The notes under the pieces are model-generated. The model saw nothing but the letters and a program-made list of their open reading frames with translations. It was not told the DNA's origin and did not search any database. A stretch of DNA of 60,317 nucleotides, the filler included. It is 7 parts of 7 records of this genome, joined end to end, with 100 filler letters (N's around TTAATTAATTAA, not from the genome) between each part and the next. Parts side by side here need not be neighbours in the genome. Positions count along the whole stretch, not along the records: positions 7,444 to 18,286 come from SRR31156797_29486; 6 more parts are not named here. One strand, given 5' to 3'. A program made the position numbers and the translations under genes. Position 1 is the first letter of the stretch. Each line of letters starts with the position of its first letter. This document shows positions 1 through 60,317 of the stretch, one piece after another.

Positions 1-191
1 GAACTTAAATATGAGAAACGCTATAAATTAGCAATCGGCTTTCGCGCACCCAGCGACATCATAGGCGTTATATCATTTTTTCCTTTATTCTCAATACATT
101 TCGCCCATTGCTTATTTGACTTAGGAGAGTAACATTGGTGGGAAAGCGGTTATGAAATTAAGAAAGGCAAAGAATGGATCAAGATAAAACC

Positions 192-246
192 ATAGCGAGG
201 GGATTAAATTACTCTTCAAGGCAAAAGTAATTTATCCCCTCACTAT
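192..246 (-). terminator. Long inverted repeat just downstream of the hydrolase gene; probable terminator
   Basis: ATAGCGAGGGGATTAAATTACT...AGTAATTTATCCCCTCACTAT arms, followed by GTTTT on the minus strand; 16 nt past the stop at 263. Confidence 0.55.
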
Positions 247-262
247 AAAACCAACACCCTTA

Positions 263-2308
263 TTACAGCATTTGCCTGGGAACGCTTTCGACCCATCGCC
301 TTGAAGCGTGGGCGGCGCCGTTTACACTGACAGTCAGGTCGATGGCGATATGAAAATGGGAGGCGGATGCCTGGACAAATATTTCAGAGCAGGCCTGAAT
401 AACCTGGTTCCCGCTGAACAAGGCCAGGACATGACTGCCTCGTCCGCCGGCCCGGGCCGGGTCGGCCGGGTCGACTTCAAAACAACCAATGGATTCCCGC
501 TTTAATGTGGAATGAGGCGTTATTCGTTGGGTTCCGCCCACACCGATAGTAACCTTTGTCCTGCCCGTCAGCAGGTCGCGGCTAACTTCCCAGGTCGGGG
601 GCTCCGGGGAATCCGAGTGCCGCGATTTTTTCATTTTTGAAGGCATGAACTCGGGCGGCGCCGCCGAGCCCTTTTCCGGAACGACCGGCAGCATCAGACG
701 GCTGGGCAGATCCTTACCTGTATAAACAAGGCTCTGTGCGGGTTCGGGAGTTGGCCAGAGATTGGGCCAATCTGCATTGGCCAGGCTCAAACGGATGCGG
801 TTTCCCTTTTTAAAAACCCATCCTGTTGAGTCTATCTCAATCGTTAGTTCAACTTTTTCACCCGGGATTAGCGGTTCGGGATCGGACAGGGAGTTTCGGC
901 GGGTTGCATTCAAAGCTCCCTTGCCGACCAGTTGGGAGGCGCCGTCAGGGCTAACGTCCGACAGGGAAGCCGCAAAACCTATCACCGAAGCAGTGCTGCT
1001 AACGTTCAGGATCGCCTTGGCCCTGCCCAGGATATGAAGGTCTTCCTCCAGGGGAGGAGTAGTATACACAAGGGACAGGGCCTCGTCCGGTCGCTGATCC
1101 CCGGGCAGGCCGAACTGTATCCCCCCGGAAAAAAGCCCGCCATGGATGCCAACCGTGGGATTATAGACCAGCCCGTCCTCTGAATCGTTTCCCGGCGTTT
1201 GCGCCAATCGGGCTTCTTCCGCCAAAAAGAAAGTCTGTTCGCCGGCCCCGGGAGGCGGCCATTCTTTTTCCGCCCGCCAATGCCCTTTTGTTTCCAACCT
1301 GTCAACCACGGGCGGTTCGGATTCCTGCATGTACACAATTACCGACGGTTCGTCCATAATGCCATTGGCTTTGTTTTTACACCAGTAATCAAGCCAACGG
1401 ACTACTTCGGCCAGGTAATCTATGCGCGGGCCGGGTATGGCCGCGTCCGGCATGGCGTGATTCCACGGACCAATGATCACCTTGCGGGGAACGCTCAGTT
1501 TTTCATACAGGCGCATGGGCGTGTTCATGTAACCGTCCAGCCAACCGCCGATCATGAAAACCGGGCATTTAATACGGTCCGGCTCATGCCCCACGGACCC
1601 GTGCCGCCAAAAGGGGCCGTCCACCTGGTTTCGGTACCAATTCAATATATATGGCTCGTTCTCACGGATATGCTCCTCCCACCTGTCCGCCCAGCCTTCA
1701 CCGCTGGTTTCGGGCAGCGGAGGCATGGCGTTCCAGGCGATCATGAAGCCGCCGTAATAAGCCAGATTATAATAGAGACGCATCAAGCCGCCCTTGTAGT
1801 GACATTCGTCCCTGTACCGGTCATCCGTGAAGTCCACGGGTATGATGCTGGTCAGATGAGGTGGATTGTGGGCGGCTACCTGCAAGGCGGTAAACCCTCC
1901 ATAGGATATGCCCATCATGTTAACGCAGCCGTCGCACCACGGCTGGGCCGCAAGCCACTCGACGGCATCGTACCCGTCAAGCTGTTCCTGCAGCACGTAT
2001 TCATCCAGGCTCACTCCTTCCGAAGCGCCGGTGCCTCTTATATCCACCCGCACAAAGATGTACCCGTTGCGAGGCATGTACAGGTAGAAAGGCCGACCGG
2101 CCAGGTCGACCTGGTCTTTCCTGTACGGGATGTACTCCATGACCACTGGCAGAGGATTTTTAACCAGGTCCGCTCCGGCGGGTATATACAGATCTGCGGC
2201 CAGTTTTACACCGTCGCGCATCGGGATCATAATATTTTTCACACGGCGGACGTCTTCCACCGGGGGGATGGTTATAGCCTCGGATAAAGCCGATAAATCG
2301 ATCGACAT
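263..2308 (-). CDS. CocE/NonD family serine hydrolase (peptidase S15-like)
   Basis: IPMRDGVKLAADLY N-terminus, GISYGG nucleophile motif, GPWNH. Start moved to MSIDLS (2308) because AGGAG lies upstream; the longer ORF overlaps the upstream gene. Confidence 0.85.
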   Translation of the reverse strand: MSIDLSALSEAITIPPVEDVRRVKNIMIPMRDGVKLAADLYIPAGADLVKNPLPVVMEYIPYRKDQVDLAGRPFYLYMPRNGYIFVRVDIRGTGASEGVSLDEYVLQEQLDGYDAVEWLAAQPWCDGCVNMMGISYGGFTALQVAAHNPPHLTSIIPVDFTDDRYRDECHYKGGLMRLYYNLAYYGGFMIAWNAMPPLPETSGEGWADRWEEHIRENEPYILNWYRNQVDGPFWRHGSVGHEPDRIKCPVFMIGGWLDGYMNTPMRLYEKLSVPRKVIIGPWNHAMPDAAIPGPRIDYLAEVVRWLDYWCKNKANGIMDEPSVIVYMQESEPPVVDRLETKGHWRAEKEWPPPGAGEQTFFLAEEARLAQTPGNDSEDGLVYNPTVGIHGGLFSGGIQFGLPGDQRPDEALSLVYTTPPLEEDLHILGRAKAILNVSSTASVIGFAASLSDVSPDGASQLVGKGALNATRRNSLSDPEPLIPGEKVELTIEIDSTGWVFKKGNRIRLSLANADWPNLWPTPEPAQSLVYTGKDLPSRLMLPVVPEKGSAAPPEFMPSKMKKSRHSDSPEPPTWEVSRDLLTGRTKVTIGVGGTQRITPHSTLKRESIGCFEVDPADPARAGGRGSHVLALFSGNQVIQACSEIFVQASASHFHIAIDLTVSVNGAAHASRRWVESVPRQML

Positions 2309-2327
2309 ATTTTGATCTCCTTGTTGA

Positions 2328-3320
2328 TTAGTCTTGAATATCGTGAACCAGAGGGTAGTGACAATGGAAGATATGATCCGGGGCAGCCGAAATTTCCCCG
2401 GGATACTCGTTGCGGCACAAATCTTCTGTAAATGGGCAGCGAGTATGAAATTCGCAGCCTTTGGGCCGGTCCAGCAGACTCGGCACATCTCCTGACAATT
2501 CCACCCGGTCGAGTTTGGCGTCGGGGTCCGGGTTGGGATGAGCAGAAAGCAGGGCGTGCGTATACGGATGCCGCATATGCGCGAAAACCTCGGCTGTAGG
2601 GCCTTTTTCCAGCAGGCGCCCCAAATACATAATGGCCATACGGTCGCTGACGTGACGGACCACGGCCAGGTTGTGTGTGATTATCAGGAAGCTGACCCCA
2701 AGTTCGTCCTTTAGGCGGCCCATGAGGTTCAGTATTTCGCCCTGGACGGAAACATCCAGTCCGGCCGTGGGCTCGTCCGCGATAATAACCTTTGGATCCA
2801 GGGCCAACGCCCTGGCCACGCCTACACGTCGGGCCTGGCCTCCACTGAGCTGGTGCGGAAAATAGTCCCCGATTGAAGGGGCGAGATTAACCATTTCCAA
2901 AAGCCGTCCGGCTTCCGCCCGCAGGTCGCGATCCGAAAGACCGTGAATTTTAAACGGCTCGGTAATCAGGGACCGCACCGTCAGTCTGGGGCTAAGAGAG
3001 CCGACCGGGTCCTGAAACATCATGGCCATCTCACGCCGGACCGGTTTATACGCCCTGTCGGAAAGGCCGTCCAGTTCCCGGCCTTCAAATCTGACGCTCC
3101 CGGAAAAAACAGGATTCAGTCCGATGACGGCGCGGGCCAGGCTGGTTTTACCCGATCCGGATTCTCCCACCAAACCGTACACCTGACCTTCATACAGATT
3201 CATACTGACGCCCATAACGGCGTCTATGAAAGGGTCGGGGTCACGGTCGATAAATGCCCGGGCCGGTCCCTTGACCCGGAAACGGACTCGCAGGTCTTCT
3301 ATTTCAAGCAAAGGATTCAT
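2328..3320 (-). CDS. Oligopeptide/dipeptide ABC transporter ATPase (OppF/DppF-like)
   Basis: GESGSGKT Walker A, LSGGQ signature, IIADEPT, C-terminal GCEFHTRCP domain. Confidence 0.92.
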   Translation of the reverse strand: MNPLLEIEDLRVRFRVKGPARAFIDRDPDPFIDAVMGVSMNLYEGQVYGLVGESGSGKTSLARAVIGLNPVFSGSVRFEGRELDGLSDRAYKPVRREMAMMFQDPVGSLSPRLTVRSLITEPFKIHGLSDRDLRAEAGRLLEMVNLAPSIGDYFPHQLSGGQARRVGVARALALDPKVIIADEPTAGLDVSVQGEILNLMGRLKDELGVSFLIITHNLAVVRHVSDRMAIMYLGRLLEKGPTAEVFAHMRHPYTHALLSAHPNPDPDAKLDRVELSGDVPSLLDRPKGCEFHTRCPFTEDLCRNEYPGEISAAPDHIFHCHYPLVHDIQD

Positions 3321-4306
3321 CCCGAACCTCCGCCAATCAGCTTGATACAGGCCGCTTCATGACCGGGGCCGGCCTCGACCATTGGCGGTTCGTCTTCCAG
3401 GCATTCAGGAGCCGCTTCTGGACACCTTCCGGCGAAAATGCAGCCTTGCGGCAGATTAATCAGGTCGGGGATTTCACCGGGTATGGTCGGCAACTGGGCC
3501 GTCGTCTCCTGGATTATGGCCGGATCGCATTGCAACAGGGCCCTGGTGTAGGGATGGGCCGGTCGATGAAAAATGTCTCTCACCCGGCCGTGTTCAACCG
3601 CGGCGCCGGCATACATGACCGTTACCCAGTCGCAGAGTTCGGCAATGACATTAAGATGATGGCTGACAAACAAGATGGAGCAGCCGATATTTTCCTGCAG
3701 CTCCTTAAGCAGCTTAATGATCTGCACTTCCAGGGTGGCGTCCAGGGCCGTGGTCGGTTCGTCAGCGATAAGCAAAGCCGGGTTGGCCAGCAGGGCCATG
3801 GCAATGGTGATGCGCTGGCGCATGCCCCCGGAAAAATGATGCGAATACTGACTTAAACGCCCCTCGGGGTCGGGAATGCCGACCCTGGCCAGCATTTCGA
3901 CAGCCCGTCGCCGTTTTTCAGCCTTGCCGACCTTGTCCCGATACTGGATATCGGTCATCATTCGACCAATGGTCAGGACCGGATTGAGGCTGGTCATGGG
4001 GTCCTGAAACACCATGGAGATGCGATCGCCTCGCAACATACGCATCTGTTCCTTGCTTTTATCCAGCAGGGAGTCTCCTTCAAAAACGATTTCGCCGCCT
4101 GATATAACCGCGTTTTCGGGTAAAAGCCGTATGACGGCCGATATAAGAGTGGATTTACCGCAGCCGCTTTCCCCGACTACGCCGACCACCTCCCCGGCCG
4201 GGATATCAAGACTCACCCGGCGAAGGGCGTGCAACGGGCCTCGGGGGGTAAGGAAATCCAGAGAAAAATCCTTGATCTGCAACACCTTATTCGACAACTC
4301 AGACAT
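3317..4306 (-). CDS. Oligopeptide/dipeptide ABC transporter ATPase (OppD/DppD-like)
   Basis: GESGCGKS, FSGGMRQR, LIADEPTTALD, GCIFAGRCP. Confidence 0.92.
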   Translation of the reverse strand: MSELSNKVLQIKDFSLDFLTPRGPLHALRRVSLDIPAGEVVGVVGESGCGKSTLISAVIRLLPENAVISGGEIVFEGDSLLDKSKEQMRMLRGDRISMVFQDPMTSLNPVLTIGRMMTDIQYRDKVGKAEKRRRAVEMLARVGIPDPEGRLSQYSHHFSGGMRQRITIAMALLANPALLIADEPTTALDATLEVQIIKLLKELQENIGCSILFVSHHLNVIAELCDWVTVMYAGAAVEHGRVRDIFHRPAHPYTRALLQCDPAIIQETTAQLPTIPGEIPDLINLPQGCIFAGRCPEAAPECLEDEPPMVEAGPGHEAACIKLIGGGSG

Positions 4307-5171
4307 CCTTCCTAAGCTTGGGATCGAAGATGTCCCGCAGGGATTCGCCTAAAAATGTGAAACCCAGTGTGGTCAGAATAAGAGGGATGCCGCCGGAAAT
4401 AACCAGCCAGGGCGTATTTCGAATATAGCTGTACCCGTCGTTGAGGATACTGCCCCAGGACGGCATGGGCGGGCGAACGCCCAATCCCAGAAAACTGAGA
4501 CCGGCTTCAATGGTTACCACCACAGGTATATCCATGCTGGCCACTATCAAAAGAGGGCCGATGATATTGGGCAGGATATGCAGGCCTAAAACCCGGATAG
4601 CGCCGGCGCCCATGGCTTTTTCCGCCTGAATGAATTCATTGTGACGTATGGCCTGAGTCTGGGTTCGTATGATGCGGCCGTAAACAGGAATGGTTGTGAC
4701 TACGATGACCAGAATTACCGTGTTCAGGCTGGGCCCGACTACCGTAACGACCGCCAGCGCGAACATAATGGTTGGAAAGGATCGTAAGGTGTCAAAGACA
4801 AGCAGCAAAAAGTTATCCAGCCATTTTGGCCCGTAACCGGCCATGAGACCAAGGATCATACCGCCGGCCAGGGTCAGGCTTATCGATACCAGCGCGACCT
4901 GAAGAGCGATGCGGCTCCCCGTTATAACCCTTGAAAAAACATCCCGGCCTAGTTGATCCGTGCCCAGCCAGTGATCCTTGTCGGGCGAGGCCAACCGCTG
5001 CCGAACATTCATCTTATTGGGATTTTGCGGAGTCAGCAATGGAGCAAACACCGCCGTGGCCACAATTATTATTACCAGCACCGCGCCCAGCAAACCCATG
5101 GGATCCTTGAGCAGTCGCTTAAGGTTATCTCCAAGGGCCGCCCAGCGGCCTCTTCCCTGAGCCCCGGGCAT
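4299..5171 (-). CDS. Peptide ABC transporter permease (OppC/DppC-like)
   Basis: HWLGTDQLGRD, EAGLSFLGLG, PSWG motifs. Start at 5171 chosen because it abuts the upstream stop. Confidence 0.9.
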   Translation of the reverse strand: MPGAQGRGRWAALGDNLKRLLKDPMGLLGAVLVIIIVATAVFAPLLTPQNPNKMNVRQRLASPDKDHWLGTDQLGRDVFSRVITGSRIALQVALVSISLTLAGGMILGLMAGYGPKWLDNFLLLVFDTLRSFPTIMFALAVVTVVGPSLNTVILVIVVTTIPVYGRIIRTQTQAIRHNEFIQAEKAMGAGAIRVLGLHILPNIIGPLLIVASMDIPVVVTIEAGLSFLGLGVRPPMPSWGSILNDGYSYIRNTPWLVISGGIPLILTTLGFTFLGESLRDIFDPKLRKDV

Positions 5172-5172
5172 C

Positions 5173-6117
5173 TTAGAGGTTCTCCCTGATGCGCGGATCA
5201 AGCGCGGCTGTTATCATGTCGCTGATAGTTGTAGTCAAAACAAAAAGTACGGTCGAAACTAAAACCGATCCCATCACCACGTTATAGTTTCGAGAAATGA
5301 CCGAATCGTAAATGAGCTTGCCAATACCCGGCCGGGCAAAGACTATCTCCGCAAAAACCGCGGTGGAAAGCATCCGCCCAATGCTTACGCCGATTAAGGT
5401 GATGGTCGGTAGAATGGCCAGCCTTAAAGCGTAGTTGAGAATAATATTCGATTCCGGCAAACCAAACGCCCGGGCCGTTCGAATGTGATTTTCGCCCATA
5501 ACTTCCAGCATGGAAGCCCGCACCAGCCTGGCCAGGTACCCCACCCAGGAAACGCCCACGGCAAAAGCCGGTAGAATCAAATGCACGGCCTGGCTCCACA
5601 AATCGCCAGGCTCGCCCGCGCCGATGGCCGGAAGCCATTGCAGAGTGACCGCGAAGATTAATAATGAATATAGAGCGACCACAAAAGACGGGACCGCGAT
5701 CACGCTGATGGATATCAATCCGGCCAGCTTATCCAGAAAGGAATTTCGAAAGATGGCTGAAAAGCAGCCTAAAGGGATGCCGATCAGGGCCGCCCACCCC
5801 ATGCTGACCAGGACGAGTACAAGAGTGTGCGGGACCTGCTCGAAAACTATCCGGGCCACCGGCCGATTGGAAAAGACGTCCGTCCCAAGGTCGCCAACCA
5901 TAACATTGGCCAGAAAACTCGTTACCTGGACGACAAATGGCTTGTCAAGCCCCATTTTCTTTTCCAGGGAAGCCTTCATCTCCGGCGTGGCCCGCGGCCC
6001 AAGAATAACGCTTGCCGGATCCCCGGGAACCATGTGTATCATGGCATACAAAAGGGTGACCGCGACCACGACAATCACAGCGGCCAAACCCAACCGTTTT
6101 ATTAAATAGAGTCCCAT
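5173..6117 (-). CDS. Peptide ABC transporter permease (OppB/DppB-like)
   Basis: PGDPA, GLDKP, EAA-like loop RTARAFGL, EIVFARPGIG. Confidence 0.9.
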   Translation of the reverse strand: MGLYLIKRLGLAAVIVVVAVTLLYAMIHMVPGDPASVILGPRATPEMKASLEKKMGLDKPFVVQVTSFLANVMVGDLGTDVFSNRPVARIVFEQVPHTLVLVLVSMGWAALIGIPLGCFSAIFRNSFLDKLAGLISISVIAVPSFVVALYSLLIFAVTLQWLPAIGAGEPGDLWSQAVHLILPAFAVGVSWVGYLARLVRASMLEVMGENHIRTARAFGLPESNIILNYALRLAILPTITLIGVSIGRMLSTAVFAEIVFARPGIGKLIYDSVISRNYNVVMGSVLVSTVLFVLTTTISDMITAALDPRIRENL

Positions 6118-6171
6118 ATGAATAAGGATACAAGAGGACCGTCGGCCCGGAGGACCGGCGGCCCATAATAG

Positions 6172-7343
6172 TTAAGCCTTTTTGAAATAGCGCAGCAGCG
6201 GGATGCCGTCCGGACGCATGGCCGGAATTATTGAGTTGCGGTACATGACCGGGTTGCCTTCGTGGGTTACAAAGAGGTACGCGCCCGACATTTCCATTAG
6301 GTCCTGCATACGTTTATACATCTGATCGCGCTTTTCCGTATCCGATTCCACTGCCGCCTTCATATGCAACTCATTGTATTCTTCGTTCCTGAAACGCTCC
6401 CAGTTCCAAATGCCGACCTGCTTCTTGGTGAACCACTGAGCCGCGTAATAAGGGTCGGGCGCGCTGGAAAACCGGTTAAAAATCAACTGGACATTCTTCC
6501 AGCGGTCGCCTTTTTTCTCGTCGCCCAGGGACCAGAAGGACCCGGAATCGTGTTGATTGATCTGGAGCCTGATGCCGGCTTCGGCCACTGTCGCCTGGAT
6601 GACCTGGGCGGCCGTAATATGGGAAGCCTTGTTGCGGCAGTCCAGGGTCAAATCAATACCGTCGGGATAACCGGCCTCGGCCAGAAGCTCCCGGGCTTTA
6701 TCACTCATGGCCTCACGGGGCAGTATGTTCTTTTCCCGGCGCCCGATCAAACCCGGAGGAATAAGGCCCGTGGAAGGCTTGGCCACGCCGAAGTAAGCCG
6801 CTTCCAATATCGAAGGCACATCAACGGCATATTGCACAGCCTGGCGCACCCGTTTATCCTTAAGCATTTTATTTTCCATGTTCATGCCGATCCACACATA
6901 ATAAAGCGAAGGGTGGAGCTCGACCGTGCTGTTAGCGGGTTTTTTCTGCTGCAGGTTTTCGAATGATGAAAGACTAATTCTGGTCCAATCCAGATCGCCG
7001 GCCTCAAAAGCGATTTCAGCGGTCTTCTCGTCATCGATCGGTAAAATGTGTATCTCCCGGAAGGCCGGTTTTTCGCCCTTCCATTCCGGGTTGACCGCCA
7101 ATACGGTCTTCTGCTTGGGCGTCCAGCTTTTTAGCACGTAGGGACCGGAATAGCACGGAGGCTCGGTGCTGAACTTGCCGCCGACTTTTTCCGTTGCCTT
7201 CTTGGAGATAATATTACCGGCCATGTAGGGGAGAGTCGTCATCCACAAAGCCTGAAATGGCTCTTTAAGGACAATGATCCCGCTGTATTTATCCTTGACC
7301 TCGACTTCCTTGAGCATCGCCCAGTCTCCCTTGATCGGGGACT
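6172..7343 (-). CDS. Peptide ABC transporter substrate-binding protein (family 5), 5' truncated by contig end
   Basis: SGPYVLKSW and DKRVRQAVQYAVD motifs; frame open up to the N spacer. Confidence 0.88.
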
Positions 7344-7443
7344 NNNNNNNNNNNNNNNNNNNNNNNNNNNNNNNNNNNNNNNNNNNNTTAATTAATTAAN
7401 NNNNNNNNNNNNNNNNNNNNNNNNNNNNNNNNNNNNNNNNNNN
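7344..7443. other. Artificial contig spacer (N run with TTAATTAATTAA); also at 18287-18386, 26211-26310, 38140-38239, 44311-44410 and 53748-53847
   Basis: Six 100-nt spacers of the same design; genes are truncated and base composition changes across them. Confidence 0.98.
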
Positions 7444-7632
7444 TATATCAGTATCGAAAAGTTTGACAGCAAGAATTTTACGGTACACCGCAAAATTCTT
7501 GGTAACGGCATTCCCATCCTGGAAGGGATTAACCTGAAAAGCGTTCCTGCAGGTAGATATACCCTGTACTGTTTCCCCCTGAAAATAAGGGGAGGGGATG
7601 GGGCGCCGGTTCGAGCTGTTTTGATGGATTAA
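7444..7632 (+). CDS. Cyclase / kynurenine formamidase family, 3' fragment (not in ORF track)
   Basis: Hand translation: YISIEKFDSKNFTVHRKILGNGIPILEGINLKSVPAGRYTLYCFPLKIRGGDGAPVRAVLMD*. Confidence 0.85.
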   Translation, partial: YISIEKFDSKNFTVHRKILGNGIPILEGINLKSVPAGRYTLYCFPLKIRGGDGAPVRAVLMD

Positions 7633-7680
7633 GGGCCTTGGAAAAAGGCTTGAGACTGCAATTTCAGGAATGAAATGGGA

Positions 7681-8670
7681 TCACGATTTCTTCTCCATAT
7701 CGTCCAAGGATAATTCAAGGTCCAGGGGTTCAATATCCAGGTCTGAAAAGAGATTCACGTCCATTTTTTCGTCAGCTGTTTTTTCCCCGGAAGCATCCGT
7801 TGCATTGGCGCGGGTTTTTTCCAGGTCAAAAGCAGCCACCTGTTTCTCTATTTCATCGGAATCCCAGAAACCTTTTTCACCAGGTGCATCTTTTTCAGCG
7901 GTTGCTTCCTCCTCATTGAGGACCTCTTCCAGTTCAAAAACGATATCATCATCTGTTCGGGTAGGTGTGGAAGTATCCGGTTTGGATTCACCCGTGGGCA
8001 GGTCGTCCAGGGATAGGAACAGTTCCCGGGAATCCGGCTCTGTATGGCTGATCGTTGCGGAATCGGTTTTCCCCGTGGGCACTTCCGGGTTTTCAGGTTT
8101 GTCTGCCAGGAAAAGATCCTGTTCATCGATTCTATCCCCTGTTTTTTCCTGAATCACCACCGTGTCAACGTCAACCCGTTTTTCATCAGGGCCGTCAAAA
8201 TCGGAGAAGCCTTTCTTATCAAGGGGGTCCATGCCGATGCTTTCAATTTCATCTTCTCCGGCTGCCGGCTCCAGATCAAACAGAATCTCATCTTCCGCCG
8301 TGTGGAAGGGCGTAAGCCGATCCTCTTTGGAATCGTTCGTATCAAGTACGATCTCATCCGTTGAAGGATCCAGCGGTTTTAGGGATTCCGGTTTGGTGTC
8401 GCCAAGCTCCAAATCATCAAGGGCAATTAATAGTTCCTGTGCATCCATCCCTTCGGGGGCGGCCCCGGAAGAAGGGGTATGGGCGCCATCGGCAGGAATT
8501 TCGAGGTGTGCGGAACCCTCCTTCCCGATAAGGGAGGCCAGAAAAAAAGGCGGATTCGGTTTATTGGGTGAGAGGTTCAGACGGACCTGTTCTTCAGTGG
8601 TGTCGTTTCCGCATTTGGGACAGACCCGGTTATAATCGAAACTGGTGTAATTGCATTTGGGGCATTTCAT
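7681..8670 (-). CDS. Zinc-ribbon protein with long acidic, low-complexity tail
   Basis: MKCPKC...CPKC N-terminus followed by an Asp/Glu-rich region. Confidence 0.7.
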   Translation of the reverse strand: MKCPKCNYTSFDYNRVCPKCGNDTTEEQVRLNLSPNKPNPPFFLASLIGKEGSAHLEIPADGAHTPSSGAAPEGMDAQELLIALDDLELGDTKPESLKPLDPSTDEIVLDTNDSKEDRLTPFHTAEDEILFDLEPAAGEDEIESIGMDPLDKKGFSDFDGPDEKRVDVDTVVIQEKTGDRIDEQDLFLADKPENPEVPTGKTDSATISHTEPDSRELFLSLDDLPTGESKPDTSTPTRTDDDIVFELEEVLNEEEATAEKDAPGEKGFWDSDEIEKQVAAFDLEKTRANATDASGEKTADEKMDVNLFSDLDIEPLDLELSLDDMEKKS

Positions 8671-8688
8671 GGCAAAGGCTCCACAAAC

Positions 8689-9141
8689 CTACGATTTACA
8701 TTTTAAAAGGGCCTCCCTGGCCAGGACGTCACACCGTTCATTTTCAGGATGTCCCTGATGTCCTTTGACCCATTTCCATTGGATTTCATGGGGTTGGCTC
8801 AGTTTTAACATTTCCTCCCAGAGGTCTTTGTTCAGAACCGGCTTTTTCTGGGAATTTTTCCAGTTTTTCTTGATCCAGCCGTGAATCCAAAGGGTCATGC
8901 CCTTCATGACATATTGAGAATCCGTTGTAACGATGATTTTGCAGGGTCGCTTGAGGCGACGAAGCGCTTCAATGACGGCCATCATTTCCATGCGGTTGTT
9001 GGTGGTTTGCCGTTCACACCCTGAAATCTCTTTTGTAGCCCCGCCATATCTGAGCAGGGAACCGTACCCTCCCGGCCCGGGGTTGCCGCTGCAGGCCCCG
9101 TCCGTAAAGATTTCCACAACTTTCTCTCTACTAACGGTCAT
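8689..9141 (-). CDS. rnhA: Ribonuclease HI
   Basis: [41 protein letters not shown]; start MTVSREK overlaps the upstream gene's end. Confidence 0.95.
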
Positions 9142-10213
9142 TGGGGCCCTTCTTTGTAAATCGACCATGGATGACGAAGGTGATAAAAGGCATTTCCGGG
9201 TAACCGGTTTTGAGCTTCAAGATACCATTGAAGTTACGATTGTTCCCGGGCAGAACCGAAAATTTTATACGGTATTTTTTTCCCTTTTCAACGGTTTCAA
9301 TGGTGTACTTCAGTTTATCTTTAAGGTTGAATTCCGTAATGGTGAGGTTCATGGATTTGTTCCGTTCGCTACGGATTTCCACCGTTTTGCTGATTTCAGC
9401 GCCTTCCATCCCGTAAAGGCGGATGTAGCGGGAAGAAACGTAAATGGGCGCTTTAACGGTATTTGCACCTCTTACCGGTGTCTCCTTTTTGATGCCGGGC
9501 GATAAGGCTCTGGGTGGAATGTTCATGGGTTTGAACCGACCATGAATCACAACCCTGATTTCCGGCTTCTCCGAATAGTTGGTTTTGAGTCTCAGTATCC
9601 CCCTGAAATTTTCCTTGATGCCGGGTATGGATGTGAACCGGATTCCGTATTTTTTTCCCTTTTGAACGGTTTCCATGGCGTATTTCAGTTTGTCTTTGAG
9701 GGTGTACTCAATAACCGTAAGATTCAATGGTTTGTCAAGTTCCGCTTCGATTTTAATGGTTTTATGAACTACGTTATCCCCCTTGCCGTACAGTTGGACA
9801 TACCTGGAAGAGACATTAATGGGTACCTTGACGATGGCTTTCACCACCAGTAAGACGGTTTGTTTTTCCGGGTCGTTGGTTTTGACCCGCGCTGACTTGC
9901 GAAGATTTCCCTGATACCCTTTTGTCCTGACTTTAAGGGTTATTTTTCCTTCCCCACCCGGGGGAACGGCCGGATCAAAATCGGCCACGGCACAGCCTCA
10001 ACCGGGTTTGACACTGATGATTTTAAGGGGTTCACTGCCTTTGTTAAAGATCTTAAAGGTATGTTCCAGAACCGTCCCCTCTTTGACTTCTTTAAAGTCG
10101 AATTCCCTTTCCTCCACCGTCATTCTGGGCCCTTTGTTGTCCTGGCCCGGGGCCATGCCGCTAAAGAGTGCCATAGACAAAGTTACCATGAGAATAAAAA
10201 ACAGTTTTTTCAC
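9131..10213 (-). CDS. Exported DUF1573-like Ig-fold protein, probable selenoprotein (UGA at 10000-9998 read as Sec); joins two track ORFs into 360 aa
   Basis: Signal peptide and EREFDFKEV...[18 protein letters not shown], then AAA CCC GGT TGA GGC TGT GCC GTG = KPG-U-GCAV, in frame with [15 protein letters not shown]. Confidence 0.75.
9966..9988 (-). promoter_or_regulatory. Candidate bacterial SECIS hairpin
   Basis: Minus strand GTGGCCG-ATTTTGATC-CGGCCGT; the GGCCG/CGGCC stem begins 11 nt after the UGA. Confidence 0.5.
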
Positions 10214-10260
10214 GTATTTCCTCCCCTTTTTTTAATAAAACAGGCCCTTTCAAAAAGAAG

Positions 10261-10902
10261 TCAAGCGGCCATCTCTTGACGGAGTTTGTAGGACAAAATA
10301 TCCATCATAACCGTAAAATCGATATTTTCAACCAGGCAGCAGTCGGGGACATTGATTCGGGTGGGTGCAAAATTCAAAATGGCGTTCACGTGACCCTCCA
10401 AGAAGAGATCCGCTACCCCCTGGGCCGCGGAAGCCGGAGTCGTGATTACGCCGATTTCAATGTCCAGATCCCGGATGGCGGTTTTTAATTCCTTGATATC
10501 CCGAATCTTCGTCCCGCCGGGAAGGGGCATTCCGATCCTGTCCCGGGCATTGTCAAAAGCCGCCACACACTTAAAGCCCCTGAGAGCCAGGTTTCTGTGC
10601 AGGAAAATGGCGCAACCCAAATTGCCCATCCCGGCGATGCCGAAATTCCAGTCCCGATTTACAGCCAGTATTTTTTTGATCTGAGTTTGCAGGTCAATGA
10701 CGTCATACCCCACTCCCCTGACGCCGAATTCTCCAAAATAGCCGAGATCTTTTCTGACCTGTGCCGGATTGATCTGGCATAACCATGCCAATTTTTCAGA
10801 AGAAACCATTCGATATCCGTCAAACTCCAGCAGTTCCAGCTGCCGGTAGTACATGGAAAGTCGGGTGATGGTCGCCTTCGGTATCTTTTTTGCCTTGGTC
10901 AT
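10261..10902 (-). CDS. rex: Redox-sensing transcriptional repressor Rex
   Basis: IPKATITRLSMY, QVRKDLGYFGEFGVRGVGY, GMGNLG, ILNFAP. Confidence 0.95.
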   Translation of the reverse strand: MTKAKKIPKATITRLSMYYRQLELLEFDGYRMVSSEKLAWLCQINPAQVRKDLGYFGEFGVRGVGYDVIDLQTQIKKILAVNRDWNFGIAGMGNLGCAIFLHRNLALRGFKCVAAFDNARDRIGMPLPGGTKIRDIKELKTAIRDLDIEIGVITTPASAAQGVADLFLEGHVNAILNFAPTRINVPDCCLVENIDFTVMMDILSYKLRQEMAA

Positions 10903-11082
10903 GATATTTTTTCCCTGTGGGACCCATAAAAAGCGCCCCCTCTTTCTGCTTTCCGGAGATGTAGCCTCTGCTCATAAGAGGCGGCATCGGAATATTGTAA
11001 AAAATACAATTTTTTTATACTATAAGGAAATTTTTTAAAAGACAAAAAAAAATTTACGGGAAATTCTGGGGATTAACGCTTC

Positions 11083-13005
11083 ATGACAATATCCGGGAAA
11101 GCTGAAAATGGTACGAAAGCCTTGGAAGATAACCTTCCGGTCACCTGCGATAGGGTTTCTAATGAACGATACCAGGCATTCATTGAAAATATCGAAGAAG
11201 GCGTATATGAAGTGGATCTCCACGGCAACTTCGTCTATTTCAATAATGCGTTTTGCAGGGTTCTGGGATATGCAAGAGAGGCGGTGCAATTCCGGAATTT
11301 CTCCAAATTTATGAGTCCGTCCAATGCGAAAAAGGCCCTTGAAACGTTCAATGGCATTCATCAAACCGGGAAGGGCTTTTCTGATCTCCTGTGGGAATTC
11401 CGGGCCGGGAGTGGTGAGACGCGAACCATTGCACTTTCGGCCAATTTGATTCTCGGTAAGGATGATGACCCTGTGGGTTTCCGCGGTATCGCCAGGGATG
11501 TTACCTTTGAAAAACGGATCAAGCGGAATAACGAAGCCCTGCTCCGTACCAGCCTGGCCCTTCCGGAATATTCCGACCTGGATCATCTTTTGTCTTATAT
11601 CAGCCGTGAAATCAAAAATATTCTGGACGCTGAAGGTGCACTGGTGATCCTGCTGGATGAAGAAACGGGGGAACTCTACTTCAAGTCGGCGGTCCATGAC
11701 GATCTGGCCACCGAAAAAAGGGCAAAAGAGGTGCGTTATCCAGCCGACAAAGGGGTTGCCGGCAAAGTTATTCGTACCGGAGAACCGGTTCTGGTAAAGA
11801 ATGTCTCTGATGATCCCGACTATTATTCGGCTGTGGATGTGCAGGCGGGTTTCAAAACGAAAAACATGCTGGATGTCCCTTTAAGGAGTGGAGAGCGGAC
11901 CATCGGGGTTTTGTGCGTGATTAACAAAAAACGGGGGGATTTTGATGAAACGGACATAGAAGTGTTGAATACCATTTCCGGAACCGTTGCCCTGTCCATT
12001 GAAAACGCACGATTTTCAAAGGCCCTGACCGAGTCTTACAAAGAGGTTTCAAGCCTGAGTCGGGCCAAGGACAAAGTGATTAATCACCTTTCCCACGAAT
12101 TGAAAACACCTGTGGCCGTATTGGGTGCTTCCTTGAATATTCTGAGGAAAAGACTGGGAACGGTACCCGAGTCCCGTTGGGAGCCCACCATGAAACGGGC
12201 CAAACGCAATCTGGACCGCCTCCTTCAACTGCAGTATGAAGTTGAAGACATCATGCAGGCGAAGCACTATGATGCACACCACCTCATTTCCGTATTGATG
12301 GAGGAATGCATTGACGTTTTAGAATCCCTGGTGGTTGAAGATACGGGAGAGGGCTTGGGGATCCGGAAATTGAGAAGCCGTATCGATGAAATTTTTCTGC
12401 CGAAACAGGATGATCCTGAGAACATTCTGTTGGACCGGTTTGTATCTCGTACCATCGAATCGGTCAAAATCAAATGCGGACACCGTAACATTGAGATCAT
12501 TTCACATCTGGGAAGTGTTCCGCCCATTTGTCTGCCGGTGGGAGTCATGGAAAAAGTTGTTTTTGGACTCATCAAAAATGCCATTGAGAACATTCCGGAT
12601 GGTGGAAAAGTCGAGGTCAATGTTCAAAGGGTGGGGGATGGCGCGGAACTGGTGGTTCGCGATTATGGTGTGGGTATCAACGGTGATGATCAGCATCGTA
12701 TTTTTGAAGGCTTCTGGGCTACCCAGGATACCATGGATTATTCGTCGAAACAGGAATTTGATTTCAACGCCGGCGGAAAAGGGGCGGATTTGCTGAGAAT
12801 GAAAATCTTTTCCGAGCGCTATCATTTCAAGATTGATATGATTTCGTCACGGTGCAGGTGGTTGTCCTTGGAGCAAATCAATTGTCCCGGGGATATTCTA
12901 AAGTGCGGATATTGTAAAATTCCGGCTGATTGTCATCGATCGGGCGGTTCCATGTTTACCGTGGTGTTTCCTTCTATTCAGGAGAATGCCTGCAAGACGC
13001 CGTAA
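11083..13005 (+). CDS. PAS-GAF sensor histidine kinase with Cys-rich C-terminal insert
   Basis: PAS (YEVDLHGNFVYFNNAF...GFRGIARDVT), GAF, H-box LSHELKTP, N-box LIKNAIEN, DYGVGI. Confidence 0.88.
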   Translation: MTISGKAENGTKALEDNLPVTCDRVSNERYQAFIENIEEGVYEVDLHGNFVYFNNAFCRVLGYAREAVQFRNFSKFMSPSNAKKALETFNGIHQTGKGFSDLLWEFRAGSGETRTIALSANLILGKDDDPVGFRGIARDVTFEKRIKRNNEALLRTSLALPEYSDLDHLLSYISREIKNILDAEGALVILLDEETGELYFKSAVHDDLATEKRAKEVRYPADKGVAGKVIRTGEPVLVKNVSDDPDYYSAVDVQAGFKTKNMLDVPLRSGERTIGVLCVINKKRGDFDETDIEVLNTISGTVALSIENARFSKALTESYKEVSSLSRAKDKVINHLSHELKTPVAVLGASLNILRKRLGTVPESRWEPTMKRAKRNLDRLLQLQYEVEDIMQAKHYDAHHLISVLMEECIDVLESLVVEDTGEGLGIRKLRSRIDEIFLPKQDDPENILLDRFVSRTIESVKIKCGHRNIEIISHLGSVPPICLPVGVMEKVVFGLIKNAIENIPDGGKVEVNVQRVGDGAELVVRDYGVGINGDDQHRIFEGFWATQDTMDYSSKQEFDFNAGGKGADLLRMKIFSERYHFKIDMISSRCRWLSLEQINCPGDILKCGYCKIPADCHRSGGSMFTVVFPSIQENACKTP

Positions 13006-13098
13006 TCAAAGATTCCAATGGCTAGCGGTTATCAGGATTTGTCATAAATCGAACTGTTCATAAAGCTTTTTAAAGAGAGGAAGGGAGTCAGGATAAAA

Positions 13099-13536
13099 AT
13101 GGATGAAACCATACGATCCGCTATTATGGAGCGGGTATCCATGGAGGGTTATGCGGAAAAACTGGGATTGAAGCTGGTTGAGTTGTCGTCCGGTGGCGCC
13201 GTGGTTGAGATGGTGCCCCAAAAGGATGATGAAAACATTTTCGGCATGGTTCATGGCGGGGCCATTTTTTCGCTGATGGATGAAGCATTCCAGATTTCGT
13301 GTAATTCCCACGGTAGGGTGGCGGTAGCCCTTAATGTGAATGTGACCTTCCACGCCCCGCCGCCCCTTAACCAGAGGCTGAGGGCGGAATCCAAAGAGCG
13401 TCACCGTTCTAAAAAAACAGCTACTTACCATGTAACGGTTACCGATGAAAAAGGGATGCTGATCGCTTCCGGTCAGGCCCTTGCATATCGGAAAAAGGAG
13501 CGCCTGCCGTTTTTGGAGAAGCATCCGGCCCAATGA
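13099..13536 (+). CDS. PaaI family hot-dog thioesterase
   Basis: NIFGMVHGGAIFSLMDEA motif. Confidence 0.88.
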   Translation: MDETIRSAIMERVSMEGYAEKLGLKLVELSSGGAVVEMVPQKDDENIFGMVHGGAIFSLMDEAFQISCNSHGRVAVALNVNVTFHAPPPLNQRLRAESKERHRSKKTATYHVTVTDEKGMLIASGQALAYRKKERLPFLEKHPAQ

Positions 13537-13545
13537 TTCAATTGT

Positions 13546-13574
13546 TTGACAAAAACACCGCATTTTCATATGCT
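13546..13574 (+). promoter_or_regulatory. Sigma70-type promoter upstream of hpt
   Basis: TTGACA-17 nt-TATGCT, 30 nt before the start codon. Confidence 0.6.
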
Positions 13575-13604
13575 TTACCGCTGAAATGATGATAGGGGGA
13601 TAGA

Positions 13605-14117
13605 TTGGAAAGAGAACTGTGTATCTCAGAGGAAGCGATTCGACAGCGTGTTCAGGCCCTTGCAAAAAAGATCAGTTCGGATTATGAGGGGGAGGAGCCG
13701 GTTTTAATCGGAATTCTCAACGGGGCTGTTTTTTTCTTTGCGGATTTAGTGCGCGCTATTCGCATCCCCACGAAAATGGACTTTGTTCGAGTGGCCAGCT
13801 ATGGTTCCAATATGCAGTCCAGCGGCTCTATTCGGCTGACCAAAGACATTGAAATTCCCATTGTGGGAAAACCCGTCATATTGGTTGAGGATATTGTGGA
13901 CTCCGGGTTGACTCTGTCATTCTTAAAAGAAAAATTTGAGCAGAGAGGGGCGTCTTCCCTTAAAATCTGCGCGCTGATCGACAAACTGGAACGAAAAGAA
14001 AAAGATGTTCTTGTTGACTATTGTGGATTTCAGATTCAAGAGGGTTTCCTGGTGGGTTACGGGCTTGATTGTAATGAGGAATACCGCTATTTACCTGAAA
14101 TCTACCGCTTGAAATAG
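13605..14117 (+). CDS. hpt: Hypoxanthine phosphoribosyltransferase
   Basis: GILNGAVFFFADL, PRPP-binding VILVEDIVDSGLTL, FLVGYGLD; TTG start with AGGGGG upstream. Confidence 0.93.
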   Translation: MERELCISEEAIRQRVQALAKKISSDYEGEEPVLIGILNGAVFFFADLVRAIRIPTKMDFVRVASYGSNMQSSGSIRLTKDIEIPIVGKPVILVEDIVDSGLTLSFLKEKFEQRGASSLKICALIDKLERKEKDVLVDYCGFQIQEGFLVGYGLDCNEEYRYLPEIYRLK

Positions 14118-14162
14118 GGGCCTCAAAGAGGGTTAGTTGGAATTTATTAAGTGGAGGGTATT

Positions 14163-15224
14163 ATGGTCATTCAGTGTGAAAGCTGTCGAACTGAGTTCAA
14201 TCTCGATGAATCTCTTCTCAAGGAAGAGGGGTCAAAAGTCAGATGTTCCCGGTGTCGCCATGTATTTACCGCCTATCCTTCCGCGCCCGTTCCGGCCGCT
14301 GAGACGGTGGAAAGTCCTGATGCCTTTGAAGGACCGGAGCCTGTTACCTCGGAAAAGACGGATGCCCCTATTCCTGAAATTGAAGAGGGTGTTGAAAAGG
14401 ACCGGGAAAATGGTGCCGCCTCTGCGCTGGAGTCTGATCTGGATGTAATTTACCAAGATGTGTTCAGTGAAGCGGATCACAGTGCCGTTGATGAAAAAAC
14501 CGTGCATGACGATGCGGTTGAAGACGTCTTCAAAGATGCGAGCCGGGGAGAAGAAGTATTGGCCCATGGCCCGGCACCTGTTTTTCCTTCCATGGATTCC
14601 GTTGATGAAGATCCGCCGTTGCTAAAAGAGGAAAGGGAAGGAGACGAAGCGCCGGAAAGTGAACCCGCTCCCAAAAAGAAATCCTCAAAGCTTTCCATGG
14701 CGGTGGTGATTCCTCTGATTTTTATTATCCTTGGGGCTGCCGGCGCCTATGTTGTATGGAAAGCCGATTTGATTCCGCCTTCAGTGCTTTCCATGTTGAA
14801 CGGTTCTTCGGAAAAAAAGAAGCCTGCCGATGCAGGTGCCCGACTTTTGCAGTTCGGGTCGGTGAACGGGGTATTTGTCGATACGGAAAAAAGCGGACCT
14901 CTTTTCGTCATTCGTGGAATGGTGACCAATAAATATCCACAAAGCAGGCGTCATATCCTGATCAGGGGGAGTATTCTGGATAACAAGGGCGTGGTGGTGA
15001 TTGCCAAAACCGCCTATGCGGGAAATACTTTCAGTGAGGAGGAACTCAAAACGCTCCCCTTAGATGAGATTACAACGGCTGCGGATAATCGTGACGGTAT
15101 GGCCAGACAAAATTTTGATGTGGCAACCGGCGCCACAATCCCTTTTATGATTGTCTTTGCCCAGCTTCCCGATGATTTGAGCGAGTTCACTGTTGAAGCG
15201 GTCGGTTCATCGTCCGGGAATTAA
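14163..15224 (+). CDS. MJ0042-type zinc finger / DUF3426 membrane-anchored protein
   Basis: CESC...KVRCSRCRHVF, acidic linker, one TM helix, C-terminal IPFMIVF domain; GGAGG upstream of 14163. Confidence 0.8.
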   Translation: MVIQCESCRTEFNLDESLLKEEGSKVRCSRCRHVFTAYPSAPVPAAETVESPDAFEGPEPVTSEKTDAPIPEIEEGVEKDRENGAASALESDLDVIYQDVFSEADHSAVDEKTVHDDAVEDVFKDASRGEEVLAHGPAPVFPSMDSVDEDPPLLKEEREGDEAPESEPAPKKKSSKLSMAVVIPLIFIILGAAGAYVVWKADLIPPSVLSMLNGSSEKKKPADAGARLLQFGSVNGVFVDTEKSGPLFVIRGMVTNKYPQSRRHILIRGSILDNKGVVVIAKTAYAGNTFSEEELKTLPLDEITTAADNRDGMARQNFDVATGATIPFMIVFAQLPDDLSEFTVEAVGSSSGN

Positions 15225-15226
15225 AG

Positions 15227-16264
15227 GTGGGCGACAGTACCGGTGAAGAGAGTGCCATTTCCCGTTCAGGTTTCAGGAGTATTTTCAGGGGCGCCGTGCT
15301 GCTCTCCCTGGTTCTCATCTTAGGGACTTCAGGCTATATGGTCATCGAGGGATGGCCTCTGCTTGAGGGCCTCTACATGACGGTGATAACCATTACAACC
15401 GTTGGGTACGGAGAAGTGAGGACGGTTTCCGAACTGGGAAGGGTCTTCACGGTTTTCCTCATTTTTGCAGGCATGGGGATCATGGCCTACACCCTTGGGA
15501 TCGTCGCCCAGATCATGGTTGAATTCCAGGTGCGGGATCTTATCGGCAGGCGGAAATTGGGGTTGAAATTGAAAAATATAAAAGACCATTACATTTTATG
15601 CGGCTACGGGCGGATCGGGGAGGTCATCGCCCATGAACTAATGACCAATGGGATTCCCCTGCTGGTGATAGAGCAGGACCCTCTATCCAAGGAAAAATTG
15701 AGGGGCCATGGGATTCCCTATATTATCGATGATGCCACCAGCGAAGATGTGCTGGTGGAAGCCGGTATTATGCGGGCCAAGGGGATTGTGACGGTGGTTC
15801 TATCCGATGCCGACAATCTGTTCATCACCATGACGGCCAGGGGGATGAACCCCGGTCTCTTCATCCTTTCCCGGGCTAGTCAGGCAGCAACGGAGAAAAA
15901 GCTCATTCGGGCCGGGGCCAATAAAGTGGTCATGCCGCACTTGATCGGGGGGCTCAGGATGGTTCACACGATTTTGAGACCCGCCGTGACCGATTTTTTT
16001 GACTTCGCCATGCACGATAAGGGTATTGAGCTGAAAATGGAGGAGTTGAAGGTCGAAGAAAAATCATCCTTAAACGGCGTGCTCCTGATGGACTCGGGTG
16101 TTCGACAGGGTATGAATGTGATCATTGTGGCCATTCGGGACAAAGCGGGGAATATGAGTTTCAACCCCTCTTCGGATGTGGCAATGGAAGCCGGGACAAC
16201 ACTCATTGCGCTGGGTCCCACGGGCGACCTGGAAAAGCTCGGCCGCACCTTGTCGGGCGGTTAG
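15227..16264 (+). CDS. Potassium channel with TrkA-N/TrkA-C (RCK) domains
   Basis: TITTVGYG filter, CGYGRIG Rossmann motif, C-terminal RCK_C. Confidence 0.92.
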   Translation: MGDSTGEESAISRSGFRSIFRGAVLLSLVLILGTSGYMVIEGWPLLEGLYMTVITITTVGYGEVRTVSELGRVFTVFLIFAGMGIMAYTLGIVAQIMVEFQVRDLIGRRKLGLKLKNIKDHYILCGYGRIGEVIAHELMTNGIPLLVIEQDPLSKEKLRGHGIPYIIDDATSEDVLVEAGIMRAKGIVTVVLSDADNLFITMTARGMNPGLFILSRASQAATEKKLIRAGANKVVMPHLIGGLRMVHTILRPAVTDFFDFAMHDKGIELKMEELKVEEKSSLNGVLLMDSGVRQGMNVIIVAIRDKAGNMSFNPSSDVAMEAGTTLIALGPTGDLEKLGRTLSGG

Positions 16265-17067
16265 GAGCGGTGCCGGTAGAGTTCCTGGGCTCTCAGCAAA
16301 GCGGAAAGATCGTCAATCCCCATTACCTCATCTTCGTCGTCTGAAATAATGTATCCGATGCTGTGGCCTTCCCGGGGCATATATTCCGCCAGGTCCGTAA
16401 TGAAGAATTCTTCCAGGTCACGAACAACGCCCCTGATCTCTTTTTGCACCACATGGGGTTTTGACGCAAGGACTGAAAGGGAATGAAGGAGGCTCTCTTT
16501 TTTTGCCCCATAGATTCCCGAATTGCAGACCGGCAGAATGCGTTGATGTTCTTCCGTATAATTTTTCCAGTATTTCCACTCCACAATTTTCCGGACCTGA
16601 TTTCCCCGGATCTCAAGGACACCGTATTGCTTTTTGTCTTCGGGCATGAAGCCCAGGACCACCAGATCATGGGTCTCAAGGGCCCGGAGGAGCGACATAT
16701 AGGTTTCCGGTGCCACAAAGGGTACATCCCCCATGGTAATGATCAGGTTATTACACGGTAAGGCTTCCAGGAAAGGCCGGGCCGCCAGCAAAGCGCCTCC
16801 GGTACCGTTCAATACGGGCTGTTCGCAGTAGGTAATGTCGAGGTGTTGTGTTGCCTCACGGATCTCTTCTTTTTTATGGTTGACAACCACCGCCTTGGGA
16901 CCGGGCGGCAGGTTTTCAATGATATGCAGAATCATCGGCCGTTTTCCCGAATAGGGGGAAGACTCCGGAATCAACGGCAGAAGGCTTTTGGAGCCCTTGT
17001 ACCCTTTCATGCGGCTGCCCCGTCCGGCCGACAGGATGATGGAAGCTGTTCTGTCATCTCTTGTCAT
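16261..17067 (-). CDS. Stand-alone nucleotidyltransferase, similar to the GlmU N-terminal domain
   Basis: IILSAGRGSRM, EQPVLNGTGGA, MGDVP, CNSGIY, EFFITDL; no hexapeptide acetyltransferase domain. Confidence 0.75.
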   Translation of the reverse strand: MTRDDRTASIILSAGRGSRMKGYKGSKSLLPLIPESSPYSGKRPMILHIIENLPPGPKAVVVNHKKEEIREATQHLDITYCEQPVLNGTGGALLAARPFLEALPCNNLIITMGDVPFVAPETYMSLLRALETHDLVVLGFMPEDKKQYGVLEIRGNQVRKIVEWKYWKNYTEEHQRILPVCNSGIYGAKKESLLHSLSVLASKPHVVQKEIRGVVRDLEEFFITDLAEYMPREGHSIGYIISDDEDEVMGIDDLSALLRAQELYRHRS

Positions 17068-17239
17068 GATGTGAGGAAAGATAGGGAATCGGGTGGAATG
17101 CGTCAAGGAAAAAGGTTTGTCCTTGACCGGTCATGCGGAATTTTTTATACCTCATCATGAATTGAAACGGGGCCCGGACGACGGTGTTTTGTCCCGCGGA
17201 ATATAAAAAGTATCCGTATGAAAATAAGGAGAGTGAGCC

Positions 17240-18286
17240 ATGCCCTATGGCTATAACGGCAGGATATTGAGAGTTGATCTGGATAAAAAGTCCATCTCCG
17301 ATGAATACCCTTCGGAAATTGTCTATCGAAAATATATGGGGGGGTCGGCCCTGGCGCTTTATTACCTGCTCAAAGAACTGAAGCCGGGGACCGATCCCCT
17401 GAGCGCCGATAATATTCTGGTTTTTATGAGCAATGTGGTGTCGGGTGTACCGAGCCCCGGATTGACCCGGTTTACCATCGCAGCCCGTTCCCCGCTGACA
17501 GGCGCCTTTGGCGAGGCCGAGGCCGGGGGGTTCTGGGGGCCTGAGCTGAAGATGGCGGGTTTTGACGGTATTATTATTGCCGGACGTTCCGAAACGCCGG
17601 TATATCTATGGATCAAAGACGGCAAATGTGAAATACGCGATGCTTCAAAGCTTTGGGGCCGGGACACCGGGGAGGTGCAAACGCTTATGAGGGAAGCGTT
17701 GGGGGATCAACATATTCGCGTGGCACAGTGTGGTCAGGCGGGTGAAAATCTGGTCCCTTATGCCTGTGTGGTCAATGAGTTGAAGCATGTGAGCGGCAGG
17801 ACCGGCATGGGCGCGGTAATGGGCGCCAAAAACCTGCGGGCCGTTGCCGTTCGCGGTACGGGGAAAATCCCCACGGCCCAACCGGACAAGGTTCGAGAGC
17901 TCACCCGGCAGGCGGTTGATCGAATACCGAAATCTCCCCTGGGAAGCCAGTTGAAACGGTTTGGGACGCCTGTTTTCGTGATGGGTCTCCAGAACGGGGG
18001 CATTCTGCCCACACGGAATTTTCAGGAAGGACGGTTCGAGGGTGCTGAAGCCATCTCCGGGGAAACCATGGAGCGGACCATCCTTCAAGGGCCGAAAGGG
18101 TGCTACAGCTGTCCCGTTCGTTGCAAACGGAGCGTGAAAGTTGAAGGAAAATACCCCGCAATACCCGAGTACGGCGGCCCCGAATACGAGACCCTGGGTT
18201 CTTTGGGCTCACTTTGCGGTATCGGCGATTTGGCGGCCATCAGCCATGGAAACGAAATCTGCAATCGCTGGGGGCTGGATACCATT
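17240..18286 (+). CDS. Tungsten aldehyde:ferredoxin oxidoreductase family, 3' truncated
   Basis: GYNGRILRVDL, RSPLTG, GRTGMGAVMGAKNLRAVAVRG, CYSCPVRC, GPEYET. Confidence 0.92.
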
Positions 18287-18387
18287 NNNNNNNNNNNNNN
18301 NNNNNNNNNNNNNNNNNNNNNNNNNNNNNNTTAATTAATTAANNNNNNNNNNNNNNNNNNNNNNNNNNNNNNNNNNNNNNNNNNNNA

Positions 18388-18564
18388 GCATGTTTAGGTG
18401 GATATATGGGAATCTTGGGAGATGAAGAGGTTTGTATCTCTACAACTAACAGAAACTTTGTAGGAAGAATGGGTTCAAGAAGCTCTAAAATCTACTTAGC
18501 AAATAGTGCAGTTGCAGCGGCAAGTGCAATCTCAGGATATATCACAGACCCAAAAAGTCTATAA
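18388..18564 (+). CDS. leuC: 3-isopropylmalate dehydratase large subunit, 3' fragment
   Basis: Hand translation: [58 protein letters not shown]. Confidence 0.9.
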
Positions 18565-18565
18565 T

Positions 18566-19144
18566 ATGAAATCTTTCCATCATATAGATATTCCATGTGT
18601 AATACTTTGTGGTGGTAAAAGCTCAAGAATGGGAGAAGACAAAGCTCTTCTTCCTTTTGATGGTTACGATTCCCTTTCTGAATATCAATATAAAAAACTA
18701 CAAACTATTTTTTCAAAAGTTTATATCTCATCAAAAGAGAATAAATTTGATTTTGATGCAGATATTATTGCAGACAAAGAGAAAAATGTACACTCTCCTA
18801 TAGTTGCTTTAAAATCTATCTTTGAAACTTTAAAAGAGAATAAAGTATTTATAATAACAGTAGATACTCCTTTTGTAAAAGAGGAGACTATAAACAAGCT
18901 AATTAAACTTTCTGTAAATTATGACATTGTTATCCCTAAAACAGAAAGAATACATAATCTATGTGGTGTATTTGATAAATCTAGTTTAAGCATAATAAAT
19001 ACTATGTTACAAAAAGATATACATAAAGTTGGATATCTTATTAAAAATATGAATTCTTTTATGTTAGAAATGAATGATGAAAATGAGTTCTTAAATTTAA
19101 ATGATAAAAATGAATATCAAAAAGCACTTAGTTTATTAATCTAA
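18566..19144 (+). CDS. mobA: Molybdenum cofactor guanylyltransferase
   Basis: VILCGGKSSRMGEDKALL, VDTPF, FLNLND; ATG 1 nt after the leuC stop. Confidence 0.9.
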   Translation: MKSFHHIDIPCVILCGGKSSRMGEDKALLPFDGYDSLSEYQYKKLQTIFSKVYISSKENKFDFDADIIADKEKNVHSPIVALKSIFETLKENKVFIITVDTPFVKEETINKLIKLSVNYDIVIPKTERIHNLCGVFDKSSLSIINTMLQKDIHKVGYLIKNMNSFMLEMNDENEFLNLNDKNEYQKALSLLI

Positions 19145-19522
19145 AATATATGGTTACTATATTTTCTTCTATATAAAATAAATTAACAATTTCTAATTTC
19201 TTACTAATAACAATATTTGATTTATTATAATTTAAAGTAATATATAATAAATAAATTATAGTTATAATTCTTTCTTCTCTCATAACTTATCAAATATGAA
19301 AAAAAAGCCTTTTAAAAAATCTTATTATTTTATTACATGATTCCTACATAATTCTATCAAAAGTAAATTTAATCATTAATTTTACTTATAATAGTTAAGA
19401 AAAATCATTTTTTCTTATCAAAATTATGAATATTCATTCAAGAATAAGTTTTATTTATCAAAATAGATGTTAAAATTTCTATATTAATAAAGAAAAATAA
19501 GAAATATTTAAGAGGAGAAGAG

Positions 19523-21970
19523 ATGCAAGTAGAGATTTCAAGAAGAAAATTTCTTCAGGGTTCTGTAGCATTATCTGTAGTTGCAGCATCAACTTCAGCA
19601 CTTTCAAATAGCACTAAAAGTGAAAATAAAAAAGTGTATGGAACTACAAAAACATCTGTTGAAAACAAAGATGTAAATATAGTTCCTACACTTTGTGAGA
19701 TGTGTGTGAATAAATGTGCAGCATATGCTAGAGTAGAGAATGGAGTGGTTACCAAATTGGATCCAAATCCACATTTTCCAAAATCACAAAATATGTTGTG
19801 TGCTAGGGGTAATGCAGGAATTCAAGCATTGTATGATCCTGATAGAATAAAATACCCATTAATTAGAGTTGGAGAAAGAGGTGAAGGAAAATACAAAAGA
19901 GTAACTTGGGATGAAGCATACACTTATATAAGTAAAAACTTGACTAAGATATTAGATGAGGAAGAGGATAATCGTTCTTGTATAGGATATTGCGCAGGCG
20001 AAGGTATGGCAGAGCATACATTTAAAACATTTATGCAAGATAAGTTTGGTTCAACAAACTTTGTAAATCACGCTTCAATATGTTTACAAACAACAGTTTC
20101 AGGTTATGCATTAACTGTTGGAGGATATGGTCAAGCTGATTTAGAAAATGCTGATTATATTATTATGGCTGGAGCAAATAGAGCAGAAGCTATTGTAACT
20201 CCAGATACTATGGAACTATTTAAAAGAACAAAAGGTAGAGGAGCAAAACTTGTAGTAATAGACCCAAGATTTACAAATACAGCAGCTCACGCTGATGAAT
20301 GGGTACCAATTGAAGTTGGTAGTGATTTAGCTTTGGTTTTAGCAATGACTCATATAGTTATAACAGAAGAGTTATATAACAAAAAATTTGTTTCTTTAAA
20401 TGTAAATGGTTTTGAAGAGTACAAAAAACATATACTTGAAAACAATTATACTCCCCAGTGGGCAGAAAAAATAACTGGTATAAAAGTATCTCAAATCAAA
20501 AAAATGGCAAGAGATTTTATGCATTATGCTCCTAAATCAATCTATTATCAAGGAAGAAGAACAGCTTGGAGTAAACAAGATTTCCAACTTAGACGCGCAC
20601 AAGCAATATTTACAGCACTTGGAGGTGGTATTGATAAAGAGGGTGGAATTATATTTGGTAAAAAACTACCTTTATCTAGCCATGAAATAAATATGCCAAT
20701 GTATGCAAATGCAGAAGGAAGAATAGAAAAAGATGCCGCTGCAATTATTGGTGGTTCTGGTTCTTGGATAGCTTGGAGAAATATGGTTGCTGAGGATAAA
20801 ACTCCATACCCAATTAGAGGAATGTTTATATATAAACAAAACCCAATGTTAAGTGTACCAAATGTTGCAAAAACAAGAAAAATGTTTGAAAAAATGGATT
20901 TAATTGTTGCAATTGAAACTATGCCAAGTGATACTGCAATGATGGCAGATGTAATCTTACCAGAGTGTACATATTTAGAAAGAGAAGACCCAGTAAAATC
21001 TTTTGGTGGAACACAACCTTCTATTGCACTTAGACAACAAGCAGTAAAACCAATGTGGGAAACAAAACCTGTGATTGAAATAATGCATGGCTTAGGTAAA
21101 AAATTATCTGAACCACTATGGGAAATCACTAAAAAATATGATGAAGATGTGCAAGATGAAATTGCTGATATGGATGAATCAGAAATTAAAAAGTACTACA
21201 AAAAGAATGGTTTTGATTTAGCTGATGCATTTGAAGAGTCGCAAGAAGAGATAAACAGACATATGGTTGAAAAAGTTTATGGAAAAAAGGCTTGGGAGAC
21301 TTTAAGAGAAAAAGGTGTGTTTTATTTAAATATGGATAAATACTTTAAAAAACTATCAGCAAATAGATATGAATGGTACCCTAAAAAAAGTAGATTTTAT
21401 TCTGTTGTAAAAGGTGAATTTAAAGCAGATGTTTTCCATGATACTTGTGTAGATGAAAAAGAGATTGCAGTACTTAAAAAGAAATTCAAAACTCCAACTG
21501 GAAAAGTTGAGTGTGTATTAGAAAACTTAGCAAGAAAAGGTGTTGATGCAATGCCAACTTGGAGACAAGAGATGTATACACAAACTCCAAAAGATAAATT
21601 CAAATTTATTACAGGGCGTCATGCTCAGTTTACACAAAATGCAACATCTAATAACGCGATGTTATTGGATTTATTACCAGAAAACTATTTATGGGTAAAT
21701 AAAAGAGTTGCAAGGCAAAGAGGTATTGAATTTGGTGATTTAGTTGAGGTAGAAAGTAAAATTGGAAAAATAAATATTAAAGCTTATCCAACAGAAAAAA
21801 TAGGACCAAATACTTTATTTTTTGTGCACGGATTTGGTTCTTCGTCAGATAATCTAACTTTGGCTAAAGGAAATGGTGCAAGTGATAATACTATTATCGA
21901 AGATACTATTGAACCAGTATTTGGTAGTGCAGCGATGCATGAGACAATCGTTGATATAAGAAAGGTTTAA
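19523..21970 (+). CDS. psrA: Polysulfide/thiosulfate reductase-type Mo-bisPGD catalytic subunit (PsrA/PhsA family)
   Basis: Tat signal SRRKFLQ, CEMCVNKC...LCARG Fe-S motif, HASIC ligand region, C-terminal molydopterin-binding domain. Confidence 0.82.
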   Translation: MQVEISRRKFLQGSVALSVVAASTSALSNSTKSENKKVYGTTKTSVENKDVNIVPTLCEMCVNKCAAYARVENGVVTKLDPNPHFPKSQNMLCARGNAGIQALYDPDRIKYPLIRVGERGEGKYKRVTWDEAYTYISKNLTKILDEEEDNRSCIGYCAGEGMAEHTFKTFMQDKFGSTNFVNHASICLQTTVSGYALTVGGYGQADLENADYIIMAGANRAEAIVTPDTMELFKRTKGRGAKLVVIDPRFTNTAAHADEWVPIEVGSDLALVLAMTHIVITEELYNKKFVSLNVNGFEEYKKHILENNYTPQWAEKITGIKVSQIKKMARDFMHYAPKSIYYQGRRTAWSKQDFQLRRAQAIFTALGGGIDKEGGIIFGKKLPLSSHEINMPMYANAEGRIEKDAAAIIGGSGSWIAWRNMVAEDKTPYPIRGMFIYKQNPMLSVPNVAKTRKMFEKMDLIVAIETMPSDTAMMADVILPECTYLEREDPVKSFGGTQPSIALRQQAVKPMWETKPVIEIMHGLGKKLSEPLWEITKKYDEDVQDEIADMDESEIKKYYKKNGFDLADAFEESQEEINRHMVEKVYGKKAWETLREKGVFYLNMDKYFKKLSANRYEWYPKKSRFYSVVKGEFKADVFHDTCVDEKEIAVLKKKFKTPTGKVECVLENLARKGVDAMPTWRQEMYTQTPKDKFKFITGRHAQFTQNATSNNAMLLDLLPENYLWVNKRVARQRGIEFGDLVEVESKIGKINIKAYPTEKIGPNTLFFVHGFGSSSDNLTLAKGNGASDNTIIEDTIEPVFGSAAMHETIVDIRKV

Positions 21971-21972
21971 TT

Positions 21973-22536
21973 ATGGCTAGATATGCAATGGCACTAGATT
22001 ATAAAAATTGTATTAATTGTAAAGCATGTGAAACAGCATGTAAAGAGGAAAATGGCGTACTTTTAGGTGCAGAAAGTCATAGAATTTGGGTTGGAACAAA
22101 AGAGATAGAAGGGGAGTTTCCTTTTCTAAATATCTCATCAAGTAATTTTCTTCCAAGCCAATGTCAACAATGCTCAAATGCTCCATGTCAAGAAGTATGC
22201 CCTACAAATGCAACATATTATGATGAGAATGGAGTTGTAAGAGTTGATGCTGATAAATGTATATTATGCTCTTACTGTATGACTGCATGTCCTTATGATG
22301 CTAGATATGTAGATGATAGAACAAATACAGTTGATAAATGCAATTTTTGTGCGGAAACTAGATTAGCAAGAGGTGAAACAACAACTGCTTGTCAGGCAAC
22401 ATGTCCTACAAAAGTTAGAATATTTGGTGATTTGGATGATCCAAATAGTGAGATTTCACAGGTATTAAGAACAAGAGAACATTTCTCATTAAAATCACAT
22501 TTAGGTACTGAACCTAAACTATTTTATCTAACATAA
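21973..22536 (+). CDS. psrB: Four-cluster Fe-S electron transfer subunit (PsrB/NrfC-like)
   Basis: CINCKACETAC, CQQCSNAPCQEVCP, CILCSYCMTACP, KCNFC...CQATCP. Confidence 0.85.
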   Translation: MARYAMALDYKNCINCKACETACKEENGVLLGAESHRIWVGTKEIEGEFPFLNISSSNFLPSQCQQCSNAPCQEVCPTNATYYDENGVVRVDADKCILCSYCMTACPYDARYVDDRTNTVDKCNFCAETRLARGETTTACQATCPTKVRIFGDLDDPNSEISQVLRTREHFSLKSHLGTEPKLFYLT

Positions 22537-22543
22537 GGAGTTT

Positions 22544-23725
22544 GTGATGAGTATAAGAACATTTATTCCTATCAAAGAGGTTTCTTTTAAAGAGCTTGTT
22601 ACATTTAAAGCGAGTTTTTCAAATGTAACTATGGCATTACTTACTTTAGGTTTGGTTGCTTTATTTATTGCAGGAGCAATAACTTATCTAATAGAGGGGC
22701 ACCATGCATATAATGTAACAAGAGAACACCCTTGGGGTTTGATTATTGGTATGTATGTATTTTTTGTTGTATCTAGTACTGGATTGTGTATTATGTCTTC
22801 AATAGGACATGTATTTGGTGTAAAAGAGTTTGAAATTATTGGTAAAAGAGCAATAATTGGAGCAATACTTACAATCTCTACAGGGTTTTTAGTAATCGCC
22901 TTAGAGATTGGACACCCAATAAGAATGGTTATTTACAATATCTTAACTCCAGGTTTTACTTCTGCTATTTGGTGGATGGGTACTTTGTATGGTATGTATT
23001 TAGGATTTATAATATTTGAGTTTTTCTTTTTGATTAAAGAGAATCATAAATGGTCAAAGATATTTGGATTAGGAGGATTATTAGTTGGTATTGCAGCTCA
23101 TAGTAACCTTGGTGCAGTATTTGGGTTTTTGATTGCTAGACCAATATCAAATGGTGTATTTTTTCCTATATATTTTATTTTATCAGCAATGATTACAGGT
23201 TCATACTTACTATTTTTAATGTATGGGTTTAGATATAAAATGGATTTTCCACCTGAAGTTGAAGCGATGTTGAAAAAACTTGCAAAAATTTTAGGCTTGC
23301 TATTGGCTATATTGATGTTTTTTGAGATTTGGAGAATGTTTACATCTATTTATGGTGGAATGCCAGGTCGTGCAAATGTTGCAGAGCATATTTTGACAAG
23401 TAGTAACTTTTTGGTTGGGGAAGTACTATTGGGAATGGTTATACCTTTTTTAGTGATTTTATTAAGTAAAGGTAACAATATAAAAGGTATGGTTTGGGCT
23501 TCTATTTTAGGTATGGTTGGAATCTTCTTTATGAGATACGATTTAGTTCACGATACACAGCTAATGCCTTTACAATTATTAAAAATTAGGGAGTATCAGT
23601 TAGCACCAAGTTTTGTAGAGTATTTCCCTTCTTTTGCAGAGATTGCTATATCTATTGGTGGTATTGGTGTCTGCTTATTGTTATATTATTTTGCAGAGAA
23701 ACTATTTAATCTAGATTATAAATAG
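22544..23725 (+). CDS. psrC: NrfD/PsrC family membrane anchor
   Basis: PWGLIIGMYVFF, LEIGHPIR, SAIWWMG; many TM helices; third gene of the operon. Confidence 0.82.
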   Translation: MMSIRTFIPIKEVSFKELVTFKASFSNVTMALLTLGLVALFIAGAITYLIEGHHAYNVTREHPWGLIIGMYVFFVVSSTGLCIMSSIGHVFGVKEFEIIGKRAIIGAILTISTGFLVIALEIGHPIRMVIYNILTPGFTSAIWWMGTLYGMYLGFIIFEFFFLIKENHKWSKIFGLGGLLVGIAAHSNLGAVFGFLIARPISNGVFFPIYFILSAMITGSYLLFLMYGFRYKMDFPPEVEAMLKKLAKILGLLLAILMFFEIWRMFTSIYGGMPGRANVAEHILTSSNFLVGEVLLGMVIPFLVILLSKGNNIKGMVWASILGMVGIFFMRYDLVHDTQLMPLQLLKIREYQLAPSFVEYFPSFAEIAISIGGIGVCLLLYYFAEKLFNLDYK

Positions 23726-23740
23726 AAGAAAGGATATGTC

Positions 23741-24928
23741 ATGAAAGTCGGAATTGTTTTTAAAGGATTGTTAGTTATAGGTTTAAGTACAGGTTTATAC
23801 GCAAGCGAAGCTTTAAACATTGAAAAAGTAAGTCCAAAGGTTCAAACTCTAATAACAAAATATAAGTTAGATGTTGTGGACTATACTTATGCAAAAGCAA
23901 AAATGGCAAAAGGAACTGTAGATGGTGCAAAAGCAATCTTTGTTGATGCTAGACCAAACAAGAAATACAAAGCTGGAACTATTCCAAGCTCTATAAATAT
24001 TCCAGATACTGAGTATAAAAAATATATTGGGCAACTAAAAAATACTGCAAAAAACAAAGAGATACTTGTATTTTGCGGAGGTTGGAAATGTGGCAAAAGT
24101 CCAAAGGTTGCAAATATGTTAAAAAAAGATGGTTTTACAAATGTAAAACTTTATCAAGCAGGAGAACCTGAATGGAGCAAAAAAAATTATAAACAAATAG
24201 ATTTATCTGTGATTAAAAGTGCCCAAGAGAAAAATAGTTCTTTTTTAATTGATGCTAGACCTTATGTGAAATTTTTGCAAGAAACTATTCCTGGAAGTAT
24301 CTCAATTCCTGATACTGAGCTTGAAAAACTAAAAGGAAGATTCCCTGTAAACCATAAAGAAAAAGTTATAGTTTTTTGTGGGGGATATAAATGTGTCAAA
24401 TCACATAATGTAGCAAAAAAACTTATCTCTATGGGCTATAGAGATGTCTCTGTTTTTGCAGCAGGAGTTCCAGCTTGGAAAAAAGCAGGCTTATCTACTA
24501 CTAAAAGTGCAGCAAAAAAAGTAGAAAAACCTTCAGCTAAAAAACCTATGTTTAGTAAAAATGGAGCAAAATTAGGAGCTGATGAGGGAAGTATAGATGG
24601 TGAGTGGTTATATTCTTTAATCAAACAAGATAAAGTTCCTTCATTTATCCAAATAGTTGATGTTACAAGTGAAGATGAATATAAACAAGGACATTTAAAA
24701 GGTGCGATAAATATTACAGCTGAGAGCTTATCTGCTAAAGAGTTATTAGCTAAACTTCCAAAAGATAAAACAGTAGTTTTTAATTGTACTGCAGGTGGAA
24801 GATCAATGGATGCATGGTCAAAACTAAATGAAGTGGGAATTGATGTTTCTGAAATCTTTTATTTTGATGCAAATATTGATTGTAAAGGTAATGATTGTAA
24901 GATTGAGGTTAATGAGCCTTTAGAATAA
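23741..24928 (+). CDS. Exported three-domain rhodanese / sulfurtransferase
   Basis: Signal peptide; VDARP...FCGGWKC, IDARP...FCGGYKC, VDV...FNCTAGGRS. Confidence 0.85.
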   Translation: MKVGIVFKGLLVIGLSTGLYASEALNIEKVSPKVQTLITKYKLDVVDYTYAKAKMAKGTVDGAKAIFVDARPNKKYKAGTIPSSINIPDTEYKKYIGQLKNTAKNKEILVFCGGWKCGKSPKVANMLKKDGFTNVKLYQAGEPEWSKKNYKQIDLSVIKSAQEKNSSFLIDARPYVKFLQETIPGSISIPDTELEKLKGRFPVNHKEKVIVFCGGYKCVKSHNVAKKLISMGYRDVSVFAAGVPAWKKAGLSTTKSAAKKVEKPSAKKPMFSKNGAKLGADEGSIDGEWLYSLIKQDKVPSFIQIVDVTSEDEYKQGHLKGAINITAESLSAKELLAKLPKDKTVVFNCTAGGRSMDAWSKLNEVGIDVSEIFYFDANIDCKGNDCKIEVNEPLE

Positions 24929-24974
24929 GCTTGTAATATTAATATAAATAAGGGAATATAACAATTATATTCTC

Positions 24975-25865
24975 TTATTTAGTCTTATTTTCTATAATTG
25001 ATAATATATTATTTATTAGTTTATATACATTAATTAATGTATTGTAGTTATAGTATTCAGGTATAAGTCCACTAACAAAGTAGTTAGAATTAAAACAATT
25101 AAACTCTTGTGAAATAAAAATATAAAGATCATTTTCTATAAAAGATAAAGAGATATTTTTATCTAAGATATCAATGATATTTAAAATAGTATTTTGATAA
25201 TCTTGATTATTGAATTCTCTAATTAATAAATGTTTTTCATATTCTATTTTATGAAATCTACTATTAAATGCGTTAGAAAAACTTTTGAATGATAAAAAAC
25301 TATTTTCATAGATATAAGCTTCTACTGGAAAATTAATATTACTTACTTTAATAAAAAGTCCTTTTCTATTTGTGTATGAAATAGGAGTATTAATATTTGT
25401 ATTATTCAAAGAAATTGATGAAAATATAATTTCCTTGCCGTTGATTTTAGTTTTAAAAGACCAAATATTTTGAATTGATTGACTAATCACCATATATTCA
25501 TATATATTGAAGAAAGTAGATTTTATTGCATCATCTTTTAAATTTATATAATTAAAAAAGGTTGCATCATTGTTAAATATTTTTAATATTTTAGGAAATA
25601 TTTGAGTATCAATAATATCTTTATACTCATATCTAAATGTATATTTAGCAACTATAAACATTATAGAACTAGTAAATATTGAAAGTAGTAAAAAACTGAT
25701 GTGTAGATTATACTTATCTATAAAAACATAGGTAAGTATATTAAAAAGGATTAAAATTGAAGTAAAAACAAATAGCTTGTTTTCAGCTTTTTTTATATCT
25801 TTTTCTAATATATTTATTAGTGGTTTTATAAGATTATTAAAATCTATTTTAAATATTTCTTCCAT
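24975..25865 (-). CDS. Hypothetical membrane protein (two N-terminal TM helices), very AT-rich
   Basis: 296-aa ORF in AT-rich DNA; no recognised motif. Confidence 0.6.
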   Translation of the reverse strand: MEEIFKIDFNNLIKPLINILEKDIKKAENKLFVFTSILILFNILTYVFIDKYNLHISFLLLSIFTSSIMFIVAKYTFRYEYKDIIDTQIFPKILKIFNNDATFFNYINLKDDAIKSTFFNIYEYMVISQSIQNIWSFKTKINGKEIIFSSISLNNTNINTPISYTNRKGLFIKVSNINFPVEAYIYENSFLSFKSFSNAFNSRFHKIEYEKHLLIREFNNQDYQNTILNIIDILDKNISLSFIENDLYIFISQEFNCFNSNYFVSGLIPEYYNYNTLINVYKLINNILSIIENKTK

Positions 25866-25981
25866 TTCTTCTCTAATTATTAATAATTTCTTATATTATA
25901 TCATATGGAGCTTAACATGAATCAATTGTTAATAAATGAAGATGAGTTGTTGGTTGTAGTAATTGTTAAATATATTGACAT

Positions 25982-26020
25982 AAAAAAAGGGCTTGATGAT
26001 TAACTTCAAACCCTTTTTTT
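25982..26020 (-). terminator. Intrinsic terminator after rplT (potentially bidirectional)
   Basis: AAAAAAAGGGCTTGA...TCAAACCCTTTTTTT. Confidence 0.75.
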
Positions 26021-26041
26021 GTTTTTGCAAATTTATATAAA

Positions 26042-26209
26042 TTATGCTGCGATTGCTTCTTTTGCTTTTACAACTAATGCTGCGAATGCATCTGCATCGT
26101 TCATAGCCATATCAGCTAAGATTTTTCTATCTAATTCAATGTTAGCTAATTTTAAACCATTCATGAATCTAGAGTAGTTGATATCATTTAATCTACAAGC
26201 AGCGTTGAT
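26042..26209 (-). CDS. rplT: 50S ribosomal protein L20, 3' fragment (not in ORF track)
   Basis: Hand translation: [55 protein letters not shown]. Confidence 0.95.
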
Positions 26210-26337
26210 TNNNNNNNNNNNNNNNNNNNNNNNNNNNNNNNNNNNNNNNNNNNNTTAATTAATTAANNNNNNNNNNNNNNNNNNNNNNNNNNNNNNNNNN
26301 NNNNNNNNNNAAAAGGGTTTAAGAATCCCAAAACTTT

Positions 26338-27111
26338 TTAGTAGGCTTCGCCGCTTCGTTTGCACGATCTTGCGGAAACGCAGCTGTTTATTTCATTTAA
26401 AATTTTGGTTTCGAGTTCATTTACGTAAGAACTTAAATTCCATTCCCATTTACGGTCTCCGGCTATCAGTTCGATGCCAAGGCCCAGTCTGGAATCAGTT
26501 ATGAAAATTCGTTCATTATCAACCAAAAACAATTCATTGAGCAATTGTTTTAGGTTTTGTTCTTGTAGCTCAGTATGTTCGAATCCAGTACGAATCAGAA
26601 TTTCTGAATTGCCGCAATCCACACCACGCGCTTCTTCATCAATACGCTGCATGAATCCACTTAAAATCAGCTGCTCAAGATCACTACCGGAAAGATCCTG
26701 CACAATCCGTGCGGCGGTGGCAGAGATCTCATGGATGAGCTTCTTACGCAGGTTAAGCGCAACACTTTCCTTTTCCCGCTCCAATGCGGCCAGCCATTCC
26801 CTGCGCATGGTTTCAACCTCACCACGTGCAGAATCCATGACCTGCTCACGCCACCTTTCGGCCTCGGCATGGATTTCTGCCATGACCTCGGCCTCACGGT
26901 TATCAAGGTCCGCACGTTTACTGCGGAGTTCCATATTCAAGGTCTGCGCTTCAGTTCTGGCTTCTCGCAATGCATGAGTTTCCTGCGCAACATGCTCCTT
27001 ACGCTGCCGCATAGCCTCAATAATCGGCTTGTACAAAAACAACCTGAGCAATGCGATAAGCACAAAGAAGTTCAGGATCTGCGCAAAGATCGTGAACCAA
27101 TCCAACAGCAT
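26338..27111 (-). CDS. atpF: N-ATPase b subunit (long b/delta-like form)
   Basis: LDWFTIFAQILNFFVLIALLRLFLYKPI, coiled coil, C-terminal LGLGIEL...WNLSSY. Confidence 0.88.
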   Translation of the reverse strand: MLLDWFTIFAQILNFFVLIALLRLFLYKPIIEAMRQRKEHVAQETHALREARTEAQTLNMELRSKRADLDNREAEVMAEIHAEAERWREQVMDSARGEVETMRREWLAALEREKESVALNLRKKLIHEISATAARIVQDLSGSDLEQLILSGFMQRIDEEARGVDCGNSEILIRTGFEHTELQEQNLKQLLNELFLVDNERIFITDSRLGLGIELIAGDRKWEWNLSSYVNELETKILNEINSCVSARSCKRSGEAY

Positions 27112-27113
27112 TA

Positions 27114-27392
27114 TCAGCCTCCGGCCTTTTCAATAAAGTATGACCAGAACGGATTCGCAAAAAGCAGAATCATAGCCAACACAAAACAATAGATCGCCGT
27201 AGATTCGACCATTGCCATACCCACAAACAAAAACTTAACAATAGTATTAGTCTCATCAGGCTGCTGGGCAATAGAACTGAGTGCCCGTGAAAGGGCCATC
27301 CCCTCACCGATCGCAGGCCCAATGGCCCCAATGCCCATACAAAGCCCTGCCGCAATAATCGACCCAAAAGCAATCCAACCAAGAGTTTCCAT
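27114..27392 (-). CDS. atpE: N-ATPase c subunit
   Basis: GAIGPAIGEG, AQQPD loop, ESTAIY; AAGGAGG upstream of METLG. Confidence 0.95.
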   Translation of the reverse strand: METLGWIAFGSIIAAGLCMGIGAIGPAIGEGMALSRALSSIAQQPDETNTIVKFLFVGMAMVESTAIYCFVLAMILLFANPFWSYFIEKAGG

Positions 27393-27411
27393 ACGAACCT
27401 CCTTTTGATTA

Positions 27412-28080
27412 TTATCCATGCACTTCAAGTCCTGCGGCGATAAACACCGCCGCAAGCACGGTAAATATATAAGCCTGCACCACTCCGATAAGCAGCCCGA
27501 GCATCTGCATGATTACAGGCACGAACAACGGCATAATCACCAGTAAAATTGCTCCCATCATGGTTCCACTAAGTATGTTCCCGAAAAGACGCACCGCTAA
27601 AGCAAAAGTCCGGCTGACCTCACCGATCATGTTAAAAGGCAGCATAAACGGCGAAGGCTGCACGTAACTTTTAAGATAGTTGAGCAAACCGTTCTCCTTT
27701 ATTCCGTAATAGGGAACGGCGAAAAAGACGATCAGGCTGAAGGCCGTGGTAGTTGAAAGTGACCCTGTGGGCGGCTTGAATCCCGGCACAACGGAAAGAA
27801 GATTGGAAACGAGAATGAAAATAAACAGAGTTCCGAGCAACGGTAGAAACTTCTCCGGCTGCTGATTGGTAGCATCCTTGATCTGGGATAACAGCCCACC
27901 CACTAGAACTTCCAACAGATTCTGCTGCCCTGTAATCTGCGCAGAGGATGTTACTCTACGGGTCACAAACCATGAAAATCCCACAAGCAGAACCATAACC
28001 AGCCATGTATAAACTATGGTGGCATTCAGCTTAAAAAATCCAAAGCTGAAATAAATAATATGGTCCGGGCTTATTTCCAT
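27412..28080 (-). CDS. atpB: N-ATPase a subunit
   Basis: PPTGSLSTT, LAVRLFGNI, GVVQAYIF. Confidence 0.95.
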   Translation of the reverse strand: MEISPDHIIYFSFGFFKLNATIVYTWLVMVLLVGFSWFVTRRVTSSAQITGQQNLLEVLVGGLLSQIKDATNQQPEKFLPLLGTLFIFILVSNLLSVVPGFKPPTGSLSTTTAFSLIVFFAVPYYGIKENGLLNYLKSYVQPSPFMLPFNMIGEVSRTFALAVRLFGNILSGTMMGAILLVIMPLFVPVIMQMLGLLIGVVQAYIFTVLAAVFIAAGLEVHG

Positions 28081-28388
28081 TCAGTCCCCTTCATTTTGAC
28101 TATATCCAGCATGCCCATGCCGCAATGATTTGCCAGCACGTAAGTTCTTAATAGATAGAACCCGAAAAATGCTGCCACAAACGGCAACGGCCCATAGCTC
28201 AGAACCTGCGCAAAACCCCAAAGGGTTATTCCATAACGACCCAGATAGCTGGACCAGAAAAACAAACGCGGACGTTCACAGCGAGGCAGCATACGCACGG
28301 TCAGCCACAAACCGCCGAAATGAATTGCCGAAAGAAGCAAACCTATACCAAAAGCGGCAATGGTTATCATAAAACTACTGATGATCAT
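28071..28388 (-). CDS. atpR: N-ATPase AtpR subunit
   Basis: HFGGLWLTVR motif; position between atpQ and atpB; exact start uncertain. Confidence 0.8.
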   Translation of the reverse strand: MIISSFMITIAAFGIGLLLSAIHFGGLWLTVRMLPRCERPRLFFWSSYLGRYGITLWGFAQVLSYGPLPFVAAFFGFYLLRTYVLANHCGMGMLDIVKMKGTEWK

Positions 28389-28742
28389 TTTCTCCATCTT
28401 TAGCCCCTATATCCTGTTGCTCCCACTCTTCACGTTCTTTGATAATCTTGTTCTTCTCGCGATTCATCCATATCCCGGCAAACAAGCAGCCTATGGCAAG
28501 CCCCGCCCCAAGCATGGTCATGGTCCAATTGATTTTGGTAGGCCAACGATGATCCAGCCAAACTCCAAACAGACTGCCCAGCACCACAGGTAAAGCCACC
28601 AGCCAGCCCACGGCCCCCATGGCCCCAAAAGCCGACCACGCACCGACAGTACCTTTTTGCTCCGCACGAATTTTACGTTGCTCCTTGCTGCCTACCATCT
28701 GACCAAATTCCTTCGGCTTGCGGTCACTTGGCTTGGACGGAC

Positions 28743-28746
<4 letters not shown>
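28375..28746 (-). CDS. N-ATPase AtpQ (AtpZ/AtpI-like) protein
   Basis: GAVGWLVALPVVLG...GVWLD...WTMTML...GC; conserved position in the operon. Confidence 0.82.
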
Positions 28747-30592
<1,846 letters not shown>

Positions 30593-30714
30593 TTAAGTTT
30601 GTTTTTTCACAGAAGTAAGCACTCCACCCGAATAACACTCCTATCTCCGGTTGACTTCCATATATTAAAGAGTAGCCTGTCCCGGTCACGAAAACGTTAT
30701 CTGGAGTTATCCAA

Positions 30715-31494
30715 ATGATTATAAAGAATAAAAAACAAATCGATCTCATGCGCGAAGCAGGTATCCTGCTCTACAACGCCCACATGGTGGCTAAAGAAAT
30801 GTGCGAAACCGGTACAAGTACCGAAGTAATCAACGCCGAAGTAGAAAAATTCATTACTTCCCACGGCGCCACTCCACTTTTCAAAGGTGTTCCGGGCAAG
30901 GTCCCCTTTCCTGCAGGATGCTGCATGTCCATCAACGAAGCCATTGTCCACGGCATTCCCTCTGCCCGTAAACTGGAAAACGGAGATATTCTGTCCATCG
31001 ACATCGGTGTTCGCTTGAACGGCTGGTGCTCGGACTGCGCCGTGACCCATGCTATTGGTGAAATTGATGATGAAAAACAAAAGCTCATGGACGTCACCGA
31101 AGAATGCCTGCGCATTGCAATCAAGAGGATCAAACCGGGCATCAAATGGAGCAAGATTGCTAAAGAAATGTCCAAATATGCCCGTAATGCAGGTTTTTCC
31201 GTTGTCGAATCACTGGTCGGGCACGGTATAGGCGAAGGCCTCTGGGAATCCCCGCAGGTACCCAACTACCACAGCAGACTGGTCAAAGATTTCAAACTTA
31301 AACAGGGGCTGGTTATTGCCGTGGAACCTATGATCAATGCGGGTGTAAAAACTACCGAAACCCTGAAAGATCATTGGACCATCATCACCAAAGACGGCAA
31401 GCCCTCCGCCCACTTTGAACACACCATCGCCGTAACCGCCAATGGAGCACAGGTACTGACCTGCGGTGAAAATGGTGAAGGCTGGGCATTGTAG
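30715..31494 (+). CDS. map: Methionine aminopeptidase type I
   Basis: SINEAIVHGIP, GHGIG, AVEPMIN, SAHFEHT. Confidence 0.95.
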   Translation: MIIKNKKQIDLMREAGILLYNAHMVAKEMCETGTSTEVINAEVEKFITSHGATPLFKGVPGKVPFPAGCCMSINEAIVHGIPSARKLENGDILSIDIGVRLNGWCSDCAVTHAIGEIDDEKQKLMDVTEECLRIAIKRIKPGIKWSKIAKEMSKYARNAGFSVVESLVGHGIGEGLWESPQVPNYHSRLVKDFKLKQGLVIAVEPMINAGVKTTETLKDHWTIITKDGKPSAHFEHTIAVTANGAQVLTCGENGEGWAL

Positions 31495-31500
31495 AACCTT

Positions 31501-33723
31501 ATGAGCGCGCCACGCACTCCTTTAGACGTCCTGCGCCAAACCTACGGTTATGAATCATTCCGTGGGTTGCAGGAGGACGTCATCAACCGTATTATGGGCG
31601 ACGGCAATGCCGTTGTTTTCATGCCTACCGGAGGCGGTAAATCCGCCTGTTATCAGATTCCGGCCATCCTGCGTCCGGGAGTGGGCATTGTCATTTCCCC
31701 GCTCATCGCCCTGATGCGTGATCAGGTAGCGGCTTTGCAACAAATGGGAGTGCGTGCAGCCTGCCTGAATTCATCTATACAGCCATCCGAGGCCAAACAC
31801 ATCATCCATGAGCTTCACAGCGGAAACATGGATCTGCTTTACGTGGCCCCGGAACGGCTAGCCCAACCCGGATTCATGGACATGCTTTCGGGCATCAAGA
31901 TCAGCCTTATTGCCATTGACGAAGCCCACTGCGTTGCCCAATGGGGACACGACTTCCGCCCTGATTACCTGCGGCTTTCCGTGTTTGCGGAAATGTTTCC
32001 CCGCGTGCCGCGCTTGGCTCTGACCGCCACAGCCGACGGCCCGACCCGCAAGGAAATCCTTTATCGTTTATCCTTTAGCAACGATGATATTTTTGCCACC
32101 GGATTCGACCGTCCGAATATTCGCTATACCGTAATCCCCAAGGATCAGGAAAAACGGCAATTGCTCAATTTTATCAAGAACGAGCACTTTGCTGAATGCG
32201 GCATTGTCTACCGCATGAGCCGCAAAAAAGTGGAATCCACCGCCGAATGGCTCTGCAAGCAAGGAATCAACGCCCTGCCTTACCATGCAGGGCTAGACGC
32301 CCAAACCCGTGAGGCCAATCAGGCCCGGTTCATGTCCGAAGACGGCATTGTCATGGTAGCGACCATCGCTTTCGGTATGGGTATTGACAAACCAGATGTG
32401 CGTTACGTCGCCCATCTTGACCTGCCCAAGACAATCGAGGCCTACTACCAGGAAACAGGCCGTGCCGGACGTGACGGACTGCCCGCCGAAGCATGGATGT
32501 CCGTGGGAATTCAGGATATCGGATTTCTGAAACGGATGATCATGTCAGGAAACAGTCCCGATGACCGCAAAGCCTTAGAACTGCGCAAGCTCAACGCTCT
32601 GCTCGCTTACTGCGAATCTCCGGGCTGTTTGCGCCAGTCCCTGCTATCCTATTTTGGGGAAGAACTTGAAGAGCCGTGCGGGAACTGCTTTACCTGCATC
32701 AACCCGCCATCGACATTTGACGGGACCATCCCGGCTCAAAAAGCCCTTTCCAATATTTACCGCACCGAGCAGCTTTTTGGCGCCAACTACCTGATCGATA
32801 TCCTGCGGGGTAAGGAAAACAAACGCATCAGTACCCAAGGGCACAACAGCTTAAGTACTTACGGCATCGGAAAAGAGTTTAATTCTGATGAATGGCTCTC
32901 CATCCACCGCCAGCTCGTTTCACAAGGATTGGTAGATGTTGATATGGAAGGCTACGGGTCACTGAAACTGAACGCCAAAAGTTGGGAAGTACTGCGTAAG
33001 GAACGCGCTGTAGCGCTGCGCAAAGACCCGGTACTTGCCAAAACCAAAACCCGCCGCACCCGCAAAAAACTGGTCATCGGAGATTCAAACAGTCCCTCTC
33101 TTTCCACCCCCGAAGCACAGGAACTGCTGGAATCCCTGCGTTCGCTACGCAATACCCTCGCCCATGAACAGCATGTCCCGGCCTATACAATTTTTACAGA
33201 TAAAACCCTGCTCGAACTTGGCTGCTACCGCCCCCAGACCACCGGGGAACTCTATGCTATAAGCGGCTTAGGCGATCAGAAAATTTTCCGCTACGGAGCC
33301 GCCATAGTCGAAGTACTGATAGACCATCAGGAAAAACATGGCAGACCGGACGATCTTTTCCCCATCCCGGAAGACAAGATCAAAGAAGCTCCCACTTCCA
33401 CCCCCAAAAAAGAAGGCCCCACGGTATCAGCTTCCGCACTGGAAACCCTTGAGCTGTTCGAAGAACTCATGGACATCGAAAAAGTAGCTGAATCCCGCAA
33501 CATCAGGCCCGCCACAGTCTATGCCCACCTGACCTCCTGCATCGGAGCGGAAAAAGTAGACGTAAGCGACATTTTGGATTTCGATGCATCGGAACTTGAA
33601 TGCCTTCAGGACACTTTATCTTTTTACAAAGAAGAAGGATTCATGCAGTTAAGCCCGGTATTCAATGGACTTTGCGGCAATTACTCATTTGAAATCCTGC
33701 GCATGATCCGCGCAAGCAAATAA
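31501..33723 (+). CDS. recQ: ATP-dependent DNA helicase RecQ
   Basis: MPTGGGKS, DEAHC, WGHDFRP, YYQETGRAGRDG, Zn module, RQC and HRDC domains. Confidence 0.95.
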   Translation: MSAPRTPLDVLRQTYGYESFRGLQEDVINRIMGDGNAVVFMPTGGGKSACYQIPAILRPGVGIVISPLIALMRDQVAALQQMGVRAACLNSSIQPSEAKHIIHELHSGNMDLLYVAPERLAQPGFMDMLSGIKISLIAIDEAHCVAQWGHDFRPDYLRLSVFAEMFPRVPRLALTATADGPTRKEILYRLSFSNDDIFATGFDRPNIRYTVIPKDQEKRQLLNFIKNEHFAECGIVYRMSRKKVESTAEWLCKQGINALPYHAGLDAQTREANQARFMSEDGIVMVATIAFGMGIDKPDVRYVAHLDLPKTIEAYYQETGRAGRDGLPAEAWMSVGIQDIGFLKRMIMSGNSPDDRKALELRKLNALLAYCESPGCLRQSLLSYFGEELEEPCGNCFTCINPPSTFDGTIPAQKALSNIYRTEQLFGANYLIDILRGKENKRISTQGHNSLSTYGIGKEFNSDEWLSIHRQLVSQGLVDVDMEGYGSLKLNAKSWEVLRKERAVALRKDPVLAKTKTRRTRKKLVIGDSNSPSLSTPEAQELLESLRSLRNTLAHEQHVPAYTIFTDKTLLELGCYRPQTTGELYAISGLGDQKIFRYGAAIVEVLIDHQEKHGRPDDLFPIPEDKIKEAPTSTPKKEGPTVSASALETLELFEELMDIEKVAESRNIRPATVYAHLTSCIGAEKVDVSDILDFDASELECLQDTLSFYKEEGFMQLSPVFNGLCGNYSFEILRMIRASK

Positions 33724-33826
33724 TTATTTAGCAACTTCAGAACAATACATTTGACCTTATTCATGAAAAATGAATAGAATTATACTATTCATTGTAATCC
33801 ATGAACAATTTAAATGCAGGTTCTGA

Positions 33827-34576
33827 ATGAAACAGCTTTTAAGCACATTTATCCTTTTCATTACACTATTTGCATGCACACCGCAGGCTGACGCAATCAT
33901 CAGGGTCAATGTTTACGGTGATGATGCATACGCCCCATACTGCTTTATGCAAAATGGGACATATGACGGCATATATGTGCGGATTCTGAAAAAAGTTTTT
34001 GTACGGATGGAGGGGTATGAAATAACAATTATACCAGTCCCGTATAAACGATTACTGATGGGCCTCGAACACGGCAAAATATTCGCTGCTTTTCCACCTT
34101 ACCTACGCCCAACGGAACGTCCATGGATTGATTTTTATTCTATTCCAATACTTGAAGAAGACTATACTGTTTTCTGCTCAGAAGAAGTACAGGCCAAGCA
34201 GCGCCAAAACTGGCCGGAAGATTATATGGACTTAATTATCGGAGTTAATGACGGCTTCATTTTTCCGCATATTGAAAAGTTTACAATTGAAGATGCTGCC
34301 AGCAATGAAAAAAACATAAAAAAACTTCTTGCCGGACGAATTGATTGTTATGTGAACGACAGCAAATCCATTCTCTACACCGCCAAACTTATGGGTATTG
34401 ATTCATCAAAATTCGTGCAAGGAATAAAAATTAGTACTGAATATGGACATCTTGCCTTTTCTCGCAACAACAACCCACCATTTAAACGCAACTTCATTAA
34501 TAAATTCAATCGCATTATATCTAAAATGAAATGTAATGGTGAAATTGATGCCATTGTTGATGAATTTCTCCATTAA
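33827..34576 (+). CDS. Periplasmic substrate-binding protein, family 3-like (orphan)
   Basis: Signal peptide, DDAYAPY, GIYVRIL, KLLAGRID. Confidence 0.75.
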   Translation: MKQLLSTFILFITLFACTPQADAIIRVNVYGDDAYAPYCFMQNGTYDGIYVRILKKVFVRMEGYEITIIPVPYKRLLMGLEHGKIFAAFPPYLRPTERPWIDFYSIPILEEDYTVFCSEEVQAKQRQNWPEDYMDLIIGVNDGFIFPHIEKFTIEDAASNEKNIKKLLAGRIDCYVNDSKSILYTAKLMGIDSSKFVQGIKISTEYGHLAFSRNNNPPFKRNFINKFNRIISKMKCNGEIDAIVDEFLH

Positions 34577-34610
34577 AAAAGCCGACCTGCTCACAAACAG
34601 GTCGGCTTCA
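34575..34610. terminator. Terminator between convergent genes
   Basis: AAAAAAGCCGACCTG-CTCACAAA-CAGGTCGGCTT. Confidence 0.75.
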
Positions 34611-34634
34611 CTCTTTCTAATCAATCCAATTTTA

Positions 34635-35975
34635 CTACTCAATCCGGTAAGCAGGCTTATTGCTCTTGCTTGGATGAATCCTGCCTTGTTTAGCCAACTT
34701 GCGGACCAACTGGTCTGTTGCAGCCAAGATATTTTTATCACCCTTGATAAGAGGTCGGTCATCGCCCCATGAATCAAGCATATCTGGATCCTTTACTGTC
34801 AGGTGGACCACAGCAGAAAAGAAACGACGCAGGTTGATGAGCAAGGAAAAAGCTTCCTGATCCCGCGAGAGATCTAATTCTTCCATTGATTCAAAAGTAA
34901 CCTCAAAAGGCTCCTGAATGCGGGGATCAAAAACAAGATCATCATTCCAAAGGTAACGGGTATTCAAATGCTGAGTCTGGTAGGCCACGTAGTTTGCATA
35001 TGAACGGGCAGTGCCCACATGTACATTATACAAACCGTCCAGCGCATCACCGAAGCAAATTTTAAGATACTCATCAAGCTCCTTGAAATAAACCCCGCCG
35101 CCCATCTCAACAAGGTCAAATTCATAAGGAATTCCCTTATTGTCAGGCATGGAAAGCAAAGCCAGCATAGTCAGGATTTCCTCGACAGTACCAGCACCAC
35201 CGGGATGAACCTTACCACGGTGGGAAGCTCGGATAAAAGCTTCCATACGCTCTTCAATGGTCGGGAAAGTCAGCAATTGGGTAACCAGCTCGTTTGGAGC
35301 TTCCGCTGCCAAAATCTTCTTCTCGGAAAAACCGATAAAATCACAATGCCCGAAACGCTCAAAGGAATTCTGTTTACCGTAAGCAACCTGTGCTCCCTTG
35401 AAAGGAGCCTTCATAACGCCCACACCGCAACCGGTGATATTTTCCATATCCGGCATAAAAAGAGCGGTCCAGTAACCGAGTTCCTTGGCGAAGTTATATT
35501 CGTCTATAGGAACTTGGTGCCCGCCCCAGGTGAACATGACCAAACCACGCTCACCACGGTACATAAGCCCGGAATGTTCCACAAATTTCTTAATATTTGT
35601 AGAGCGACAATTATCTCCGTCACATGAATATTTAGGAGCAAAAATAATATCGCGAATGACCGCAGAAATATGTTCCACAGACTGCCAGATAACGTTTCGC
35701 CCATCATAGAGACAATCTCTCGGCACGCGGGAACACTGCAAATTAATATGCCCGTTAACCGGAGCAAGCTCAATCTGCATATCTTTAAATTTAACCCGGA
35801 TTTCACGGGTGTCACAGACATCATTCTTGTGCACGTTGATCAATGCACCGATGATTTCAACCATACGGTTTTCAGGATCAGCCAGCCCCTCGGCAAGACG
35901 TTCAATATCAGCATCACTGAACTGCTGCGAAACAATCCTGCGGGGAAGAATGGGAATCTTTAATTCTGTTTGCAT
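34635..35975 (-). CDS. PpnN/YgdH-like nucleotide monophosphate nucleosidase (LOG family, DUF3412 C-terminus)
   Basis: WGGH, ITGCGVGVMKAPFKGA, IEERMEAFIR, PGGAGTVEE, NLRRFFSAVV. Confidence 0.78.
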   Translation of the reverse strand: MQTELKIPILPRRIVSQQFSDADIERLAEGLADPENRMVEIIGALINVHKNDVCDTREIRVKFKDMQIELAPVNGHINLQCSRVPRDCLYDGRNVIWQSVEHISAVIRDIIFAPKYSCDGDNCRSTNIKKFVEHSGLMYRGERGLVMFTWGGHQVPIDEYNFAKELGYWTALFMPDMENITGCGVGVMKAPFKGAQVAYGKQNSFERFGHCDFIGFSEKKILAAEAPNELVTQLLTFPTIEERMEAFIRASHRGKVHPGGAGTVEEILTMLALLSMPDNKGIPYEFDLVEMGGGVYFKELDEYLKICFGDALDGLYNVHVGTARSYANYVAYQTQHLNTRYLWNDDLVFDPRIQEPFEVTFESMEELDLSRDQEAFSLLINLRRFFSAVVHLTVKDPDMLDSWGDDRPLIKGDKNILAATDQLVRKLAKQGRIHPSKSNKPAYRIE

Positions 35976-36065
35976 AATGAAAAAGGAGTAATCGGAACGT
36001 AAGTAAATGCAAGGATAAATTGCATTTCAGGACAAAAATAAATTAAACCGCCACCGAAATTAAAC

Positions 36066-37007
36066 CTACGCTAACCCAGCGAACTCGCAATATTCGGGAA
36101 ATCGGTCTTTGAGCCTGAGTAAAGCCCTCTGCTCTGCCACCACGTATGCCTCAGCGGAATCAAGCTTAACACTGCCCCGCTTATCATGAATCATGTCCTT
36201 GTTCACATCGTAGTGCTTGAAGGTATGACCCATGTGCAACATATCGCGAAACCACTGCACCGCTATATCAAGACATACCGGACGATCCCAATTCTCACCG
36301 ATGCAGGCTCCGGAAGGCATACGCGCTCCGAACGGAACAGCACGCCCCATGGGCATGGTGTCCTTGCGAGCCTTATCCATGTCGATCAAAGCGCACCATT
36401 CATTCAATCTACATTCAGGCAAAGGCCATGTGTTCTCTTTATATTGATCAGAAAGCCCAAGATTATAAGCCCGTCGCTGGGTGTAATCCATGTCTTTATT
36501 ATAAATTTTCATCAAATACTGGTAGGAAGGTTTGAACTCCATATACCGTTCGGAGTCACATAAACCATTTTGGCCAGCAGGGCACCACCAGCATTGGCCG
36601 ATTTCTCCTATCCCGGTACACCCTTGCAATTCATTGTAAAGATTAGCCACGATATCCATAGTTACTTCGATATCATTATGAACAGTGAGCAGATAGCGTT
36701 GCTGACATTTTTCCCAACCATACTGATACCTTATAGATAAACGATAATCCTCTGACGAGGTTGCCCGTTCCATATCATTAGGGTCGATCCCATTCCAAAA
36801 TTTAGGGACATAATGCTCTATTTTGTCGCCAAGATACTTAAGAATCGCATCATGCTTTTTAAATTCATATTCGGCAGTGCACGCTTCTTCTTGAAAATAT
36901 ATTTTACTAATGTGCTCTCCGCTGCATTCCAACAAGGAAAGAAGAGAAAGAGCTGTTTGGTGAACTTTTCCGAAAACGTTAATGGCTACATCTACTTTCA
37001 AATTCAT
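36066..37007 (-). CDS. Hypothetical protein, possibly glycosyltransferase (GT-A)-like
   Basis: N-terminal VDVAINVFGK...LSLLSL and LLTVHND (DxD-like position); weak. Confidence 0.5.
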   Translation of the reverse strand: MNLKVDVAINVFGKVHQTALSLLSLLECSGEHISKIYFQEEACTAEYEFKKHDAILKYLGDKIEHYVPKFWNGIDPNDMERATSSEDYRLSIRYQYGWEKCQQRYLLTVHNDIEVTMDIVANLYNELQGCTGIGEIGQCWWCPAGQNGLCDSERYMEFKPSYQYLMKIYNKDMDYTQRRAYNLGLSDQYKENTWPLPECRLNEWCALIDMDKARKDTMPMGRAVPFGARMPSGACIGENWDRPVCLDIAVQWFRDMLHMGHTFKHYDVNKDMIHDKRGSVKLDSAEAYVVAEQRALLRLKDRFPEYCEFAGLA

Positions 37008-37211
37008 ACATGTTCCTTTGTATCCAAATTTTATACATAGTTAATATGATGATAAGGAGAATTCAATAGACAATAGCAAGATAAGAATAGACACAATAAA
37101 CGTGAGATATTAAAGATCTAAAAACTTACCAACAAAAACACTGTAACATTTCAATGCGTTACATACACCAGCGTTAGTAATTTCAATCACCATCAAAAAA
37201 TAGAGGTATTA

Positions 37212-37991
37212 ATGCCTAAAAAGATTATTGATTTGTCTGTGTCCATTCGTTCAGACAAACCCTCCGATCCACCCGGATTTGTCCCTGAAATTACTTATGC
37301 AGACCACACAGCAGGGGCGGCTCAAATGGCATCTGTATTCCCGGGCCTAAGCCTGGAACAACTTCCTGAGCAAGAAGGCTGGGCTGTTGAATTCGTAAAA
37401 ATGAGCACTCATGCCGGAACACATATGGATGCTCCATATCATTATCACTCTAAAACAGACGACAACACTCCTGCAATGACCATTGACCAAATCCCCTTGG
37501 AATGGTGCATTGGGTCTGGTGTTAAGCTTGATTTTCGCGATTTCACAGATGGTTATGTTGTAACTCCCGCTGATATTAACAAAGAGCTGGAAAGGATAGG
37601 TCATGTTCTAAAAGAAAATGACATCGTCCTCGTTAACACTTCTGCCGGTGAAAGATTCGGCCACGAAGATTACCTTGAAAAAGGTTGTGGCATGGGAAGA
37701 GAGGCAACCCTTCACTTAACAAAACAAGGGATAAAAATTGTCGGAACAGATGCTTGGAGCTGGGATGCACCATTCAATTCAACGGTAAGAAAATTCATGG
37801 AAACCAAAGACCCTTCCATCATTTGGGAAGGTCACTATGCAGGAAGCACAATTCCATATTGCCACATGGAAAAAATGGCCAACCTTGAAAAACTTCCCTC
37901 AACCGGGTTCACCGTAATCTGCATGCCTGTAAAAGTTCATAAAGGTTCAGCAGGCTGGGTACGGCCAGTAGCTCTCATAGAAGAACAATAA
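37212..37991 (+). CDS. Cyclase family metallohydrolase
   Basis: IIDLS, HAGTHMDAPYH, VGTDAWSWD, SAGWVRPVA. Confidence 0.9.
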   Translation: MPKKIIDLSVSIRSDKPSDPPGFVPEITYADHTAGAAQMASVFPGLSLEQLPEQEGWAVEFVKMSTHAGTHMDAPYHYHSKTDDNTPAMTIDQIPLEWCIGSGVKLDFRDFTDGYVVTPADINKELERIGHVLKENDIVLVNTSAGERFGHEDYLEKGCGMGREATLHLTKQGIKIVGTDAWSWDAPFNSTVRKFMETKDPSIIWEGHYAGSTIPYCHMEKMANLEKLPSTGFTVICMPVKVHKGSAGWVRPVALIEEQ

Positions 37992-38011
37992 AAGCTATAA
38001 ATAAAACAAAT

Positions 38012-38042
38012 AAGCCCGCACAAGAGAATTGTGCGGGCTTTT
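38012..38042 (+). terminator. Intrinsic terminator
   Basis: AAGCCCGCACAA-GAGAA-TTGTGCGGGCTTTT. Confidence 0.8.
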
Positions 38043-38239
38043 CAATTTATATCCAAAAATATTATCAATTTAAGCGTCTTAAAATATTTTTCCAGCCCAT
38101 ACATCAAATCAATCCCCCAAAAAGCATTACAAGACGAATNNNNNNNNNNNNNNNNNNNNNNNNNNNNNNNNNNNNNNNNNNNNTTAATTAATTAANNNNN
38201 NNNNNNNNNNNNNNNNNNNNNNNNNNNNNNNNNNNNNNN

Positions 38240-38336
38240 GTCGCTTGTCCTCCTGTCGTTCAGATTTCTCCAGAGCCATAAAATCTGCCTCTAATTTATC
38301 GTTGGCAAATACAACGTTACGTATTTTTTTGCTCAT
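38240..38336 (-). CDS. N-terminal fragment of a small protein, possibly archaeal RelE-like (not in ORF track)
   Basis: MSKKIRNVVFANDKLEADFMALEKSERQEDKR..., open to the contig end; family call is from recollection only. Confidence 0.45.
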
Positions 38337-38477
38337 TAACTGAATCGTTAACGTCGCCTTTTAAGGATTTATATCCGCGAAAACATCCTATCGATCATCT
38401 AGAAAATCAAGTTGTTCAGTTCAAATAATTTTAAAGATGTGTTTTTCTCTCCTCTAATTAAATTTAGGAGGAAGGAA

Positions 38478-38699
38478 ATGGATAATCACAACGAAATTTC
38501 TATCAGAAAATGCGCAAATCCATCATGTGGAAAAGAGATTTACACCGGAGACGACGCTTTAATGCTTCAACAGACCGTCATAGGCATTACGCGACCTGTG
38601 CCGTTGGAAGAACCGAAGCTCTTTCATAGTGAGGATTGCCTAAGGGCATATGTATGCGATGCGAACGATAATGTTAATATACCCAAGAGAATTCCATAA
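38478..38699 (+). CDS. Small putative zinc-binding protein
   Basis: AGGAGG upstream of MDNHNE; CANPSC...FHSEDC motif. Confidence 0.65.
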   Translation: MDNHNEISIRKCANPSCGKEIYTGDDALMLQQTVIGITRPVPLEEPKLFHSEDCLRAYVCDANDNVNIPKRIP

Positions 38700-39032
38700 T
38701 TCGAAGTCAGCTCAAAACCGCAAAATATAAATAGTTTAGTTCTTTTTATTTTTTAAAGATTAGGACAACGAAAAAAATATGAAGTTCAACTGATTTTTAT
38801 GATTAGAACGATGTGCCTTCCAAGGTTTGCGTGACAGGCTCATGGGAAACATATTTGGCACACATGTCTCCTAAATCATACAAATCGGTCGAAAGCTTAT
38901 AAAACTTGCGACAAAGCGTCATAGCTAGTGCCCGAGCAGACTACTACCGAGAGTTTGCACCTCAAATAGGCAGACGCGAGGCAATTCAGTTCAAGTTAAT
39001 TGAATATCGTTGTTCTTTTCGCCCAACTGAAA

Positions 39033-40217
39033 ATGGAGCAGGAATATATCGATATTGCAAATTGGAAACAGAGGTACGCATCGACAATCGATCGCATGAT
39101 GCATCATCCCTGCATTAGTCCTCGAAATCGGGAGCTCATTCGTTCTTTCGTCAGGGACGCTGCGCTTGGAAAGACTGTTACAGGCAGGAGGAAGAAAAAG
39201 ATCGGTTCAGCTGCTCTAGCAGGCTACGTAACCCATCTAACGACATACATACTGTTCATCAAGAAGGATCTGGATCGGGTTTCTCAAGAAGACATGGAGA
39301 CCTACATCGAGGCGCTTGAAACGGATGTCATTAAATCACGAGCACGACGTTTGGTTGGTGGAAAGGCTACCACGGCCAACACTCCTTACAGCCCGAGGTA
39401 TAAAGTCGACAACAAAGTCGTGGTGAGGAAATTCTACAAGTGGCTTTGGGGAGACAATCAACGCTATCCGGAGATCGTCGAATGGTTCGATACCTATGCC
39501 GACGATCCGGAAATCAATGCGCTGACAGAGAGAGAAATCCAGAGACTCATCGATAAGGGCCGATCATCCCTGCAACGCTCGTTTGTTCAAGTTCTATTCG
39601 ATGGCGGTTTTCGGTTAGGAGAGATACTGAACGTGCGTCTGAAAAATGTGCAGTTAAGGGAACTGGGCCAGAACTTCCGAAGCGCTGCAAGTACCGAAAA
39701 ATGCTTTGTCATCCGTGTCCCGTTCTCAAAGACAATCCCTCGAACAATCTCCCTTCCAATGCCGGAAACCACAAAGTGGCTGTCAATGTGGTTAGAGGAT
39801 CACCTGGCACAGCCAACGATAAACAGTGACGGGACGCTCGACGCTGAAGACGTTAACTCACAGCTGTTTCCCATGGCCGACAGTGCGGCACGTCACATGG
39901 TGAACAGGCTCGGGCTGCGAGCTCTCAACAAAAGGGTCTATCCTCACCTCTTGCGCCACTCATCGGCAACTTGGTGGGCAACACGCCTATCTTACTTCCA
40001 ACTGTGCAAGCGCTTTGGTTGGACGATGACAAGCAAGATGCCCAAAAAGTACATCGATAGAGCGGGAATAGACGATTTTGCGGCGGCCATGCAGATTTAT
40101 GACGACGACCGTGCGAAACTCCATCAGGAAAAAGCGCATCTGCAGGTGGAGTTGGCTAATCTGCAAGCGCAATTAGAAGAAATATCAAAAACAAAGCGCT
40201 CACATCAATATTTATGA
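39033..40217 (+). CDS. Tyrosine recombinase/integrase with C-terminal coiled coil
   Basis: Catalytic set R (GFRLGE), K (FSKT), HxxR (HLLRH), W (FGW), Y (KKYI). Confidence 0.9.
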   Translation: MEQEYIDIANWKQRYASTIDRMMHHPCISPRNRELIRSFVRDAALGKTVTGRRKKKIGSAALAGYVTHLTTYILFIKKDLDRVSQEDMETYIEALETDVIKSRARRLVGGKATTANTPYSPRYKVDNKVVVRKFYKWLWGDNQRYPEIVEWFDTYADDPEINALTEREIQRLIDKGRSSLQRSFVQVLFDGGFRLGEILNVRLKNVQLRELGQNFRSAASTEKCFVIRVPFSKTIPRTISLPMPETTKWLSMWLEDHLAQPTINSDGTLDAEDVNSQLFPMADSAARHMVNRLGLRALNKRVYPHLLRHSSATWWATRLSYFQLCKRFGWTMTSKMPKKYIDRAGIDDFAAAMQIYDDDRAKLHQEKAHLQVELANLQAQLEEISKTKRSHQYL

Positions 40218-40314
40218 GAACAAACGAAAAGGTTAACACATGAAACATTTCTACTATTTCTATATACGTATTTACTTATTATGATATCTTTGTGTATCGG
40301 AGAAATGAATAAAC

Positions 40315-40328
40315 GGAAACCTTAAATA
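40315..40328 (+). promoter_or_regulatory. Archaeal-style BRE/TATA promoter for a leaderless gene
   Basis: GGAAAC-C-TTAAATA ending 21 nt before the ATG at 40350; no SD. Confidence 0.45.
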
Positions 40329-40349
40329 CTCTCAATATATTATATTTGT

Positions 40350-40652
40350 ATGATGAAATATTTGTATAAAAAAAGACAGAAGATCTCTGTCAACATGAAC
40401 CAAGACCTTGTTGCATTGGCAGATAAAATTGGGACCCTCACCGGCAAAACAAGAACAGATGTAATCACAGCTTTTGTTTTCTCCGGGATAAAACCCTTTT
40501 TGGAAGATATGGAAAAAACTTGGTTATCTTATCTAAAATTCGGAAACACAAAGAGTGAAAAACGACAGAACCTAAAAGCATTAATCATCAAACTAAAAAA
40601 AACAAAAAAAGATTGGCGCGAGACCACAAGTCAGTGGGAAAAGTGTCTCTAA
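40350..40652 (+). CDS. Ribbon-helix-helix-like DNA-binding protein
   Basis: KISVNMNQDLVALADKIGTLTGKTRTDVI fits the beta-strand/helix/G-x-R-T-x-V-I RHH pattern. Confidence 0.65.
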   Translation: MMKYLYKKRQKISVNMNQDLVALADKIGTLTGKTRTDVITAFVFSGIKPFLEDMEKTWLSYLKFGNTKSEKRQNLKALIIKLKKTKKDWRETTSQWEKCL

Positions 40653-40846
40653 CTTAACGGGTCAAAAATTACGAAACCACTCGTCCAAATGGGAGCTGAT
40701 ACCTTCGGACATGGGCAACCGCAGTAGATTCTAGAGCCTTCTTCTCGGGTTCCTTCATCTATATCGATCCCCTCCTCAAGAGGATCTACCAAAGGGATAC
40801 ATTCCGCATCTTTTATTTCTTCTTTTACCGGATAACTCTTCTCCAT
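40649..40846 (-). CDS. Putative RiPP precursor peptide (65 aa; acidic leader, CGCPC core)
   Basis: GAGGAG upstream of the ATG at 40846, 13 nt after the radical SAM stop; MEKSYPVKEEIKDAECIPLVDPLEEGIDIDEGTREEGSRIYCGCPCPKVSAPIWTSGFVIFDPLS. Confidence 0.65.
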   Translation of the reverse strand: MEKSYPVKEEIKDAECIPLVDPLEEGIDIDEGTREEGSRIYCGCPCPKVSAPIWTSGFVIFDPLS

Positions 40847-40859
40847 TTTTTTCTCCTCT

Positions 40860-42218
40860 CTACATGTATTCTCTTGAAAGATGTGATTTAAATTTCTCTC
40901 CCAGTTCATCAATTAAATCAACATAAAAAGTGAGATATGTTTTCATAGATTTTCTTTTAATATGACAGTATTCCATCAGTCGTTTTTCCGATTTTTCTCC
41001 TTGCCTTAATTCTGACACGGGAATACAAACATTACATATCTGAGATATATTGCATTTAGAACAATATCTATTAGCAGTATTATCAATGTCATTTATTAAA
41101 TTTTCAACCTTATCTCTGTCGATACCTACATTTACATTCCCTATTTCGTAAGGGCTATATCCTAACTTTTCACAAACATAAAAAATTCCTCTTTGATTTA
41201 CAAATAACTTTCTTGCTCCCGGGATGCACGTTTTATTATGCCTTATCACCTCATCTTCATGATATTCTGACCTCGACATTATCCTACAAAATATATCATC
41301 AAAAATAAAACTCAATACTCTCGGCACTTTCTTCCCATCCGAAATATATTTTCTATAATCACCTAACATTAATTCGAGTTTATTTTCAGAAATGCTCAAC
41401 CTTTTATCTTCGCAATTGGCTAAATCATTTCCTTTTACAAATTCTATTCTTACACTATTGTATGGGTAATTATCTCTAAAAAATTCATAAGATCTGTCAA
41501 AATCAGTAGGATTTGTAATTGTTGCAGAAAAAGATAACCTTTTTTTTCCAAAAGCCTTAATGCCTCTCATAATTTTATCAAAGGTTGGTTTTCTTCCAGA
41601 GGTTACTCTATATCTATCATGTACCTCTTTAGGACCATCGACACTTACGGCAACAAATACTTTGTTCTTTTTTAAGAAGCGCGCATATTTTTCTAGTAAT
41701 AATCCATTTGTAGATATGGAAAACATCAATTTTTCTGAATCATTATACTCCTCTATTGTTTTTCTTATCACATCAAAGTTCAGTAACGGTTCTCCGCCAT
41801 AAAATGAAATCCCTCTAATTGGATAAGTATCTTGAGAATGCTCTAAGAAAAATTCTATTGCTTTTCTTGCAGTATTCAAATCCATGTCAAAAGGCTGGTG
41901 TGTTCTTTCTCCTAAATAGCCTCCTCCAAATATGCAATAGCCACACCTCAAATTACATTTCTGGGTTCCTTCCAATATCAATACTTCTAATTGAGAATTT
42001 AATTTTGTATTAACTTCTTCACGATTAAACCCGAACCTAAATTGGAACTCCTCCGGCTGTATACTACCTTCTGAAATATCTTCGCTTGTTTTTACAATTC
42101 TTCCCGTTTTAGGGGAGTAATAAAATAGATTGTCCTTAAACAACAATCCCTTCATTTGGGGTACAGCAACACCCCCTTTATCCAATGAACCTGATGTCTT
42201 GTTCATAGTGGCAATCAT
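40860..42218 (-). CDS. Radical SAM/SPASM peptide maturase (CcpM/GG-Bacteroidales-like)
   Basis: TQKCNLRCGYC, FYGGEPLLNF, VSVDGP...HDRYR, CIPGARKLFV...CEK, CSKC...ICNVC...YC; true start may be a downstream Met (MNKTS or MKGLL). Confidence 0.88.
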   Translation of the reverse strand: MIATMNKTSGSLDKGGVAVPQMKGLLFKDNLFYYSPKTGRIVKTSEDISEGSIQPEEFQFRFGFNREEVNTKLNSQLEVLILEGTQKCNLRCGYCIFGGGYLGERTHQPFDMDLNTARKAIEFFLEHSQDTYPIRGISFYGGEPLLNFDVIRKTIEEYNDSEKLMFSISTNGLLLEKYARFLKKNKVFVAVSVDGPKEVHDRYRVTSGRKPTFDKIMRGIKAFGKKRLSFSATITNPTDFDRSYEFFRDNYPYNSVRIEFVKGNDLANCEDKRLSISENKLELMLGDYRKYISDGKKVPRVLSFIFDDIFCRIMSRSEYHEDEVIRHNKTCIPGARKLFVNQRGIFYVCEKLGYSPYEIGNVNVGIDRDKVENLINDIDNTANRYCSKCNISQICNVCIPVSELRQGEKSEKRLMEYCHIKRKSMKTYLTFYVDLIDELGEKFKSHLSREYM

Positions 42219-42493
42219 CTTACGGTCTACCCAGTCAACCGCCCCTCCTTCGATTAAATCAGCCTGGAACGTTTGCCAACAAGGCTTCTGCCGACAAGAA
42301 GGGTTACAATGCTATGAGTATACCATAAGAGTTAATTATATTGGCGTCTAATTCCCCGCTCATGGTGGAACTTCGGAGGAGGCGCCTCAGATTTTAACGA
42401 CGAAATAGTTGGCGTTGATTTTAAGGAGGCCAAATAGCCCCATCGGGCTTATTAGGTAACGCTAATGTTTTCAAACTATATTGACTAGCGTTG

Positions 42494-42787
42494 TTATTCT
42501 GACTTCGCGCGCTCGACGATAACCCGTCCCCTGCCTCGTCGAACGAGATAGCCGCCACGAGGAATCTTTAGCTTTTTTCCCTTAACCAGGGGTTCCAGAA
42601 TTTCAACAATCGTATTAACGTTTTGATCCTCTGGTTCTGCCTTCTCGCTACCGTATTGATCAAGCCATTCCAAAAAAGCCTTGTCGGCAATCTCCTGACC
42701 AAGGGACTTTCGTAACGCCGTGAGCTTTCGAATTTGACCCTTGGTTAGTGATTTTTCATCTATGGTTTTCTTAGTTTGTTTAGGCAT
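42494..42787 (-). CDS. Small basic hypothetical protein
   Basis: AAGGTG upstream; LTKGQIRKLTALRKSLG...IPRGGYLVRRGRGRVIVE. Confidence 0.7.
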   Translation of the reverse strand: MPKQTKKTIDEKSLTKGQIRKLTALRKSLGQEIADKAFLEWLDQYGSEKAEPEDQNVNTIVEILEPLVKGKKLKIPRGGYLVRRGRGRVIVERAKSE

Positions 42788-42877
42788 GGTTCACCTTCAG
42801 GAAAGTACAAGAAATCTCTTCCTAACGAAACGCAGAATACCCGTCAACTTGTTTCAATGATATATGTTCCTTCAAAC

Positions 42878-43396
42878 CTAAAGAATTCCTTTTATCAACA
42901 TCAGTAAAAAAGCGTGACGTTGAAATGCGTCTTCTTCGGATTCCTCCATTTCCTCACCCTCGTCTTCTTGTTTTGCAGCTTGTAAAAACATCTTATCAAA
43001 CGTTGTTACGATCTCTGGATTTTCAACTCTATGCGTTATGGAACTTGCACGCTCCCGATCACCAGATTCGGCAAGACTTAGGACCGACTGGAGCTTATCA
43101 CAATAAGTGATTATCTCTTCAATCAACTCGTTATTAGGATTTTCCAATCGAATTGCGTTTATGACGCTCTCATCTTTTTCCGATTTATCCGCAAGCAGAT
43201 CTGCGATTAAGTAGTAAAGAAAATACTCGATTAAAGCGGCGCGTGCTTCTCTATTCCGTGGATAACTTTTCAAAACTGTACGAACTAAATTTAGGGCATT
43301 CAATATCCGGCGCTGCGAGCATTCTAGTTCTGCTCTTCCAAGCATCATCCGGACAAGCTCACGGGATGAAAAATTGATTTGTAGGCTTTCAGCCAT
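42878..43396 (-). CDS. Hypothetical all-helical (TPR-like) protein
   Basis: Start MAESL overlaps the upstream stop; helical pattern, acidic tail. Confidence 0.55.
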   Translation of the reverse strand: MAESLQINFSSRELVRMMLGRAELECSQRRILNALNLVRTVLKSYPRNREARAALIEYFLYYLIADLLADKSEKDESVINAIRLENPNNELIEEIITYCDKLQSVLSLAESGDRERASSITHRVENPEIVTTFDKMFLQAAKQEDEGEEMEESEEDAFQRHAFLLMLIKGIL

Positions 43397-43739
43397 AGCG
43401 ATTCTGACAACGCTCAGAGAGAGAGTTAAATTCGGGTGCTTCTGAAGCTGCACGCACGATATTGCTCTTAGCCCTTCGGGCCATGCGCCTTACGCTCTCA
43501 AGGTCCACGGAATCCGATTTGATGGCGTTGTACTGGTCCCATACCTGGGTCCATGTCGCGTCGCATTTCAGAAGCCAAAACAAAACCATCATCTGGTCGC
43601 AGGAGCAGACAATAGCGGCCAGCTTAACGACTCCCTCTTTCAAGCTCTTTTCCACCTTTGGATCAGCAAGAACATCGAAATCGGTTATCGCGAGTCGCGC
43701 CAAAACCCGCCTAGCCAGATCGTCAACATAATCCCTCAT
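43389..43739 (-). CDS. Hypothetical protein, possible C-terminal HTH (sigma region 4-like)
   Basis: TWTQV...DLESVRRMARRAKSNI; AGGA upstream. Confidence 0.5.
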   Translation of the reverse strand: MRDYVDDLARRVLARLAITDFDVLADPKVEKSLKEGVVKLAAIVCSCDQMMVLFWLLKCDATWTQVWDQYNAIKSDSVDLESVRRMARRAKSNIVRAASEAPEFNSLSERCQNRYG

Positions 43740-43743
43740 CGTT

Positions 43744-43784
43744 CCTGTCCAAGCTGTCCAGACCGACCAACCCGTCCAACCTGA
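43744..43784. repeat. Imperfect 9-bp tandem repeat, about 4.5 units
   Basis: CCTGTCCAA GCTGTCCAG ACCGACCAA CCCGTCCAA CCTGA. Confidence 0.7.
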
Positions 43785-43882
43785 TCTTTACCTCGCCTAA
43801 CTTCCGTCTCAACCTGCCTCGGACGAAAAGGTTAACCGGCCATCAATCGCGTGGCAATCAACCACGCAAAAGGAACTGTGAA

Positions 43883-44179
43883 ATGAGAATGCAGGTTTCG
43901 AATTCAGAAGAACAAGAGATTGCTGATTTTTCCAATTCGTCGACAGCGGAATTGATGTCCTTTGTTCCCCAAGATGAGGGTATCGACATTCCTTGTCCTC
44001 AATATCCATGGGGTTTGGAGCAATTTGAGAAACTTAAAGACAGCATCCGATTTACGATTTGGCTTTGTTTCACAACCTGCGTTTTGTTGGCCGGTATTTT
44101 CTCAGCTCTGTTCACCTATCAATTCCTCGTCCATTTGTGGAGTTGGTGCGAGAGGGTTCTATTCCCGGGAAGTTGGTAA
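43883..44179 (+). CDS. Small hypothetical membrane protein
   Basis: AAGGA upstream; C-terminal hydrophobic helix. Confidence 0.5.
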   Translation: MRMQVSNSEEQEIADFSNSSTAELMSFVPQDEGIDIPCPQYPWGLEQFEKLKDSIRFTIWLCFTTCVLLAGIFSALFTYQFLVHLWSWCERVLFPGSW

Positions 44180-44410
44180 CCGAACCGCAACAAAGAGGAA
44201 GGTGGATGATGAAACTGATTCGTAGCGAGCGGAAACAGTCCTTTGTCCATGATCCGTGGCAAGGCAACGGAACTCTATTTCAAAGGGAAGATGTTGCCCA
44301 TTTCCTATCGNNNNNNNNNNNNNNNNNNNNNNNNNNNNNNNNNNNNNNNNNNNNTTAATTAATTAANNNNNNNNNNNNNNNNNNNNNNNNNNNNNNNNNN
44401 NNNNNNNNNN

Positions 44411-44584
44411 ATTAAAGCTTTGTATTCTTAATAGAAAACCGGTCAAGACCAGCGAAATAATCTGTGTAGTTTTATAAATAGGATTTTTCCTTTTGTCTGT
44501 AATATGTGATATTCCCTTATCGATATGGTAAACGTTTTTTATATATTTTATCAGCTTTATAAAGTAGTTATCTCTCGAATTCAT
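44411..44584 (-). mobile_element. N-terminal fragment of a DDE-type transposase; contig ends inside it
   Basis: ...ITDKRKNPIYKTTQIISLVLTGFLLRIQSFN resembles the D-x-R N-terminus of IS4/ISAs1-like transposases. Confidence 0.6.
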
Positions 44585-44754
44585 CTGACAATTATATCAA
44601 ATCTTCAATTGTCGTGCAAAGCCATGAAAAACCTGCGAATTTGATACATCTGAAAACATGCTGATAAACGGCTGTTTAAGCCGTTTTCTGAGTGTAGAGC
44701 CGAAATCCCTCTCACCATTCTGTACTTTGGATTTTGCCTTTTCTATATCTTTAC

Positions 44755-46548
44755 CTACTTTTTATATAGCGCTCCGTAAGTTGAGCAAGCTCTAAAATCC
44801 GCACCTTCCATATCCTTAGTGCCATATGCTGCCCATGCCTTTGGTCGGAAAATTCTTTCTTCTTTTACATTATGCATAGACACTGGTATTCTCAGCATGG
44901 ATGCTAATGTAATCAGTTGGTCGCCTATATGTCCATAACTGATTGCTCCGTGGTTTGCACCCCAGTTGTTCATCACTGAATATACATCCTTGAACACACC
45001 TTCTCCCGTTAATTTAGGCACAAAATATGTCGTAGGCCATGAGGGATCTGTTCTCATATCTATTTTTGCATGTACTTCTTGCGGCAACTGTGTTGTATAT
45101 CCTTCTGCTATCTGCAACACTGGTCCTAACCCTTTTATAATATTAATGCGTGACATCGTTACAGGCATATCACCAGCGGAATAGAATCTTGAAGAAAATC
45201 CGCCGCCTCTAAAATATCCTGCATTAGCCGGACAGAATTCTGTTGCTTCTAAGCATCTCTTTGCTTCTGCCTCTGTAATATCCCAGTATGGTTTCATGCA
45301 TGAATTGCCATTTTTATCTATTTGCTGACCTGTTCCGTCTAATGTTGTAGCACCTGAATTAATCAGATGAATTATACCGTCTTTTGCAATACCTGTTAGC
45401 TCATATCCTGTTACTCGTTTCACAGCCTCAGGACTCCAGTATGTTCTTACATCGCTAAATATCTGAGCTGTACCTGTCAACAAATGGCCTAATAGCATCG
45501 GTACACCGTTTAAGCTGTCATTTTCCGTTGCAACAATGTACGCTTCACGTATGCCGTCCCAGTCAAATGATGTATTTAATATTATCTCTAAAAAATCACC
45601 ATTTGGCATATAATCAGTCCATTGACGCTGACCTTGAAAGCCTGCCAAAAGCGCATTATGCCCTAATGCTTCTTCTCCGTATCCCAGCTCTTTAAGCTTT
45701 GGATTACCTACCATCATATCTCTAAAGATTAGCACCATTTTAACAACATATTCCCAATGCTTATCTAAGTCTTTGCGTTCAAATTTCATGCTGTCGGGGT
45801 TATAATCTTTGCCCTCTTTGCAGTTTTCCATTACCCATTTATACGCTTTTTCATATTCTTTACTATCATATATCTCTTCTTTAATGCGTCTATCAATTTC
45901 ACACATATCGACAAACTCTGTTCTCATGCCAAGGTAATCTGCAAAGAAATCAGGGTTTACCAAACTACCTGCAATCCCCATAGATACAGAGCCTACTGCA
46001 AGATAAGAAGTGTCTTTCATCGTGGCTACTGCAATGCCTGCCTTAACAAAAAGCAGAATTTTCTCTTGAACATCTTCCGGAATACTTGTATCATCATTAT
46101 CCTGAACATCACGACCATAAATACTGAATACTGGTAATCCCATTTGGTCATGACCTGCTGCTGCAGCTGCCAAGTACACTGCCCCTGGTCTTTCTGTTCC
46201 GTTAAATCCCCATATGGCTTTTGGGCGAAGAGTATTCATGTCTATTGTTTCTGTTCCATAACACCAACAAGGGGTAACAGTCAAAGACAATCCAACACCT
46301 TCTCTTTGGAATTTTTCCTCGCACATTGCAGCCTCCGCTACACCACCAATGCAAGTATCTGCAATAATACACTCAACACTTTCTCCGCTTGCATGGCGAA
46401 GATTATCTTTAATCAATTTCGCTACTCTTTCTGCCATTCCCATTGTTTGTGCTTCCAGCGATTCTCGAACACCTCGTTCTCTACCGTCTATCGTTGGACG
46501 AATTCCCACTTTTGGCAGACTTTTATGTAGCCTGAATTTGTTTTTCAT
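44755..46548 (-). CDS. fucI: L-fucose (D-arabinose) isomerase
   Basis: [57 protein letters not shown]. Confidence 0.96.
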
Positions 46549-46718
46549 TAACTTGCCCTCCTAGTTTTGATGTCTTGTATTGTATTTTGGAATCTGTTGC
46601 AAGTAATTTCACATGCCATCATATGATATAGTTCTCATACAATTTTTCACAAATATTATGTCATATATTCATTACCTTAGCATTATTACAAGATTTTTTT
46701 ACAGCAGGAGTTAACAAA

Positions 46719-47477
46719 TTAATATTGTCCTGCAAAATGCTTTGATATCTCTGAAAGTTTATATGCATACCTTTCAATATTCTCATCAGTCATTCTTAGA
46801 GATGGTCCTGTAATACTTATAGCCATATTATGCCTTTTATTTTTGTCTGGAATTGAAACAGCTACACATCTAATACCATATTCATGCTCCATATTATCAA
46901 CAGAATAACCTCTTTTGATAATGTTTTGAAGCTCGACTTTCAATCCTTCGCCATCTGTAATAGTATAATCTGTACAAGCGGTTAAACCATCACTAATTAT
47001 TTCGTCAATCATATCTGCGTTAGAATACGCCAGCATGGCTTTTCCTATTCCGGTACAATACAAAGGTGCTTTGTATCCAACAACATTTCCTTCTTTCATA
47101 GAGCCGTTTGGATAGCAAGAATCAAGATAAATTATACTTTTACCTGATATTGCACCAATATAGGATATTTCGCCGATTTCTTCTGCTAATTCCTTTAGAC
47201 GATTCTTTATTGAGTTCAATATGTCAAAAGTGCTGGAATAAACATGACTCAATTCCAAAACTTTTGAGCCTAATCTATATTTTTCTGTCTTTGTACTCTT
47301 ACGTAAATAACCACAATACTCAAATGTAGAAACAATACTATGAACACTGCTTTTAGACATTCCCGTCAACTTTGAAAGCTCAGTTATTCCCAAGTTTGGT
47401 GTTTCCACACTAAAATGCCCTATTAGTTTTAATGCTTTATATAACGATTTTACTTTTACATTAGGATCATCAATCAT
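46719..47477 (-). CDS. IclR family transcriptional regulator
   Basis: VKSLYKALKL HTH, PLYCTGIGKAML, RGYSVDNMEHEYGIRCVAV. Confidence 0.93.
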   Translation of the reverse strand: MIDDPNVKVKSLYKALKLIGHFSVETPNLGITELSKLTGMSKSSVHSIVSTFEYCGYLRKSTKTEKYRLGSKVLELSHVYSSTFDILNSIKNRLKELAEEIGEISYIGAISGKSIIYLDSCYPNGSMKEGNVVGYKAPLYCTGIGKAMLAYSNADMIDEIISDGLTACTDYTITDGEGLKVELQNIIKRGYSVDNMEHEYGIRCVAVSIPDKNKRHNMAISITGPSLRMTDENIERYAYKLSEISKHFAGQY

Positions 47478-47649
47478 TTTTCCCCCAACCTTCTTTTTCT
47501 AATTTTGATTCCTTTATAAACCAATAAATATATTATATCACTATACATGCAATATTGTATTTACTTATATAACAATTCTCAGCATAAAACAATATTTTTT
47601 AGTATCACAAAATAATTAACACTGTATAAATCAGAATTAAAACTTGTAT

Positions 47650-49173
47650 CTATCTATTAGAAACTCTTTCTTTCATTTCTTCTATTACTTTTTCATCGGT
47701 GATAAATTCATTATACTCGTCAAAATATTTGCGTATCCATCTTGTTGCATTTTCATATTGTTTATTCATCTTTTGTTCGTCTCTAAATACGTTTGCACCA
47801 ATTCCAATCAATTTAGACTGTAGCTCCTTAACGTCAAGCTGTCTTGGCTGTATACCTTTTAGTGCACACATAGCTGCTGAAACACCAGATGCTTGTCCAA
47901 TTCCCATTATTCCGCCCTGGGTTCTGTATGAGCCGTGGGCTTCGCTTGTACCTGATATACATCTTCCAGAAAGAACTAATCCGTCAATTGTTTTTGGCAC
48001 AATAGACCTATACGGAATATCGTACGTATCTTTTAAATTAACCCATGAACCACCCTGACCTTCTTCACCGTATCCGGCGGCACCATTGTGGTTGTGAATA
48101 TCAATAGGAAAATACCCTCTTGAAATGACATCATCGAATTTTCTCCCGTTGACAACATCATCAGCAGTTAATGTATATTTTCCCACAATATGACGACTCT
48201 CTCTTATTCCTAACTCGCTGCTTGTTACACTAACATATGATTTTTCAAATCCCGGTACGTTTGCTACCATGAATTCTGATACAGATTCGATTTGTCTTCT
48301 ACCGTCAATTTCTCCCAAAGTACGCTGCTTGACATCTGTTGCATCAATTCCGCTCACTCTTGTTGAATTAAAATGAATGCTATTTGGGTGAATTCCATTA
48401 AGAAGCAATATAGAATCTCTGCCAAAAACAAGCTCTCCGCTTTCAACAGATTTCTCTACTAATGATTTAAAGCCTTGAGCAACAAAATATCTTTGCTTCA
48501 ATCTATCGCTGAATTCACGAATTGGAGCTACATCTGTTTTCCATTCAAAATCATTAGGATTTTTAAGGATATATTGATATAGTCTGTCTGTATCTACATC
48601 CACCATTTCAAACATGGCAGATGCAGGCTGCATTGAGTTTTTGTTTTCATCGCCAAGGCTGAAGTTCTCTCCTGCCAATACACTTACATCGCCGTCACCT
48701 GTTGCATCAACAACAATCTTCGAATCAACCCCAATACTACCTGACTTATTCACAGCCAATACGCCTATTACTTTATTATCCTTCTTTTTAACCTCTCCTA
48801 TAAATGAATGATATAGAATATCCACTTTAGCTTCCAGCAGCATTTCCACTGCTACATACTTATACTTTTCCCTATCATAAAAACCCAGCGAATCTCCGCT
48901 TCCATATGGATTAAGGGTTTTCATATGCCCAGTACTGCCGTTTGCCTCAACAAGCCTGTCCATAAATTCCTGCGGAATTCCCTCAATAACTTGCTCATCT
49001 TTAAAATGAAATGGCGAAATCGGTCCCAGTACAGATGCCGTCGCCGCTCCTCCAAGAAAACCATTTTTTTCAATTATAAGTGTTTGTGCCCCTATTCTTG
49101 CAGATGCCAATGCTGCCATAATTCCAGCCGGTCCACCTCCAACAATAATAACATCATAACTTTGTTTTATCAT
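47650..49173 (-). CDS. FAD-dependent oxidoreductase (FAD_oxidored-type), substrate unknown
   Basis: VGGGPAG, VVDATGDGD, GIRESRHIVG, YDIPYRSIVP, SGRCIS, GQASG. Confidence 0.88.
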   Translation of the reverse strand: MIKQSYDVIIVGGGPAGIMAALASARIGAQTLIIEKNGFLGGAATASVLGPISPFHFKDEQVIEGIPQEFMDRLVEANGSTGHMKTLNPYGSGDSLGFYDREKYKYVAVEMLLEAKVDILYHSFIGEVKKKDNKVIGVLAVNKSGSIGVDSKIVVDATGDGDVSVLAGENFSLGDENKNSMQPASAMFEMVDVDTDRLYQYILKNPNDFEWKTDVAPIREFSDRLKQRYFVAQGFKSLVEKSVESGELVFGRDSILLLNGIHPNSIHFNSTRVSGIDATDVKQRTLGEIDGRRQIESVSEFMVANVPGFEKSYVSVTSSELGIRESRHIVGKYTLTADDVVNGRKFDDVISRGYFPIDIHNHNGAAGYGEEGQGGSWVNLKDTYDIPYRSIVPKTIDGLVLSGRCISGTSEAHGSYRTQGGIMGIGQASGVSAAMCALKGIQPRQLDVKELQSKLIGIGANVFRDEQKMNKQYENATRWIRKYFDEYNEFITDEKVIEEMKERVSNR

Positions 49174-49199
49174 ACTTAATGCTCCAATAATATTTGTAT

Positions 49200-49237
49200 T
49201 ACAATTTCCTTGACATAGTTATGCCAAGGAAATTGTA
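49200..49237 (-). terminator. Intergenic hairpin after the substrate-binding protein gene (partial terminator or mRNA stabiliser)
   Basis: TACAATTTCCTTG-ACATAGTTATGC-CAAGGAAATTGTA. Confidence 0.6.
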
Positions 49238-49257
49238 GTTAATCATTTAGTAATTTT

Positions 49258-50580
49258 TTATTTACCATTCTTCTCGTTATACCAATTTGCTACTTCATCC
49301 AATTCTGATTGAGCGTCAGCATCTTGGAATATTACTCTTTGAGCAGCCTGTACCAAATTAATTGACAGCTCTGTATAATCTTCAGGATAGAATACTACAG
49401 AACCAGTTGCTGCATAGTTACTCCAAGACTGTAATTCATCGTAATTGCTTAAAGCCTTAATTTCTTCATCTTCATAAATAGAAGTTCTTACAGTCATAAC
49501 ATTTGCCATTAACCATTTCTTTTGGTTTTCCTCACTATAGAAATACTTAATGAAATCAAATGATGCATCAGGATCTTGTGCGTATGCACCTATACCAAGG
49601 CTTTGTCCTGCTACTAGAGGAGGTGAAGGAACGCCTTCTTCAAATCCCGGAATAGGAGCTGATGCGATATTGTCGCTCAAATCAGATGCTTTAATAGCTG
49701 ATGCTCTTTGTGTTCCAACATTACATGATAGTATTGTACCGGATTTAAATCCATCTACAGTTTCGTCGACACCAAGTCCTAGTGTTGTTTTGTCCATAGC
49801 ACTTGCGTCAACCAAACTCTTGAAATATTCTAATGTCTGAACACCTGCTTCAGTATTGAATACAGCTTTTCCATTTTCGTCAAGAAGTTTTCCACTGGCT
49901 GAACGCAATATTGGAATAAATGTTTCCATAAATCCTGCACCGTTTCCTGCATCAGACAATCCCATTGCAAATCCTAGTGACATTTCAGAAGTATTTTCAC
50001 TAGCAGCAGTCAACAATTCATCCAAGCTATTTGGTGCACTGTCAAAAATATCTGTCCTGTACCAATATAGGAATGTTCTGCTTTCCCAAGGCAAAGTATA
50101 AATTTCTCCGCCGATTTTCAAATCTTCTGCTTTATAAACATAGTCCGGCATCTCACCAATAAAGCTTTCTGCATATTCTGTCATAGGTTGTACTGTTCCT
50201 GCATTTACATGTGTGTTTAGCATATCAGTATAGATGTTGATTATATCGGGACCTGTGCCAGATGCTGCTGCCTGTATGCATTGAGATTCAAACTTACTCC
50301 AATGTATGCTCTCAACAGTTACAGTGTTTCCATACTCATTTATACTATTGTACTCTTCTACAATCTCCTTTAAAACAACATTTCTTGGATCTTCTTCAGA
50401 TTCTGGATTCAAGAAAATCCAAAGCGTCATATCTACACCCTCAGCACTTTGTTCGTCGACATTAGTTCCAGAATCACTTGTTACATCAGGACTTGGAGTA
50501 TCAACTGATTCATCACCATTACAAGCTGCTAATGAGAAAACCATCACTAGAGCCAATAAAATTAATAACCCTTTTTTCAT
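49258..50580 (-). CDS. Sugar ABC transporter substrate-binding lipoprotein
   Basis: Lipobox LAAC, GTGPDI, IYTLPW...YWYRTD. Confidence 0.9.
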   Translation of the reverse strand: MKKGLLILLALVMVFSLAACNGDESVDTPSPDVTSDSGTNVDEQSAEGVDMTLWIFLNPESEEDPRNVVLKEIVEEYNSINEYGNTVTVESIHWSKFESQCIQAAASGTGPDIINIYTDMLNTHVNAGTVQPMTEYAESFIGEMPDYVYKAEDLKIGGEIYTLPWESRTFLYWYRTDIFDSAPNSLDELLTAASENTSEMSLGFAMGLSDAGNGAGFMETFIPILRSASGKLLDENGKAVFNTEAGVQTLEYFKSLVDASAMDKTTLGLGVDETVDGFKSGTILSCNVGTQRASAIKASDLSDNIASAPIPGFEEGVPSPPLVAGQSLGIGAYAQDPDASFDFIKYFYSEENQKKWLMANVMTVRTSIYEDEEIKALSNYDELQSWSNYAATGSVVFYPEDYTELSINLVQAAQRVIFQDADAQSELDEVANWYNEKNGK

Positions 50581-50652
50581 ATTTATCTCCTCGCTTTTCT
50601 TTTATTTAGCAGTAGGATTATATTATCCGCCTGCTTAAAATTTTGTACGTTC

Positions 50653-51507
50653 CTATCCTTTCACGGCTCCGCCAGCTAATCCATCTACAAATCTTTTTTG
50701 CAAAGTTATAAACAAAATAATTATGGGTATTATAGATATGATAACCGCTGCCATGAGCTCGCCCCATTGGATTCCATATTGTGTTATATAGTTATATAAA
50801 CCTATCGAAATCATTCTCAGACTTTCTTTTGTTGTAAATGTAAACGATACAAGAAAGTCATTCCATACATATACCGAGCTTAGAAGTGCTGCCGATATTA
50901 TTCCTGGCTGAGATATCGGTAATATTATTCTGTAGAACGTTTTAATGTTTGAACATCCGTCAACTGTTGCTGCCTCGATAATTTCGGTTGGTGTCTTGTC
51001 AAAAAATCCTTTGAGTATCCATATTAATATTGGCGTTCTCCAAGCTGTATATATTAGTATTAACAACAACCTAGTATTATATAATCCAACTTTTACCGAT
51101 AACATGTATAACGGAATCAGCAATGCCACTGTCGGTACCATACTCGTCATTAAAACTGCAAACATAATTTTGTTAGAATTTCTTACCTTAAGTTTTGATA
51201 ACGCATATGCTGCGTGGGAAGCGACAAAGGTCGATAATAATACACTCAAAAATGTGACTATAATGCTGTTCATAAAATATGTAGAAAAGTTTGACTTAAA
51301 CAATACCTTGAAATAACTGCTGAAATCCAGAACAGAAGGAAACACTACAGGAGGAAACTTATTTATTTCTCCTGCCTGCTTTAGTGAAGTTGTCAGCCCC
51401 CACAAAATCGGTGTCATAGTAATAACAATCATTATTACTAAAATCACATAAGTAGCAATATCTAAACCAGTGCTTCTTTCCAGATTTTTAGTTACTTTTC
51501 TATTCAT
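50653..51507 (-). CDS. Sugar ABC transporter permease (MalG-like)
   Basis: EIIEAATVDG, WNDFL. Confidence 0.92.
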   Translation of the reverse strand: MNRKVTKNLERSTGLDIATYVILVIMIVITMTPILWGLTTSLKQAGEINKFPPVVFPSVLDFSSYFKVLFKSNFSTYFMNSIIVTFLSVLLSTFVASHAAYALSKLKVRNSNKIMFAVLMTSMVPTVALLIPLYMLSVKVGLYNTRLLLILIYTAWRTPILIWILKGFFDKTPTEIIEAATVDGCSNIKTFYRIILPISQPGIISAALLSSVYVWNDFLVSFTFTTKESLRMISIGLYNYITQYGIQWGELMAAVIISIIPIIILFITLQKRFVDGLAGGAVKG

Positions 51508-51524
51508 TATTATCCCCCCATTAC

Positions 51525-52427
51525 CTACTTTTCCTTATTAAGTCTCAGCATTCTAATATATAAAAGAGTAAATATAACATTCATTGCAAATATCATTACA
51601 CTATAAGCTGAACCAACATCCATATGCCAGTAGTCAAATCCTTCTTTAAATGCCTTCACACTTAATGTTTCTGTTGCTCCAAATGGTCCACCTGCTGTCA
51701 TAACATATATCAAAGTAACCATATTAAAATATTCCATGCTTTGGATTATTATCGCAGTTACTATTGTCGGCTTTATTATGGGTATTGTAATTTTTCTGAA
51801 AATAGCCCATCTTTTTGCGCCGTCTATTCTTGCAGCTTCATACAATTCTTTAGGTATCGTTTGCAATGCTGCCAAAGTTAAAATCAATACTATAGGGAAT
51901 GTATTCCAAACATTTGCAAACACAACAGTAAACTTTGCAATTAGCTCTTCATTAAAAAAGTCAGCCTTTACTCCTGTAATAGAATATATAAGATATACGA
52001 TTGGTCCATAGTTTGCATTAAGCAGCCATTTTAGCAACAACGCCGTAACTGTCTGCGACAATACCCAAGGAATTATAATCATGGTTCTTATAAGACCTCT
52101 GTACCTAATCTTTCTATTTAGAAGCGTACCCACTCCAACACCAAGCGGTATAACTATCAGCAATGAAAGAAATACATATACAATTGAGTTAAGTATTCTC
52201 ATCCAACCTTCGCTTGAAGATAATATGTCAACAAAATGTTTAAATCCTACATATTCTCCGATTTCGGCATAAATACTTGTATGCACACTCGTGTAAAACG
52301 AATAAATTATAGGAACTAACGTAATGCATAAAATTAGTAAAATTGCAGGAGCTAAAAACAAAATAGCAACTCTATTATTACTTCTATTAATTTTATTAAC
52401 CATAGTATTTTTCATATTACTCTCCAA
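51525..52427 (-). CDS. Sugar ABC transporter permease (MalF-like)
   Basis: ELYEAARIDGA, MTAGGP. Confidence 0.92.
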   Translation of the reverse strand: MESNMKNTMVNKINRSNNRVAILFLAPAILLILCITLVPIIYSFYTSVHTSIYAEIGEYVGFKHFVDILSSSEGWMRILNSIVYVFLSLLIVIPLGVGVGTLLNRKIRYRGLIRTMIIIPWVLSQTVTALLLKWLLNANYGPIVYLIYSITGVKADFFNEELIAKFTVVFANVWNTFPIVLILTLAALQTIPKELYEAARIDGAKRWAIFRKITIPIIKPTIVTAIIIQSMEYFNMVTLIYVMTAGGPFGATETLSVKAFKEGFDYWHMDVGSAYSVMIFAMNVIFTLLYIRMLRLNKEK

Positions 52428-52441
52428 ACATACAATAAATA

Positions 52442-53371
52442 TTACAACAATTTCTCTATAATTCTTTTTGATAGAGCAAACAATTGATTAGCTTCATGTT
52501 TATATACCTTCTGCAAATTTCCCTTTATACACCTTGTTTTCAAATCAAAATCAATACCATTTAGTCTCATATAATATTTAGCAATCATAGGATATTGATG
52601 CACCTCGATTAGCGAGCATACTGTTAACAGCTCTTGAATTTCTTCAGCTTCTATACTGTAGTTTAAATAGTTTTTCGTAAGCCATACATAAAGTTCAGGA
52701 TGAAAGTTTGCCATTACTCCGCTGTAACCTGCTGCACCCATTTTGAGACTTTCTAATAAAGTTGCCGTATTTGCATTATATAGCTCAAGTCTATTATCTT
52801 TTATTAAATCTAATTTAGTCTTAATTAAATCTATATCGCAGCAGGTATCTTTTAGAAAGTAAAACCTGTTTGTATCAGCACAATGACTAATTAAATCTGC
52901 TTCCAAAACCCTTTTATATGGGTAAGGACATTCATAAAGTCCAAGAGCTATATCTTCAGGCAGACTAGCAAAGATGGTATCAAAATTTTTCTTCCATACA
53001 TTATTTGACTCATTCTGATCTGCAAATCTATTTGTAATTAATATAAGAGCATCAATCCCTGTGTTTATCATTTCATTTAGCTCAAAGATTTGTTCTTCAA
53101 TAGATTTTGAAATATGTCCACTTGCAATAACAGGCACACGTTTGTTTGCAGCAGATACAATAAATCTCGCCAATTCAACTCTTTCGTCTAATGATAGGAA
53201 AAACATTTCGCTCGACTGACATACAGCAAATAATCCATCTATACCTTTATCGATGTACCATTCTATTTGTTTTTCTAACACATCATAATCAATCTTATTT
53301 TCATTCGTGAATGGAGTTAACATTGTTGGCCAAACTCCAGCCGGAAATTGGGTATTTGTAGACTTATTCAC
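52442..53371 (-). CDS. DapA-like (DHDPS/NAL superfamily) aldolase/lyase
   Basis: GVWPTMLTPF, CQSSE, LYECP, FLKDT. GTG at 53371 preferred, because the track start lies within the operator region. Confidence 0.85.
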   Translation of the reverse strand: MNKSTNTQFPAGVWPTMLTPFTNENKIDYDVLEKQIEWYIDKGIDGLFAVCQSSEMFFLSLDERVELARFIVSAANKRVPVIASGHISKSIEEQIFELNEMINTGIDALILITNRFADQNESNNVWKKNFDTIFASLPEDIALGLYECPYPYKRVLEADLISHCADTNRFYFLKDTCCDIDLIKTKLDLIKDNRLELYNANTATLLESLKMGAAGYSGVMANFHPELYVWLTKNYLNYSIEAEEIQELLTVCSLIEVHQYPMIAKYYMRLNGIDFDLKTRCIKGNLQKVYKHEANQLFALSKRIIEKLL

Positions 53372-53386
53372 ATCAATCTCGCTTTC

Positions 53387-53425
53387 GTGTTCGTTATTGT
53401 CGAACACTGTTCTTTATTGAGTACA
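53387..53425. promoter_or_regulatory. Palindromic operator plus adjacent degenerate copy; probable IclR site
   Basis: GTGTTCG-TTATTGT-CGAACAC followed by TGTTCTTTATTGAGTACA, lying between the -10 box and the start codon. Confidence 0.65.
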
Positions 53426-53453
53426 TTATAGCATTATACTACCCTTGTGTCAA
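53425..53453 (-). promoter_or_regulatory. Consensus sigmaA promoter of the sugar operon
   Basis: TTGACA-17 nt-TATAAT with extended -10 TG. Confidence 0.85.
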
Positions 53454-53847
53454 TAATCTAACTAAATATTTTGGCTCTGTTACAAAAACATCAAAGAATC
53501 TGCCGTGTTGCAGGAACATAATAAAATTTTAAAAACAAGTAGGAGAATTATATTATATGAAAAATAATCTGCTTAATGGAAACATTTCAGTAAGGATATA
53601 ATTTTACTATGCGTTCGTTGGGAGCAATTTCGCTTTTACTCATCAAGCCGTATGTTTAGAGGCGGTGCAAAAACAGAAGCTGGAGTGAATAGACCAGTAG
53701 CAGAGCGATTTCGGCTCAACAACTCAAAACAGGCTCTACAAGGCAACNNNNNNNNNNNNNNNNNNNNNNNNNNNNNNNNNNNNNNNNNNNNTTAATTAAT
53801 TAANNNNNNNNNNNNNNNNNNNNNNNNNNNNNNNNNNNNNNNNNNNN

Positions 53848-55466
53848 CCAAGAAAGCGGGTGTCGGAAAGCTTGACGGCTTCAACTGTCCAATATTTTAA
53901 ACTCCCCTGTTTATGTACAAATGAGTAGTCGCCGGAGGCTTTTCCTTTGGTGGTTACGGTTTCAAAATGTTTCCAGGCATTCTGCCTGTTTTCCGGTGCG
54001 AAAAGATCTGCCAGGTTCATTTTTAGTAATTCGTCGCTTGAGTAGCCTGTTATTTTTTCAGCTGCTTCGTTAACCTCCAGGTAATTCCCTTTTTCATCGG
54101 AGACAAAGATCCCATATGGTGCGTGGGTGATATAGCTTCGGAATTTTTTTTCGCCGGCCCGAAGTGCTTCCTCGGCCTTCTTGCCGGCCACGGTTTCCCA
54201 GGCCATGTCGGCAAGCTGCTGGACCGTCTTTACATCCTCTTCATCATAGTCAACTCTTTTGTTGCCTACGCCCAGTATGGCGACAATTTTTTCACCCCTG
54301 ATAACCGGAACAACAAGTTCGCGAATAATAGGTGCATGTCCTTCGGGCAGCCCTCTTTTATGAGGCAGGTTTTCATAGTCATTGTGAATAACTGCTCTTC
54401 GTACAAACACGCAATCAACCCAGACGCCGGCTTTAGATAAGGGGTAATGGAGACCGCCGCCTGCTGCGTCGCACATGTTGTTGAGTGTGTTTGTAGACCA
54501 GGTTTGCAGGGATATGGTTTCCTGATCGTTTTCAAAGAAGTGAAAAAAACCTATTTCACTGCCGGTCAGGGCTTCCGCTTCATCCAGAAATTGTTGGAGT
54601 AGTTCATTGGCGGTGTGCTCGGCGGCAAAGTCGATAAGCCGCAGGCGCGTCGCCTGGATTTTTTCCAGGCGCTTGCGTTCAGTGATGTCCGTAACCTGGG
54701 TGAGAACGCCGGGCGAACCATCGGCCAGGACCACCGGTGTTTTCCTGATTTCCCCTGTGAACAACCTGCAGCCGATGTCGGCATCACCCTCAACCTTGAT
54801 AGCGCGCCCGGTTTCCAGAACCGTCTTGTATTCATCCATGTCCTGGTTGCTTAAAAATGGAAACAGGTCCTTGAGGGGCGTTCCCGGAATTTCATTTTCA
54901 AGCCCGATCAGCTCGCACCATTCCTTGAATTTTTCATTGTAAAGGACAATGCACAGATTGCTGTCGACCAGGTGGACCGCATCCTCAATGGAATCAACCG
55001 TCCTTCTGTACAGTTCCTCGCTCTGACGCAAAGCTTCTTCGGCATTCCTTCGTTTTTGGTCTAACCTGGCTGCGTACAGAGCCATTTCCACCGTGATTCT
55101 TAAATCCCTGTCCTGAAACGGCTTAAGCAAGTACCCGAATGGGTAAGTCAGCTTGGCCTGCTCCAAACGGTCGGTGTCTGCATAAGCCGTTAGGAATACA
55201 ACAGGGATGCCCCATTTGTCCTTGATGATTTCGGCGGTTTTTATTCCGTCCTGTTCGCCGTTAAGGACTATATCCATAATAACCAGGTCGGGCTTATGCA
55301 ATTTGATCAACTCAAGAGCCAGTTCGCCGGATGTAGCTTTACCGCTGATATTGTAGCCCTGTCCTGTGAGGCGGGATTCAAGATCGGCGGCTATTATTAT
55401 TTCATCTTCGACGATAAGAATGTCGGCGGTATTTTTATCGGCGCCCATAAAATGATCCTGCTTCAT
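53848..55466 (-). CDS. Receiver-PAS-GAF-PAS signalling protein, 3' truncated
   Basis: ILIVEDE...PDLVIMDI...FLTAY...KPF receiver, two PAS folds, GAF (LPEGHAPIIRELVVP). Confidence 0.88.
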
Positions 55467-56033
55467 TTATTTAAGAAAAAAAACGTTATAAATACTATGG
55501 TCGTTCGGTTGGGAAAATACTTATCAAGAATACACATATTTAAATTTGTAACATATACCGCCTTGTAATAGAAGGTTTGGTGGAATTAACCGGTGACTTT
55601 AATAATAGTGTGGGATATCATTTACAACGTTTGTGATAGCAAAAGGAACTAATAAAAATGTGCGAATCAGTTTGAAGTGCAATAATAAAAAGGATATGTT
55701 ACATTATTAACGAGTCCATGGGGTCATGTTTACATATTCAATTACTTGAGGCGGCTATGGACTCGGCGGATAAGTAAGCCTTCAGAATAATTATTAATAT
55801 ACTTCGATAAAAATTGCGTACGATAGGCGCCCATTTTTCGGGATTCGCACGGTTGGCGGTTATGCTCAATGCAGACTTAAAGAGCGTGACCAAAACAGCT
55901 TGATTTTGGAGAACCAAGGTTGAAGCGGGTTATTCGGGATTAATCCCTGCCCAACAGGATGTTGTTGTTGAAATAATTAATGTCAATGAAGTCAATTATA
56001 TAAAACAATAATTAACAAAGGCAGAGGGAAGTT

Positions 56034-57953
56034 ATGAGACGAGCATTGATTTGTATTATGTTTTTGGTCTTAAGCGCCTTGTTGGCGGCGCCTGTTGCGG
56101 CCGATCAGCAGGCCGGGGAAATGACCCTTGATGAAAAAGAGGCTGCCGGGAACTGGAAGGCCAAGGGATATTCTCCCTATGCGGACCGGGAATACCCGAC
56201 CCGGCCGCTGTGGGGCGACACTCACCTGCATACTTCCAATTCACCGGATGCATTCGCCTTCGGCAACCGGCTTGGCCCTGAGCAGGCGTACCGGTTTGCT
56301 CGGGGGGAAACGGTCACTTCGGTCACCGGCCAGAGGGCCCAGCTTTCCCGGCCCCTGGATTTTCTGGTAGTGGCCGATCACGGCGTGGCCATGGGGGCCA
56401 TGATGGAGCTTTACAAGGGCAATCCCGCCCTTATGAAGGATGAGCGTCTCAAACGCTGGCATTCGATGATGAAAGAAAGCCCCGAGCAGGGCGTCAAGGC
56501 AGCCGGTGAGCTTATTGCCGCAGGAAGCCAGGGAGACATCCCGCCGGCCATGCTGGACCCAAAGATCGCGCGCACTGTCTGGGCCGAATATACCAAGATC
56601 GCGGAAAAGTTCAATGATCCTGGCCGATTCACAACCCTGTTGGGCTATGAATGGACGTCGCTTATCAAGGGCAACAATCTGCACCGGGTGGTTATTTTCC
56701 GGGGCGACAAATCCAAGGTGGACCAGATCCTGCCTTTCACCTTTGCCGACAGCACGGATCCCGAAAAGTTATGGGAATTCATGGAAGCTTATGAAAAGAA
56801 AACCGGCGACTTTGTCCTGGCCATTCCTCACAACGGCAACCTTTCCAACGGCATGATGTTTGCTCTTAATACTTTGTCCGATAAGCCCATTGACAAGGCC
56901 TATGCCGAGAAGCGGGCCCGCTGGGAGCCGGTGTATGAGATCACCCAAATCAAGGGCGACGGCGAATCCCACTCATTTCTTTCTCCCAACGATGAATTTG
57001 CCGGGTATGAAGTGTGGGACAAGGGCAACCTGGACTTGAGCCAGGTCAAGGCCGACGACATGCTTCAATATGAGTACGCGCGCGAAGCCCTTAAAAACGG
57101 TCTTCGACTGGCCGCCGACATCGGCGTCAACCCATTCAAGTTCGGCGTGATCGGCAGCACCGATTCCCACACTTCCCTGGCCACTGCGGCCGAGGAAAAC
57201 TTTTTTGGCAAACATTCCGGCAAGGAGCCTGGCGCAGACCGCTGGAAAAAACCTGTGTTGGCCACGCCCGCCGGAGACGTGATGGGTTGGGAGCAGGTTT
57301 CATCCGGCCTGGCCGCGGTGTGGGCGACCGAAAACACCCGTGAAGCCATATGGGACGCCATCAGCCGGCGGGAAGTATATGCCACAACCGGTTCCCGGAT
57401 TTGGGTGCGTTTCTGGGGCGGTTGGGATTTCAAACCTTCCGACGCCGCGAGTCGTCTGCCTGGCGATATAGGCTACACCAAGGGCGTGCCCATGGGCGGC
57501 GACCTTAACAAGGCGCCGGAAGGCAAAGCGCCGACATTTCTGGTGGCTGCCCTGAAAGACCCCTACAGCGGCAACCTGGATCGTATTCAGATCATTAAGG
57601 GTTGGCTGGATAAGGACGGCAAGACTCAAGAAAAAGTTTATGACGTGGTCTGGGGCGATGCGGAGCGCCGCCAACCGGGTAATGACGGGAAGCTGCCGCT
57701 GGTGGGCGACACCGTGGATGTTGAAAATGCAACCTGGACCAACACTATCGGCGATCCCGAATTGATAACGGTTTGGAAGGATCCGGATTTCGATCCGACC
57801 CGGCCGTCATTTTATTACGCTCGCGTGATCGAAATTCCGACCCCGCGCTGGACCGCTTATGACGCCAAACGCTTTAATATCAAGATGTCGAAAGAGGTTC
57901 CCATGACCACCCAGGAGCGGGCTTATACATCGGCGATTTGGTATACGCCTTAA
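56034..57953 (+). CDS. Exported DUF3604 family protein (PHP-like metal-binding fold)
   Basis: Signal peptide, WGDTHLHT, DH, GYEWTS, NLHR, IPHNGN, GSTDSH, QERAYTSAIWY. Confidence 0.88.
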   Translation: MRRALICIMFLVLSALLAAPVAADQQAGEMTLDEKEAAGNWKAKGYSPYADREYPTRPLWGDTHLHTSNSPDAFAFGNRLGPEQAYRFARGETVTSVTGQRAQLSRPLDFLVVADHGVAMGAMMELYKGNPALMKDERLKRWHSMMKESPEQGVKAAGELIAAGSQGDIPPAMLDPKIARTVWAEYTKIAEKFNDPGRFTTLLGYEWTSLIKGNNLHRVVIFRGDKSKVDQILPFTFADSTDPEKLWEFMEAYEKKTGDFVLAIPHNGNLSNGMMFALNTLSDKPIDKAYAEKRARWEPVYEITQIKGDGESHSFLSPNDEFAGYEVWDKGNLDLSQVKADDMLQYEYAREALKNGLRLAADIGVNPFKFGVIGSTDSHTSLATAAEENFFGKHSGKEPGADRWKKPVLATPAGDVMGWEQVSSGLAAVWATENTREAIWDAISRREVYATTGSRIWVRFWGGWDFKPSDAASRLPGDIGYTKGVPMGGDLNKAPEGKAPTFLVAALKDPYSGNLDRIQIIKGWLDKDGKTQEKVYDVVWGDAERRQPGNDGKLPLVGDTVDVENATWTNTIGDPELITVWKDPDFDPTRPSFYYARVIEIPTPRWTAYDAKRFNIKMSKEVPMTTQERAYTSAIWYTP

Positions 57954-57957
57954 AAAC

Positions 57958-58097
57958 AAGTCATCTCAAAAATGTTCTTTGACCCAATATTTTTGTCAGG
58001 CTTGAAACGCAATCCTCGAAATATTTTTAATATTACTGCGGTTACGTTTCATCGCCTTCCTCAATCTTGGGCCAAACTCCTATTTTTGAAATAACTT
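57958..58097. repeat. 140-bp imperfect palindromic intergenic element (MITE-like)
   Basis: Terminal inverted repeats AAGTCATCTCAAAAAT / ATTTTTGAAATAACTT (14/16) with nested internal arms. Confidence 0.7.
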
Positions 58098-58141
58098 ATA
58101 ATTAATGCAAAACCAAACAACCTGATTGGGAGGTACATTTT

Positions 58142-60100
58142 ATGAATAGATTTTTCCATTCATTCTCGGGCTTAACCGCGGCTTTGATATTCGCGGCAAC
58201 CGCCGCGCTGATCATGACTATGCCGGCAACCGTTTTTGCCGATTATGCCGGCGCCATAAAAGCTGATGAGGAAAGCGTCAAAGCGGCCGTCAAGAAAAAA
58301 GGCTATTCACCCTATGCCGGGCGCAACTTCCCTAACAAGGTGTTATGGGGAGATACGCATTTGCACACCAGCCTATCCCTCGACGCCAGGGCGTTCGGCG
58401 TCACAATCGATCCTGAGGAGGCTTACAAGTTGGCGCGAGGCGATGAGATAACCACGACCCATGGCGAGCGTATTAAACTTTCAAGGCCGTTGGACTGGCT
58501 GGTGGTGACCGACCATTCCGACGCCATGGGCGCCATGAACGAGATTGTGGACGGCAATCCCGACCTGATGCGAGAGCCGATGTTGAGGGAGTGGCACGAG
58601 CAACTCTCGAAAGGCGGGGACGCCGCCCTGGCCGCGACCATGGATATTATAGAAACCTTTGCCGGCATCTCCGGTAAAAAGATTCCGGATATCGTCATGG
58701 ACAAGAATTTTGTGGGATCGATTTGGGAGGAATATCTTGAAACCGCGGAAAAATATAACGATCCTGGAAGATTTACCACTATCATCGGCTATGAATGGAC
58801 TTCCACGGAAAACGGCAACAACCTGCATAGAAATGTGCTCTACAGGGGCGGGCTTGAAGAAGCCAAACAGATGCTGCCTTTTACAGCAGCGGAAAGCTTC
58901 AACCCGGAAGACCTCTGGAAGTGGATGGAAGCCTATGAAAACAAGACCGGCGGCAGCGTCCTGGCCCTGGCCCATAACGGCAATGTCAGCAACGGCCTGA
59001 TGTTTCCGGAAATAAATCCTGTCACCGGCAACGCCATTACAAAGGAATATGCGGAAACAAGGATGCGTTGGGAGCCGATTTACGAAGTCACCCAGATCAA
59101 GGGAGACGGCGAGTCGCATCCATACCTTTCTCCAAATGATGAATTTGCGGGGTACGATACGCTTTGGGATAGAAGCAACCTGGGGCCGGTTCCCAAGAAA
59201 CCTGAAATGTATCAATATGAATACGCACGCGAAGCCCTAAAAATCGGTTTGAAACAGGAAGCAAAACTTGGTGTGAACCCCTACAAGTTCGGCATGGTGG
59301 GATCCACGGACAGTCATACCGGCCTGGCCACGGCCGAGGAAGAAAACTTTTTCGGCAAGCACAGCGGTAAGGAGCCTCATCCGGGAAGGTGGAAAGCGCT
59401 TGTCGGTGAATTCGGCGATTTTAAAATTTATGGTTGGGAGCAGGTTGCATCAGGATATGCAGCTGTGTGGGCTACGGAAAACACCCGTGAGGCTATCTGG
59501 GACGCCATGAAGCGCAAGGAGGTGTACGCCACCACAGGTCCGCGCATGACCGTCTGGTTTTTCGGGGGCTGGAATTTCGAACCGGGTGATGCCGAAAAAC
59601 GGGCTCCAGGGCGTGTCGGGTATTCAAAGGGCGTGTCCATGGGGGGAGATTTGCAGAAAGCCCCAAGCGGAAAAGCGCCGACGTTCCTTGTGGCAGCGGT
59701 CAAGGATCCTTACAGCGGGAACCTGGACAGGATTCAGATTATCAAGGGCTGGCTTGATAAGGACGGCAAGACTCAAGAAAAGGTTTACGATGTGGCGTGG
59801 GGCGACGCCGAGAAACGCAATCCGGGCGCTGATGGAAAACTGCCGCTGGTAGGCAATACCGTGGATGTGCAGAAAGCAACCTGGACTAACAATATCGGCG
59901 ATCCCGAACTGATAACGGTCTGGAAGGACCCGGATTTTGACCCGTCACTCAAAGCTTTCTACTATGCGCGCGTGATCGAGATCCCGACGCCCCGCTGGAC
60001 GACTTACGATGCCGTACGATTTGGAGACAAGTTGTCGGATGAAGTTCCCAAGACAACCCAGGAGCGGGCTTACACTTCTCCTATCTGGTATACGCCGTAA
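58142..60100 (+). CDS. Exported DUF3604 family protein, tandem paralog
   Basis: Same motifs as the upstream gene; GGAGG upstream. Confidence 0.88.
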   Translation: MNRFFHSFSGLTAALIFAATAALIMTMPATVFADYAGAIKADEESVKAAVKKKGYSPYAGRNFPNKVLWGDTHLHTSLSLDARAFGVTIDPEEAYKLARGDEITTTHGERIKLSRPLDWLVVTDHSDAMGAMNEIVDGNPDLMREPMLREWHEQLSKGGDAALAATMDIIETFAGISGKKIPDIVMDKNFVGSIWEEYLETAEKYNDPGRFTTIIGYEWTSTENGNNLHRNVLYRGGLEEAKQMLPFTAAESFNPEDLWKWMEAYENKTGGSVLALAHNGNVSNGLMFPEINPVTGNAITKEYAETRMRWEPIYEVTQIKGDGESHPYLSPNDEFAGYDTLWDRSNLGPVPKKPEMYQYEYAREALKIGLKQEAKLGVNPYKFGMVGSTDSHTGLATAEEENFFGKHSGKEPHPGRWKALVGEFGDFKIYGWEQVASGYAAVWATENTREAIWDAMKRKEVYATTGPRMTVWFFGGWNFEPGDAEKRAPGRVGYSKGVSMGGDLQKAPSGKAPTFLVAAVKDPYSGNLDRIQIIKGWLDKDGKTQEKVYDVAWGDAEKRNPGADGKLPLVGNTVDVQKATWTNNIGDPELITVWKDPDFDPSLKAFYYARVIEIPTPRWTTYDAVRFGDKLSDEVPKTTQERAYTSPIWYTP

Positions 60101-60224
60101 AAGCCTTTTCCAGGATTGATTAAGAGCAGCCCGGGCCCTAGCGCCCGGGTTGCTGTTGCATGGATACTTCGGTAGGGGTATAGTCTGCTTTGTAGAAATA
60201 TTAAAACCCTGCAATAATCCATTT

Positions 60225-60317
60225 GTAGGGGCGCCCCCCTGTGGGCGCCCATGTTTGTTCCTCGCTCCCGGGCTCCGAGGCTATGAACGAGATGAAATAA
60301 TGTTCAACCGTAGGGGC
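60225..60317 (+). repeat. GTAG-type REP-like palindromes (one complete at 60225-60250, a second starting at 60310)
   Basis: GTAG-GGGCGCCC-CCCTGT-GGGCGCCC (G shared); window ends in GTAGGGGC. Confidence 0.6.

Follow-up and report, generated by a model that had tools for sequence, protein, structure and literature searches.

Two adjacent open reading frames on the minus strand of the DNA analysed here (the window, a stretch of 60,317 nucleotides, filler included) raise the question of whether they are separate genes or a single gene whose internal TGA codon is read as selenocysteine (Sec). The first-pass annotation had joined them into one gene at 9131..10213, and these coordinates are correct; the strand is minus. 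The upstream frame has 71 codons and is closed by TGA at 10000..9998, and from there, as that annotation had read from the sequence, the frame continues through GGC TGT GCC GTG into a frame of 285 codons that ends with a TAG stop at 9133..9131. There is, in other words, a single 360-codon frame at 10213..9131 (minus strand) whose only interruption is this TGA, and translation with TGA as U gives a 360-residue protein with a U-G-C motif in which U is residue 72. A scan of the window for TGA read-through returned 11 rows, in which this was the sole gene-like candidate; the other 10 were classed by judgement as shadows or overlaps of annotated genes, and no further selenoprotein candidate was found in the window among frames interrupted only by TGA. 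We conclude that 9131..10213 holds a genuine selenoprotein gene, cut in two by gene callers. Its basic features are as follows.

9131..10213, minus strand: complete selenoprotein gene, 360 codons plus TAG, with a GTG start at 10213 and one in-frame TGA
10223..10229, minus strand: putative Shine-Dalgarno-like GGGGAGG 5' of the GTG start, from reading of the sequence
9998..10000, minus strand: UGA as selenocysteine, residue 72 of U-G-C (TGA in 74/79 and 17/17 relatives, Cys codons in 5)

Relatives of the gene keep the TGA. A protein search returned 79 relatives, the 44 closest of which (56–87% identity) are 201–288 amino acids long and cover at most 79% of the query; these were therefore called from the first start codon past the TGA, much as the first-pass annotation had supposed when it said that gene callers split the gene. 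Full-length relatives of 357–377 amino acids, at 23–38% identity, have CGC at the aligned column and are continuous through the break. When the genome contigs were fetched, the motif was found in 79 of 80 loci (L073 had no match to the motif pattern), and the codon at this column is TGA in 74 of the 79, TGC in 3 and TGT in 2; TAA and TAG are not seen there. Among metagenome contigs the motif was found in 17 of 22 loci (the pattern gave nothing in L098–L102); all 17 have TGA, and 12 of them are contigs of the window's own clade at 69–86% identity. The reading frame is intact on both sides of the TGA across relatives at 27–86% identity. Homologues with TGA or Cys at this column thus exist in the proportions just given, and the worry that relatives might have Cys or other stop codons and never TGA does not apply to this family. 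Because relatives keep the TGA at the column, the reading of one gene with Sec is supported. One could instead suppose a Cys-type DUF1573 gene turned pseudogene, its TGA having arisen by nonsense mutation or been introduced in sequencing or assembly. This would be compatible with the single sequence, in which the 71 nt around the UGA (window sequence alone) fold with an energy no better than shuffles (z −0.44), but it is almost certainly wrong, as the TGA recurs in these independent loci from many assemblies over the whole 27–86% identity range, with neither TAA nor TAG ever at the column and with the flanking frame undamaged.

The family to which the protein belongs is recognizable from its sequence. 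The read-through protein matches Pfam DUF1573 (PF07610) at 1.8e-20 with 73.2 bits (cut-off 26.1) over residues 31–122, that is, across residue 72, and the HYDIN/VesB-like Ig domain PF22544 at 1.1e-10. Against the NCBIfam model NF041425 ('OS_HP2 family (seleno)protein', curated cut-off 100) it scores 114.9 bits, with residues 33–128 aligned on profile positions 1–97 of 98. The first-pass annotation had proposed a DUF1573 domain whose CGC column holds TGA, and both the PF07610 match and the CGC of the Cys-form homologues agree with it. The name OS_HP2 stands for 'Olavius symbiont's hypothetical protein 2', and Table 2 of Zhang and Gladyshev 2007 (PMC1976440) lists it as a new family of selenoproteins; a table in the 2008 ocean-metagenome paper of Zhang and Gladyshev (PMC2398784) gives OS_HP2 as pfam07610 with the motif UxC, and OS_HP2/DUF1573 with a UxC/UGC motif also appears in reviews of 2022 and 2026. 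The available portions of these papers and reviews report no experiment on the family and no protein-level evidence for Sec. The features of membership are all present in the window protein: the NF041425 score, the PF07610 domain, and a U-x-C motif whose TGA aligns to the Cys of homologues. It resembles the family in passing the NF041425 cut-off, in carrying PF07610, in having U-G-C with Sec replacing the first Cys of CGC, and in its occurrence among delta-proteobacterial lineages, and it differs from the family in no defining feature. The gene therefore belongs to the OS_HP2/DUF1573 selenoprotein family described in 2007, and is real but not new. Since the family had already been described, the first-pass interpretation is right but not novel; its phrase 'hidden selenoprotein' holds in so far as gene callers split the gene, but not for the family, which has a curated NCBIfam model and papers going back to 2007.

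An even sample of 401 genomes was drawn from the phylum to which one relative belongs, and 63 of them have a match at E ≤ 1e-25; the matches fall in 69 places, 56 of which contain an in-frame TGA and 13 none, the TGA being counted anywhere in frame within the match and not column by column. OS_HP2 is thus widespread, with matches in these 63 sampled genomes of one phylum that are mostly Sec forms, and the biological gain is modest. The consequence for annotation is more tangible: the records give this gene and its 44 nearest relatives as proteins cut down to about 201–288 amino acids, labelled 'DUF1573' or hypothetical, which lose the signal peptide and the Sec site, and NF041425 is already available as a remedy. 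What is added here to a known family is small, namely the result with two hairpins and the two kinds of gene neighbourhood described below. Two TGA-form OS_HP2 loci lie outside the delta-proteobacterial lineages, one (L071) in Acidobacteriota and one (L080) in a record labelled Patescibacteria group, a label that may be a binning error. Some genomes hold two or three OS_HP2 paralogues; one (G380) has three matches, and in another (G001) the paralogues L001 and L013 lie in separate neighbourhoods, of the rex/rnhA and the rhodanese/MauE kinds.

An AlphaFold model built with 41 aligned sequences has a mean pLDDT of 90.6. It predicts an N-terminal helix at residues 2–17, three beta-sandwich domains at residues 30–129, 132–228 and 257–353, and a poorly predicted linker at 237–249. 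Together with the match to PF22544 it agrees with the Ig fold claimed by the first-pass annotation. The parts of the protein lie as follows.

10145..10213, minus strand: probable signal peptide, about residues 1–23 (Lys-Lys, then a hydrophobic core; model helix 2–17)
9848..10123, minus strand: DUF1573 / HYDIN-VesB-like Ig domain, residues 31–122 (PF07610, PF22544; model strands 31–129), spanning the UGA
9530..9820, minus strand: second beta-sandwich, residues 132–228, predicted by the AlphaFold model, with no Pfam family match
9155..9445, minus strand: third beta-sandwich, residues 257–353, predicted by the AlphaFold model, a duplicate of the second domain

The protein was also said to be exported, and its N-terminus reads as an export signal; relatives have AQ-type cleavage sites. 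It would probably leave the cytoplasm by this N-terminal signal peptide through the Sec export pathway. In the model Sec72 is placed in the loop between strands 63–70 and 75–79 of the first domain, and Cys74 is in the same loop. Domains 2 and 3 are identical at 56 of 97 aligned residues, so the third domain is an internal duplication; in the window's clade it duplicates the second, whereas many relatives have two domains (about 230–250 amino acids) or a third one that is unrelated. Among solved structures, sequence and profile searches found no significant match (best 2qsv_A, E 0.79), and a Foldseek search of the PDB returned only generic tandem Ig-like chains such as those of ciliary central-apparatus proteins, titin and cadherins. 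Proteins of the Cys form, with CGC or CAC as the motif, share with the window protein the DUF1573 domain, the export signal and the signature FD...PPGGEG...TNDP, and differ in having Cys for Sec and in that both hairpins downstream of the motif are weaker than in the Sec forms.

This architecture bears on the possibility that the two frames are after all two genes, one for an exported 71-amino-acid peptide and one for a 285-amino-acid protein starting from the GTG at 9988. Many databases do hold the 285-amino-acid part alone, as annotated by gene callers. Such a division would nevertheless cut through one Pfam domain (residues 31–122) and one modelled beta-sandwich, would leave the 285-amino-acid protein with no signal peptide, and is at odds with the continuous Cys-form homologues; we therefore regard it as extremely improbable. 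The one-gene reading, which was also that of the first-pass annotation, accounts for a single frame and for a PF07610 domain that crosses the TGA.

If UGA is read as Sec, a bacterial selenocysteine insertion sequence (SECIS) is looked for just downstream, within the coding sequence. Two hairpins lie there.

9966..9988, minus strand: hairpin 1, formed by GGCCG/CGGCC and two wobble pairs, with loop AUUUUGAUC and 16 nt between UGA and loop
9950..9966, minus strand: hairpin 2, formed by the Val-Pro-Pro-Gly-Gly-Glu codons, with a stem of 6 bp, loop CGGGU and 37 nt between UGA and loop

Hairpin 1 is the one that the first-pass annotation had pointed to. It does lie 11 nt past the UGA, where its arms begin (GGCCG at 9986..9982, CGGCC at 9972..9968), and its 23 nt fold at −9.0 kcal/mol with five G-C pairs and a 9-nt loop, AUUUUGAUC; but it is one of two candidates, and it has no G at loop positions 1–2. 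An alternative fold with a bulged C may also be possible. The SECIS of E. coli fdhF is a stem-loop that starts 11 nt after the UGA and has GU in its apical loop and a bulged U in its upper stem. Hairpin 1 is like it in being a stem-loop inside the coding sequence that begins at this distance from the UGA, and differs in having no identifiable GU apical loop or bulged U, its loop AUUUUGAUC lacking the leading G. No match to the Rfam SECIS family was found, and Rfam searching of 9900..10060 at permissive settings brought up CRISPR and snoRNA matches at chance level only. A promoter and terminator scan of 7300..11300 was likewise at chance level; one terminator-like match there is the small GGCUGU/GUGGCC hairpin directly after the UGA.

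To what extent the two hairpins are kept was judged from an alignment of 66 nt around the UGA in the window and the 74 TGA-form loci (75 Sec forms in all). The bases of hairpin 1 form standard pairs in 75.7% of cells, a value that falls to 27–48% when the 3' partner is slid; shuffles give 72.8%, and 0 of 500 reach the observed value. Its mean energy is −7.9 kcal/mol, against −4.4 for synonymous recodings (z is negative for 63 of the 75 sequences), and in 37 of the 75 it is weaker than −7.5 kcal/mol. Hairpin 2, at −8.6 kcal/mol in the window, is formed by codons that read Val/Ile-Pro-Pro-Gly-Gly-Glu across the family, and 93.9% of its cells pair; in 66 of the 75 sequences it outdoes synonymous recodings in stability. 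Most of this hairpin is dictated by the Pro-Pro-Gly-Gly codons, and the sole freely variable pair is 48–57, made of third positions of Pro and Gly codons. That pair is CG in 30 sequences, GC in 15, UG in 7, UA in 5, AU in 1 and unpaired in 16, and its covariation score is 0.160 against 0.086 in shuffles (0/500). RNAalifold, given the 75 aligned Sec forms, did not call hairpin 1 and returned only a 4-pair hairpin 2.

Both hairpins are stronger in Sec than in Cys forms (75 versus 17 distinct sequences), a comparison confounded by phylogenetic distance and amino-acid differences: the means are −7.9 versus −3.4 kcal/mol for hairpin 1 and −10.4 versus −5.7 for hairpin 2, energies of −7.5 kcal/mol or lower are found in 38/75 versus 1/17 for hairpin 1 and in 69/75 versus 4/17 for hairpin 2, and the synonymous pair 48–57 is paired in 59/75 versus 4/17. 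The bacterial SECIS model used by bSECISearch, as given in the legend to Fig. 2 of the 2026 review, has a loop of 3–9 nt, a stem of 4–16 bp and a G in loop positions 1–2; the same legend gives a spacing of 16–37 nt and an energy of −7.5 kcal/mol or lower. Compared by hand with these quoted rules, hairpin 1 has a permitted loop length (9 nt), stem, spacing (16 nt) and energy (−9.0 kcal/mol), but G stands at neither of the two loop positions concerned, whereas hairpin 2 agrees with all four rules, with a 5-nt loop and G at loop position 2, its spacing being at the outer limit allowed (37–38 nt). Hairpin 2 is thus better conserved than hairpin 1 and closer to the published rules for a bacterial SECIS. 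Judging by sequence and predicted folds, a SECIS-like signal is present after the UGA, and hairpins 1 and 2 are both candidates for SelB.

Could the UGA be read through as some other residue, Trp, Cys or Gly, by near-cognate suppression or in a genetic code in which TGA is a sense codon? The Patescibacteria group label on the TGA-form locus L080 leans this way. TGA is an ordinary stop in 8 of 45 other window genes checked, however, and a code with sense TGA can therefore be set aside; the codon alternates only with Cys codons, and the hairpins are enriched in TGA over Cys forms. A tRNA scan found no tRNA gene in the window, which also has no Rfam match and no selA, selB, selC or selD gene. The genomes of TGA-form relatives do have the Sec machinery: selA, selB and selD score above curated cut-offs in 5 of 5, and a tRNA-Sec match is present in 5 of 5, at 69–74 bits in four and at 50 bits (weak) in one. 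Decoding as another residue is consequently very improbable. In the same five genomes (G001–G005) the six selD matches have one in-frame TGA each, and SelD itself is apparently a selenoprotein in these relatives.

We hold it to be highly probable, then, that 10213..9131 is one gene for an exported OS_HP2/DUF1573 selenoprotein whose UGA is recoded under the influence of a nearby stem-loop. In outline, SelB and tRNA-Sec would most likely insert selenocysteine at codon 72 (UGA), directed by a stem-loop within the next 20–55 nt of coding sequence, for which the hairpins at 9988..9966 and 9966..9950 are the candidates. The product would carry a signal peptide followed by three beta-sandwich (Ig-like) domains, with Sec72 and Cys74 in a loop of the first.

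The neighbours of the gene bear on the role of the U-G-C site; the nearest are these.

10261..10902, minus strand: rex (redox-sensing repressor; NF003993, 263.6 bits), 47 nt upstream of the selenoprotein gene
8689..9168, minus strand: rnhA (RNase HI; NF001236, 234.7 bits), downstream, its longest open reading frame overlapping the end of the selenoprotein gene

Among related loci, rex is directly upstream in 23 of the 74 whose flank is long enough, and rnhA comes directly after the gene in 26 of 85. A second kind of neighbourhood has a rhodanese adjoining the OS_HP2 gene (9 of 97 related loci, in three arrangements, Cys forms included); a MauE/DoxX membrane protein is also present in 6 of those 9, and the one rhodanese whose sequence was read, that of L094, carries a membrane anchor at its N-terminus. 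In the window's own clade the neighbours are rex and rnhA, and not rhodanese and MauE. A search for sites like the Rex operator consensus found 2, each with 3 mismatches; both lie far from the gene, and more would be expected by chance.

Sec generally sits at redox-active sites. On this account and on that of the rhodanese and MauE/DoxX neighbours, we favour a role for U-x-C as a selenenylsulfide/selenol redox or sulfur-transfer site outside the cytoplasm over metal binding, with a confidence that is about even. The other reading, in which U-G-C is a binding site for soft metals or metalloids (Hg, Cu, As or Se species) and takes no part in thiol/selenol redox chemistry or sulfur transfer, draws on the frequent use of C-x-C as a pair of metal ligands. 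Several metal-binding families, among them MerP/MerT, YHS, CopZ-like proteins and cation ATPases, also figure in published lists of selenoproteins from prokaryotes. In related loci no gene for metal resistance or transport was found as a conserved neighbour, the recurrent neighbours being rex/rnhA or rhodanese with MauE/DoxX, and we consider metal binding possible but rather unlikely.

The redox or sulfur-transfer reading can be extended into a more specific picture, which we offer as a long shot: OS_HP2 might be the extracytoplasmic selenol end of a sulfur or thiol relay with an outward-facing, membrane-anchored rhodanese and MauE/DoxX, the Rex-linked paralogue in the window might tie that relay to NADH/NAD+, and, as a separate matter, the hairpin on the self-complementary Pro-Pro-Gly-Gly codons might be the SECIS. 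If that last part were true, the recoding signal would coincide with a conserved peptide motif.

Other genes of the window are recorded here in their own right. A polysulfide/thiosulfate-reductase-like operon at 19523-24928 (plus strand) encodes PhsA-like molybdopterin, 4Fe-4S and NrfD-type membrane subunits, the last followed by a protein with three rhodanese domains; this sulfur-chemistry operon is about 10 kb from the selenoprotein gene in window coordinates. Downstream of rnhA, at 7681-8670 (minus strand), is a gene for a very acidic zinc-ribbon protein with no Pfam match, which occupies this place in 27 of 97 related loci, and a second zinc-ribbon protein (Zn_ribbon_5 and DUF3426) is encoded at 14151-15224 (plus strand). 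The frame at 7396..8688 is open except for one TGA. At 6172-7710 (minus strand) a 381-amino-acid open reading frame for an oligopeptide/nickel-type ABC substrate-binding protein aligns only from profile position 133, so that its N-terminal third is seemingly absent or in another frame. An aldehyde:ferredoxin oxidoreductase gene at 17240-18334 (plus strand) is apparently truncated, with AFOR_N full and AFOR_C matched at positions 1–131 of 385; mobA follows 170 nt after it, and no TGA read-through was flagged there. An 'alternate' F1F0 ATPase set (alt beta, epsilon, gene-1 protein, A, C and B subunits) occupies 26338-30532 (minus strand), and two tandem DUF3604 paralogues of 639 and 652 amino acids, each covering the whole 591-position profile, lie at 56034-60100 (plus strand).
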